The notes below the pieces were generated by a model. It worked only from the letters and a program-made list of their open reading frames with translations. It ran no database searches and had not been told where the DNA came from. From positions 64,001 through 128,000 of IMG/VR virus record IMGVR_UViG_3300036715_002050: a stretch of 64,000 nt of DNA; one strand, given 5' to 3'. Source of the DNA: a virus. Of the stretch, positions 1 through 64,000 are shown piece after piece. Both the position numbers and the translations under genes were made by a program. Every line of letters starts with the position of its first letter. The first letter of the stretch is position 1.

Positions 1-252
1 TTGAGGATCAGAGTTATGACCGTCTCTATTACCAAAGTCGTAAGTGGAAGCGCTTAACCATCTAACAACTCCACATACCACCTGTGGCGCGCGAGTTGAT
101 GCAGCTTCGTCTGTGGTCGAATCTACTAAAAAACGATACGCCTTGGGTAAAGAGACGGCTCCGACATTCGGCTGCGGGGAAAAGTTAAAAATGTCGGACA
201 CTGTAGGTCTGCGCGGAATTTCATTTAGTAAATTATCGAGATAAGACGCCAT
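1..252 (-). CDS. Hypothetical protein, probably structural, truncated at window edge
   Basis: Hand-translated open frame MASYLDNLLNEIPRRPTV... from ATG at 252 to position 1; directly downstream of the tape-measure-like gene. Confidence 0.6.
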   Translation of the reverse strand, partial: MASYLDNLLNEIPRRPTVSDIFNFSPQPNVGAVSLPKAYRFLVDSTTDEAASTRAPQVVCGVVRWLSASTYDFGNRDGHNSDPQ

Positions 253-258
253 GATTCC

Positions 259-2655
259 TTAGTGTTGATTATGTAACAAATTAACTAATACGTCGTCTAA
301 CGCTTTCAGGTGATCGGCCAGGCTCTTAGCAACCTTTCCTACGTTAGAAAGCGGATCTCCATTTGGGTTTTGTCCGTTTTCCATATCTTGTCGGGTCTGA
401 ACTCCGATATTCTTTTGACGGTTAGCAGTGTAAGAACGGATCGTAATAACGTTACCGTCTGCATCACGCATAGGTTGCCCGTCGGGCCCGATCATCGGCT
501 TGCTTAGTTCTTGTTCGTTAGCTCCTTCGACGCGAGCTTTGTTCCCCTGGTTCGCTTCGTCTAATTCGTTGCCGCCGTGAGAATAGCGGGCGCCCTTTTT
601 AAAAGCGACCGGAGAACCGTTCCCCATAAAGTCGTTCCAGAACCCTTGACCGGTGCCATATTGGCCATTGCCGAATTCACGTGCAAAAGCCAACTTCATT
701 CCTTCTTGCTGTTCTGGTGAGGCATGCTGTAAAATCGATTTACGTTCTTCTAAACTCTTGCCAGTCAACATCGCGCGCATCTTAGGATCGATTCCGCCGT
801 TGTTTAAGAAAGCAGTAAACTTATCGTTATTGATTTGTTGCATCAACGAGTCAACTTGAGATTGACTCATCCCTTGAGCTTTACCGTAGTTTGACAAAGC
901 TTCGATGCGCTTTTCAAAAGGATTGGCATTAGCAACAATTTCTGACAAATGGTTGTTGTGGATACCGGCAGCGCCCAAGTCACGGATAGAAGCCGACAAA
1001 GCCTTTTGGTGGAAATAACCACCACCGCTCACAGCAGAACCAGCGGCTTGATAACCACTAACTGCGTTTTTGATATCCAAACGATCCATGGACTTGGAAT
1101 TCCACATACCCAAAATGGCGTCGGCTAATCCGGTACCTTGACGACCACCTACACCATTGGATGTTGTTTCAATCGTCTTTAATACGTCATCGGCCATTTG
1201 CGAATCATCTAACCCGCGTGAAACAGCTTTGGCTAAATAATCAGCAAATTGATTGTTGGCACCATTTGTTTGGCTACCGATAGTGGTCCCCGCCCCCCCG
1301 TTGATCTGGGACAAGGCGCTCAAGACTCCACCAGAAGTGGGGGCGCTAATCCCCGCACGGACCCCTTCAAACATAGACCCCATCATTCGGGAGGCACGAG
1401 TATTACCGGCAGTTTCATTAAAACCACCAGCCATCCCTATAGATTGAGCCGCAGTTAGACCAAAGGCTCTACCATAGGACGTGTCTCTATGATAACCAGA
1501 TCCACTTCTTAACCCATACATTACAGCCGTTTCTGCTGTAGCTCCAGCTTGATCAAATGCCGCATTTAACATCGGATTGCTAGCCATGATTTTTTGCCAT
1601 GCATCTACCAGCGCCGTCGCTTGCGCTCCTTCGGCACCACCCGTTAAATTCCCCTTGATCCCTGCCCCGCTGTTTGTTATAACGTCCTTAAGCCCTCCAA
1701 TACCCGCCGCCACCTTTTCTAAAGCTGACGATGAAGAGTCTCTTCCTCCATTAGATTGCTTTTCTAAAGCGCGATATTCAGATTCAGGTATAGAGGTTTT
1801 GCCATTCGGGAAAGCGTGTCCTGCATCTGCATAAGACATGCCATTTAACGTACGGACTCGAAAGCTAACGGGCGCTTGATTTTGTGCGTAAACATTACCA
1901 CCAGCAGCACTGAATCCCATGTCGCCAATTTGATTAGCAACATCCATATACTTAGCGCGCCCTTGCGGATTCTTCAAGTCGGCAAACGCATTACGCTGTG
2001 CAGTGTTTGCTCCGGTATAATAAGCAAACTTAGCGTCTGTACCAGAAGTTTGCCCAAGTAAGAACGAGTTAAACCCTTGACTCGCAGCAGCAGCACCCAA
2101 CGGGATCGAGGCGCTATTTTGTGAAGCGTTCAACAAAGCTTGCGGAGCAGCAATGATGGTTTTTAACGCCCACATTTGCGCGGCAGCTTCCCCACCTTCT
2201 CCGAACATATTTCTAGTCAAAAAACCGCTGCCGCCGCCCCCGCCGCCACTCGAACCCGGCCCTTTGTTGGACCAGTTTTCTCCAGAGTCATTCCAGCTTT
2301 TGTGGACTGGAGGGATACCACCATCCCCTCCCGGGACTAAACGCGGTCCACGATACCCACTACCCATTTCTGTAGGACCACTCGGGCCGATAGCTCCACG
2401 AGGACCGCCAGCAGTAGGTCCCATTTGTTGCGCCGCTTGTCCGACGTTTTCATAGGCTTGTTCTAACTGCTTCAAGTCTTTGATATAGTCACGTACAGGC
2501 TTCGGGTCGAAAGCGCTCTTAACGCCCGCCCCCAAAGCCTTAACAGCCGCTTGCGCACCTTTGAAACCTTTGTTAATACTCTCCAAGACCTTCTTGATTT
2601 CATCACTGCCCGTGGTCTTGAACGAGGTTTCAATTTTAATGGATTTAGTAGTCAT
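259..2655 (-). CDS. Tail tape-measure-like protein
   Basis: 798 aa, Ala/Gly/Ser-rich, helical N-terminus; preceded by two small chaperone-like genes. Confidence 0.6.
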   Translation of the reverse strand: MTTKSIKIETSFKTTGSDEIKKVLESINKGFKGAQAAVKALGAGVKSAFDPKPVRDYIKDLKQLEQAYENVGQAAQQMGPTAGGPRGAIGPSGPTEMGSGYRGPRLVPGGDGGIPPVHKSWNDSGENWSNKGPGSSGGGGGGSGFLTRNMFGEGGEAAAQMWALKTIIAAPQALLNASQNSASIPLGAAAASQGFNSFLLGQTSGTDAKFAYYTGANTAQRNAFADLKNPQGRAKYMDVANQIGDMGFSAAGGNVYAQNQAPVSFRVRTLNGMSYADAGHAFPNGKTSIPESEYRALEKQSNGGRDSSSSALEKVAAGIGGLKDVITNSGAGIKGNLTGGAEGAQATALVDAWQKIMASNPMLNAAFDQAGATAETAVMYGLRSGSGYHRDTSYGRAFGLTAAQSIGMAGGFNETAGNTRASRMMGSMFEGVRAGISAPTSGGVLSALSQINGGAGTTIGSQTNGANNQFADYLAKAVSRGLDDSQMADDVLKTIETTSNGVGGRQGTGLADAILGMWNSKSMDRLDIKNAVSGYQAAGSAVSGGGYFHQKALSASIRDLGAAGIHNNHLSEIVANANPFEKRIEALSNYGKAQGMSQSQVDSLMQQINNDKFTAFLNNGGIDPKMRAMLTGKSLEERKSILQHASPEQQEGMKLAFAREFGNGQYGTGQGFWNDFMGNGSPVAFKKGARYSHGGNELDEANQGNKARVEGANEQELSKPMIGPDGQPMRDADGNVITIRSYTANRQKNIGVQTRQDMENGQNPNGDPLSNVGKVAKSLADHLKALDDVLVNLLHNQH

Positions 2656-2683
2656 CGTTTCCCTTTAACAAAAGATTACTACC

Positions 2684-3307
2684 TTACCACTTATGCGGCG
2701 TACCCGGAGGAGCTTTGTAAGACAATGGCGCACTTCCGTCTAATAAATCGTCGGGTCCTTCGATCTCGGGCAAGTCACCCAATTCATCTCCAATCAACTG
2801 TACGTCCGACGGTTCTTCTACAATCGCCGGTTTGGGCTTAGCTTTCTTCACTTCCCCACCCAACATTCCCATCGTGTCTTTGAACTTAGCTAGCTGCTCT
2901 TGGATACGCAAGATTTCTTTGGACGGTCCTTCTTGAGCAGCTTCTTCACGAGCTTCTTCCAAGAAACGACGTTCTGCATCCAATTCTTCTTCTTCTTCAG
3001 CGGCCATTTGCGCGAGTTCAGCCCGCGTAGAAATCGTCTTACGCACAGTCTGACGAAAATCCCACTCGTTCATCTCTTCAAAATGACTTTCGTAATAATG
3101 CTGCAAAACGTAGGGAAGCGGCAATTCTTCTACAGCCGGTAAAGCCATGAAGAAGTTTTTGGAAAACCAGCGCTGGATGGTTCGCAGCGTATAGTCCGAA
3201 TCCGGTTCGTCCAATAAGTCTTTCTGTACACACCATAATGCATCAATTTGGATGCACTTAACGAGATCCAATTCTAATTCGTTATCCTTAGATTGGTCGT
3301 TAGCCAT
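2684..3307 (-). CDS. Putative tail assembly chaperone (downstream part)
   Basis: 207 aa acidic ORF immediately upstream of tape-measure-like gene; positional inference. Confidence 0.45.
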   Translation of the reverse strand: MANDQSKDNELELDLVKCIQIDALWCVQKDLLDEPDSDYTLRTIQRWFSKNFFMALPAVEELPLPYVLQHYYESHFEEMNEWDFRQTVRKTISTRAELAQMAAEEEEELDAERRFLEEAREEAAQEGPSKEILRIQEQLAKFKDTMGMLGGEVKKAKPKPAIVEEPSDVQLIGDELGDLPEIEGPDDLLDGSAPLSYKAPPGTPHKW

Positions 3308-3310
3308 GGA

Positions 3311-3727
3311 TTACACCAAGCCGTCTTTCTTGTCTTCTTCGGCGCGCAACTGTGGGGCTTGCTTTTGGGCCTTCTCTTGACGAGCTTTCATGTCTTTCAC
3401 CCACGGATCCATTACTTGTCCATAGACACCGTACAGTACGTTCCAATCCAACATATCTGCACCCATACGCATTTCAGCCCACCACTGTGGCCACTCGACC
3501 AATCGTGCCTGAACCATCGCTAACGCTTCGGCCTTGTTATCTAGCTCTTGAGTAACGTCATCCTTCACGACAAAGTCTGGACCCAATAGCTCTTTCTTTT
3601 TGCGATTGTAGGACATGTCTTCAGATAGCCCCAAGTGAATCTTGGACTTGAACTTCCCTACCCACGGAGTTTCCGTGATTGCACCGATAATCGTGATTTC
3701 GAATTGATGAATATTATTAAAAGCCAT
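3311..3727 (-). CDS. Putative tail assembly chaperone
   Basis: GGAG RBS before ATG at 3727; positional inference. Confidence 0.45.
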   Translation of the reverse strand: MAFNNIHQFEITIIGAITETPWVGKFKSKIHLGLSEDMSYNRKKKELLGPDFVVKDDVTQELDNKAEALAMVQARLVEWPQWWAEMRMGADMLDWNVLYGVYGQVMDPWVKDMKARQEKAQKQAPQLRAEEDKKDGLV

Positions 3728-3845
3728 GACTGCTCCTATAGGTCGACGTTGCAACGGGGGTGGACTGGTGCTACAATTGGGATTGTCCCAGGAAGCGATT
3801 ATAACACGCCGTCAACTGTGACCTATAGTAGATTAAGAGGACAAC

Positions 3846-4085
3846 ATGGACGAACAATCTTTTGCAGGTATCGACTGGTCGCTATTCCAAACCAAGAAAG
3901 AAGAACCCGCCAAACACCCAACCCCACCCGTTCCGCTCAAGCGAGTTGACAAGTGGATCCAGTCGTGTTACACCTGCGGCGTACCATCACAAACGATGCC
4001 CATGGCCGAAGAGATGTACTCTACCGCAAAAGGCACTTATCAAATCAAGGTGTGTTTATCATGCACGCGCCACTTGAGCCCGTAG
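3846..4085 (+). CDS. Small Zn-ribbon protein
   Basis: CYTC...CLSC motifs; GAGG RBS. Confidence 0.55.
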   Translation: MDEQSFAGIDWSLFQTKKEEPAKHPTPPVPLKRVDKWIQSCYTCGVPSQTMPMAEEMYSTAKGTYQIKVCLSCTRHLSP

Positions 4086-4155
4086 AGCGTACCCGGCGTT
4101 TTGGATCACGGTCGTCTTCTACATCATCATCGTATGGTTGGTCATAGGACTATAA

Positions 4156-4830
4156 ATGTCTCGACTAAATGAAAAAGCAAAGCGGCTGGGGCAAACCGAA
4201 CCGGTCCGTCCGGTACAAACTACTTACACCTCACCTCCCGCCCCCGGCAAGATGACTCTGGAATTGGTGCGCCAGTGGTGCGACGGTGCCATCGCCAAGG
4301 CTCCCCGGATTTTGTTGTGGCCCAACAAGACCTTATCCGAACAGTCGATGGACTTGGAAGTAGACTTATCTACGCCCGAAAAAGTGGCGGACTACAAAGC
4401 CACCATGAAAGACTTGCAAGACATCTTGCACCAGGCTATGGTAGAAGACAACGGGGTGGGGTTAGCCTGCATCCAATTGGGTTTGCCACTTCGAGCGTTT
4501 GTGATTGCCCGAGACGAGCGAGATCCGTTGAAGGGGGCAGAGCTATACATCAACCCGGCATACACTTCGTTGACGCGCCGCCGAGGAATGAACGAAGGCT
4601 GCTTGTCGTTCCCGAACCAATTCATTGACGTACCGCGTTACGATGCCGTCCAAGCCGCGTTTTTAGATGTTGACACCAACCCCCGGGATGTGACACTATC
4701 TGGGTTCGTCGCCCACGCCTACCAGCACGAGTTTGATCATGTGATCGGGGTGACGCTAGCCGAGTTGACTTCTCCAGAGAACCGGTCTAAGATGCGTGCT
4801 GAAGCTGTCCGCAACAAGAAACGCCGCTGA
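4156..4830 (+). CDS. def: Peptide deformylase
   Basis: Three PDF motifs present: GVGLACIQLG, EGCLS, HEFDH. Confidence 0.93.
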   Translation: MSRLNEKAKRLGQTEPVRPVQTTYTSPPAPGKMTLELVRQWCDGAIAKAPRILLWPNKTLSEQSMDLEVDLSTPEKVADYKATMKDLQDILHQAMVEDNGVGLACIQLGLPLRAFVIARDERDPLKGAELYINPAYTSLTRRRGMNEGCLSFPNQFIDVPRYDAVQAAFLDVDTNPRDVTLSGFVAHAYQHEFDHVIGVTLAELTSPENRSKMRAEAVRNKKRR

Positions 4831-4844
4831 CGCAAAGTAACCAG

Positions 4845-4966
4845 TTGACACGCTGAACCGGATGTGCGATGATGCTTTCACGGTCGCAACGCGGACCGCC
4901 GAACAAAAAGAAAACGACGGGACGCGGTTGAAAGCAGTTGACACGGCAACCGAAACGAAGTAAGAT
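4845..4966 (+). promoter_or_regulatory. Two tandem sigma70-type promoters upstream of the tRNA operon
   Basis: TTGACA-N17-GATGAT (4845-4873) and TTGACA-N17-TAAGAT (4938-4966). Confidence 0.65.
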
Positions 4967-5024
4967 GGTGTCACAGTAAAGCAAGGCATGCCGCCGAGCT
5001 TAAAACCAACTAAAGGAAAATACC

Positions 5025-5384
5025 ATGGCCAAGAATGTAACGCTGTTGACGAACTTTGTGAAGACCTTGACGAACACCCGCAAGTATCGTATCATCACCA
5101 ACGATGTATCCCGCTTCACGGGAGAGACGACGTTCAACTCTGCCGGTAACGCGGTGGTGCCCCAGGTTGACACTGACCCACATCGTATGCGCTTGACGGC
5201 GGCGATGGCACACTTTGCCGGGATGACGGTGAAGGAACTGCGCAAGGCTTCGCAGGCAGAGATCAACCGCTTCGTGACCAAGACGTACGGTCTGCGTAAG
5301 GACTCTGTTGAAGGAGTGTTGGCGTACTACAACTTCACTGGTCGTCAGCATGCGGCGAACTTGATTACGTCGCGTTATCTGTAA
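5025..5384 (+). CDS. Hypothetical basic protein
   Basis: AAGGA RBS, 119 aa, first gene after the tandem promoters. Confidence 0.7.
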   Translation: MAKNVTLLTNFVKTLTNTRKYRIITNDVSRFTGETTFNSAGNAVVPQVDTDPHRMRLTAAMAHFAGMTVKELRKASQAEINRFVTKTYGLRKDSVEGVLAYYNFTGRQHAANLITSRYL

Positions 5385-5398
5385 TCGCCCGTAGCATG

Positions 5399-5484
5399 GG
5401 TTAAGTACCAGTTTAGAAGCTTTTAAAATAATTGTTGTCGTTTTCAACGATTTTTGTTCACGTTTTCTAAACCGGTACTTAACC
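5399..5484. repeat. Long imperfect inverted repeat (hairpin)
   Basis: GGTTAAGTACC/GGTACTTAACC plus GTTTAGAA/TTCTAAAC. Confidence 0.7.
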
Positions 5485-5541
5485 TTCTGTGGTATGATTC
5501 TGTAGTCTTCATTACGTGATGCGGCTTCAGTGCACACGTTT

Positions 5542-5615
5542 GCCCAGGTAGCGCAACGGTAGGAGGCAGCGGACTCAAAATCCGTACAGTGTGGGTTCGA
5601 TTCCCACCCTGGGCA
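5542..5615 (+). tRNA. tRNA-Leu(CAA), short variable loop
   Basis: Cloverleaf; anticodon arm GCGGA-CTCAAAA-TCCGT; T-loop TTCGATT. Confidence 0.85.
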
Positions 5616-5678
5616 TTGCCGTAACGTTCTTTCGTAGTACGGAGAATAGAATAGTTGTATGTAGTAGAAGTATTTGTT

Positions 5679-5749
5679 GGACCTAACTGGCTGGAGCCAG
5701 CTTGAAGCTGTTAACTTCAAAGTGGTGTGTTCGATTCACACTAGGTTCG
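5679..5749 (+). tRNA. tRNA-Asn(GTT), atypical compact D-arm
   Basis: GGACCTA/TAGGTTC acceptor; TTGAAG-CTGTTAA-CTTCAA; canonical T-arm. Confidence 0.75.
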
Positions 5750-5752
5750 TTT

Positions 5753-5823
5753 CTAGGGTTAGTGTAGCGGTAACACAATAGTTTTGGGAACTATTATCGT
5801 CGGTTCGATCCCGACACCTTAGA
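5753..5823 (+). tRNA. tRNA-Pro(TGG)
   Basis: ATAGT-TTTGGGA-ACTAT; cloverleaf. Confidence 0.88.
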
Positions 5824-5833
5824 CTTATAGTAT

Positions 5834-5904
5834 GCGGGCATAGTGTAGCGGTAACACGACATTCTGCCAAGTTGTAGTCACAGGTTCGTTCCCTGTTGCC
5901 CGCG
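5834..5904 (+). tRNA. tRNA-Gly(GCC)
   Basis: GCGGGCA/TGCCCGC; loop CTGCCAA. Confidence 0.82.
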
Positions 5905-5914
5905 TGTTGTGTAT

Positions 5915-5987
5915 GCCCGTGTGATGGAACGGTAGACATGTTGGTCTTAGAAACCAAATCTTGGGGGTTCGATTCCCTCCATGGGCA
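5915..5987 (+). tRNA. tRNA-Leu(TAG), short variable loop
   Basis: TTGGT-CTTAGAA-ACCAA; cloverleaf. Confidence 0.85.
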
Positions 5988-5992
5988 CTTAT

Positions 5993-6064
5993 GGTCCTGT
6001 AGCTTATATGGTAGAGCACTGGCTTGAAACCCCAGACAATCAGATTCGAGTTCTGACGGGACCA
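5993..6064 (+). tRNA. tRNA-Phe(GAA)
   Basis: GGTCCTG/CGGGACC; loop TTGAAAC. Confidence 0.8.
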
Positions 6065-6077
6065 TTGTTGTAGTTGT

Positions 6078-6148
6078 GCGGTCGTGGTGTAGTGGTAACA
6101 CTAATGGCTTCCACCCATTCATCGTCGGTTCGAACCCGACCGACCGCG
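6078..6148 (+). tRNA. tRNA-Gly(TCC)
   Basis: AATGG-CTTCCAC-CCATT. Confidence 0.88.
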
Positions 6149-6149
6149 T

Positions 6150-6220
6150 AGCGGAGTAGCCCAACCAGAGGCACCGGGATATAAACCGGCACAGTGTGGG
6201 TTCGACTCCCACCGTGCGAT
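6150..6220 (+). pseudogene. Degenerate tRNA (Leu-like body, 8-nt anticodon loop)
   Basis: D- and T-arms resemble the 5542 tRNA-Leu; acceptor stem poorly paired; CCGG-GATATAAA-CCGG. Confidence 0.5.
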
Positions 6221-6232
6221 GCAACAATGTTT

Positions 6233-6304
6233 GGGACATAAGGCAAGTGGTCAGCCGGTTGGTTTACACCCAATTCCTAGAAGGTTCGATTCCTTCATGT
6301 CCCA
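6233..6304 (+). tRNA. tRNA-Val(TAC)
   Basis: GTTGG-TTTACAC-CCAAT. Confidence 0.85.
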
Positions 6305-6328
6305 TGTACGTAACACGTAGTAAATAGC

Positions 6329-6402
6329 GCGCTTGTCGTATAACGGCTTATTATATCTGACTCTTACTCAGACTGATGGGGGTTCAAATCCCTCCAAGCA
6401 CA
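6329..6402 (+). tRNA. tRNA-Lys(CTT)
   Basis: TCTGA-CTCTTAC-TCAGA. Confidence 0.8.
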
Positions 6403-6405
6403 TAC

Positions 6406-6478
6406 GGGTCTTTAGTATAATGGTTATTACATCTGACTTTTAATCAGACCGATGTGGGTTCGAATCCCACAGGACCCA
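6406..6478 (+). tRNA. tRNA-Lys(TTT)
   Basis: TCTGA-CTTTTAA-TCAGA. Confidence 0.9.
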
Positions 6479-6485
6479 TTGTTGT

Positions 6486-6557
6486 GCCCCATTAGCTCAA
6501 CGGCAGAGCGACCGGCTTTTTCCCGGTAAGATCCATGTTCGATTCATGGGTGGGGCG
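6486..6557 (+). tRNA. tRNA-Lys(TTT), variant loop
   Basis: ACCGG-CTTTTTC-CCGGT (pyrimidine at position 37). Confidence 0.75.
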
Positions 6558-6564
6558 ATGTTTT

Positions 6565-6637
6565 GGACGTGACGCCTAATGGTTTGGGCACGCAGCCGAT
6601 TACTGCGCACTAGGGAGTTCAATTCTCTCCACGTCTA
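6565..6637 (+). tRNA. tRNA-Ile(GAT), variant loop
   Basis: CGCAG-CCGATTA-CTGCG. Confidence 0.78.
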
Positions 6638-6708
6638 CTTATCCGGTGCTAGGAACGCGTCCTAGGTAAAGCGCAACGGTCGGAGCAGCACGCCGGGCAT
6701 TGTTGTAC

Positions 6709-6791
6709 GGACGTCTCCGTCAATGGCAGACAAGCATCTTCGAACGGTGCTGGCGCGGTAACACGCGATGGTTCGATTCCATAGGCGTCCT
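6709..6791 (+). tRNA. tRNA-Ser(CGA)
   Basis: GCATC-TTCGAAC-GGTGC, long variable arm. Confidence 0.8.
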
Positions 6792-6802
6792 TAGTTGTAT
6801 GC

Positions 6803-6891
6803 GGAATTGTGGGGGAGCGGTTTAACCCATTGTCTTGGAACGGCAAAGGCGGTCGCAAGACCGTCCGAGAGTTCGAATCTCTCCGATTCCT
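6803..6891 (+). tRNA. tRNA-Ser(GGA)
   Basis: TTGTC-TTGGAAC-GGCAA, long variable arm with GCAA loop. Confidence 0.88.
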
Positions 6892-6969
6892 TTGTTAAGC
6901 TTTTTGTGTCGTACCGGACCTGTCCCGATAGCGGTTTAGTAATAATCACGCTAGGAGTACGACTTTAAC

Positions 6970-7038
6970 CGTGATTTAGTGTAAAAGAGCACGTGACCAC
7001 CCTAAGGTCTTAGTCCCAGTGGAATGCTGGGAATCACA
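6970..7038 (+). tRNA. Atypical tRNA, possibly Arg(CCT)
   Basis: GTGATT/AATCAC, D-stem GTGT/GCAC, GACC-ACCCTAA-GGTC, T-arm CCCAG-TGGAATG-CTGGG lacking TTC. Confidence 0.45.
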
Positions 7039-7046
7039 CCCATTTT

Positions 7047-7118
7047 GGACCAGTAGCCTAGCGGATAGGCCGAAGCCTTCTAAACTTCTCAACGCAGGTT
7101 CGAATCCTGCCTGGTTCG
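7047..7118 (+). tRNA. tRNA-Arg(TCT)
   Basis: Loop CTTCTAA; canonical D- and T-arms. Confidence 0.85.
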
Positions 7119-7120
7119 TC

Positions 7121-8084
7121 GGCGCATTGGCGCGCAGCCACCTTACTCGGCTTACAATAGCGAGGTGCGTCTCGTTTAGCTGGATTTCCGGTGAGCTATC
7201 CTTTTGTTGTGTACACAACAAAGTCCATGAACTTTTTGTCCGACATGGTGGCACTTTTTTAGGATCACCCACCAGGGGAGGTGGGTGGGCAAGTCCGGCA
7301 CGCACTCCGAAGTCCTATTCGTTTTTGCAGATGGCTGGGAGTTCCATCAGAAGGCCCCAGCGGCGACGGCGGCTCGTTGTCGGCCAGGTAGTGACAACCA
7401 TCTGTGATTTTTAGGTTGGGGGAGTTTGGGCACCCCTGTAAAGCTGATGTCAAAATTCAGAACCTATTTCGTTTTGAGGCTACGGTGTATAAGGACACGC
7501 TGGCCTTGTCTTCGGGCAATTGGCCGTGAGTGCGGGAGACAAAAAGCCTGCGCCTCAAAGTATTATCAGGGAAGTTGCCTTAAACAAGCATCTTTTAAAG
7601 AGTGGGCAATAGTTTGCGACATATACCGGGGCACCGTACTAAAGTCGCAAGGCTTATCATGCAAAGGTAGAGAACGACAGGCACATCGATTAACCCTGCA
7701 AAACTGTTCCGCAGTCTACCGACCCTTTGGCTTAAACAGCACACCTTTTGATACTAACTTTTATGGCGAGGCGCTTCCTAACGGGAGAGGACAGGCACAT
7801 ATCCTGTTCGTGTGTTAAAACCACAGCCGAGCACATTTTGCTTCATCCCGGTATGAACGGGGACTAGTCAGGAGGCTGAATAGCTAGTCGTTGGTGCGTC
7901 GGATATGCGTTCAGCGGCTAACCGATTGCGTCCTTTGAGGACGTGCCGACAACAAGGTGCTACGGTTTCGAACCCGCCAATCCTTGGAGCAATGTTTTCG
8001 AGCCACCTTTCGGCCATTGCGGCTAAAAAGGGATAAAGGATAAGACCTGAGACTTGATCACCTCGGGATAACACCATCTGCTCG
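7121..8084 (+). ncRNA. Array of unassigned structured small RNAs inside the tRNA operon
   Basis: No credible ORF; successive units each closed by a 6-8 bp terminal stem and separated by T-rich linkers. Confidence 0.6.
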
Positions 8085-8091
8085 ATATTTT

Positions 8092-8160
8092 AGCGGGGAG
8101 GCAAGGCGCCGCACCAGTCTCATAAGCTGGTTTTTGTTGGTTCGATTCCAACCCCCGCGA
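8092..8160 (+). tRNA. tRNA-Met(CAT), compact, initiator-like (1:72 mismatch)
   Basis: CCAGT-CTCATAA-GCTGG; tiny D-arm. Confidence 0.72.
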
Positions 8161-8178
8161 CTCGTTGTACGCAATAGT

Positions 8179-8251
8179 GGTCCTATGGTGAAACTGGAAA
8201 TCACCCTCGTCTACGAAATGAGCATTGTAGGTTCGAATCCTACTAGGATCG
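8179..8251 (+). tRNA. tRNA-Arg(ACG)
   Basis: CTCGT-CTACGAA-ATGAG. Confidence 0.88.
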
Positions 8252-8254
8252 TTT

Positions 8255-8327
8255 GTCCCCGTCGTCTATCGGGTTAGGACTCCAAACTCTCAATTTGGGG
8301 AAGCGAGTTCGAGCCTCGCCGGGGACG
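8255..8327 (+). tRNA. tRNA-Glu(CTC)
   Basis: CCAAA-CTCTCAA-TTTGG. Confidence 0.88.
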
Positions 8328-8337
8328 TGTTGTGCAA

Positions 8338-8409
8338 GGCCCTGTCGGATATTGGTTAATCCCCTAGTCCTTCAAATTAGAGAAGAGAGTTCAATTCTCT
8401 CCAGGGTCG
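8338..8409 (+). tRNA. tRNA-Glu(TTC), C33 variant
   Basis: CTAGT-CCTTCAA-ATTAG. Confidence 0.8.
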
Positions 8410-8427
8410 TTTGTTGTACCGCTTTTT

Positions 8428-8513
8428 GGAGCTTGGCCAGTGTGGCAATTGGAACGGTTTGCTAAACCGTCGTGGACTATGTCCATGGAAGTGTTCGACT
8501 CACTTAGGCTCCG
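8428..8513 (+). tRNA. tRNA-Ser(GCT)
   Basis: ACGGT-TTGCTAA-ACCGT, long variable arm. Confidence 0.85.
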
Positions 8514-8556
8514 TGGCAGAATGCAACAGTTGACACCGTAACCGGTTTCGGGTACG

Positions 8557-8844
8557 ATGCTGTTCATGGACGCGCCCGACACGATGTTGGCTTCTGTTGT
8601 AAAAGAAACTTACTACCGATGCGATGTCTGCCACGAAACTTGGTTCCAGCCCTTGACATGCGGTCACAACGGTGATAGAGTCGAATACATAGTGAAAAAC
8701 GGTTGGATTGAAACCAATCGATATGACATTGGAGGTTGGTTTGTTCAAGGCTTTCGGTTGAACCCGGTGACGGGTGGACAATATGTGTTGTTATGGAACG
8801 CAAATGAAAATCCACATACAGTGTACACGCAGTCGAAAAAGTAA
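8557..8844 (+). CDS. Hypothetical protein (start uncertain)
   Basis: ORF behind internal promoter TTGACA-N17-TACGAT (8530-8558). Confidence 0.45.
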   Translation: MLFMDAPDTMLASVVKETYYRCDVCHETWFQPLTCGHNGDRVEYIVKNGWIETNRYDIGGWFVQGFRLNPVTGGQYVLLWNANENPHTVYTQSKK

Positions 8845-8901
8845 TCTGTAGTACAATACACCCGGAACGCTTATCGTAGCAGCGCCTCATCCGGGTATTT
8901 T

Positions 8902-8972
8902 TGAGGTTTCGTCCAAAGGCAGGACATATGACTTTGAATCATAGAATGAAGGTTCGATCCCTTCAACCTCAT
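8902..8972 (+). tRNA. tRNA-Gln(TTG)
   Basis: TATGA-CTTTGAA-TCATA. Confidence 0.9.
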
Positions 8973-8988
8973 TTTACAGGAGCACATT

Positions 8989-16410: not shown

Positions 16411-16942
16411 ATGGCTTTGACTAACACAATATCTTTCCGTAAAGTAAGGGAACCGTATGGGTGGATGTCTAACATGTCTCCGCACCCGGTCATGGTGGGT
16501 AACGAAATTTGGCGCACAACCGAACACTTGTTCCAAGCTGCGCGCTTTTTCCCGCACACCCAAAAAGAGATTCGGGACGCCATCCGTGAGTGCAAGTCGC
16601 CTATGGGTGCCAAGATGATAGCGAAGTCGCACGCGTCGAAAATGTGTGTGGTGCCTCGAAGCGATAACGACGTGCGTCAAATGTCTTGGATTCTTTCCAT
16701 CAAACTGGAACAGCACCCTACTTTGTTGACTGAACTAATTGGCACTGGGGACGCGATGTTGATTGAAGACGTAACGGCTCGTCCAAGTGAATCCGGATTG
16801 TTCTGGGGCTCGGGACCCGGCTTGCGTTTCGCCCGAAAACCCGCTAGGATGGTCTGGTTCGAACGTCTTGGGAAACACATGGATGGGGTGGAGAGAAATT
16901 TACCGAGCCCGTCTAGGAATTAGCTGGACACCAAATGATTAA
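16411..16942 (+). CDS. NADAR family protein, apparent frameshift near 16807
   Basis: PYGWMSNMS...TTEHLFQAARF...FWG; conserved W.G.N.LG..WM..R continues in the +1 frame to TAA at 16942. Confidence 0.8.
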
Positions 16943-17114
16943 AATTCTGAACAAGCTGTATCAAGTTGTTTGTGGAAATTGCGAAGGTATTTTGCAATTT
17001 CACTTTGAAGATGTCCGTCCAGTAATGACAAACAGTGTTGTTTGTCCGAATTGCAAAGCCAAAATTCAACTAAATCGGGTTCTAGAAACCCATGCAGTTA
17101 AAACGAGGTAACAA

Positions 17115-17624
17115 ATGACTTGCGTAAATATCGACATAGACTTAGAGTGCGACTTTTGTATGTGGTCGATTACGTATAAAAACCAAAGTTCTTTTGCGGC
17201 AGCCCAAAAAGCGATTGATGCCCACGCCGCCAAGCACCCGCCGCGCGCCAAAGTGTACGTAGCTTCCAAGTTCGAAAACCATGACGTGGTGCGTGATGCT
17301 CAAGGGGTGTTGTTGGAAAACCGATTCACCATCACGTACGACTGGACCAAGCACGTAACAGAAGGCCAGCCCGATAAAGCCGCTTGCGCTTTAGCAGATG
17401 CTAAAGGGGTGTTGGACGCCGACGCACTGTTGATGATCTACGCGCAAAACATGCGTGGGGCATATGTGGAACTGGGGTTGGCGTTGGGGAAAAAGATCCC
17501 GGTGTACTTGGTAAAACAGCCCGAAGTCGTAGACCAAGTCTTCTCCCACCACCCCTTGGTCAAGCATTTTAGCACTACCGCAGAAGCCATTCATCAAATG
17601 CGGGACGACTTTCCGTCGAAGTAA
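17115..17624 (+). CDS. Nucleoside 2-deoxyribosyltransferase-like protein
   Basis: KVYVAS...DAKGVLDAD...GAYVELGLA...IPVY. Confidence 0.75.
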   Translation: MTCVNIDIDLECDFCMWSITYKNQSSFAAAQKAIDAHAAKHPPRAKVYVASKFENHDVVRDAQGVLLENRFTITYDWTKHVTEGQPDKAACALADAKGVLDADALLMIYAQNMRGAYVELGLALGKKIPVYLVKQPEVVDQVFSHHPLVKHFSTTAEAIHQMRDDFPSK

Positions 17625-17637
17625 AAGGAGAATAACA

Positions 17638-17899
17638 ATGGGCTACCACAAGCGTGTCATTGCCAAAGGAACGTTCGGGGAAGCGTCTAAGATCCGAGAA
17701 GAGTTGGAAGAGTACGAAGATGCCATGGAGCAACACTGCGACCGTCGAACTGGCCGACTTGTACGGGGCTTTGGAAGAGTTGGCTAAGTGGCATGGCTTG
17801 AAGATGGAAGACTTAAAAACCATGTCTCATATCACTTCCAGCGCTTTTGAAGATGGTTCACGCAAGAGCGGCCCCAAGAAGCCGACGATAGACGATTAA
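17638..17899 (+). CDS. MazG-like/PRA-PH-like NTP pyrophosphohydrolase, apparent frameshift
   Basis: MGYHKRVIAKGTFGEASKIREELEEYEDA in one frame, VELADLYGALE in another. Confidence 0.55.
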
Positions 17900-17908
17900 A
17901 GGATCCCA

Positions 17909-18547
17909 ATGGGAGACACTAAATTGTTGCATCATAACCACCCAATCAATTGGCTAGCAATTAGTGAAGCTGTCGATCATTATTGTAATTACGGGTTCCG
18001 ATACGTAGAACTACCGTGGATCGTGCATCAAGAGGCGGTTTATGCCACACTCCCTGCCAACAAGACGTTCCACAAGATCGAACCGCCCAATCCGGACAAC
18101 GACGTGATGCCGCGCCGGGCATTGGTGGGTTCCGCCGAGCAAGGCTTTGTACAAGCTATGATTGAAGGACGTATGCCGCACGGCACGTTCGTGGCTGCCG
18201 GGCCTTGCTTTCGGGATGACCCGATTGACAAGCTACACCAGAAAACCTTTTTCAAGGTGGAACTCATCGAAGTCTTAGCCAATCCGTTAGATGCTGACGG
18301 ACAATTGCGCAAAGCTTTTCACATGGCAGAGTTCGCTCGGGGCTTTATGAGTCACTTGTTGACCACCGGGATGGAATTAGACCTTGTTCGAACTGCCGAT
18401 GGGTACGACTTGGAGTTAGACGGTATCGAAGTAGGGTCGTATGGGTACCGTGTATACAACGACAACCAATGGGTCTACGGCACCGGTTTGGCCGAGCCTC
18501 GGTGGACCCAAGCTATCGAAGCGTCTTGGCGTAAAGGAAACAGATAA
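17909..18547 (+). CDS. Stand-alone class II aminoacyl-tRNA synthetase catalytic-core-like protein
   Basis: LVGSAEQ, motif-2-like PCFRDD..D.LH...F.KVE, motif-3-like GTGLAEPR; no anticodon-binding domain. Confidence 0.7.
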   Translation: MGDTKLLHHNHPINWLAISEAVDHYCNYGFRYVELPWIVHQEAVYATLPANKTFHKIEPPNPDNDVMPRRALVGSAEQGFVQAMIEGRMPHGTFVAAGPCFRDDPIDKLHQKTFFKVELIEVLANPLDADGQLRKAFHMAEFARGFMSHLLTTGMELDLVRTADGYDLELDGIEVGSYGYRVYNDNQWVYGTGLAEPRWTQAIEASWRKGNR

Positions 18548-19284
18548 TGACCTACCCACGTAAGTTAACCAAAGAACGTGACTACGAAATCCGCAACCTT
18601 TTGACCGACCACACGCCCCAAGAGCTAGCGGAACTCCTGTACGACTTGGTGCGCAAGTCCCAAGTGTCCGAACGGACAATCCGTTGTACTGCAGTTCATA
18701 ACGAGTACGAAGTCTGTACTACATGCGACTTGTTGTCCATCTTTTGCGAGGACTAAATGTTATCCAATATCGATTCCGTCCGTATCCAACAAGTCGCACC
18801 CACCTTTTACGACGCCCACTTTGCACTCAAGGACTTTATCGATTATCGCCGGACCATCGAACTTTTACACGTTAACCAAGTTTATGACGCTCTCATCGAA
18901 AAAGTCCATCACGACCTTGCCCAATTACCCGAAGCTTCTATGGGTTTAGCTTTCCCACAGGAATTTTAACATGAGCCACCACGATAACTACCCTCCTTGC
19001 CGCAGCCACGAAATGATTTTGCATACCACCCGCGACAGAATGATTTGCACCAGATGTGGCGTCCGCTTTGCAAGTGGGTGTCGGACACTTCCCCTGGGAG
19101 CAAAACGGATTCTGTATAAGGGGTGTGGTGGGTAGGTCGGGTGCAGCGTACGTACCCCAACGCTTTCCCTAGGGACAAAAACCGATTGTTGGCGTGCGTT
19201 ACGGGACCCAACGTAGCGGGTAAGTGGTTGATTTTACTAGAAACGGTTTGGGAAAATTTTAAAAAAGGGATTCCGCCCTAGGGA

Positions 19285-19320
19285 AAGCACCACCGGGTCC
19301 CATACCGGTGGTGCTTATTA
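19285..19320 (+). terminator. Stem-loop, probable terminator
   Basis: AAGCACCACCGG-N8-CCGGTGGTGCTT. Confidence 0.55.
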
Positions 19321-19394
19321 AATTCGTTCCGGAATAAATGGGTGATTTTTATAGAGAATTAGGGTCGGATATATACACTTCACCCCGCGCCTGC

Positions 19395-19730
19395 CGGATG
19401 TAGGTGGATGTGGGACAATGTAGGGAAATTCGTTAACGAAACCTACATGTGGGTACATTAGCCTACAGTGTGTGGGGATGTGGGGAAGTGTGGGAGAAAG
19501 TGGGATGGTGTGTGTGGATGTGGGAGAAAGTGGGATGATGTGGGATGATGTGGGTGGATGTGGGGAAGTGTGGGAGAAAGTGGGATGGTGTGTGTGGATG
19601 TGGGACTAGGTGGGGAGGTGTGGGTCAATGTGGGTGGAGGTGGCCAGCTGTAGGCCAATGTGGGCCACTGTGGTATAGTGTGGGTCAATGTGGGCTTATA
19701 TGGGTCGCTGTGGGGTGCTGTGGGCCATTG
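19395..19730 (+). repeat. G/T-rich degenerate tandem array of (A/G)TGTGGG units
   Basis: Many TGTGGG/GTGGG units at ~10-nt period; 50-nt exact duplication at 19476-19525 and 19556-19605. Confidence 0.85.
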
Positions 19731-20004
19731 TACGATAGGGTAAGAAATTACACACATGAACACACATAAACCCACACGTAGTCCTGGGACACACACGCAC
19801 ACACACGCGCCCACATGTAAGATTTACACGCATTACAACCTACATTTACAACCTTTACTGTATAGCGCTGTGGAGCGCGCGGTATTATCCCCAATAGGTG
19901 ATTACACGCGCTTGTGGACGAGGCCGAAGTGTGGTCTAGTGGTTTTGCCCCGGTGACGCATAGCGAATCCGGGGGCTGCAAAGGGAACTAAAGCGGCCTA
20001 CCGC

Positions 20005-20439
20005 TTGACTCGCTCCCTGAAGTGTGGTTTAAGTAGTGAATCAGCCGCGACGTAGAGCGGCGCAGCAAGCCAGAGAGGGGTTAGGCGGGGTCTATCTCCG
20101 CGCGGTACCCTCGTGACCCTTCGGGGCGGGATTGGTTGAAGTAGACGGGTTGACTTCCGGTTCAAAGTGTGGTTTAAGTAGTGAATCAGCCGCCGCGAAA
20201 GGGTCTAGCAAGGTTCTGCGGTTTCCCGATGGGTTTGACTTCTCTTACCGATTCTGTTACACCTTATGGGCCTTCGGGCTCTCTTGTAGGACCGCCTCAT
20301 ATAGGGGTGTGGCGACACTGTAAAATGGGCTAGTCCGGCTGCAAGGTGCCCGATGTTCTAAGCGTATGGGGACGGATTAGCTACTGCGGTTCCACCTAAA
20401 AAGTGACCGCTTGACCCTTCGGGTCGGATGTAGTAGGGT
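20005..20439 (+). promoter_or_regulatory. Four tandem sigma70-type (early) promoters
   Basis: TTGACT/C at 20005, 20150, 20235 and 20411, each N17 from a -10-like hexamer; 29-nt exact repeat at 20020-20048 and 20165-20193. Confidence 0.65.
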
Positions 20440-20445
20440 GGTTGT

Positions 20446-21134
20446 GTAGGGCAGGGCTGATAGCTCTCAACAAGTAGCGCCTAGACTATAGGTGGGCTAG
20501 GTGTCTAATGAAAGCGGTTTCTCCAACCGTTATTTGGAGTGTGGGCGTAATAGTAGGCTAGGGGATTGCCTAGAGGTAGTGTGACTCGTGTGGGCGCTTT
20601 TGGATGCGACCTACTATGAACGGGGCTACAGGTAAGGTTTCTCTAGTCGAAAAACAGGCCACAAACGCGGGTTGCGCGACGTACCCTAAACGGCGCGGAC
20701 AGACTGGCCCCACGGGCCCCCGGGTATGGGGAGCATACCGCAACGCCTGCTAGCACCCATAGCCTCTGCGTACGTCTGCAACCCTCTAAGGGGTTGTGGG
20801 CCCGGAAAGAGAGCCCCCTAGGCAAAACCCTAGGCAATACCTCGCGAGAGGGTTGGTCATATGGCCGTCAGGCTATCGTGCCAACAAACAGGAAGGCGCG
20901 GGCAGACAAAACGCGGGAGCCTGTCTAAATATGCGTAATGATTAGAGATTCCGTGAGAGTCGGGATCTGGTTGGCAGAGGCAAGCCGTGGTGACGGGAAT
21001 TATTCGGTTGTAGGAATAATGCTCGGAACGCGGTGCGCGCGCTGTCGGCTAGCTGTGATGGTCAATCCCGCGTGACTGGTGACACACCCGGACGGTTCAT
21101 CGTTCGGTGGCTGGGTTCGATTCCCAGGCGGGAC
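20446..21134 (+). ncRNA. Candidate large structured ncRNA ending in a tRNA-like domain
   Basis: No credible ORF; dense hairpins; 3' module TCCCGC/GCGGGA with T-arm CTGGG-TTCGATT-CCCAG (21066-21133). Confidence 0.5.
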
Positions 21135-21193
21135 ATTGTTGTACAGGGTTTCTCCCTTTAACTACGGGCGGAAACGCCCGGCGGAGTTCTACC

Positions 21194-21796
21194 ATGGCTA
21201 TCAAGCAAATCCGTATCCCGACGCACAACGTTTGTGTGGTCAAGGTGTTGGGCGCTGGGGCTGGCAAGTCGCCGCGTACGTCCACGCGGTGCGCGGTGGT
21301 GCCGGACCCGTGCGAGTGGTTGCGGAAGGCGCACGCGGGCGACGTGGTGGACGCGGGGCAGCACGCCGCGCCTGGTGGCAAGGCTCGGGCGGAAGTCTAC
21401 CGGGTGACGGTGCTGGACCCGGAAGCGGGGGATTTGCCGCCCAACGCGCCGAAGGCGTACCGGGATGCCTCCTTCAAGGCGGCTGCACGGTCTGCGGCAC
21501 GCAAGGCTCGGGTGGCTGGGGCGATTGTTGCGCCCGTGCCGGTCGCGGCTGTCAAGCCCACGGTCACTGTTACCGTGGTGGTGGATGCGCCCAAGGCTTT
21601 CAAGGCGCCCCGTGTGTCCAAGGCTTTGTCGGGTGCCACACCCAAGGCTTTGCCTGCCGCCAAGGGTGAGCGTAACGAGCCCGTCGGTAAGACGGTTGAC
21701 GTGTGCGTCCAGTGCAAGGCCCCGATTGGGTTGGACCATGAGGGCTCGCCCAAGGTTGGAATGGGTGGCGTCTGTTTCACGTGCGGCGAAAAGTAA
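21194..21796 (+). CDS. Basic Ala/Lys/Val-rich protein with C-terminal Zn finger
   Basis: GGAG RBS and ATG at 21194; CVQC...CFTC. Confidence 0.7.
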   Translation: MAIKQIRIPTHNVCVVKVLGAGAGKSPRTSTRCAVVPDPCEWLRKAHAGDVVDAGQHAAPGGKARAEVYRVTVLDPEAGDLPPNAPKAYRDASFKAAARSAARKARVAGAIVAPVPVAAVKPTVTVTVVVDAPKAFKAPRVSKALSGATPKALPAAKGERNEPVGKTVDVCVQCKAPIGLDHEGSPKVGMGGVCFTCGEK

Positions 21797-21874
21797 CAGC
21801 TTGTGCAGGGATGGGCCGCACACTCTAACGGGTTGCGGCTCGATTTGTTGTTCCCTTAACAAAAGGAAAGCAAA

Positions 21875-22099
21875 ATGTCCGTCGGGAATCCTTTTACGCG
21901 GCAGCTTGACACAAAGTTGTATGATGCGTCACAGCGGGTGGATTACATCCACGAAGACAAGTACGCTTCGCTTGGGGTTGCGGTGCTGGAAACGTGCCCG
22001 CTGGCTTTCTTGGCGCGGGAGGATCGTCCGCTGGATGCGGCACACTTGCCGGAAGCGTTGCGGCTGGATCAGGTCATGTCACGGCTGGCGTGGACCTGA
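21875..22099 (+). CDS. Hypothetical protein
   Basis: AAGGA RBS. Confidence 0.6.
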   Translation: MSVGNPFTRQLDTKLYDASQRVDYIHEDKYASLGVAVLETCPLAFLAREDRPLDAAHLPEALRLDQVMSRLAWT

Positions 22100-22327
22100 C
22101 ACATGCGCAACAATCCTATCCGTAAGTGTGAAAAGTGTGGGAAACGTACATCAGCCCACATTCTTGTACCATCCGTCAACAAGTATGGCGACGATTCCAA
22201 GCGCGTCATGCACTGTTGCTTGAAGTGTCAAGCAGAAAAGCGGGATCTGGAAAAAGACCGCTGACGTACCGGCACGTTTCGCTTAACGGCGGGGCGTGCC
22301 AATTGTTTAACCAGCAAAGGATTTGTC

Positions 22328-22675
22328 ATGCAAAAGTTTCCCAGCATCAAAGCGGTCCGCAAGGCGTTGGTCAAAATCAACAAAGACGTGGCCGGTTCTG
22401 CAAAAGAGGATGACGTGGAAGTGCGTCTGCAGGTGTTGGAGTCCGGGTATTGGGCTGTCCGGTTTGGGTCGGCGGATTACGACCAAGACCACCGTGGGTT
22501 GTGGGGCAGCGGGTACGTGCGCGGCGACCGGCGCAGGTTGAATTGCACGGACGTCGCCCGGGAGTTGCTTGACCAGTGCCGGGAGTCGTACGCGGAACAG
22601 CAAGCGTTCGCGGCTGCCGTGGCCCCGCAAGTGCGCGTCGACTTGGCTGCGCCGCGTTTCCCTGAAATTTGGTGA
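22328..22675 (+). CDS. Hypothetical phage protein
   Basis: AAGGA RBS; YDQDHRGLWG motif. Confidence 0.7.
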   Translation: MQKFPSIKAVRKALVKINKDVAGSAKEDDVEVRLQVLESGYWAVRFGSADYDQDHRGLWGSGYVRGDRRRLNCTDVARELLDQCRESYAEQQAFAAAVAPQVRVDLAAPRFPEIW

Positions 22676-22774
22676 CGTTTGGTAAAAAGCTTTTACAGCT
22701 TTACTGCGGCGTGTTTCTTAACGGAAACACGCCCGCGTTCGTTGTGGCGGTTAACCCCGAACGCGGAGCATAAC

Positions 22775-22981
22775 ATGCATACGTTCTATGTGATTGCGAT
22801 GTACTGCAGCATTCCGGCCCGTCCGATTGTGGTGCAGGCACGCAACGAAGTGCACGCGCTGCGCGTGGCAGAGCAGCGACGCGGTGCGGCATTCTTGGAC
22901 CACGGGCTGGTGCTGGTGTTCGCTGCGCCCGTGTTGACGGCGACGAACAAGGGCAACGGCGTGATGGAGTTGTCCAAGTAA
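22775..22981 (+). CDS. Hypothetical protein
   Basis: GGAG RBS and ATG at 22775. Confidence 0.55.
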   Translation: MHTFYVIAMYCSIPARPIVVQARNEVHALRVAEQRRGAAFLDHGLVLVFAAPVLTATNKGNGVMELSK

Positions 22982-23026
22982 CAAAGGCGCTTCCCTATCC
23001 ACAAGGTAAGGAAGCGTGATCGTTGT

Positions 23027-23107
23027 GCCCGATTGGTGGAATGGTAGACACAGCAGACTCAAAATCTGCCGCCGCAAGGCATCCCGGTTCGAGTCCGGGA
23101 TCGGGCA
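23027..23107 (+). tRNA. tRNA-Leu(CAA), long variable arm
   Basis: GCAGA-CTCAAAA-TCTGC; canonical class II body. Confidence 0.92.
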
Positions 23108-23150
23108 TTGTTGTTTGTTGTACGACTTTCCCACCCACAGGAGCAATACC

Positions 23151-23396
23151 ATGGCTTCACACAACATCGTTGCCACGTCGCTGTTCGATGAGATCGAGCC
23201 CAAGCGTCACGAGATGACGCAGGCTGAGTACGACACGGGCGTGTCCGAAGGGTCGGGGATTTGCTTATCCTGCGGAAACATCGCAGACACGTGCGAGGAA
23301 GAGTCGACCGGGGAGGAGTGCGACACGTGCGGGGAGTACGACGTGGTCGCCTTCGAAACCGCGTTCGTGGACGACAAGATCGAGATCGAGGACTAA
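23151..23396 (+). CDS. Acidic Zn-ribbon protein
   Basis: GICLSCG...ECDTCGE; AGGAG RBS. Confidence 0.7.
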   Translation: MASHNIVATSLFDEIEPKRHEMTQAEYDTGVSEGSGICLSCGNIADTCEEESTGEECDTCGEYDVVAFETAFVDDKIEIED

Positions 23397-23662
23397 AAAG
23401 CTTTGGGAAACGTAACGCCGCCTTACATTCCTTAGCGGGGGTGTAGGGCATTCGTCGTGGAGGAAGCATGACGTGGTCGCAAGACGGTCCGTTGACGTGA
23501 CGTAACTTTTTCTGAGAGCCCATCCAACGCACGAAAGGTGGATACAAATGCTGTTAAAAACGCGCTAGCCCGATCCGCGCGACCAAGTACGGGATAGGTT
23601 TGCTGGTTTTGCCTGACGTGAGATTGTCGCTTAGACTTTACTCATGCCACAAACCGGCGCGC

Positions 23663-23735
23663 GGGATCTTGGTGAAACGGTTATCACCTCCGACTTTTAA
23701 TCGGTACGTTGTGGGTTCGAATCCCACAGATCCCA
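23663..23735 (+). tRNA. tRNA-Lys(TTT)
   Basis: CCGA-CTTTTAA-TCGG; cloverleaf. Confidence 0.88.
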
Positions 23736-23780
23736 TTTGTTGTGCCAAGTTTGTTGTATAACTTTCGCCAGGAGACGCAC

Positions 23781-24008
23781 ATGGCTGTGCAAACGTTGGA
23801 CACACAAACGCGGGTCAACCGCGCGTTTGCGGGTGCCAAGGCCGATTGTAGCGGGTTGGCCGAAAACTGTTCTGCTACGTTGACCGAGTGGGCGATAAAC
23901 AAGACGTGCGCCAATTGGGAAGCGTACAAAGCCGCGTGTGCTGCCCACGACTCCGCTTACGCCGCGTCCATGCAAAAGTGGCGTCGTCGGTGGGGCTTGG
24001 AACCGTAA
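23781..24008 (+). CDS. Hypothetical protein
   Basis: AGGAG RBS. Confidence 0.6.
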   Translation: MAVQTLDTQTRVNRAFAGAKADCSGLAENCSATLTEWAINKTCANWEAYKAACAAHDSAYAASMQKWRRRWGLEP

Positions 24009-24074
24009 CGCCGCACGCAACACCGGGCACGCTTGCTCTAACGGGCGGCGTGCTCATCCTTTAACGGAGGCTGT

Positions 24075-24317
24075 ATGATCAAGCTGAAAGGTTCGTCGGC
24101 AGACGTGGCGCAAATCCAAGTCGCAACCCGCGTGCTGGCAGAAGCCACCACCACTTCCCCCTACCTGCGCAAGCCCCGCCGCAACATGCGGAACAAGGGT
24201 GTCACGTGCTCCTGCGGCAAGCCCGCGGCGTGCCGGGGCGCGTGCGGGGCGTGCTACTCCAAAGGGTACTTCGCGGCGTGGATCGCGTGTGGTGGCGTGA
24301 AGCCCGCGCCGAAGTAA
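24075..24317 (+). CDS. Small Cys-rich Zn-finger protein
   Basis: CSC...CRGACGACY; GGAGG RBS. Confidence 0.65.
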   Translation: MIKLKGSSADVAQIQVATRVLAEATTTSPYLRKPRRNMRNKGVTCSCGKPAACRGACGACYSKGYFAAWIACGGVKPAPK

Positions 24318-24359
24318 GCAACACCAGCAATAAACGCACGTGCGGTCGCGTGCGTGTCC

Positions 24360-24431
24360 GGCGCCATAATTTAACGGCTAGAATGGAGGCTTTTCAATCC
24401 TCCGGTGTGGGTTCGATTCCCACTGGCGTCA
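24360..24431 (+). tRNA. tRNA-Glu(TTC)
   Basis: GGCGCCA/TGGCGTC; loop TTTTCAA. Confidence 0.8.
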
Positions 24432-24866
24432 TTTGTTGTGCCAAGTTTGTTGTACGACTTTTACATAGGAGGCAGCATGCAAGCTTTGATTGCTGTGATG
24501 GTTTTCAAAAAGCTTATCCGCTACCGTCCCGGTGGTTGGGACGACCGCTATTACGTGGCGTGCTGCCCGAATACGTTGGTGATGCGATGATTGACCAACA
24601 TAACAGCGGCATAATCCGGGTCAAACTCCTCGCCATCGTCGTCGTGGTTCAAGCTGTTTTGAGCCCAGCAAGCGTCACATTCCATTGCGGCGTATGCACC
24701 GAAGGAATACCGCTCGACAGCGGGCACCGGTTCGATGGTGTTGGTTCGCGCGCACTTGCGGCAAAAGTACCGGCCCATGCCGGTGAAAGCTTGGATAGCG
24801 ATTATCCAACCAACTTTTGATCAGTGATTCTGTCAGCCGCACGGATCTTAACGGACACGTGCGGCT

Positions 24867-24992
24867 ATCGTTTGCGTAAGGGCGTGGCCCGCAAAGTCAC
24901 GTCCGTACGACGGTGTTTAAGGACAGCCGGTTGGGTTGATCACCCACAAATCAACAAAACAAGGCTTGGAGTTCAACTCTCCCGCAAACGAT
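24867..24992 (+). ncRNA. tRNA-mimic element (closing stem plus T-arm)
   Basis: ATCGTTTGCG/CGCAAACGAT 10-bp stem; GGAG-TTCAACT-CTCC directly before the 3' strand; followed by TTGTTGT. Confidence 0.6.
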
Positions 24993-25022
24993 TTGTTGTA
25001 CCACTTACACAGGGGTTCGCAC

Positions 25023-25376
25023 ATGGCTAACAAGACCACGTTGGAAGTGCTGGAAGAGGCCAAGGCTTTGTTGGCCAAGCCCGGGGTTTGGCAGCAGGGC
25101 TCCCGGGAGTATTTCGACAACGACGGCAAAGCCCACCACTGCGCCTTGGGTGCGCTGGACGAAGTAGTTGGCGGCTACACCCTGGCTGGCGACGACACCG
25201 AAGCGTTCTGGGCGCTGTACGAAGCCTTGCCCAAGCGACCGGAGAAGGCTTCGGTGGACATGTCGCCAGCCATGTGCATCGCACGGTTCAACGACCGGCA
25301 ATCGTCCCGGGCGCCCGTGCTGAGGCTGTTCTCACGCGCCATCCGCCGCGTGAAGCTGGATAACACACCGCTGTAA
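25023..25376 (+). CDS. DUF6197-like family paralogue 1
   Basis: A..LL..W.QG...CALGAL...FND pattern. Confidence 0.7.
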   Translation: MANKTTLEVLEEAKALLAKPGVWQQGSREYFDNDGKAHHCALGALDEVVGGYTLAGDDTEAFWALYEALPKRPEKASVDMSPAMCIARFNDRQSSRAPVLRLFSRAIRRVKLDNTPL

Positions 25377-25418
25377 TTGAACGGGCGCTGTTCACTTAAC
25401 GGTGACAGCGTCCATTGC

Positions 25419-25489
25419 CGGAGCGTCGTCCAACGGCAGGACAGTGGACTTTGAATCCACGAATGAGAGTTCGATTCTCTCCGCTCCTA
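25419..25489 (+). tRNA. tRNA-Gln(TTG)
   Basis: GTGGA-CTTTGAA-TCCAC. Confidence 0.87.
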
Positions 25490-25531
25490 TTTGTTACACA
25501 GCTTTTCACAGCTTTTCACAGGAGAGCGCAC

Positions 25532-25867
25532 ATGGCTCGGACGCGGCATTCGGTTTTGGTGGCGGCACGCAAGTTGATTGACACGCCGGAGAAGTGGTGC
25601 ACGGTTTGGTACGCGAAAAACGCCAAAGGATATGGCGTGATGAACATGGACCGAACCGCCACCGCTTTTTGCGCGGTGGGTGCAATCCAGCGGGTCTTGA
25701 ACGGTAATCGCCGCGCCACCGAACTGTATTTGGCGGACCTGCCCGCGTGGCGTGACTTGAACCGGTTTTTGAACTTTTTGAATGAGCAACCCGACACCAC
25801 CCACGACGACGTGTTGCATGCGTTCGATGAACTCATCCGTGAATCGCGCCCGAAGTCGCACAAGTAA
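25532..25867 (+). CDS. DUF6197-like family paralogue 2
   Basis: ARKLI..PEKWC...FCAVGAI...TTHDDVLHAFD. Confidence 0.7.
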   Translation: MARTRHSVLVAARKLIDTPEKWCTVWYAKNAKGYGVMNMDRTATAFCAVGAIQRVLNGNRRATELYLADLPAWRDLNRFLNFLNEQPDTTHDDVLHAFDELIRESRPKSHK

Positions 25868-36412: not shown

Positions 36413-36482
36413 GGACCCGAGGGACGGTTTCTCAGCCGGATCTTATAAGTTTGGTCAGACGGTTCAACTCCGTCCGGGTCTA
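36413..36482 (+). tRNA. tRNA-Ile(TAT), compact atypical
   Basis: GGACCCG/CGGGTCT; GCCGGAT-CTTATAA-GTTTGGT; GACGG-TTCAACT-CCGTC. Confidence 0.7.
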
Positions 36483-36519
36483 CTTCCTTAACCGCCGGTT
36501 CCCGGCAAAGGCGTAACAA

Positions 36520-36936
36520 ATGGGTCAGTCCACAGATGCGATTTTTGGTTATGGTATTTGCTTTGACGCAGAAGAATCTTTCGACTACGATATTGCTGAA
36601 CGCGTAGAAAAAGAATTGGAAGAGTTTGGTGTAGGGTATTGTTCGCACTGTTCTGGCGATTATCCTATGGGTTATTTGTATATTACTTCCACGATCAACA
36701 AAGCTTATCGTGGAAGTCCGGAAACCATCGACGTTATCGAATGCGCCCGTCGCCAAGAAGATTTCCAAGCCCAATGGGACAAGGATCTGTTCAAGGCTTG
36801 GGGCGTTGTACGTGCAGCTTTCCGTGACATGGACGAAGCGCAAGCGGAAGAAGATGACTGTGGCGATGAAGTCGAAGATCCTGACTTCGGCAGCAACACG
36901 GATCCACGTTGGTTCATTTGTTCGGATTGGAACTGA
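36520..36936 (+). CDS. Acidic hypothetical protein
   Basis: 138 aa ORF, MGQSTDAIFGYG. Confidence 0.65.
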   Translation: MGQSTDAIFGYGICFDAEESFDYDIAERVEKELEEFGVGYCSHCSGDYPMGYLYITSTINKAYRGSPETIDVIECARRQEDFQAQWDKDLFKAWGVVRAAFRDMDEAQAEEDDCGDEVEDPDFGSNTDPRWFICSDWN

Positions 36937-37520
36937 TCCCCCAAACCCAAGAAGTTAAACAACTAACACCGGGTCAACCAGTGGATATCAAACCTTTGAA
37001 GCAGCAGCATAAGAGGACGTGCGGACAGACTTGTGTGGCGATGATCGCGGGCGTCACCGAAGAAACCGTGTGCCGAATCTTAGCGCACGAAGCGCAGCGC
37101 GAACCTTATCGCGGAACAACGACCCACCACGTAATGGTGGCGCTGGGTTGGTTTGAAGAGTCCTATAAGCTGCGACCCAACGAAAGGTCCTTGGACCTTT
37201 ACCACCGAATCTACAAGCAGCGGACCGATTTGGTGCCCGAGATTTGTCTGTTGCAGGGGTCGTGGTCTGGTCGTGTACGGCGTACCTGTGAATCGTCCAC
37301 GTTGATGTCCGGGGTGTTTAACGCGGGGCGTCATTGGATGTTGCGCGTCGGTGAATCCGTGTACGACCCGGCTACCGGTACCGTACGTCCATGGACCGGC
37401 GACGTAATCCAAACCTTCGTCACGTCTCCCGAACAAAAGATCGGTACCATTACCATCACCCCGGGATTGTCCTATTTCAAGTACCACAACTTTTTGGACT
37501 TTACTCGGTCCATGGAATGA
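36909..37520 (+). CDS. Peptidase C39-like protein (start uncertain)
   Basis: QQ...TCGQTCVAM and downstream HW...YDP. Confidence 0.6.
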   Translation: MVHLFGLELIPQTQEVKQLTPGQPVDIKPLKQQHKRTCGQTCVAMIAGVTEETVCRILAHEAQREPYRGTTTHHVMVALGWFEESYKLRPNERSLDLYHRIYKQRTDLVPEICLLQGSWSGRVRRTCESSTLMSGVFNAGRHWMLRVGESVYDPATGTVRPWTGDVIQTFVTSPEQKIGTITITPGLSYFKYHNFLDFTRSME

Positions 37521-39437
37521 CACATGCCTATCGTAGAACCTTTTGACAACAAGCAATACTACGCTGCGGTATACGAAAAGAACCGCCGCTACGACCGCTT
37601 TGTCCACATGTTCATTGCTGAAGCCGCCAAAAACCACACCATCACTTTCGAATCCGTAATGGAGTTTTTTGTGTGTTACTTTGCCGGTTATAAACCATAC
37701 GTGCGAAATCCCCTGTCCGCAGAATACATGATTCAATGTGCAATGGAATGGCCCGAAACCATCGCTAAATTCACGGACCATCCGGGTGCGAAGATTTCTC
37801 GCACCCGGATTGCCCAAGAAGCAGAAGTCGCTCAAGCATTTGCTAAGTTACCTACCGAAACTATTTGCTATATGCAATTCACAAAGGAATAACCCATGGA
37901 AAAGATTTTGCGGGTAGTAGACTCCGGCAGCACGATGTTAAACAAACCGTGGCGCCGGGTGTTGATGGCGGAACTGCACCGTGGTTACGCTCTTGTGGGC
38001 GTGAACGGGCAGTACCAAGGCGACGACGGTAAGTGGTACACCAACCACGGAGACAGCTTCGGTGTGCAAATCGCTCCGTGGCTGGTGGGCGTGCAGCATA
38101 TGTGGTATGACGGTCCACATTGCCAACTATCCTTGGGGTTCATCCGGATTGTTTGGTCCGGCAATTACCGCACGGGCGAATGTACCAAGTGCTTGAAGGA
38201 GATTCAAGGTGACCAATAAAACTTTACCGTGCGCTACTTGTCCGCACACCCCACAAGGGAGCGATCATTGCTGTGCCTATGGTTCTTCCTTATCATTTGC
38301 TGAAGCTACAGCTATTCGGGCAAAGTTTGGTAACCAAGCTGTGCGATGGGACGACGAAGAGTGCGGCTACCGTACTGCTACCAACAACCGTGGCTGTGTT
38401 TTGTTGTCTGACTTCGGTTTATGCACCATTCACTCCGAAAGCTTTTATCCAGAAGTATGCGGAAGATTTCCTGTAGATGCTGGTGATATCACCATTTGTC
38501 CGGAGATGCGTTAATGGCTGCCCCACCTATGAAACCAAGATGTTTTTATTGAATCTATCAGAACAAGGCAAGGAAGAATACGACAAGCAAAGAGCTATCA
38601 TGGTGGAATATGGGGCTCAAGGATATTCGTTAGTAACCACTGTTCACATCAAAGAGTGGTTCGTTTTACATACCTTGCAACGCGTTAAATGCAACGGAGA
38701 AAGGATCTAACCAATGGCTGACCGACAAAGTGCTGCGCTGTTTGGACAAATCTTCGAGCATTGTGCCGAATTTCCTAGCGATCCCAACAAAGAGTTTGCT
38801 CGCAAGATGTGGGAACAAATTGGCGACTTCGATTTTGATTATTACCAACTTGGATGTGATGAAGCGTTGATCAAGTTAGGGCTGGCTCGTGCAAGTCCGT
38901 GTAGGTGCGAACCAACCACCCAATATTTTGTTGGCGAGGAGTGGCAATGACCGATCAAGAATTCGATGCCATAGTCTTGCAGCCCGACCGCCAGTTCGGT
39001 GTCTCCCCCAACGGTTGGTGGTACTTTGTGGACGAAACCGAACAATACCAAGGCCCCTATGCATCTAAAGAGTTGGCGGAATTGGGACGGGAAGAATACA
39101 GCGAAATGTTAAACGGACCTACCCGATGACTATCGATAAACAGATCGACAAGATGTTCCAAGAGTTTGAAGACCTATTCCAAGAAGGGTGGTTCGAAGAG
39201 GCTGATGCCGCCATGGTCGAATATGATTACGGAGACGATATTCGGTTAATGGTAGCTTTATTGACCATCACATTAATGGCCAAAGACAAACTACCATCGC
39301 GTGATGCGGTTGTAGAAAAAATCCGCCAGCGTATCATGGTGCTTGCTCCGGACCGCTGTGCTCGTCTACTCCAGGGCTTGCACTAACACCCGACTCGTGC
39401 TACGGTGCTGTTCGTCCCAATACAAAGGATTTTAAAA

Positions 39438-39794
39438 ATGACTACGAAGAAAGGTTTGCCGCCCATGCCGTCTGTCACCGAATTCACCACAGAACAGTTG
39501 GAAGCAGAGTTGGCTGTCCGCAAGAAAGCGGAAGCTGCCGAAAAAGCGCGCATCAAGCGCAAGCAAGAAGAGGCCGCACGTAAAGAGATTGCTCGCGTGC
39601 GGGACGCGGGACTAACAGAGTTGGAAGAATTGATGAAGACTGTCCGCACTTCAATCACCCGAGCGGTGAATCTGTCCGCTGAACACGGCTTTGTGTTTAC
39701 GGTAGGAATCGATGACCAAGAGCACACGTGCGACGGCGGTTGTTGGAACAAGCCGGACAACGATGGATGGGACTCTTCCAACCAAAATTGCTGA
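39438..39794 (+). CDS. Coiled-coil protein with W.SS..C tail
   Basis: Own promoter TTGCAC-N17-TACGGT; paralogous to the next gene. Confidence 0.6.
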   Translation: MTTKKGLPPMPSVTEFTTEQLEAELAVRKKAEAAEKARIKRKQEEAARKEIARVRDAGLTELEELMKTVRTSITRAVNLSAEHGFVFTVGIDDQEHTCDGGCWNKPDNDGWDSSNQNC

Positions 39795-39809
39795 ACCAAG
39801 GGGCACATA

Positions 39810-40287
39810 ATGACTAAGAAGCTAGAAGAGAAGTTAGGCTGGGGATGGAAAAGTATAAACGCCTACAGCAAAAGATCCGCGACGACCAACTCAAGGCGGC
39901 AGAAGAACGTGAACGTACACGAGCCGCCCGCGAAGCCAAGCAAAAGATTGGCTACGAAAAGCTAGCCAACTTGAAGCAGAACTAGAGCGTCGCGACACGG
40001 AAGCCTTGAAAGAGGCACAGCGCAAGGCTATCGTGGAGGCCAACGAGGCACAGCGCGCCAAGATAGAGAAAGAAAAACGCCAGCGCGCCGTCGAAAAGAC
40101 GATTGCCGAAAAGATTGCGGAGGCACTTAAGTTGATTAAAGAGTGCGAAAAGCTTGCCGACGAAACCGGTGTCGAGTTCGGATGGGACTTGGCGTACGGT
40201 ATGGGTGGTTACTACCTACCGGAATCCCACCCGGACGCAAAAGAGACGGGCAAGTCGGGATGGATGTCTTCGTCTCGAAATTGCTGA
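39810..40287 (+). CDS. Coiled-coil protein with WMSSSRNC tail, apparently frameshifted
   Basis: ATG at 39810 with RBS; coding-like helical sequence switches frames before 40006. Confidence 0.45.
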
Positions 40288-40360
40288 TCGGTCCCATAGA
40301 GCTTGACAGCGGCCCCGGTTCTTGATAGAACCGGGGCTCACTTGCGACAGGAGTCCAAAA

Positions 40361-41347
40361 ATGCTTTTGATTGGTTCGATGGCGTTGGTAGAGCGGTTGC
40401 CGGGGGTGCCGCTGGGTAGGAAGTGCGGTGATTGCGACGTCATTTGTACACATGACGAATACTTGGCGTATGTGCGTGCTCATCGGGAACAGTTCAAGCG
40501 TTTGGTGCCTATAGACAAGGGTAAGAAAATCGTGGGTACTACGATCCACGGTTGGCACATCGAATTCGAAATTGCTTGGGAAGATACCACAGGCAAGGCA
40601 TTGATGGATTTGGTTGATGCGGATTCGCGCACCCAACGCCATCATATCGACTTGGGTGTCGGAGCAGAGATCGTGTCAGTGCCGTGTGTGGAAGTTTTGT
40701 ATGCCATCAAAATGTCCCACCGGTTCTTGAAGGACTCCCCGCACTTCTACAAGACCATGTCGGATATTCACGATATGCGCCGCTTGCACAAGCACGACAA
40801 CGGGGCTATCGATCCGATGTACGCCGAATGGTACAAGGCACGTGTCAAAGAAACTTATTGGTATGCGCATCCCAAGCTCAACCAATCCAAAGAAGATTTC
40901 TTCAAGGACGATGGGATTAAGTATGTGTACGATCACGATACCATCCACTTGTCGGTTGCACAAACGGTGTGGGACGGTGTCCCCATCCCCGCTTATACCT
41001 TCTTCAAAGAGCCCGGATCCGAAGTGCTGTGCTCCAAAAAGTTGTTCATGGAACAGTCTTATTCTATCCAACTGTCGTCGGTAGTAGAAGAGGCGACAGT
41101 GTTGGCGCTAGAGCGTTCGCAGATCCCGCACCCGAACGTGTGGACGCCCGACAAGTCCTTCCGTTACGCCTTGATGAAGGTTTGTACGTCCATCACTTCC
41201 GGGTGGTGGCGGGACTTCGCTTGGGAAAACCATGACCAAGCATTGGCGCAGTACGACAAAAACTACTTGAACAAGTTCCATGCAGATGTTGCGTCCGGCC
41301 TAGTTAAGCCGTTCCAACCAAAGGAAGCCCAAAATGCCGCTATGTAA
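40361..41347 (+). CDS. Phage nucleotidyltransferase-like protein (DUF7275-like)
   Basis: LLIGS.AL...DCDV N-terminus; KMSH, YDHD.IH, EEA.VLALER, TSITSGW. Confidence 0.65.
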   Translation: MLLIGSMALVERLPGVPLGRKCGDCDVICTHDEYLAYVRAHREQFKRLVPIDKGKKIVGTTIHGWHIEFEIAWEDTTGKALMDLVDADSRTQRHHIDLGVGAEIVSVPCVEVLYAIKMSHRFLKDSPHFYKTMSDIHDMRRLHKHDNGAIDPMYAEWYKARVKETYWYAHPKLNQSKEDFFKDDGIKYVYDHDTIHLSVAQTVWDGVPIPAYTFFKEPGSEVLCSKKLFMEQSYSIQLSSVVEEATVLALERSQIPHPNVWTPDKSFRYALMKVCTSITSGWWRDFAWENHDQALAQYDKNYLNKFHADVASGLVKPFQPKEAQNAAM

Positions 41348-41651
41348 TTGGTGTGGTGATCCGAACAATTTGAACACGTCGAATAATTGCCCGCGTTGTG
41401 TACGGTGGATCGTGGGTGACCAAGAGTCGTTGCATATGTTGCGTATCATCCGCCACATGATATCGCGGGAGATCGGAGCAACTACGGAAGAAGAAATCCA
41501 CCGGCTGCTGGACGACGCGATGTTCGCTACAGCCGCCGCCGATAAGTTGTCCCACAAGTAACGTGCCGAAAAATGCGGGGCGGGCCTTGACTAGAGGCCC
41601 GCCCCGTGTCATTGTGTCTGTGGATGGTTGGTCTTCTCCAAGGAGTCGCAC

Positions 41652-42275
41652 ATGGCCACGGTCTTGTCGAAAGAGTTTACCGCTGCACGGGAATACATGA
41701 AAGGCGCGCGGTGTTTTACCGCCATTCGTGCAATGGAGTTCGCTTCAACAATCCACACGGGTACCCGCAAAGACGGCACACCCGAATTCGGCCACCAGAT
41801 GGGGATCGCACATTACTTGCGCACGTTGGGAATGGTCAACGCCATGACCGACTACGCCTTCGCTGCCGCATTCTTCCACGACTTGGTCGAGGACTATCCC
41901 CAAGTGCAGCGCAGCCGTTTGGTCGCTGCCACCAACGATGCCGTCGTTACCATGGCCGAATGTCTGTCCAAAAACGGGCTGACCGAGTCCGAGTACATGG
42001 GGCGACTGATCGACTTTCATATGGGCGTGGGGGGGGGGTTGGATCACTTGCCCGCGCTTATCAAAGGTGCTGACCGAATCCATAACTTGTCTACGGCTAA
42101 CGGCGGGTTCAGCGCAGCCAAGATCGTGGAATACGTGGCGGAAAGCCGTGCGACCATCTTGCCTATGCTCAAGACCGTACAGCGCCGGTTCCCCGAATAC
42201 GACAACGCATTTGAAAACGAGCGGTTGACCATCAAGATGTTGTGCCGAGCATTGGCCGGTCCGGAGAAAGAATGA
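41652..42275 (+). CDS. HD hydrolase, RelA/SpoT hydrolase (Mesh1)-like
   Basis: H.G.RKDG.PEFGH, FFHDLVED, IKGADRIHNL. Confidence 0.85.
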   Translation: MATVLSKEFTAAREYMKGARCFTAIRAMEFASTIHTGTRKDGTPEFGHQMGIAHYLRTLGMVNAMTDYAFAAAFFHDLVEDYPQVQRSRLVAATNDAVVTMAECLSKNGLTESEYMGRLIDFHMGVGGGLDHLPALIKGADRIHNLSTANGGFSAAKIVEYVAESRATILPMLKTVQRRFPEYDNAFENERLTIKMLCRALAGPEKE

Positions 42276-42860
42276 TCTTGGATGCCGATAACGTTGTCAC
42301 GTTGAACAAGCAATCGTCGGGCGTCCACCTGATTTATCAAACGCATTACACGCGCCAAGTAAATTTCCCGGGTGGCGGGTCGATGTTATATCCGACCGCA
42401 GGAATGGTGGTGTTGGCTACCAAAAAGCCGGTGGTGCATTATGCTACTGGTCCGGGCACAGCTTGCAACACGTTTCGGACCGGTAATGTGCGAAACGTCA
42501 CCCGCATTCCAACATATGTTACGTGTCAAATATGTCAACGGTCTTCTTGTTGGCGCTTCGACAGGGGATTGGCTCATGTACTAAGTGTTTGGACACTGAG
42601 AATGCAACTATCTCAATATATGCGTCGTGAAGCCCGAAAGTGAGCAGGTTTATTCCCCACGTAAATTGCCCGGGTGACTCCATGAACCAGCCTACGATAC
42701 CGGAAATGATGACCAAGATCCGGGAATTAGAAAGAGACTTGTACAAGTGTCGGACAGAAGAAGCCCGGCGAACGACGCAATGGTGCTTGAACTTAGCCGT
42801 CAACACCTTGATCAAGCTTTACTATCGGGAAATCCCGGAACCTACAACCAAGGACTAACA

Positions 42861-43847
42861 ATGCCTACGTATGGCAAAGAAAAAGTGCGGGACATGGTGC
42901 GGTCGTTGTTGCCGTCCAAGCACCGCCGTCGAGCCCGTGTCCGTCGTGCAACTACCCACCGCGCTACGCGTCGGGCTATGCGTCAACAGGTCCACACGTT
43001 GTTGGTTGAAGAGGGGTGGGAGGACGAGGGTGGGTTTGAACCGGCTTATGCCGAAGACGACTTCGACATGTTGGTACGGGAAGACGAACTGGAAATCCAC
43101 TACATGGTCTTCGACCGTCGTCAAGGTGACAAGACGGCGCCGTTTGAACGGTGGGCACCGAAGGCCACTCGTGGCCAGCCTGACCGACGCATGGCCCAAC
43201 TACGGGGAATGGTTCCTGACAACATCATCGGCCAACACGCACTGACCCACGTGGACCATAAGCCGGAGTTTGCGACTAACTATCTCCGCAACTATTGGGA
43301 CGGCTTCGGTAGTTACGAAGAATATCTGGCACACCATCACGCGGAACGCAAGAAGAAGTTCGATAAGCTGGTGGCGCAGATGCGGTCCACCTTGTACGAG
43401 GTGATTGCCGCAGGACTCCACGGGCACTTCAACGAACACGTCCGACAAGTCCGTCCTTGCTACGGCATCCATGATATCGACGCTTACTTTGCCGCTTGCT
43501 TCAAGACCGGTTCCTTCAACCTCGTTTGTGATTACTTGGACGCTTGGATCAAAGGCGGCTACGAAGGTATCAAGGAATATGTTGGCCAGCCCCGTGACTT
43601 GCTCTGGCAACGCCCGCCTTCATGGCAAACAACTTACGGCTGGGCGGCATCCGGTTGGCACGAACCCGCCAGCTATGATTACCGCAGCGGGCGTAAACCG
43701 CGCCCGCAGTTGACCGAAGAAGAGTTCACCAAGATTTTGGCAGACAACAAACGCAAGCGCCGCGCCGAAGAAGCGGCAAAGGGGGCTCGATGTTCTTTTG
43801 ACCAGAAGACTTTGCTCGCCACGAAAAACACTACCGACGAGCGCTGA
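42861..43847 (+). CDS. Hypothetical protein
   Basis: AAGGA RBS and ATG at 42861; 328 aa. Confidence 0.7.
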   Translation: MPTYGKEKVRDMVRSLLPSKHRRRARVRRATTHRATRRAMRQQVHTLLVEEGWEDEGGFEPAYAEDDFDMLVREDELEIHYMVFDRRQGDKTAPFERWAPKATRGQPDRRMAQLRGMVPDNIIGQHALTHVDHKPEFATNYLRNYWDGFGSYEEYLAHHHAERKKKFDKLVAQMRSTLYEVIAAGLHGHFNEHVRQVRPCYGIHDIDAYFAACFKTGSFNLVCDYLDAWIKGGYEGIKEYVGQPRDLLWQRPPSWQTTYGWAASGWHEPASYDYRSGRKPRPQLTEEEFTKILADNKRKRRAEEAAKGARCSFDQKTLLATKNTTDER

Positions 43848-45041
43848 TGGGATTGTTGCGCGGCGAAAAAATCCCCACCCGCACCGAGTACATAGGGCTG
43901 TGTTGGAAAAACCAAGTTTTGTGTGGTGATTGCCCAGGTTACATGTTTTGTCAACTTGCTGATAATCCACCACGCATAAGCGAAACCCATTTTCGTTACT
44001 TCGGTACCGGGGAACTAGAACTGCGGGGCGTTGGTTGGGATGAAGAAAACTTTTTCCATGAACTCTTTTGGGCACGCACTTACTGGTGCCCTAGCTGTTT
44101 AGCTATCTTAAAAAGGATTAACAAATGACCGGCATCAAGTTTAACGAGTTCGAACGCGGCGCGATTTTGCACACCCAACACGGCACCCACGCAATCGGGG
44201 TGCTGTTGGCCTTGATTTGGGTACACTTTCTGGGCATTGCTCCGGTCGCCATCTTTTATGGCTTGAACTTAGTGGGACATTTGGTGCAGCACATTTGGCT
44301 GTCACAACAAGATGTTGACGGCGACGGCGATGCTGCGGTAGTGTCCTTGTACCATGGCGATGACCAAGATGACTGAGCGTAAGAAGTGGTACAGCCCCCG
44401 GCGCTTCCCGACGTGCGGTCGGGACGATTGTGATGTGGAGTGCTGCTGTGGGGCCGCATTTGCCTGTGGTGACGCTGGACGAGCCCGCCCCAAGCGTTGG
44501 ACCGGGGCGACGCTGGCAACGCTACTAGCTCCCGTACGGACAACCACCAACGCCCGGCTGGAGGCCGAACGCGCCCGCGCCGCCGCGCTTGACTCCGCCG
44601 CCGACTTCCGCTAAGGTCTTTTTCGTTGACGCACACAAACCCGGAGTACCACATGACCGAACCCACGACCACCTACGTTTTCCAGTGCTCTTGCTCACAG
44701 TGCGGTGACGAAGAAACTCCTTACCCAACCTTCCCTATCCAATCCGTATCCGTCCTTCAAGCTCGGGAAGTAGCGCTGTTGATCTGCAGCAAGCCCGTCA
44801 TGTTTGTTCCCCACAACCCGTCGTAACGTATCCAACAAAGGATTTAACCATGTCTACCGACAACGCCGCCACAGCAGCATGATCGCCAAAGGAGACAAGA
44901 ACAGCGTGAGCAAGGAGGTAACGAGGGCGACTGTGGCGGCGTTGTCGGTCCCGGCTTGTTCGCTTTGAAGACCATCACCTATTGGGATGCCTTCTTGCTG
45001 CGCTGGCTATGCGCAGAATTGTTCCGGTCCAAGAGTTCTTA

Positions 45042-45668
45042 ATGAAAGAATACCCTAGTATCCCCCGTGGCTTCGTCGGTTTTCCAGGCGAGGCCTATGT
45101 TTTCGATAAGTTAGATGGCTCCAACTTGCGCTTCGAATGGTCGCGCAAACAAAAGTGGCACAAGTATGGGACCCGGCACGCAATGTTAGGCGTGGACGAT
45201 CCGATCTTGGGAGGAGCTATCCCTCTGTTCCACGCGACGCTGGCTGAACCACTAGAAAAGCTAGCACGCGACCAGCGTTGGGATTCTTTGACGGTCTTTT
45301 GTGAATACTATGGTCCCAATTCCTTTGCTGGGTGGCACGATCCCGCAGACGCCGGGTGCATGAAGTTGGCCTTGTTTGATTTGTCTCCTTTGCGGATAGG
45401 GATTGTGGGTCCAAAAGATTTCTTGGACTACACTGAAGAACTGTCTGTCCACACGCCCGCATTTTTGGGGCGCTACAATTGGACCCGGGGGTTTGTAGAT
45501 AAGGTTTGGGCCAACGAAATTCCGGGTATAACGTTTGAAGGTGTCATCGGCAAACACAAATCCGGGAAGCACGACGGAGTTATGGCGAAAGCTAAAACCA
45601 AAATGTGGATTGACAAGATCCATGCTACAAAAACCACTGAAGAAGCAGAAAAACTGATTAATTCATAA
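45042..45668 (+). CDS. RNA ligase (Rnl2-like nucleotidyltransferase)
   Basis: Motif I KLDGSN, FCEYYG, LFD, FEGVI, MAKAK. Confidence 0.75.
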   Translation: MKEYPSIPRGFVGFPGEAYVFDKLDGSNLRFEWSRKQKWHKYGTRHAMLGVDDPILGGAIPLFHATLAEPLEKLARDQRWDSLTVFCEYYGPNSFAGWHDPADAGCMKLALFDLSPLRIGIVGPKDFLDYTEELSVHTPAFLGRYNWTRGFVDKVWANEIPGITFEGVIGKHKSGKHDGVMAKAKTKMWIDKIHATKTTEEAEKLINS

Positions 45669-45684
45669 CTTAACGGAGTAACAA

Positions 45685-46101
45685 ATGGGCTGCGACATTC
45701 ATATGTGGGTAGAAGTTCTTCAACCAGACGGCAAGTGGGACACCGTAAGTCGTCCCAGTACCGAAAAGAACTTGTTGGGGATGGCGTGGGGTTGGGCGGA
45801 CTATCGTTCCTACGATACTTTTGCCTTCTTAGCGGACGTGCGTAATGGTTACGGTACCAACGACCGTTGCGTACCGCTGGCCCGAGCGCGGGGATGGCCG
45901 GATGATGTGTCCGCCGAACCACTGCAAAAATCGGACGACTATGGTGACGATGGTCACAGTCATTCTTGGTTTACCCTCCGAGAGCTTTTGGAATCCGGAC
46001 GGCTACAAAACTTTGTGTCGTTGCAAGATGACGTACTGCTAGCTGCTGGGCTGCACCCTAATCCGGGATGTGTGCGGATGGTTTTCTTCTTCGACAACTA
46101 A
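45685..46101 (+). CDS. Conserved phage hypothetical protein
   Basis: MGCDIH...RSY..FA.LA.VRN...RG.P.D...HSHSW. Confidence 0.75.
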   Translation: MGCDIHMWVEVLQPDGKWDTVSRPSTEKNLLGMAWGWADYRSYDTFAFLADVRNGYGTNDRCVPLARARGWPDDVSAEPLQKSDDYGDDGHSHSWFTLRELLESGRLQNFVSLQDDVLLAAGLHPNPGCVRMVFFFDN

Positions 46102-46303
46102 AAACATGATAATGGAAACGTTGACGTGTTGGTTCGTCGGACACAAGTGGATGCAAATGGTCTGGGGCAAGCCCAATGGTTCTTGGGCTGCCTTTCAATG
46201 TGCCCGGTGTGACCGGATCGAGTTGCGTCGGGTGTAACGTTGACACCAGGTCGGAGGTGTGGCACAGTGCTGTGGATGGTTGGTCTTGCCCAAGGAGCAC
46301 CCC

Positions 46304-46800
46304 GTGCGAATTCTTTTTCTCGATGATGACGATATTCGGGCCGCTGCAGCCCGGCAGTGGGCAGCCCGCTGCGGCCACGAACTCCAGTGGGTGGCCGCGG
46401 TCGCGGACTTTGCCGAAGCGTTTGACCTGGCCAAGTTCGATCTGATCTGTTTGGACCATGACCTGAATGACTTCCCCGAGTTTCATTCGTCCACCGAACC
46501 CGGCATGTACGGCAACGTGGAACTCAATGGCACCCATGCCGCACGTCACATGATGGAAGTGCTGTTGGATACCATCGACGCCACGACAGCGCCCGACGCA
46601 AAGCAAGTCCCCGTCACCCCGCCGTCATTATCCATTCCATGAACCGGGGCGGCGCTTTGAACATCTTTTCGATCTTGACCAACCGCACCCAACCTTTTTC
46701 CGATACCGTCGTCCTCTTTTCGTTCGACAAACTCCAAGGCATCGGTGACGCTCCAACTTGTGGCGACCCGTTTTTTACCGTAGTTAACGACAACCTTTAA
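46304..46800 (+). CDS. Cyclic-phosphate-processing receiver-like domain, apparent frameshift near 46615
   Basis: ILFLDDD...ICLDHDL...NG; conserved IIHSMN..G continues in another frame. Confidence 0.65.
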
Positions 46801-47129
46801 CCCCCAAGGTGCCTTATGAAAAGCACGACGCCAATTACCTTCCAAGTTTTCTACACTATTATAGGTATCGGAATCTACTATGAAATCGTCCACCCTTGTA
46901 TCCGATACGAATTTGTACAAACTGAAGTCGACATTTGCCAATCACATTTTAGCGACGGCATGTGCGCTTCTAGAATCACGACCATCATGCCGGTCAAGAC
47001 CTGCATGGAACGCCGCTGACCCAGTTGACTCTTACAGCCACCCGTGCTACACTGTTTTTCGTTGATGCAGTTAATGCAGTCCAACCGGGCTAACGCCCAA
47101 CACCGTGCGCAAGCACACCGGAACAACAA

Positions 47130-47600
47130 ATGTCTACCATCAAGAAGTTCGCTAAGTCCACCAAGTTTGCCACCAAGTCCACCAAGAAGTTTGACGAGGA
47201 CCAGTCGTTTGCTGCTGTTGCAGACATCAACCATAACCGCTTTGCCGTACGCGTAGTGGGCAAGTCCGAGTTACACGGCTCCACGCTGGTGGGCAAGTTT
47301 GCTACCGAGTCCGCCGCCGAGCGCTTTTCAGAGATCAAGGCGCTGGAGCTATCCCGCAAGTCACGTTTGTCACACGACGAGCGCTTCTTGCTGGCGGACG
47401 TGCATGTCGTGGTTGTCGACACCACCCGCAACGTGGATAAGGGCGGGGAAGTTTTGTCGTTCACCACCCCATACGCCGAAGCCGACAAGGAGTGCCGCAC
47501 GGCAGAACTGCCCACGCACATGAACCACCCCATGCCTTACCCCAACGTCGATGAGTCCCGCAGCATTCCCGTGGACTTCTTGGACGCCGAGGAAGAGTAA
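47130..47600 (+). CDS. Hypothetical protein with K-S-T-K-F repeats
   Basis: Behind promoter TTGACT-N17-TACACT (~47025). Confidence 0.65.
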   Translation: MSTIKKFAKSTKFATKSTKKFDEDQSFAAVADINHNRFAVRVVGKSELHGSTLVGKFATESAAERFSEIKALELSRKSRLSHDERFLLADVHVVVVDTTRNVDKGGEVLSFTTPYAEADKECRTAELPTHMNHPMPYPNVDESRSIPVDFLDAEEE

Positions 47601-48753
47601 TGGGTATCGTTTGTTGGGCAGTCGGGCACCGCTGGGATATTGACACCTTGTCCTTGGTGTTGCAACCTATAAACATCGTTGACCAATTGCAAGACACACC
47701 CGTCGATACAGACTTGGTTCAAAAATGTTTTATATCTTGTGCCCGGTGCGCAGAATTTTGCACATGGACTGCCACAACCAGAATCAAAATTAACATAACG
47801 TGTAGCAAGCTACCCAAGGAGAGTAAAGATGGCTGACGTAAAGCATACCGTACACTCTGTAGAAGCGTTCGGTAACGAAGAGACTGGATTTGATATTACT
47901 CAAGTACATGGGTCCAAGGGCACCGTGGATATTGACGGGCTGACCGACGACGAAATCTTGGTGGAGTTGTCCAAGAAAGAATTGCTGTTTGGACACCCCA
48001 AGTGCTATGTCATCCAGCATACCGAACGTGGTATGGAAGTGTTGGATTGCTTGACGGGTGAGCCGGAAAGTTTGATTGTTGCTTCGGAGCCCGGCGACAC
48101 ACATCATTGAGCATAGTTAACCAGCCCGGGGCATCCGCCCCGGGCTTTTTATTGGACGGACCATGAGCGATTTTGCCAACAAACATTTCAACGATAAAGA
48201 AACACGCTGCGGGATTTGTCGCCACTACAAAGGTGCTCCCGACGTGTGCAAGGCATGCACCCACTTGCGTGATTTGCTGGGGCCAGAAGAATTCAAGCAC
48301 TTGTTGCTGCTCATGCGATCAATCGCACACGAATCTTCACGTACAAAGAGGTGTTAGCTATGCCCCTGATCAAAGACCACACGATTCCGCGTACGGACGC
48401 GACCCCGATGTATGTGTTGGAAATGTTCAACGACCAAACGTCGCCCAACGAATACGTGATCTACGTGTCTGAGTGCAGCGTGTGGGGAAGTAAAACCCAC
48501 TTGGAATCCGTGCATTGCTACAATGCCACCGAGCGGGACTACTTGTGGGACAAGATGATCGCCAAGTATAGTTCGGTAGTGCCCGAGCCCGAAAAAAGTT
48601 ACAAGTTGGTGTGGAACTATTGTGACCAATCCGAGCCCGGAGTATTCCCTACACGAAAAGGGCGGGCGTACACAGAAGTCGTAGAATCAACAGACCCACG
48701 ACCCGCTGTAAAGATGGTGTAAGTGACTGCCACACAACCAAAGGATAAACACA

Positions 48754-49170
48754 ATGGAACTAAAAGACTTGGAAAACTTGTCGGGTGAAGAGTTGCAACG
48801 GGTGCTGGGGGTGTTGGCTCGTGGCAAGTATGAACTGGTGCGATGTGTGGATGCGGATTCGCCCGACACGATTGCCCGCATGATTTTCAGTGCTTTGTTG
48901 GGTACAGAATACGCCGAACAAAAGACCCCGACGTTGTACAAGTGCCGCGCGACGTTTGCGGGCTTTGACGCACAAACCAACCAGCCCCGTTCCGTCGTAG
49001 AAGAACTGCCGGACCAACTGACGCTGGGCGATTGGCTGTGCGAGCTAGCCCGATGGCAGGCTCGCTACGTCACCGTGGATGGCGTGGTAACGCCGATGGA
49101 CGCCATGGTGACAGACCAGTCGCCCCGCCCCCACATCTACGCCCAGTCGGCTCCACCGGGCGCTAATTGA
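48754..49170 (+). CDS. Hypothetical protein
   Basis: AAGGA RBS. Confidence 0.6.
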   Translation: MELKDLENLSGEELQRVLGVLARGKYELVRCVDADSPDTIARMIFSALLGTEYAEQKTPTLYKCRATFAGFDAQTNQPRSVVEELPDQLTLGDWLCELARWQARYVTVDGVVTPMDAMVTDQSPRPHIYAQSAPPGAN

Positions 49171-49274
49171 CCGGCGGTGGGGAACCCCACCCCTTGACTC
49201 CCACCCCACAACGTGACACAGTGCCTCTTGGGTCCACCGACCAAGAGGTTTTGTCGTTACTACCGGGATACCAC

Positions 49275-49682
49275 ATGCTCGCTCAAGCTATTGCCGAAGC
49301 CATCCGCGCCGCTTCCAAGTCCACCCACTCCACCTTCTTTCACGGGTGCGCCGTCGTTGAAGCCAACACCGTTGTGGCTGTGGGCCACAACATCGCCTTC
49401 GGTGAGCACGCAGAGGTCAACGCTATCTCCCGCATCCACCCCGCCTATCGCAAGGGCAAGACCTTGTACGTTGCTCGTGTTACCAAGGGGGGCAAGTTGG
49501 CCTCGTCTCGTCCCTGTTCTGCATGCCAATCTTCCTTGTACCACTTGTGCGGCATCCGCCGCGTCTATTTTTCGCAATCGGACGGCTCGTGGGGTTTCGT
49601 TAAGTTGAACGGGATCTACCAGCCCGGTGAAGACTGGCCGGGCGAGGTGTTGGACGTAATGGGGATCAAAAACGGGAACTAA
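49275..49682 (+). CDS. Zn-dependent cytidine/deoxycytidylate-type deaminase
   Basis: HAE and PCSAC motifs. Confidence 0.82.
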   Translation: MLAQAIAEAIRAASKSTHSTFFHGCAVVEANTVVAVGHNIAFGEHAEVNAISRIHPAYRKGKTLYVARVTKGGKLASSRPCSACQSSLYHLCGIRRVYFSQSDGSWGFVKLNGIYQPGEDWPGEVLDVMGIKNGN

Positions 49683-49867
49683 CATGACCGACAAAAAAGA
49701 CGGACCCAATATAGTTGTGACTTGGGAAACCGAACCTGCTTTTGACGAAAAGGCTTACAAAGAAGTACAAGAAGAAGTTCGTAAACGCAAGTCCGAACAA
49801 GAGATCGCCGATTACGAGCTGTATTTGGTGTTGCACAAACGCTTTGGCAATCGCAAGAGGTAACAAA

Positions 49868-50740
49868 ATGTCCGGTGAACTGTTGTGCATTACGCCAGAA
49901 ATCACTTTTGCCAGCAAGATCCCGCTGGATCATTGCCCGACTATCATGATGTTGCACGCGCGGTTGGAGTTAGCTCAAGCTCGGTTTGATATCCACAAAA
50001 CACCGAATGGGTGGCGGTACCCGCCCAGCACTTATTGCTTAAGTGCTGGGCCCAGTCTGTTGACGGACGTGCTGTTGCGGGAAGATCTAGCGCGGGCTTA
50101 CCCCACCGCATCATACGCCAAGGAGTTGGCTGAGCGCAAGCGGCTACCCGAAGACCAACGGCTCGTCCACGAAGCTGTTTGTGTGTTGCATGCGCAAGCC
50201 GACAAACAAGCGGAGGAAATGGAAAAGACATTGGTTGCTGCTCAAACGTTGATGAAGCGGGAAGTGCCGGTACACATTGAAGATGCAGTCAACAACATTG
50301 TTGTGCCGCGACCGGCATCCCGTAAAACTTTAGCAATAAAGGCCGAAAACATGCGCATGGAAAATCAGCAAGTAAAAATCGACATGTTCACCAAGTACGT
50401 GGAAGAACAACTGCGTGAAGCTGTGCAGATGGGCTGGACTTCTTGTGAACTCATCACTACTCCCTTCCGATATGAGTCCTTGTCGGACGAATGGCTGCAC
50501 ATGTTGGCTTGCATGGTGTACCGGTTCCGCAACGAAGGGTTCCGGGTCGAACTTAGAATGTCACGTTATGGCATGGACCGGATCGATACGTTCAACGTGG
50601 ATTGGGGCACCCCTAAGCCGCGAACCAAGTGGACCGGCTGGTGGGAAGACTTGGGGTTGTGGTGGAATTTCACGCCGCTATTTAAATACATGCGGAAAAA
50701 TTTCAAGTCGATTGAACCCGATACCTCCCGGACAACATGA
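49868..50740 (+). CDS. Hypothetical protein
   Basis: GAGG RBS and ATG at 49868. Confidence 0.65.
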   Translation: MSGELLCITPEITFASKIPLDHCPTIMMLHARLELAQARFDIHKTPNGWRYPPSTYCLSAGPSLLTDVLLREDLARAYPTASYAKELAERKRLPEDQRLVHEAVCVLHAQADKQAEEMEKTLVAAQTLMKREVPVHIEDAVNNIVVPRPASRKTLAIKAENMRMENQQVKIDMFTKYVEEQLREAVQMGWTSCELITTPFRYESLSDEWLHMLACMVYRFRNEGFRVELRMSRYGMDRIDTFNVDWGTPKPRTKWTGWWEDLGLWWNFTPLFKYMRKNFKSIEPDTSRTT

Positions 50741-50897
50741 TACGTCCCACAAACTTTGTTGTCTAGTCCCCTTGACACCTTTTCCGGGTTTTTGTAAACT
50801 GCTGTCGTCCGTCCGCCCCAAGGCGGCTGCGAGTACGACCACCAACAACACCCCCCCCTTTGGCCCCACAACCGACGAACACACAAACGAGGTCCAT

Positions 50898-51371
50898 ATG
50901 TCTATGACGTTAAGAAAAGTGATTAACAGAATGTTTTTACCCTTGGGATACGTATTGGAAACTTATGATACCGGGGCGGTGGTACTGGGAAATGATTTAT
51001 TGGATGACGGTTTAAATCACGAAGCGGCTTTGTTGGATTCCGGTTGGGTATTACGTTACGATGTTTATCGGTTGCGGAGCCAAGACGGCGACTATTCTCC
51101 ACGCGAAACCTTGATGGAAGGAGAGTTCGTGGTTGCTATGGAACACCCGCTGGGCGACGAAATCCAGTTCCACGCCTTGGCTTTGCAACTGTTTGGCTTG
51201 AGCGATACGCCCCCGTGGGGCACCGAGTTGACACCGCCCCCAGAATTGGTTATAGTCCGTGACGCAATCATGCAGGACCCGGTGACAATGTCGGTACTGT
51301 TCAACGGCATCGATTATCCGTTGGAATTCCAATCGCGGGACGGTACACCGGTAGCACGAACCGTCCCCTAA
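50898..51371 (+). CDS. Hypothetical protein
   Basis: GAGG RBS; upstream TTGACA promoter at ~50772. Confidence 0.6.
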   Translation: MSMTLRKVINRMFLPLGYVLETYDTGAVVLGNDLLDDGLNHEAALLDSGWVLRYDVYRLRSQDGDYSPRETLMEGEFVVAMEHPLGDEIQFHALALQLFGLSDTPPWGTELTPPPELVIVRDAIMQDPVTMSVLFNGIDYPLEFQSRDGTPVARTVP

Positions 51372-51435
51372 GCGTGTAAGTTGTTTGTGTGTCAAAAGCA
51401 GTCAAAAGCAGTCAACCCTAACCCAAGGAAGTGCT

Positions 51436-53637
51436 ATGCGTAAGAATGATTTGTCGATGCCGGAAGCCGTTACTATCCCAGACCTGAACTTTTCGTTCAC
51501 CGAAGGTGGTTCGGTGACTTATAGTGGCATCGTGGCGTTGATGGCTCAAAATGCTTTTCGTGACGGTGAAGTCTTGTATGGCTATGCGTCACCCACCGAA
51601 GACGAAAACTTTTTCATCCCTCCGGACAAGCAGCCGTTGTTCGAAGAGATTGTGCGTGAAATCGTGGATCGACTAAGCATGGAGCGTGTCGACGGGGACA
51701 TCGGAATCACGCCTGATGGGAAGTTTGCGCGCGAAGACGGCATGCAACGTTTGTACATGTCGGACACGTCCGTGCTGAACGTTTCGGTCTACGTCCGCGG
51801 GACATCGTTGCAGGCCCAAACGTCCTTCTATTCGACCGACCCAGATCTGGGGCACGTGTTCGAAAAGCTCGTGCAGTTTTACAAGCTAAACCAGAAGCCC
51901 ATCCCGCCGCCCGAGCCGGAGCGTGAAGGGTCGGTGTATTGCTTGGTGACGACTCGTTCGGGTATGTCGTTCAAGGACATTGGCTCGATCTACATGCCGT
52001 TTGAGCCGAAGAACTACCCGGCAGACGTGGTGGCGGACTACGAATTCGTGGTCAAGGATATCGCATCCGTCATGCCTAATGGGCGCTTAGCGTTGATGGC
52101 GTCGGAGCCGGGTTGTGGGAAGTGCTGGGGGCGTGATACGGAAATTCTGATGCACGACGGGTCCATCAAGAAAGTCCAAGACATTGTTGCGGGCGAATTC
52201 GTAATGGGCCCCGACTCTACGCCACGCCGGGTTTTACGCACCAATACTGGGACAGGTCCCTTGTTCAAGATCGTGCCCACCAAGGGGCAGCCGTGGATTT
52301 GCAACGACGTCCACGTGTTGACTTTGGTCAGCAATGACGCCAAGTCAAAAGATGGGATCATCGACATTCCGTTAAATGAATATTTGACAAAGACGGATGC
52401 TTTCAAGCATCACCACAAACTTTTCCGCGTGCCCGTAACTTTTCCTGTGCAAGAGAAGTTGCCACTAGACCCATACTTCTTAGGATTGTGGTTTGGAGAT
52501 GGTACGAAAGACCTGAAAAGTGTGGGGATCTCCAAGCCTGACCGAGAAGTGTTGGATACGTGCCGTTCAATCGCTAAACAATTTGGTCTAGTTATTTCGA
52601 CTTCTATCTCGTCTAATGGATGCCCGACCCATCGCTTGGCTCAGGAAGAGTTGACTCGTTCGACGCCAAACAAGCTTGCACAGTTACTCAAGTCTGTTGT
52701 GGGAGAAGGCATTAACGTTCCACAAAAGTATTTGACTGCCTCTACCGAAGAACGTTTGGAATTCTTGGCCGGTTGGTTGGATTCAGACGGAGCGCTGTGT
52801 GGAACAAACTGTTACGACTTCATCCAGAAGCGCAAGGATTATTCGGACGCGGTTGCTTTCTTGGCGCGCTCAGTTGGGTTGGCTGCTTACGTGACTGAAT
52901 GCGAAAAGACTTGCCAAAACGACTTTACCGGTACATACTACCGTGTATCGATTTCTGGTGACACCTCAATTATCCCCATGAGAATTCCGCGCAAGATGGC
53001 TGCAATGCGTCAACAGATCAAAAGCGCGCTGCGCACGGGATTCGAAGTAGAGTCTATCGGTGACGGCGAATACTTTGGGTTCACGTTGGAAGGAGATGGG
53101 CGTTTGGTCATGGGTGACTTCACCGTGGGTCACAACACCAAGATGATTGAGTCCATCATCTACAACGCGCGTAACGACGCGGTGATCCCGATCTTTGTTC
53201 CTGCGCACGAAGTAGAGCACGTTGGGTCGCCGGACTTCTTGCGTGCGTTGATGGAGTTGAATGGCTCACGTAAGCTGATCGTGCTGGAGGACGCGGACTT
53301 GGCCTTGACCAAGCGCAAGAAGGGCACGCCCGGTGCGGACTTGAAGTCCATCGCCGCTCTGTTGAACTTGACGGACGGTATCTTGGGTAACACGTTAGAC
53401 TTGTACTTCTTGGTAACGACCAACGCGGAATTGCCCGAGCTAGATCCGGCCATTACCCGCCCGGGGCGTCTGTCCAAGTTGATTGCACCCAAGAAGCTGA
53501 CGGCTGTGGAAGCCGAAGAGTGCTTCTTGCACCACACCGAAACCCACCGCACTTTTAGCGAGCCGATGACGCTGGCGGCGGTGTACGAACAAATCCGTGC
53601 TCATCGCGCCAAGCAGTTGGTGTTGCCCGTAGAATAA
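51436..53637 (+). CDS. AAA+ ATPase interrupted by an intein
   Basis: Walker A EPGCGK|T, Walker B IVLEDAD, LLNLTDG, TTN, DPAITRPGR. Confidence 0.88.
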   Translation: MRKNDLSMPEAVTIPDLNFSFTEGGSVTYSGIVALMAQNAFRDGEVLYGYASPTEDENFFIPPDKQPLFEEIVREIVDRLSMERVDGDIGITPDGKFAREDGMQRLYMSDTSVLNVSVYVRGTSLQAQTSFYSTDPDLGHVFEKLVQFYKLNQKPIPPPEPEREGSVYCLVTTRSGMSFKDIGSIYMPFEPKNYPADVVADYEFVVKDIASVMPNGRLALMASEPGCGKCWGRDTEILMHDGSIKKVQDIVAGEFVMGPDSTPRRVLRTNTGTGPLFKIVPTKGQPWICNDVHVLTLVSNDAKSKDGIIDIPLNEYLTKTDAFKHHHKLFRVPVTFPVQEKLPLDPYFLGLWFGDGTKDLKSVGISKPDREVLDTCRSIAKQFGLVISTSISSNGCPTHRLAQEELTRSTPNKLAQLLKSVVGEGINVPQKYLTASTEERLEFLAGWLDSDGALCGTNCYDFIQKRKDYSDAVAFLARSVGLAAYVTECEKTCQNDFTGTYYRVSISGDTSIIPMRIPRKMAAMRQQIKSALRTGFEVESIGDGEYFGFTLEGDGRLVMGDFTVGHNTKMIESIIYNARNDAVIPIFVPAHEVEHVGSPDFLRALMELNGSRKLIVLEDADLALTKRKKGTPGADLKSIAALLNLTDGILGNTLDLYFLVTTNAELPELDPAITRPGRLSKLIAPKKLTAVEAEECFLHHTETHRTFSEPMTLAAVYEQIRAHRAKQLVLPVE
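52123..53136 (+). mobile_element. Intein with LAGLIDADG homing endonuclease (338 aa)
   Basis: Starts CWGRDT, ends VGHN before Thr; LGLWFGDG and LAGWLDSDG. Confidence 0.92.
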
Positions 53638-54862
53638 GTTGGCGTCCAAGGAGGGTCGATGACGATTGAGTATTCTAAGACATGGTCTGGACAAGACAAT
53701 TCGTCACCTTTGTGGGATGATGGGCATTGGGGGTGGATAGTCGACGATGATGCTGGACAAGTTCCATGGGAAGGAAACATGCGCCCTGCCGGTGACAAGC
53801 GATTCGACTTGAACCGTGCGATGAATTGCGTGGACGCGTATGGTGAAGTGTGTCTGTCCGATACCTCTTTTGTAAAGGTGACCGATGAGTAATCCCAAAG
53901 CCGCGTGGCCGCCCGCATCGGCGCCGCCCAAAGAACAACAGGAGCGGTCAGTTCGTGTAGATCGTGCCAACCAATATTGGTTGATAAGCCGCCGCGGCGC
54001 GCCACATGTGGGTCACCAAACCAAGACAGAACAACTCATGGGCTCGTGGTGGGTGAAGTTTCACGGTGGCGCGCCGGAACGTATCGATTGGTACGACCGG
54101 CAAGAGCGGTCGACGGTTGACACAATGGATTTGGTGCTCGATGAATGACCTAGATGAGTTCTACGGTGCGCTCGGCAAGCAATACGTTCCGTCACCCAAA
54201 GAGTTAGACGATGATGGGCCGGACTGTTGGTGGTCAGAAGACGGGAACGACCCCACGTCCTACAAGTACGATGGGACAGATTGGAAAGCGCTGGACGACG
54301 GTGGAGCAGACGATGGTCCCGGGCGCTGTTGGTGTGAAGAAGACGAATCGGAACGTATGGCAACGCGGGCAGCCCGAAAGTTTTTGCGGACTTATTCGAT
54401 GGGAGATCCCGATGTCCTATGACTGGAACGTCCGCAAAGAGATCAAGCGCCGGGAGCATCCGTGGAATCCGACCCGGTTTTACTTGTATGATTCGGGGCC
54501 GCACCAGCCCGTGCTAGAAGCACGCGCAAGACAAACACAAAAGAATCCGGAACGAGAGGGTTGGCAATTCGGGAACACCTGGCCCTATGCGTATCACCGC
54601 ACGTGGTCCGCGCCACTACAAACACAGTACCTTGACATGGACCCGGAAGCCGACTAGGATGGTGGTCATGGGTTACACGGGATGGACCGATGAAGACCCG
54701 GAAGAAGACCGCGACCGGGGGTACAACGCTCGTCAATCCGGGAGCCAACCGGTAGAATACCAAGCGCATTTTGTGTATGATGCAACAAAATTCGGGATAG
54801 AAAATCTTAGGTCTTATTTTGGAAAATGGCAGCGCGAACACGTAGGACACGAGGAAACACAA

Positions 54863-57100
54863 ATGACTGACGCAAACAACAAGCCCGCCCCCGCCAAGAA
54901 GCTTGGGTACAACATTTCGCAAGACTCGACCTTGAACGGTCAAGTGGTTGCGTACCAGCACTTCTTGGAAAACGGGTTGGTAATCCACAAAAAGAACAAG
55001 GGCATCCACGTCCCCTACAGCCGCTTGAAGGAGTTCAATACGCAGCTAGCTAAACAACTGCAAGGCTTTGAATTGCGCATCCAAAACGGCACGTCGTCTA
55101 TGTACCAGCGCGTGGTGGAAGGTGTGCCCGGCAACGACTTTGTGTTCACGTATCGTTCCAAGGCGGAAAAGCACGTGGAAATCAATGTGACGTGCATGTC
55201 TGACCGCCCGGACTTTTCGCTGGGATTCTTGCGCCAACTGGTCAAGTTCAGGCGAGTCATCAAAGGCGACAAGTTTATTTCGCTGTTGACGATTGTCAAC
55301 GGCCAAGTGTCGTTGTCCCGTCAAAAGGTGGACGTGAAGACGTTCTCGGAGCGCCACTACAATGACACGATGATCCCGATTTACCACAAGATGATGAAAA
55401 AGGTGAACACGGGTGACGGGGTAGGGAAGATCGCGCTGTTGACGGGGTTGCCCGGAACCGCCAAGTGTCTCGGCTTGGGTACCAAGGTGATTAAGTTTGA
55501 CGGCTCTATCGTCAACGTGGAAGACGTTGTGGTTGGTGATGTGCTTATGGGTCCTGACTCTAAGCCTCGTATCGTCCAGTCCGTAAGCCGTGGCGAGTCT
55601 CCGTTGTATAAGATCGTTCCTACCAAGGGCGAATCTTGGGTGTGCAACGATGTTCACGTGCTAACTCTAGTCCATTCTACTAAAAATGAAGTGGTAGATA
55701 TTGCTCTGCCTGATTATATGTCTAGCAATAAATCGTTCAAGGAAAAGGCAAAGCTATTTCAGCCTGAAAACGGCGTGGAGTTTCAAACGTCGCAAGATAA
55801 ACTACCAATCGACCCGTACTTTGTCGGCGTGTGGCTGGGTGATGGGACTAAGCAGTTCGATGTTTCTGGGGTTAACCCGTCACGACTAAATGGCGTTCAC
55901 ATCAGTAAGCCCGACCAGGAGATCCGGGATATGTGCGCAAATGAAGCCGCAAAGTGGGGGCTTGCTCTCAACACTACTTATGGCGGTAATACTAATTCAT
56001 GCCCGACCTATCGTTTGTCAGCAGGACGTGGTCTGGGTGAACCAAAAGAAAATCGCAATCCTCTTTTGACCGAAATGCAGAAGCTATTCCCCAATCGCGT
56101 TATCCACATTCCTGCAATTTACCTACGCGCCTCTCGTGCAGAACGTCTGGAACTGTTGGCTGGGATCTTGGATACCGACGGATATTTGGGCGATAATTGT
56201 TATGAGATTTCTCAAAAGTCCGTGACGCTAGCAAATGACATTGCATTCTTGGCACGCTCCGTCGGGCTCAAGGTTACGCAGACTGTGACGACCGTAAATA
56301 AAGGACATTATACCAAAGCCCAAATCTCTGGGCATGTGGACATGATTCCTTGCCGAATCGCACGTAAGCAAGCTCAGCCGCGCAAGCAAGTCAAGAATGC
56401 CCTGCGTACCGGTTTTAAAGTGGAGTCAATTGGTGTAGGTCCTTACGCGGGGTTCACCCTGGATGGCGATGGTCGTTTCTTGCTAGGCGATTTTACGGTT
56501 ACTCACAACACTACGTTGTTGCAGGCAATTGCGCATGACTTGGACGAGGACAAGGCTATCGCGGCCTTCGTCAATCCTTGGGACTTTTCCCAAAAGTTCG
56601 ATGACAACTTTGTTATTCAGCTAGCTGACCAGTGCCGAGGCAAGAGACTGGTGCTGTTCATCGAAGACTCGGAAGCCATCATCGGGCCCCGCAATGACGG
56701 CAACTCCGGCCACGTGTCGCGTCTGCTGAACTTGACGGACGGGATTTTGGGCAAGATTTTGGACATCTTCGTGGTGTGCACAGCCAACCAGCGCCAAGTG
56801 GATATCGACTCGGCTTTGACGCGCGCTGGGCGCTGCTTGGTTAACGTGGAAGTGCTGCCACTGGAGCGTGAAAAGGCCAATGGGCTGTACTGGTTTGAGC
56901 GCGACCAACTGTGCAAGAAGCATGGTTTGGAGTGCGTGACCCCCACGGACGAGAAAGCTTTCAACGCGGTTTTTAAGGACGAGGCCACCGTAGCCGAAGT
57001 GTACCAGCGCTTCTATGATGACACCGCCCGCACCGTCGAAGACTCGCTGGGGCAAACCGTCACCACCAAGAAGAAGGGCAAGATGGGGTTTGGGTCGTGA
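54863..57100 (+). CDS. AAA+ ATPase paralogue interrupted by an intein
   Basis: GLPGTAK|T, LFIEDSE, LLNLTDG, TAN, DSALTRAGR, C-terminal MGF; GAGG RBS at 54863. Confidence 0.88.
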   Translation: MTDANNKPAPAKKLGYNISQDSTLNGQVVAYQHFLENGLVIHKKNKGIHVPYSRLKEFNTQLAKQLQGFELRIQNGTSSMYQRVVEGVPGNDFVFTYRSKAEKHVEINVTCMSDRPDFSLGFLRQLVKFRRVIKGDKFISLLTIVNGQVSLSRQKVDVKTFSERHYNDTMIPIYHKMMKKVNTGDGVGKIALLTGLPGTAKCLGLGTKVIKFDGSIVNVEDVVVGDVLMGPDSKPRIVQSVSRGESPLYKIVPTKGESWVCNDVHVLTLVHSTKNEVVDIALPDYMSSNKSFKEKAKLFQPENGVEFQTSQDKLPIDPYFVGVWLGDGTKQFDVSGVNPSRLNGVHISKPDQEIRDMCANEAAKWGLALNTTYGGNTNSCPTYRLSAGRGLGEPKENRNPLLTEMQKLFPNRVIHIPAIYLRASRAERLELLAGILDTDGYLGDNCYEISQKSVTLANDIAFLARSVGLKVTQTVTTVNKGHYTKAQISGHVDMIPCRIARKQAQPRKQVKNALRTGFKVESIGVGPYAGFTLDGDGRFLLGDFTVTHNTTLLQAIAHDLDEDKAIAAFVNPWDFSQKFDDNFVIQLADQCRGKRLVLFIEDSEAIIGPRNDGNSGHVSRLLNLTDGILGKILDIFVVCTANQRQVDIDSALTRAGRCLVNVEVLPLEREKANGLYWFERDQLCKKHGLECVTPTDEKAFNAVFKDEATVAEVYQRFYDDTARTVEDSLGQTVTTKKKGKMGFGS
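55466..56509 (+). mobile_element. Intein with LAGLIDADG homing endonuclease (348 aa)
   Basis: Starts CLGLGT, ends VTHN before Thr; VGVWLGDG and LAGILDTDG. Confidence 0.92.
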
Positions 57101-57537
57101 TCTACAAGCTAGGTGACGATTGGTCCGGCAAAAAGCACACGTTAGAAAGTGCCACCAAACGCTTGGAAGACCTAGGGAATCTGGAACAAGGGTGGTATGG
57201 TCACGACTCATACCCCGGTTTAGCTATCCAACCCGAATATATCAAATACGGGTTGAAGTTATTGACGGCGCTAAGGGGGGCTGGGTGCAACTTGCCGTCG
57301 TTGTTTCCTGGCATCGAAGGCTCCTTGATCTTGGAATGGATGGATTCACGGATCAATTTTGACATCGAAGTAACGTTCGAAGGTGCGGTTTTGCACACAT
57401 TTGCACTGGCACCCGAAGACGACCGTGAGTTGTATGAAAAGCTGGACCCATCGCCTAAAGTAGCCGCCGTCCGTGTGCAAGAGATAATGGAAAAAGTGTG
57501 CAAGGAGTGGCTGCCATGTCCAACCCCGTCACCCTAG
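57097..57537 (+). CDS. Hypothetical protein
   Basis: Overlaps the ATPase stop codon; P.LFP..EG.L.LEW motif. Confidence 0.6.
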   Translation: MIYKLGDDWSGKKHTLESATKRLEDLGNLEQGWYGHDSYPGLAIQPEYIKYGLKLLTALRGAGCNLPSLFPGIEGSLILEWMDSRINFDIEVTFEGAVLHTFALAPEDDRELYEKLDPSPKVAAVRVQEIMEKVCKEWLPCPTPSP

Positions 57538-57714
57538 AAGACGTACGCCGGGTCCTCAAGACCGGCGCTATGTCGGGTAAAGAAATCGCCATCGCTTTGG
57601 GAGCAGACACCCTACGGGCAAGCGCTTTGTCTGATTTGTTGCTGGACGCCCTGTTGCACGGGCGCTTGCTGTGTACATGGGACGGCAAAATCTGTTTGCG
57701 GAAGGAATGATCGA

Positions 57715-58266
57715 ATGGGCTATGAAAATTTGCTTAGTAGTGATTCGATAGAGTGGTCCACAGACCCGCGTGTTTTTGCATCTTTGAATAAAGAGTTCGC
57801 GTTTACGTTAGACCCGTGTTGCACGGCACAAAACGCCACTTGTACCAAGTTCTATACTAAAGAGCAAGACGGTCTGAAGCAGTCTTGGGCTAAAGAAACA
57901 GTTTTTATGAATCCGCCATACGGCAACGCTAAGCAGCCTTGCCAAAAGAATTGCCGCAAGAAAGGTTGTGCAAAACGCGGGTATCACCAACTCGTATATG
58001 AACCCGGAATCCAAGACTGGATCAAGAAAGCCATCCGCGAAGCTTGGGTCGGCCAAGCTACCGTAGTAATGCTTATTCCAGCCCGTACAGAAACCAAGTG
58101 GTTTGGATTATTTACAGATTTAGCTTCGGAAATCCGTTTTTATAAAGGGCGACTCCGTTTTGGTGGAATGGGTAGTGTAGCACCATTCCCTTCGGCAGCG
58201 GTGGTCTTGACTCCGACCGGTCCTATGACTAAGATGCCGGTGGTGCGTTGGGTGCGTCCGTGGTAA
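57715..58266 (+). CDS. Phage DNA N6-adenine methyltransferase (Dam family)
   Basis: EWSTD, FTLDPC, DGLKQSW, FMNPPY, MLIPART, GRLRF. Confidence 0.9.
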   Translation: MGYENLLSSDSIEWSTDPRVFASLNKEFAFTLDPCCTAQNATCTKFYTKEQDGLKQSWAKETVFMNPPYGNAKQPCQKNCRKKGCAKRGYHQLVYEPGIQDWIKKAIREAWVGQATVVMLIPARTETKWFGLFTDLASEIRFYKGRLRFGGMGSVAPFPSAAVVLTPTGPMTKMPVVRWVRPW

Positions 58267-59193
58267 AGCGCGGACGCTCTTATTTTCGAGGCGGTCTTGG
58301 GAACAACAAAGAACACAAAGATTGTGGCTTGACCAACAAATTGGGTTTTATATTGACACAAAAACCGCTCAAGGCACTTATCGACAGTGCTTTCTAGAAA
58401 GCACACCAGAACAGTCCGACATACACGACAACAAAGATTTTGTAGTGTCATCTTACAGAATGGATTTGTGGCCTTGGAATTCGTGGGAAGACCGTTACAA
58501 TGATCCCAAAAAGGTTTTTTGTTATGAATTCGTTCCACGCATACGCCACTTTGGACCAGACGTAGTTTACAGAGAAGACTTACCGGAGGATTAAAATGAC
58601 TTTGTTAGAGCAACTGTTCAAGCATAACGTAGATAAGCTATTGGAAGCAGGCAGTTTGAAGCCGACGACCAAGCTGACGCAAATCCGACCAGAAACGTGT
58701 ACGGTAGAGTTCGAGTGGGTGGTGGCAGACAACGACGTGGAGTACGTGCGGGCATTAGCCAAGGTAAGCGATCCCAAGAAGATCGTGTTGGCGGCTATGG
58801 TACCCGGGCCCGGATTGGTTGCGCACTTTTCGTTGGAAACGTGGAAAGAAATGTTGGAGATGTAAAAAGGAGCGCCATGCCTTGTCGATCTGGAGATGAG
58901 TGTTGGTCTTGCGGTCATAGTCCGAGTGATACTACGTCCCGGGCGCAAGTGGATACTGCTTCTTTCCACGTCTGCCCTACGATTGACCGCACCAAGTACG
59001 TAGACGAGTGGATGTTTTGTGAAGCAATGGCCAAGCTAGAAGAGGCCGAATGGGCTACCTTGGTTGATGACCGGGGCACGTGGCCCATGTTGAAGGCGCG
59101 GTTGTACCCGACCGAAGTGGCCGGGCTGCGGGCGCTGGTGCAATACTTGAACGACCTGTTAGAGCACGAACGCGACGAAATGGAGTGGGACAA

Positions 59194-64000: not shown

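What the first reader, a model, noticed from the sequence alone, without database searches (positions are those of the whole stretch)
6643..8084. String of non-tRNA small RNAs, each closed by an acceptor-sized stem, within the tRNA operon
Seen: units at 6643-6696, 6908-6963 (GTCGTAC/GTACGAC), 7121-7171, 7260-7317 (TAGGA/TCCTA), 7327-7405 (GCAGATGG/CCATCTGT), 7412-7466 (TAGGTT/AACCTA), 7473-7559 (TTTGAGGC/GCCTCAAA, cloverleaf-like with a long TTCG-capped arm), 7564-7753 and a larger unit ending near 8084. They are separated by the same T-rich linkers as the tRNAs. Inference: a co-processed cassette of about nine unrelated small RNAs, possibly decoys, Y-RNA-like RNAs or sponges for host defence proteins.
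Basis: partly seen in the sequence, partly recalled or inferred. Interest (0 to 1): 0.72.

Follow-up and report, generated by a model that had tools for sequence, protein, structure and literature searches.

The report
Small folded RNAs between phage tRNAs
An uncultured 137-kb phage has about 1 kb of non-coding, non-tRNA sequence inside its tRNA operon, and at least two short pieces of it are real, selected RNA folds of unknown function, much like the unexplained small RNAs in phage T4's tRNA cluster.

Summary
The 7121-8091 gap has no tRNA, tmRNA, Rfam family or credible ORF. Taken alone, "each unit is closed by an acceptor-sized stem" is not above chance. Shuffles give as many closed units, and folding energies are unremarkable, though they are unremarkable for the true tRNAs too.

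The real support is comparative and covers two units. A diverged relative in three metagenome runs keeps 7321-7500 between other tRNAs. In unit 7412-7466, all 7 listed substitutions fit the fold, including two double compensatory pairs (chance about 3e-4). Unit 7327-7405 keeps 42 identical letters, and its closing G-U becomes G-C.

I read the region as a set of portable structured RNA modules, co-transcribed with the tRNAs and probably cut out by tRNA-processing RNases. It works like T4 RNAC/RNAD but is not related to them. The other seven or so units, the processing and any decoy role are unproven. No other relatives were found.

This scan has reported similar arrays in other phages. It is a new variant of a known kind, of moderate interest.

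The parts
6643..6696 (+). Candidate unit 1 (54 nt), between tRNA-Ile(GAU) 6565-6637 and tRNA-Ser(CGA) 6709-6791
   Evidence: It has complementary ends. It is a separate MFE domain at both span limits. Closing-stem probability in context is 0.50 and z is -0.38. No comparative data.
6908..6963 (+). Candidate unit 2 (56 nt), GTCGTAC/GTACGAC
   Evidence: The stem is present and z is -1.30. Closing-stem probability in context is 0.01 and it is not an MFE domain. Weak.
6964..7045 (+). Aberrant cloverleaf-like RNA (stem 6971-6977/7031-7037) followed by an encoded CCA at 7040-7042.
   Evidence: The MFE is a three-arm cloverleaf with z -2.09. It is an MFE domain at span 120. ARAGORN does not call it and Rfam tRNA does not match it at E<=10. 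The strain variants at 6978, 7023 and 7039 are not informative for pairing.
7121..7171 (+). Candidate unit 3 (51 nt), directly behind tRNA-Arg(TCT)
   Evidence: GGCGCA/TGCGTC ends. z is -1.27. It is an MFE domain at span 120. Probability in context is 0.03.
7172..7259 (+). Unassigned spacer with an 18-nt perfect palindrome at 7204-7221
   Evidence: 20-nt self-match on the opposite strand; z -0.30.
7260..7317 (+). Candidate unit 4 (58 nt), with an 8-bp G+C-rich hairpin inside
   Evidence: 6-bp closing stem including one G-U. z is -1.03. Probability in context is 0.00. It is not part of the block shared with the relative, whose homology starts at 7321.
7327..7405 (+). Unit 5 (79 nt). It has a 7-8 bp closing stem, a conserved first hairpin with a 13-15 nt loop, a hypervariable second hairpin (7362-7392) and a single-stranded 3' segment.
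   Evidence: The closing stem is 8 bp. Between the flanking T-runs, shuffles match this in 4 of 2000. Probability in context is 0.73. In the relative, 7321-7362 shows no listed difference and 7405 T>C turns the closing G-U into G-C. The second hairpin is replaced there (10 substitutions and 13 inserted letters).
7412..7466 (+). Unit 6 (55 nt). A Y-shaped fold with a 6-bp closing stem and two hairpins.
   Evidence: All 7 listed substitutions in the relative fit the fold: 2 in loops, 1 G-C to G-U, and two double compensatory pairs (7445/7459 and 7446/7458). They are the same in runs X2, X3 and X4. Random substitution gives this in about 3e-4 of trials. Probability in context is 0.42.
7473..7559 (+). 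Candidate unit 7 (87 nt). A cloverleaf-like four-way junction with a UUCG-capped long arm and no anticodon loop.
   Evidence: 8-bp closing stem. The cloverleaf-like fold scores -31.5 against an MFE of -32.4 kcal/mol. z is -1.91. Probability in context is 0.00. In the relative only 7473-7500 aligns.
7564..7753 (+). Candidate unit 8 (190 nt)
   Evidence: 5 Watson-Crick closing pairs. Probability in context is 0.62. z is +0.17. No comparative data.
7838..7992 (+). Candidate unit 9a (155 nt), closed by 8 bp.
   Evidence: Between T-runs, shuffles match the closing stem in 5 of 2000. Probability in context is 0.30. The stem is part of the MFE of 7754-8091.
7998..8085 (+). Candidate unit 9b (88 nt), TCGAGC/GCTCGA, directly before tRNA-Met 8092-8161
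   Evidence: Shuffles match the closing stem in 63 of 2000. It is an MFE domain at span 120. Probability in context is 0.46.
7318..7326 (+). T-rich linker. Linkers of the same kind lie at 7406-7411 and 7467-7472.
   Evidence: The homology with the relative begins inside this linker at 7321, where the relative joins it to the 3' end of a tRNA-Gly(GCC)-like gene.

Best explanation
The tRNA-free stretches of this phage tRNA operon (7121-8091, plus the short inserts at 6643-6696 and 6908-7045) are non-coding RNA transcribed together with the tRNAs on the + strand. They consist of independently folding modules set between T-rich linkers.

At least two modules, 7327-7405 and 7412-7466, are genuine RNA elements. 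Selection keeps their base pairing, and they travel as a block between different tRNA genes in a related phage.

Inferred, not shown: the same host enzymes that cut the tRNA precursor (RNase E in the U-rich linkers, RNase P and 3' trimming at the closed ends) release them as small stable RNAs. The closing stems would protect their ends. This is how RNAC and RNAD arise from the T4 tRNA cluster.

Their function once released is unknown. The conserved 13-15 nt loop of 7327-7405 is the best candidate for a contact surface. The remaining candidate units may be further modules, but each is unproven.
For: Non-coding and of no known family.
- No tRNA or tmRNA.
- No Rfam family at E<=10 apart from one noise hit.
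- The only long + strand ORFs overlap tRNA-Arg or are not kept in the relative. Pfam finds nothing significant.

Same transcription unit (inferred).
- All neighbouring tRNAs are on the + strand.
- None of the 18 promoter-like sites lies in 7121-8091.
- The only strong terminator is at 12353-12381.

Comparative evidence.
- Runs X2, X3 and X4 (three studies) each hold a contig that matches 7321-7500 with 21 other letters and 15 gap letters.
- In X2 that contig is joined upstream to the end of a tRNA-Gly(GCC)-like gene (5905) and downstream to a tRNA-Pro-like gene (5750).
- In 7412-7466, all 7 listed substitutions fit the isolated-unit fold, with two double compensatory pairs. The competing MFE of the wider context is broken by 4 of them.
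- Random substitution gives 'no pair broken and at least 2 compensated pairs' in 0.0003 of 400,000 trials.
- 7434 C>T (G-C to G-U) and 7405 T>C (G-U to G-C) make sense only on the + strand.
- 7321-7362 has no listed difference, while the neighbouring hairpin is replaced.

Linkers. T-rich 5' flanks are shared with the tRNAs. A chain of 5 units joined by T-rich linkers is reached by 0 of 400 shuffles.

Precedent. T4 rnaD and rnaC lie 1 and 6 nt behind tRNA-Arg and each other, on the tRNA strand. Their roles are still unknown (PMC3014915 and PMC9697503, passages).
Against: - No expression or end-mapping data. No RNA run holds the stretch, so release as discrete RNAs is pure inference.
- Closing stems of this size and spacing are as frequent in shuffled sequence.
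- Unit and whole-gap folding energies are not exceptional.
- 5 of 11 candidate closing stems have probability 0.04 or less in context. MFE domain borders change with the span limit.
- Comparative support rests on one diverged lineage and covers only 180 of about 1,000 bases. One of its 21 substitutions (four in X4) is not listed, so its place is unknown.
- The two compensatory pairs are adjacent and may be two events rather than four.
- The relative's homology stops at 7500, inside unit 7, so not every breakpoint lies at a unit border.
- The units lack the canonical T-arm that makes T4 rnaC an obvious RNase P substrate.
Confidence: 0.5

Rival explanations
1. Cis-acting spacer structure. The hairpins are not products. 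They are parts of the precursor that space the tRNAs, guide or slow RNase E and RNase P cleavage, or shield neighbouring tRNAs from exonucleases. They are degraded after processing.
For: The modules sit in U-rich linkers like those around the tRNAs. Structure is conserved in 7412-7466, which a cis role would also explain. There is no sign of a trans target and no paralogues elsewhere in the genome.
Against: One kilobase is far more than the 2-25 nt spacers that suffice between the other tRNAs of the same operon. The 7321-7362 block, loop included, is conserved letter for letter, which suggests sequence-specific recognition rather than mere bulk structure. The block keeps its identity next to different tRNAs in the relative.
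Confidence: 0.2
2. Debris. The gap is made of decayed tRNA genes and recombination scars in a fast-shuffling tRNA array. Most of the 'units' are chance stems with no function.
For: Stem counts and folding energies equal those of shuffles. The array does hold degenerate tRNA-like pieces. 6168-6216 is 80% identical to the 3' half of tRNA-Leu(CAA) but has no acceptor stem, and 6964-7045 is an aberrant cloverleaf. The gene order differs between the relatives.
Against: Double compensatory changes, and zero pair-breaking changes among 7 listed substitutions in 7412-7466. 7321-7362 has no listed difference beside a hairpin that was replaced. No part of 7121-8091 scores as tRNA even at E<=10. This rival could still hold for the units that have no comparative data.
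Confidence: 0.15
3. One large RNA. The 3' half (about 7564-8085), or the whole 7327-8083 span, is a single large structured RNA of the kind found beside phage tRNA islands (ROOL- or GOLLD-like in role), not a string of small ones.
For: CCATCTGC at 8076-8083 is a perfect complement of GCAGATGG at 7327-7334, and the unrestricted MFE uses this long-range pairing. ROOL and GOLLD are 'often near tRNA islands' in phages, and GOLLD was first seen downstream of a tRNA-Met (PMC12286853, passages). There is no internal promoter or terminator.
Against: No ROOL, GOLLD or other large-RNA match at E<=10. In the relative, 7327-7466 stands between two tRNAs, and what follows 7500 no longer matches the window's 7501-8083. 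So at least these two units close locally. In the relative, 7405 T>C strengthens the local closing stem. z of 7754-8091 is -1.11 and of 7564-7753 is +0.17.
Confidence: 0.1
4. Small protein genes lie hidden in the gap.
For: There are + strand ORFs of 131 aa (7019-7414) and 130 aa (7426-7818).
Against: The first overlaps tRNA-Arg 7046-7120. The second starts at TTG, has no Pfam match above cut-off (best E 0.079), and crosses a +1/-1 indel pair. The relative's homology ends at 7500, inside it. Reading TAG through gives nothing longer in the gap proper.
Confidence: 0.02

Closest known systems
Phage T4 RNAC and RNAD (species 1 and 2 stable RNAs of the tRNA cluster)
   Same: Both are non-tRNA RNAs encoded on the tRNA strand, abutting tRNAs and each other with linkers of a few bases (T4: 1 and 6 nt). 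Both have unknown function (PMC3014915 and PMC9697503, passages).
   Different: No sequence similarity. blastn against the phage collection matched only the tRNA-Arg part of the query. T4 rnaC carries a canonical GGTTCGAATCC T-arm with terminal pairing and folds far better than shuffles (z -4.57). The units here have no such T-arm (none of the 15 copies of the T-arm repeat lies in 7121-8091) and no energy signal. T4 has two such RNAs. This operon has up to about eleven candidates spread over 1.4 kb.
ROOL and GOLLD large ornate RNAs of phages and prophages
   Same: Non-coding RNA of unknown function placed next to or among phage tRNA genes. GOLLD can hold tRNAs in its linker (PMC12286853, passages).
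   Different: No match to either covariance model at E<=10. The two supported modules here are 55 and 79 nt and close locally.
tRNA and tRNA-like structures (Rfam RF00005)
   Same: Terminal stems of 6-8 bp and the same T-rich flanks. 7473-7559 can form a four-way junction within 0.9 kcal/mol of its MFE. 6964-7045 is a cloverleaf followed by CCA.
   Different: None scores as tRNA. There is no anticodon loop or T-loop consensus. The units of 51-58 nt have only two arms.
Spacer-derived RNAs of bacterial tRNA operons (for example the 3' external transcribed spacer of an E. coli tRNA operon acting as a sponge for small RNAs). Recalled, not checked in any call.
   Same: An RNA released as a by-product of tRNA precursor processing that acts in trans.
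   Different: No target or pairing partner was identified here. Those spacers are short and single, not a kilobase of modules.

Membership tests
tRNA (RF00005) | Cloverleaf scoring at or above the gathering score of 29 bits, or an ARAGORN call | tested here: not met
   No match inside 7121-8091 even at E<=10. ARAGORN finds none there. The same searches find the flanking tRNAs.
tmRNA, RNase P RNA, 6S RNA, Y RNA / YrlA | Match to the family covariance model | tested here: not met
   ARAGORN finds no tmRNA. Rfam finds none of these at E<=10.
GOLLD / ROOL | Match to the Rfam covariance model | tested here: not met
   No match at E<=10 on 6540-8200 or on 7115-8095.
Self-cleaving ribozymes (hammerhead, twister, pistol, hatchet, HDV-like) | Match to the family model with an intact catalytic core | tested here: not met
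   None in the gap. The one Twister-P5 row (14.8 bits against a cut-off of 37.6, E 5.3) lies inside tRNA-Ser 6803-6891. The CTGATG in 7444-7449 is changed in the relative, so it is not a hammerhead core.
T4 RNAC/RNAD-type stable RNAs of a phage tRNA cluster | Encoded on the tRNA strand, between or directly behind tRNAs, without its own promoter or terminator | tested here: met
   for this window. for T4.
T4 RNAC/RNAD-type stable RNAs of a phage tRNA cluster | Sequence relationship to T4 rnaC or rnaD | tested here: not met
   blastn (distant mode) of 6560-8170 against 50,697 phage records found 12 records, all matching only query bases 494-551, which is tRNA-Arg.
T4 RNAC/RNAD-type stable RNAs of a phage tRNA cluster | tRNA-like 3' module (canonical T-arm plus terminal pairing), as in rnaC | tested here: not met
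   rnaC has CCGGGTTCGAATCCCGG and paired ends. No T-arm repeat copy lies in 7121-8091. The terminal stems are present.
T4 RNAC/RNAD-type stable RNAs of a phage tRNA cluster | Accumulates as a discrete stable RNA during infection | not testable with these tools
   No RNA run holds the stretch. The host is unknown.

The most novel reading that the evidence does not exclude
The modules are a toolkit of portable, trans-acting RNAs that ride the tRNA operon and its processing machinery. Each presents a conserved loop, such as 7340-7355, that binds or titrates a host factor, for example a tRNA-targeting defence nuclease or an RNA-binding sensor. Phages exchange them among tRNA arrays as accessory counter-defence cargo.
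Probability: 0.12. Interest if true: 0.8.

Novelty: new variant of a known kind. Interest (0 to 1): 0.42.

Why it matters
Non-tRNA RNAs in phage tRNA clusters have been known since T4's RNAC and RNAD and are still unexplained. Large phage RNAs beside tRNA islands (ROOL, GOLLD) are also without a function.

Here two such modules are only 55 and 79 nt long. They have base-pair-level evidence of selection and evidence that they move as a block between tRNA genes. That makes them small, defined objects for experiments: synthesis, pull-downs, or expression next to a tRNA in a model host.

If many phage tRNA arrays carry such cargo, as other windows of this scan suggest, then 'tRNA islands' are general small-RNA expression platforms. 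Part of their assumed role in codon supply or tRNA replacement would need rethinking.

Tried and rejected
Searches for relatives, which is why covariation could be tested on only 180 bases.
- blastn of 6560-8170 against the phage collection matched only tRNA-Arg.
- tblastn of the 798-aa neighbour found nothing.
- The search for related loci in IMG/VR with the deformylase, the 119-aa protein and the EF-Ts-like protein found no relative.
- The DNA polymerase gave 16 loci at only 23-27% identity, too distant to use.
- The search for homologous proteins with the 798-aa protein found only itself.
- With the 89-aa EF-Ts-like protein it found itself and one 53-aa recombinant form, P0002, on a 3,490-bp contig.
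- Exact 22-mers from 7406-7427 and 7337-7358 gave 0 hits in viral contigs, metagenome contigs and genome contigs (second 22-mer only).
- The scan's own index has no look-alike outside this genome.
- There are no paralogues of the gap elsewhere in the 137-kb record.

Expression. No RNA holder was listed for the stretch. All four runs laid were DNA contigs.

Parts without cover or without a diverged contig (7501-8091 and 6560-7320) gave no information.

Thermodynamic tests could not tell real tRNAs from coding DNA here. I do not count them for or against.

Ideas dropped.
- A hammerhead core in 7444-7450. It is changed in the relative and has no Rfam match.
- A reverse-strand tRNA remnant at 7947-7975. 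It is 76% complementary to the 3' end of tRNA-Trp (I1), but there is no acceptor partner and no ARAGORN or Rfam call.
- Pairing of the 7341-7349 loop with the D-loop of tRNA-Leu(TAG) (I23). A 9-mer match of this kind is expected several times in 137 kb.
- Readthrough ORFs with TAG recoded.

Papers.
- PMC12286853, PMC3014915 and PMC9697503 were read as passages only.
- The Northern blot of RNAC in PMC9697503 is in a supplementary figure that I could not see.
- Searches for print on non-tRNA RNAs in phage tRNA arrays gave no paper describing a cassette like this one. Subscription journals are not covered.
- The 1970s-80s T4 literature on species 1 and 2 RNA processing is recalled, not read.
Full report
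Where it lies. The window is bases 64,001-128,000 of a 137,415-bp IMG/VR virus record, estimated 85% complete. The genome has a portal, a large terminase, a DNA polymerase and helicases. Near the finding it has a peptide deformylase, an RNA ligase and two intein-bearing ATPases. ARAGORN finds 36 tRNAs in the window, 29 of them on the + strand between 5541 and 12088. Rfam adds tRNA-Ile(GAU) at 6565-6637 and one at 11733-11804. The finding covers the tRNA-free parts of this array: short inserts at 6643-6696 and 6908-7045, and a 971-base gap at 7121-8091 between tRNA-Arg(TCT) and tRNA-Met.

Checking the observation. Unit 7473-7559 can indeed form a four-way junction with a C(UUCG)G-capped arm, at -31.5 kcal/mol against an MFE of -32.4. 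The linkers are T-rich like those before the tRNAs. The six bases upstream of 30 tRNA 5' ends hold 2.77 T on average, against 1.60 for the array as a whole. Six of 11 candidate unit starts have four or more T, which only 6.8% of gap positions reach. There is no tmRNA, and no RNase P RNA, GOLLD, ROOL, ribozyme, Y RNA or other Rfam family at E<=10. The only row in the gap is a 10.6-bit snoRNA hit against a cut-off of 38. Coding is unlikely. The two long + strand frames either overlap tRNA-Arg or start at TTG with no family match, and recoding TAG adds nothing.

Is it more than chance? For the stems alone, no. Dinucleotide shuffles of the gap hold as many stem-closed units as the real sequence: 146 against 143.6 for units of 40-200 nt, 41 against 40.0 for units of 45-100 nt, and 8 against 8.55 for stems of 8 bp or more. 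A chain of nine loosely defined adjoining units is reached by 216 of 300 shuffles. A chain of five stricter units is reached by 72 of 400. Only when the linkers must also be at least half T does the real sequence stand out (5 against a mean of 1.94; 0 of 400 shuffles), and I chose that criterion after seeing the pattern. I also cut the gap at its T-runs alone. Three of the 11 segments are then closed by stems that shuffles rarely match: 7327-7405 (4 of 2000), 7838-7992 (5 of 2000) and 7998-8085 (63 of 2000).

Folding energies say nothing either way. Unit z-scores run from +0.17 to -2.09 and the whole gap gives -0.44. But 90-nt windows over the tRNA-dense stretch average -0.41, over the gap -0.31, and over two coding stretches -0.28 and +0.21. 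In a partition function over 5500-8550, six of 11 candidate closing stems have probabilities of 0.30-0.73 and five have 0.04 or less. True acceptor stems score above 0.5 in 13 of 20 tRNAs and below 0.1 in five. The MFE domain borders move with the span limit.

The evidence that counts. Four metagenome runs hold the stretch. X1 carries a near-identical strain, with 5 differences in 6893-8410, none informative for pairing. X2, X3 and X4, from three studies, each also carry a contig of a diverged relative that aligns to 7321-7500 with 21 other letters and 15 gap letters. In X2 it is joined upstream to 5905, the end of a tRNA-Gly(GCC)-like gene, and downstream to 5750, the start of a tRNA-Pro-like gene. 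So in that phage the block holding units 7327-7405 and 7412-7466 sits between other tRNAs, and the upstream breakpoint falls in the T-rich linker six bases before the first closing stem.

Within 7412-7466 the seven listed substitutions are the same in all three runs, and all fit the fold of the isolated unit. Two are in loops. One turns G-C into G-U. Four form two double compensatory pairs (7445/7459 T-A to C-G, and 7446/7458 G-C to C-G). The alternative MFE of the wider context is broken by four of them. Random substitution leaves no pair broken and gives two or more compensated pairs in 0.0003 of 400,000 trials. The two pairs are adjacent, so they may represent two events, which weakens this figure somewhat.

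In 7327-7405 the first 42 aligned bases (7321-7362: linker, 5' closing strand, first hairpin and its loop) show no listed difference. The closing G-U becomes G-C (7405). The second hairpin (7362-7392) is replaced by 10 substitutions and 13 inserted letters and cannot be aligned pair by pair. The G-U changes fit the + strand only. One of the 21 substitutions in X2/X3, and four in X4, is not in the printed table, so its place is unknown.

What this rules in and out. The two units are real, locally closed, selected RNA structures. That also argues against one large RNA spanning 7327-8083, which the perfect complement CCATCTGC at 8076-8083 and the unrestricted MFE had suggested. In the relative, what follows 7500 no longer matches the window's 7501-8083, so that distal partner is not seen there. 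The relative's homology ends at 7500, inside unit 7473-7559, so that unit is not shown to be conserved. For the other candidates there is no comparative information at all. The array also holds pieces that look like decaying tRNAs. 6168-6216 is 80% identical to the 3' half of tRNA-Leu(CAA) but lacks an acceptor stem. 6964-7045 is an aberrant cloverleaf followed by CCA. Some 'units' may therefore be debris.

Mechanism. Shown: non-coding, on the tRNA strand, no internal promoter-like or convincing terminator-like site, promoter-like sites at 4845 and 4938, and a strong terminator at 12353-12381. Inferred: co-transcription with the tRNAs, endonucleolytic cuts in the U-rich linkers, trimming to the closed ends, and stems that protect the released RNAs. 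Unknown: what the released RNAs do. I put 0.5 on 'portable structured RNA modules released from the tRNA precursor'. I put 0.2 on a purely cis role in precursor processing, 0.15 on mostly functionless debris around two conserved elements, 0.1 on a larger single RNA in the 3' half, and 0.02 on coding.

Comparison with what is known. The nearest precedent is T4. rnaD (119 nt) starts one base after tRNA-Arg, and rnaC (139 nt) six bases after rnaD, on the tRNA strand. A review states that their biological roles are unknown (PMC3014915, passage), and a 2022 omics paper still calls them RNAs of unknown function (PMC9697503, passage). The present units share the placement but not the sequence. They also lack rnaC's canonical T-arm and its strong folding signal (z -4.57). 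So this works like T4 RNAC/RNAD but is not a member of their family. ROOL and GOLLD are also found near phage tRNA islands (PMC12286853, passages), but their models do not match. Earlier follow-ups in this scan reported arrays of non-tRNA small RNAs in the tRNA operons of other phages. I did not test those claims. They share no sequence with this stretch.

Limits. The phage lineage is isolated. Neighbour proteins have no relatives in IMG/VR. The polymerase reaches only 23-27% identity. The 798-aa neighbour has no homologue among the candidates scored. Exact 22-mers of the two supported units occur nowhere else in the three collections. No RNA data exist for the stretch.

Verdict. This is a new variant of a known kind. 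Interest is moderate: solid base-pair evidence for two small modules and their mobility, in a setting with a 50-year-old unsolved precedent, but with no function, no expression data and no support yet for the other units.

Noticed in passing
window 6964-7045: An aberrant cloverleaf-like RNA not called by ARAGORN or Rfam. It has a 6-7 bp acceptor-like stem, an anticodon-like loop ACCCTAA, a T-loop TGGAATG, and an encoded CCA at 7040-7042. The strain in X1/X2 differs at 6978, 7023 and 7039.
   Followed up: partly
window 6150-6231: A tRNA-like remnant. 6168-6216 is 80% identical to the anticodon and T-arm part of tRNA-Leu(CAA) 5563-5611 and has an 8-nt loop holding TAT. I found no acceptor stem, and ARAGORN and Rfam make no call.
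   Followed up: partly
window 6565-6637: tRNA-Ile(GAU) missed by ARAGORN but found by Rfam when 6540-8200 was searched alone (38 bits).
   Followed up: yes
window 8989-9258 and about 9349-9510: Two small proteins with a weak EF-Ts N-terminal-domain match (E 0.0039, below the Pfam cut-off) flank tRNA-Gln(CTG) and share a near-identical block. A 53-aa form that joins the head of the first to the tail of the second exists on another contig (P0002). Runs X1/X2 show a matching patch of changes at 9082-9097, which suggests gene conversion between the paralogues.
   Followed up: partly
window 5400-5483: A 19-nt inverted repeat (95% complementary, 46 nt apart) between the 119-aa ORF and the first tRNA. 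A TGgTATGAT extended -10-like motif lies near 5500-5508, just before the array.
   Followed up: no
window 8076-8083 and 7327-7334: CCATCTGC near the end of the gap is a perfect complement of the 5' closing strand of unit 7327-7405, and it resembles that unit's own 3' strand plus the following T-rich linker. It could be an alternative long-range pairing or a trace of duplication.
   Followed up: partly
window 51385-53637 and 54587-57100: Two AAA-ATPase genes each interrupted by an intein (Hint plus homing-endonuclease domains).
   Followed up: no
window 10826-10896: A tRNA with anticodon CTA (amber suppressor type) inside the array. ARAGORN labels it Pyl.
   Followed up: no
window 9978-10051 and 11560-12352: Further aberrant tRNA-like sequences in the same operon, some followed by CCA. 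They were seen only by eye in the sequence.
   Followed up: no
window 16411-16923: A NADAR-domain protein (E 2.3e-13) a few kb downstream of the array.
   Followed up: no

What the first reader, a model, noticed from the sequence alone, without database searches (positions are those of the whole stretch)
20446..21134. First product of the tandem promoters looks like a large ncRNA with a tRNA-like 3' end
Seen: ~690 nt without a credible ORF, starting just after the fourth promoter and packed with hairpins (CCTAG/CTAGG several times, TAGTAGG/CCTACTA, GCAACCC/GGGTTGT, TTATTC/GAATAA). It ends in a cloverleaf mimic whose anticodon arm is an 8-bp stem with a TTCA loop. Inference: a highly expressed early structural RNA (GOLLD-like or new), or a processive antitermination leader.
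Basis: partly seen in the sequence, partly recalled or inferred. Interest (0 to 1): 0.7.

Follow-up and report, generated by a model that had tools for sequence, protein, structure and literature searches.

The report
Long folded phage leader RNA, tRNA-capped
An uncultured large phage has about 620 gene-free, hairpin-rich bases between a host-type promoter and a stripped-down tRNA look-alike in front of its first small gene; this is most likely a long leader RNA cut off by the host's tRNA-trimming enzymes, but nothing yet shows that it has a job of its own.

Summary
Window 20446-21134 has no credible ORF, begins about where a promoter of this phage's own over-represented type should start transcription, folds somewhat better than shuffled sequence, and ends in a cloverleaf with no anticodon loop.

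The tRNA look-alike is the firmest part. It keeps the T arm, acceptor register, discriminator A and TTGTTGT trailer of the phage's real tRNAs.

I also found that the stretch is the genome's strongest CTAG hot spot. It holds 3 of the genome's 4 CCTAG/CTAGG inverted repeats.

- No Rfam family matches, GOLLD and ROOL included.
- There is no terminator inside the stretch.
- No RNA sequencing run is available.
- No relative close enough for a covariation test could be fetched. The nearest cultured phage is Myxococcus phage Mx1, at about 45% polymerase identity.
- The folding signal is modest: one of 7 coding controls came close to it.

My best reading is a long, processed 5' leader of an early or middle operon, built like the T7 early leader but ended by an RNase P/Z-type tRNA mimic instead of an RNase III hairpin. 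A free-standing functional ncRNA remains possible.

This scan has noted similar tRNA-punctuated structured leader RNAs on other DNA (e1-2576195, e1-3165478). They are not sequence relatives of this one.

The parts
20411..20439 (+). Promoter-like site TTGACC - 17 nt - TAGGGT; predicted start near 20446
   Evidence: Member of a motif family with 40 copies on the + strand, 9 on the - strand and about 6 expected per strand; 17-nt spacers dominate. It is not picked up by the stricter E. coli-type scan.
20446..21064 (+). ORF-free, folded leader / candidate ncRNA body, about 619 nt
   Evidence: No coding signal. MFE z -2.62, 0 of 70 shuffles as stable. No Rfam match. No intrinsic terminator.
20455..20464 (+). 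5' strand of a predicted 10-bp helix that pairs with 21041-21050 and closes the whole leader
   Evidence: Pair probability 0.94 in the ViennaRNA ensemble. Prediction only; there is no covariation.
21041..21050 (+). 3' strand of the predicted closing helix
20478..20503 (+). CCUAG...CUAGG hairpin 1
20557..20575 (+). CUAGG...CCUAG inverted repeat 2. It could form a local hairpin, but the minimum-energy fold uses these bases otherwise.
   Evidence: MFE pairing.
20817..20834 (+). CCUAGG-CAAAAC-CCUAGG hairpin 3, inside a direct repeat of CCCTAGGCAA
   Evidence: (probability 0.98).
20762..20981 (+). Predicted domain closed by the 8-bp helix GCCUCUGC/GCAGAGGC, holding eight hairpins
   Evidence: Sliding 150-nt windows here give z of -1.5 to -2.9.
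21065..21135 (+). Anticodon-less tRNA mimic: A1xC72 mismatch, 6-bp acceptor, GUG/CAC D-like stem, 8-bp stem with UUCA loop, T arm with UUCGAUU loop, discriminator A
   Evidence: It has the same register as the phage's real tRNAs.
21136..21142 (+). TTGTTGT trailer motif
   Evidence: 34 copies on the + strand and 10 on the - strand of the window. In one search, 10 of 43 T-arm hits (8 real tRNAs, 2 mimics) are followed by it directly after the discriminator.
21165..21180 (+). CGGGCG-GAAA-CGCCCG hairpin just 5' of the ribosome-binding site
21183..21796 (+). GGAG ribosome-binding site (21183-21186) and the first gene (ATG 21194, 200 aa, no relatives)
   Evidence: Only itself is found among 5.8 billion proteins. 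The Atlas search was uninformative.

Best explanation
The stretch is the long, untranslated, folded 5' leader of an early or middle operon of a roughly 160-kb Mx1-like phage.

Inferred mechanism:
1. Host RNA polymerase starts near 20446 from the TTGACC-17-TAGGGT promoter. Weaker promoter-like repeats lie further upstream.
2. It transcribes about 620 nt of hairpin-rich RNA, then a tRNA-derived element (21065-21135), then the first small gene.
3. The tRNA mimic keeps only what tRNA-maturation enzymes read: acceptor stem, T arm, discriminator and the phage's usual TTGTTGT trailer.
4. RNase P should therefore cut at its 5' side (about 21064/21065), and RNase Z or RNase E at its 3' side (about 21135/21136).
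5. That would give three products: a leader RNA of about 619 nt with paired ends, a 71-nt tRNA-like RNA, and an mRNA that starts with UUGUUGU, a GAAA-capped hairpin and the ribosome-binding site.

Shown: non-coding nature, promoter-family membership, tRNA-like anatomy, the shared trailer, CTAG-hairpin enrichment, and absence of a terminator.

Inferred: transcription, both cleavages, and any role of the released leader.
For: - No coding signal.
- The promoter at 20411 belongs to a strand-biased, over-represented family: 40 on +, 9 on -, about 6 expected per strand.
- No intrinsic terminator between 20446 and the gene.
- The mimic has the exact tRNA register of T arm, 7-nt acceptor strand, one discriminator base and TTGTTGT. 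That register is seen after real tRNAs at 6040, 6454, 8385, 23083, 23711, 24407, 29680 and 36376, and after a second mimic at 30102.
- TTGTTGT also follows T-arm-bearing elements at 24993 and 28580, and precedes ribosome-binding sites by 20-35 nt.
- The anticodon arm is replaced by a perfect 8-bp stem, not decayed.
- The leader folds better and more uniquely than shuffles, and more so on the + strand: z -2.62 against -1.49.
- In the one contig of a near-identical strain that spans 19077-21647, all 20 mismatches and 17 gap letters lie at 19210-20064 and none in 20065-21585.
Against: - There is no transcript evidence of any kind.
- No homologue was found, so there is no conservation or covariation test.
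- The thermodynamic signal is modest. One of 7 coding controls reached z -2.38. The running mean of local z-scores ranks 15th of 149 in the 8-kb neighbourhood, no better than tRNA- and hairpin-rich stretches downstream.
- UUCG and GNRA tetraloops are not enriched.
- The strain-level invariance is not significant against the low divergence of the flanking genes: about 6 differences in 2.8 kb, so about 1.5 are expected in the stretch.
- The CTAG inverted repeats are perfect Watson-Crick palindromes, so they fit a DNA-level reading equally well.
- The fold of the mimic alone is no better than shuffles, z -0.31. The case for it rests on motif and register.
Confidence: 0.5

Rival explanations
1. 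It is a free-standing functional large ncRNA. The roughly 619-nt leader, once released at the tRNA mimic, is stable and acts in trans as a scaffold, a sponge or decoy for a host or phage RNA-binding protein, or a self-assembling particle in the manner of GOLLD and ROOL. The three CCUAG/CUAGG hairpins would be its recognition or self-pairing elements.
For: - Its size, phage origin and direct link to a tRNA-like element resemble GOLLD and ROOL, which are described as phage or prophage RNAs often near tRNAs, sometimes with a tRNA in the GOLLD linker (passages read in bioRxiv 10.1101/2024.12.08.627333, and PMC5737381).
- Predicted paired 5' and 3' ends and a well-defined ensemble.
- CTAG is enriched 7-fold, and the stretch holds 3 of the genome's 4 CCTAG/CTAGG inverted repeats.
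- Palindromic tetranucleotides mediate symmetric kissing contacts in GOLLD and OLE.
Against: - No Rfam match.
- No homologues or covariation.
- No own terminator.
- In the predicted fold the CUAG words sit in stems, not loops.
- The folding z-score is only modest.
Confidence: 0.22
2. It is a DNA-level control region. The CTAG-centred palindromes downstream of the promoter are operators for a phage or host DNA-binding protein, such as a roadblock or shut-off of early transcription. Alternatively the whole 2.2-kb gene-free block, together with the 10-bp phased TGTGGG array, serves replication, packaging or DNA entry. The RNA folds would then be a by-product of the palindromes.
For: - The inverted repeats are perfect and their sequence is conserved, not covarying.
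- The direct repeat CCCTAGGCAA lies 12 nt apart.
- The opposite strand also folds somewhat better than shuffles, z -1.49 to -1.88.
- The adjacent array of about 27 phased repeats varies in length between strains.
Against: - The block is GC-rich and has no AT-rich unwinding element.
- Cumulative GC skew shows no turning point here.
- The tRNA mimic, trailer and 5'-UTR layout make sense only at the RNA level.
Confidence: 0.15
3. It is a processive antitermination or transcription-modifying leader of the put, nut or rrn type. The RNA would act in cis on the RNA polymerase that makes it.
For: It is the first RNA made from the promoter, and it is long and structured. A word resembling the rrn boxA consensus (which I recall from memory), CTCCCTTTAAC, lies at 21152-21162, just after the mimic.
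Against: - Terminator-like sites in 12000-31900 are no more frequent than in shuffles, 29 against 24.4 +/- 5.7, and convincing ones are rare in the early region.
- The boxA-like word lies outside the stretch and was not tested.
- Known put elements are about 70 nt, not 620 (recalled).
Confidence: 0.05
4. It is non-functional filler: decayed genes or decayed tRNA genes left between a promoter and the first cassette.
For: It is a singleton with no detectable relatives. The folding signal lies within reach of the coding controls.
Against: - No remnant protein similarity.
- Only one tRNA-like match in the whole block.
- The CTAG inverted-repeat clustering is non-random: 3 within about 360 nt, against a background in which 27 of the other phage loci held then (2.17 Mb in all) carry any.
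- Phage genomes rarely keep 0.6 kb of filler; the rest of this genome is densely coded.
Confidence: 0.08

Closest known systems
Phage T7 early leader: tandem host promoters A1-A3, an untranslated leader, the RNase III site R0.3, then gene 0.3. Recalled from Dunn and Studier 1983, not read here.
   Same: Host-type promoter(s), then a few hundred untranslated bases, then an RNA-processing element directly in front of the first small early gene. Further processing elements lie between the following genes, and arrays of short repeats lie just upstream of the promoters.
   Different: The processing element here is a tRNA mimic, expected to be an RNase P/Z substrate, not an RNase III hairpin. The leader is longer (620 nt from the last promoter) and carries repeated CCUAG/CUAGG hairpins. 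It is not shown that this region lies at a physical genome end.
GOLLD (RF01998) and ROOL (RF03087) large ornate phage/prophage RNAs
   Same: Length class (ROOL averages 581 nt, GOLLD often exceeds 800 nt), phage origin, closeness or direct linkage to tRNAs, and no known protein partner.
   Different: No covariance-model match even at E <= 10. No homologues, so no ornate conserved structure can be claimed. It has no terminator of its own and runs into a gene.
MALAT1/mascRNA-type 3'-end formation, and the mitochondrial tRNA punctuation model
   Same: A tRNA-like structure embedded in a longer transcript would be used by RNase P and RNase Z to define the 3' end of the upstream RNA and the 5' end of the downstream one.
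   Different: Those are eukaryotic or organellar systems. The mascRNA model scores only 16 bits against a 42.5-bit threshold. My two paper searches found no description of this in a phage operon, and cleavage here is inferred.
Bacterial and phage Y RNAs (YrlA type) with a tRNA-like domain bound by Ro60
   Same: Non-coding RNA with a tRNA-like module lacking an anticodon. The relative Mx1 encodes a TROVE/Ro60-like protein.
   Different: No TROVE gene in this 85%-complete genome, no Rfam Y-RNA match, and the mimic here keeps a full acceptor stem.
Modular tRNA-punctuated leader RNAs noted earlier in this scan on other DNA (e1-2576195, e1-3165478, e1-3466355)
   Same: Promoter-driven, ORF-free, hairpin-dense leaders of 0.7-1.2 kb at the head of early operons of mobile elements or phages, containing or ending in tRNAs or tRNA mimics.
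   Different: No shared sequence. Those are AI notes that I did not verify. Their conserved hairpin motif could not be compared because its sequence is not shown.

Membership tests
GOLLD RNA (RF01998) | Match to the Rfam covariance model at or above the gathering score | tested here: not met
   No hit at gathering or at E <= 10 with permissive filters on 19300-21700.
GOLLD RNA (RF01998) | Phage or prophage location near tRNA genes | tested here: met
   Phage with 36 tRNA genes. The stretch ends in a tRNA-like element.
GOLLD / ROOL | Elaborate secondary structure supported by covariation | not testable with these tools
ROOL RNA (RF03087) | Match to the Rfam covariance model | tested here: not met
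tRNA (RF00005) | Score at or above 29 bits, or an ARAGORN call with a 7-nt anticodon loop | tested here: not met
   ARAGORN gives no call at 21065-21135. The only clan hit is tRNA-Sec at 18.4 bits. The anticodon arm is an 8-bp stem with a 4-nt loop.
tRNA (RF00005) | T arm with a TTCRANY loop, 7-nt acceptor strand, discriminator base | tested here: met
   CTGGG-TTCGATT-CCCAG, then GCGGGAC, then A. Cloverleaf in the minimum-energy fold.
tmRNA | tRNA-like domain formed by the two ends, plus a tag reading frame; ARAGORN or Rfam call | tested here: not met
   No tmRNA call and no Rfam hit. The cloverleaf is contiguous.
RNase P/Z processing signal (works-like class: mascRNA, mitochondrial punctuation) | Coaxial acceptor plus T-arm minihelix with an intact T loop and a single-stranded 3' trailer | tested here: met
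   6 bp plus 5 bp with a UUCGAUU loop and a UUGUUGU trailer, in the same register as real tRNAs of the phage.
RNase P/Z processing signal (works-like class) | Observed cleavage at the 5' and 3' sides | not testable with these tools
   No RNA run holds the sequence.
Ro60/Y-RNA (YrlA-type) module | A TROVE/Ro60 gene in the same genome | tested here: not met
   PF05731 gives 0 matches in G000, and the control genomes ring. The genome is only 85% complete.
Processive antitermination leader (nut / put / rrn type) | Downstream intrinsic terminators that must be overridden | tested here: inconclusive
   29 terminator-like sites in 12000-31900 against 24.4 +/- 5.7 in shuffles. Only one strong site, at 12353, which lies upstream.
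Processive antitermination leader (nut / put / rrn type) | boxA/boxB or the put two-hairpin signature | not tested
   Only a recalled resemblance of CTCCCTTTAAC (21152-21162) to rrn boxA. No model was at hand.

The most novel reading that the evidence does not exclude
The roughly 619-nt RNA is a new class of large phage ncRNA, made by tRNA-mimic-guided excision from the head of the early transcript. Its three CCUAG/CUAGG hairpins, each a self-complementary palindrome, would serve as protein-binding or self-association sites, as a functional counterpart of GOLLD and ROOL in Mx1-like phages of sediments and microbial mats. The companion 71-nt anticodon-less tRNA would be a second product with its own role, for example as a decoy for tRNA-directed host enzymes.
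Probability: 0.15. Interest if true: 0.75.

Novelty: new variant of a known kind. Interest (0 to 1): 0.4.

Why it matters
If the leader is cut off at the tRNA mimic, this phage uses the host's tRNA-maturation enzymes to punctuate an operon. Textbooks give that role to mitochondria and to MALAT1-type RNAs in eukaryotes, while T7-type phages use RNase III for it.

It would also add a case in which a large structured RNA is physically coupled to a tRNA-like element in a phage. That link is unexplained for GOLLD and ROOL.

The CTAG-hairpin cluster gives a concrete handle for finding a binding partner.

If instead the stretch is a plain leader, the finding is ordinary phage gene organisation with an unusual processing signal.

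Tried and rejected
**Known RNA families.** Rfam at gathering on the whole window and at E <= 10 on 19300-21700 and 20300-36600 gave only sub-threshold tRNA-clan and chance hits.

**Alternative genetic codes.** Reading TAG, TGA or TAA through lengthens ORFs everywhere. A 311-aa minus-strand frame opens under TAG read-through, but it runs across the promoter repeats. Stop usage in long ORFs is ordinary (TAA 68, TGA 39, TAG 11), so I rejected recoding.

**Search for relatives**
- Phage database, blastn: no match.
- Flanking proteins in IMG/VR: none.
- The first gene has no relative among 5.8 billion proteins.
- The best relative of the HisRS-like neighbour is 49% identical. 80 IMG/VR loci found with its alignment held no similarity to 18970-21193 by nhmmer.
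- Polymerase relatives in IMG/VR are at most 46% identical.
- A T-arm-plus-TTGTTGT pattern gave 57 single-hit IMG/VR loci with no multi-hit contig.
- The same pattern gave at least 120 scattered bacterial loci. That is not informative for the host. One Gemmatimonadota tRNA-Lys resembles the mimic's 3' half, but it was selected by the pattern itself.
- A 21-nt UTR repeat gave 0 metagenome hits.
- blastn and nhmmer against 331 loci (3.27 Mb) gave only T-arm-level hits.
- A single-sequence covariance model of 20762-20981 found only itself in 80 loci plus the window. It found nothing credible in Mx1 and 9 complete or near-complete Mx1-like records (best E 2.9).
- A single-sequence model is weak, so these blanks do not show absence.
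- The Mx1 annotation over 38-135 kb shows no comparable gene-free block. The rest of Mx1 was not inspected.

**Expression.** No RNA holder is listed for the sequence.

**Strain variation.** There are no differences in the stretch, but too few differences are expected for this to count.

**Tetraloops.** UUCG and GNRA are not enriched: 3 in 1.35 kb against about 1.2 expected.

**Parent tRNA of the mimic.** No clear parent among the 36 tRNAs.

**First gene product.** Pfam, PHROG and Atlas searches were uninformative.

**Papers.** Search listings gave no paper on Mx1's genome or on tRNA punctuation in phage operons. Supplements were not opened.
Full report
**Setting**

The window is bases 64001-128000 of a 137,415-base IMG/VR virus record, classed as linear and about 85% complete. 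The phage carries:
- 36 tRNA genes, one of them with a CTA anticodon;
- GroEL, ribonucleotide reductase, a DnaE-like polymerase, a DnaB-like helicase and SbcCD;
- two intein-bearing AAA proteins, DUF932, DUF7275 and RNA ligase.

The nearest cultured relative is Myxococcus phage Mx1, at 44.6% polymerase identity and 46% for DUF7275. IMG/VR holds many Mx1-like genomes of about 160-180 kb, but none is above 46% polymerase identity. The large protein collection holds polymerases at 76% and 58% identity on ENA and Logan contigs. Near-identical DNA occurs in four sediment and microbial-mat metagenome runs, and none of them is RNA.

**The observation**

The finding lies in a 2.2-kb gene-free block, 18970-21193. 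In order, the block holds:
- a roughly 340-nt array of TGTGGG-type units at an exact 10-bp period;
- a set of TTGAC-containing repeats;
- the flagged stretch;
- a gene with a GGAG ribosome-binding site and ATG at 21194.

All 36 ORFs of at least 25 aa in 18960-21200 score <= 0.009 bits per codon on a codon model trained on 42 long ORFs of this phage, and their GC1/2/3 values are flat. Credible early genes score about +0.1 to +0.5 with low GC2 and high GC3. Ten small ORFs of the stretch match no PHROG or Pfam family better than E 0.14. Stop-codon read-through does not rescue a frame. So the stretch is non-coding.

**Promoter**

The strict sigma-70 scan finds nothing in 19300-21700. However, this phage uses TTGACN-N16-18-TAnnnT heavily. 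There are 40 copies on the + strand (most with a 17-nt spacer), 9 on the - strand, and about 6 per strand in shuffles. One search lists examples such as TTGACA-17-TAGGAT.

The three or four TTGAC repeats further upstream have TGn-extended but poor -10 hexamers and do not fit this family. 'Tandem promoters' is therefore only partly borne out.

**Folding**

The figures are:
- Whole 692 nt: -283.4 kcal/mol, z -2.22 with 20 shuffles. The opposite strand gives -230.5 kcal/mol, z -1.88.
- The 620 nt without the mimic: z -2.62, with 0 of 70 shuffles as stable. The ensemble is unusually well defined, with mean base-pair distance 72 against 160 +/- 43 and 1 of 70 shuffles as low.

The predicted fold has a 10-bp helix joining 20455-20464 to 21041-21050, and two domains of about 220 nt closed by 20540-20558/20745-20761 and 20762-20769/20974-20981. 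The second domain holds eight hairpins.

Against this:
- Seven coding controls of the same length gave z from +0.90 to -2.38, and the opposite strand of the target gave -1.49.
- In 150-nt windows the stretch averages about -1.05. That ranks 15th of 149 running means over 17-25 kb, on a par with the tRNA- and hairpin-rich early intergenic stretches.
- UUCG and GNRA tetraloops are not enriched.

'Packed with hairpins' is therefore true, but the thermodynamic evidence alone would not carry a claim of a functional fold.

CTAG occurs 9 times in the 690 nt, against a mean of 1.2 per window of that size. Only 0.2% of windows reach 9, and all of the richest windows listed overlap this locus.

Three of the genome's four CCTAG/CTAGG inverted repeats lie here, at 20480, 20558 and 20817. 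Two of them form high-probability hairpins. In 2.17 Mb of other phage loci such repeats are sparse: 27 loci have any, and several of those are T arms.

These are perfect palindromes with a conserved sequence. They would suit a sequence-specific protein on RNA or DNA, or self-pairing. This is the most concrete handle on function.

**The 3' element**

21065-21135 folds as a cloverleaf. It has a 6-bp acceptor with an A1xC72 mismatch, a 3-bp D-like stem whose loop keeps GG, an 8-bp stem with a UUCA loop in place of the anticodon arm, and a canonical T arm (CUGGG-UUCGAUU-CCCAG). ARAGORN does not call it. Rfam gives only tRNA-Sec at 18.4 bits and mascRNA at 16 bits.

The telling point is the register. 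As in this phage's real tRNAs, the T arm is followed by exactly 7 acceptor bases, one discriminator base (A) and then TTGTTGT. None of these tRNAs encodes CCA in the trailers printed.

TTGTTGT occurs 34 times on the + strand of the window and 10 times on the - strand. It follows:
- real tRNAs at 6040, 6454, 8385, 23083, 23711, 24407, 29680 and 36376;
- this mimic and the mimic at 30102;
- other T-arm-bearing elements at 24993 and 28580.

It usually lies 20-35 nt before a ribosome-binding site. Earlier notes of this scan described the same cassette layout, and I checked it here. The anticodon arm is replaced by a perfect stem, not eroded, which argues for a kept processing signal and against a dead tRNA gene. 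No parent tRNA is evident among the 36.

**What it most likely is**

No intrinsic terminator lies between 20446 and the gene. The RNA is therefore a leader unless it is cut.

The mimic offers just what RNase P and RNase Z or E read. I infer cleavage at about 21064/21065 and 21135/21136. That would release a leader of about 619 nt, a 71-nt tRNA-like RNA, and an mRNA beginning UUGUUGU, followed by a CGGGCG-GAAA-CGCCCG hairpin and the ribosome-binding site.

This works like the T7 early region, as I recall it: host promoters, a leader, an RNase III site, then the first gene, with more sites between genes. Here tRNA-type signals do the punctuating, as in the mitochondrial model and in MALAT1/mascRNA. 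My paper searches found only mitochondrial and eukaryotic descriptions of such punctuation (search listings).

Whether the released leader acts on its own is open. I put about 0.5 on 'transcribed and processed leader', of which a trans-acting role is a further possibility scored separately at 0.22. I put 0.15 on a DNA-level control region, 0.05 on antitermination, and 0.08 on filler.

**Comparison with known families**

GOLLD and ROOL share the size class, the phage origin and the link to tRNAs (passages read). Their models do not match here, and the defining covariation-supported structure cannot be tested. This is not a member of either family.

It is not a tRNA or a tmRNA. A Y-RNA/Ro60 module is unlikely, because this genome has no TROVE gene although Mx1 has one.

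**Conservation**

Every route to a comparator failed.

One contig of a near-identical strain spans 19077-21647. All of its 20 mismatches and 17 gap letters fall in 19210-20064 and none in 20065-21585. The leader is thus much less variable than the repeat and promoter block beside it. The flanking genes differ by only about 0.2%, however, so zero changes in 690 nt is not significant by that yardstick.

**Verdict**

This is a new variant of a known kind of arrangement, a processed phage early leader, with a fair but unproven chance of being a new large ncRNA. Interest is moderate (0.4) because it is a singleton without transcript or covariation evidence.

This scan has already noted similar modular, tRNA-punctuated leader RNAs on other DNA. 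Those notes are unchecked leads and share no sequence with this locus.

Noticed in passing
window 19397-19740: About 27 TGTGGG-type units at an exact 10-bp period on the G/T-rich strand, followed by a CA-rich tract. The array varies between strains: an 80-nt skip in one run, a 10-nt insertion at 19801 in two runs, and many substitutions. It could be a genome end, a packaging or entry signal, a Chi-like array or an origin.
   Followed up: partly
whole genome (G000), e.g. window 12799, 13679, 16417, 20411: A TTGACN-N16-18-TAnnnT promoter-like motif occurs 40 times on the + strand, 9 times on the - strand, and about 6 times per strand in shuffles. Most copies have a 17-nt spacer. The - strand structural genes must use another signal.
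   Followed up: partly
window 6065, 6479, 8411, 21136, 23108, 23737, 24433, 24993, 28580, 29706, 30128, 36401 and others: TTGTTGT (often TTTGTTGT) follows the discriminator base of many tRNAs and tRNA mimics and lies 20-35 nt before ribosome-binding sites. It occurs 34 times on the + strand and 10 times on the - strand of the window. It could be an RNase Z/E signal or a translational enhancer. The loop GGUUGUAG of hairpin 20999-21020 inside the leader resembles it.
   Followed up: partly
window 24867-24991, 27075-27123, 28522-28580, 30056-30126; also 6565-6636 and 12131-12210: Further T-arm-bearing, tRNA-like elements that ARAGORN does not call, some reduced to an acceptor-plus-T-arm minihelix. 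They lie between early genes or inside the tRNA cluster.
   Followed up: partly
window 10826-10896: A tRNA with anticodon CTA (amber-reading). TAG ends only 11 of 118 long ORFs, but read-through tests gave no sign of genome-wide recoding.
   Followed up: partly
window 20020-20048 and 20165-20193: An exact 29-nt direct repeat, AAGTGTGGTTTAAGTAGTGAATCAGCCGC, each copy preceded by TTGACT. A third, diverged copy lies near 19927.
   Followed up: partly
window 21152-21162: CTCCCTTTAAC, just after the tRNA mimic, resembles the rrn boxA consensus as I recall it. It was not tested.
   Followed up: no
window 51385-53637 and 54587-57100: Two neighbouring AAA-type ATPase genes each carry a Hint plus homing-endonuclease (intein) insertion.
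   Followed up: no
G000 32118-35141 (locus L004 13118-16141): The DnaE-like polymerase ORF is 1007 aa, while most relatives are about 1250-1330 aa with an extra C-terminal domain (PF14579). The gene may be split or interrupted here.
   Followed up: no
Mx1 record OR576727.2 56915-58564: The nearest cultured relative encodes a TROVE (Ro60-like) protein inside its tRNA region. No TROVE match was found in this 85%-complete genome.
   Followed up: yes
locus L222 3199-3279 (Gemmatimonadota MAG contig): A bacterial tRNA-Lys(CTT) whose T arm, acceptor 3' strand and TTGTTGT trailer are 28 of 31 identical to the mimic's 3' half. The locus was picked by the search pattern itself, so this is a weak lead on the host or on the mimic's origin.
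   Followed up: partly
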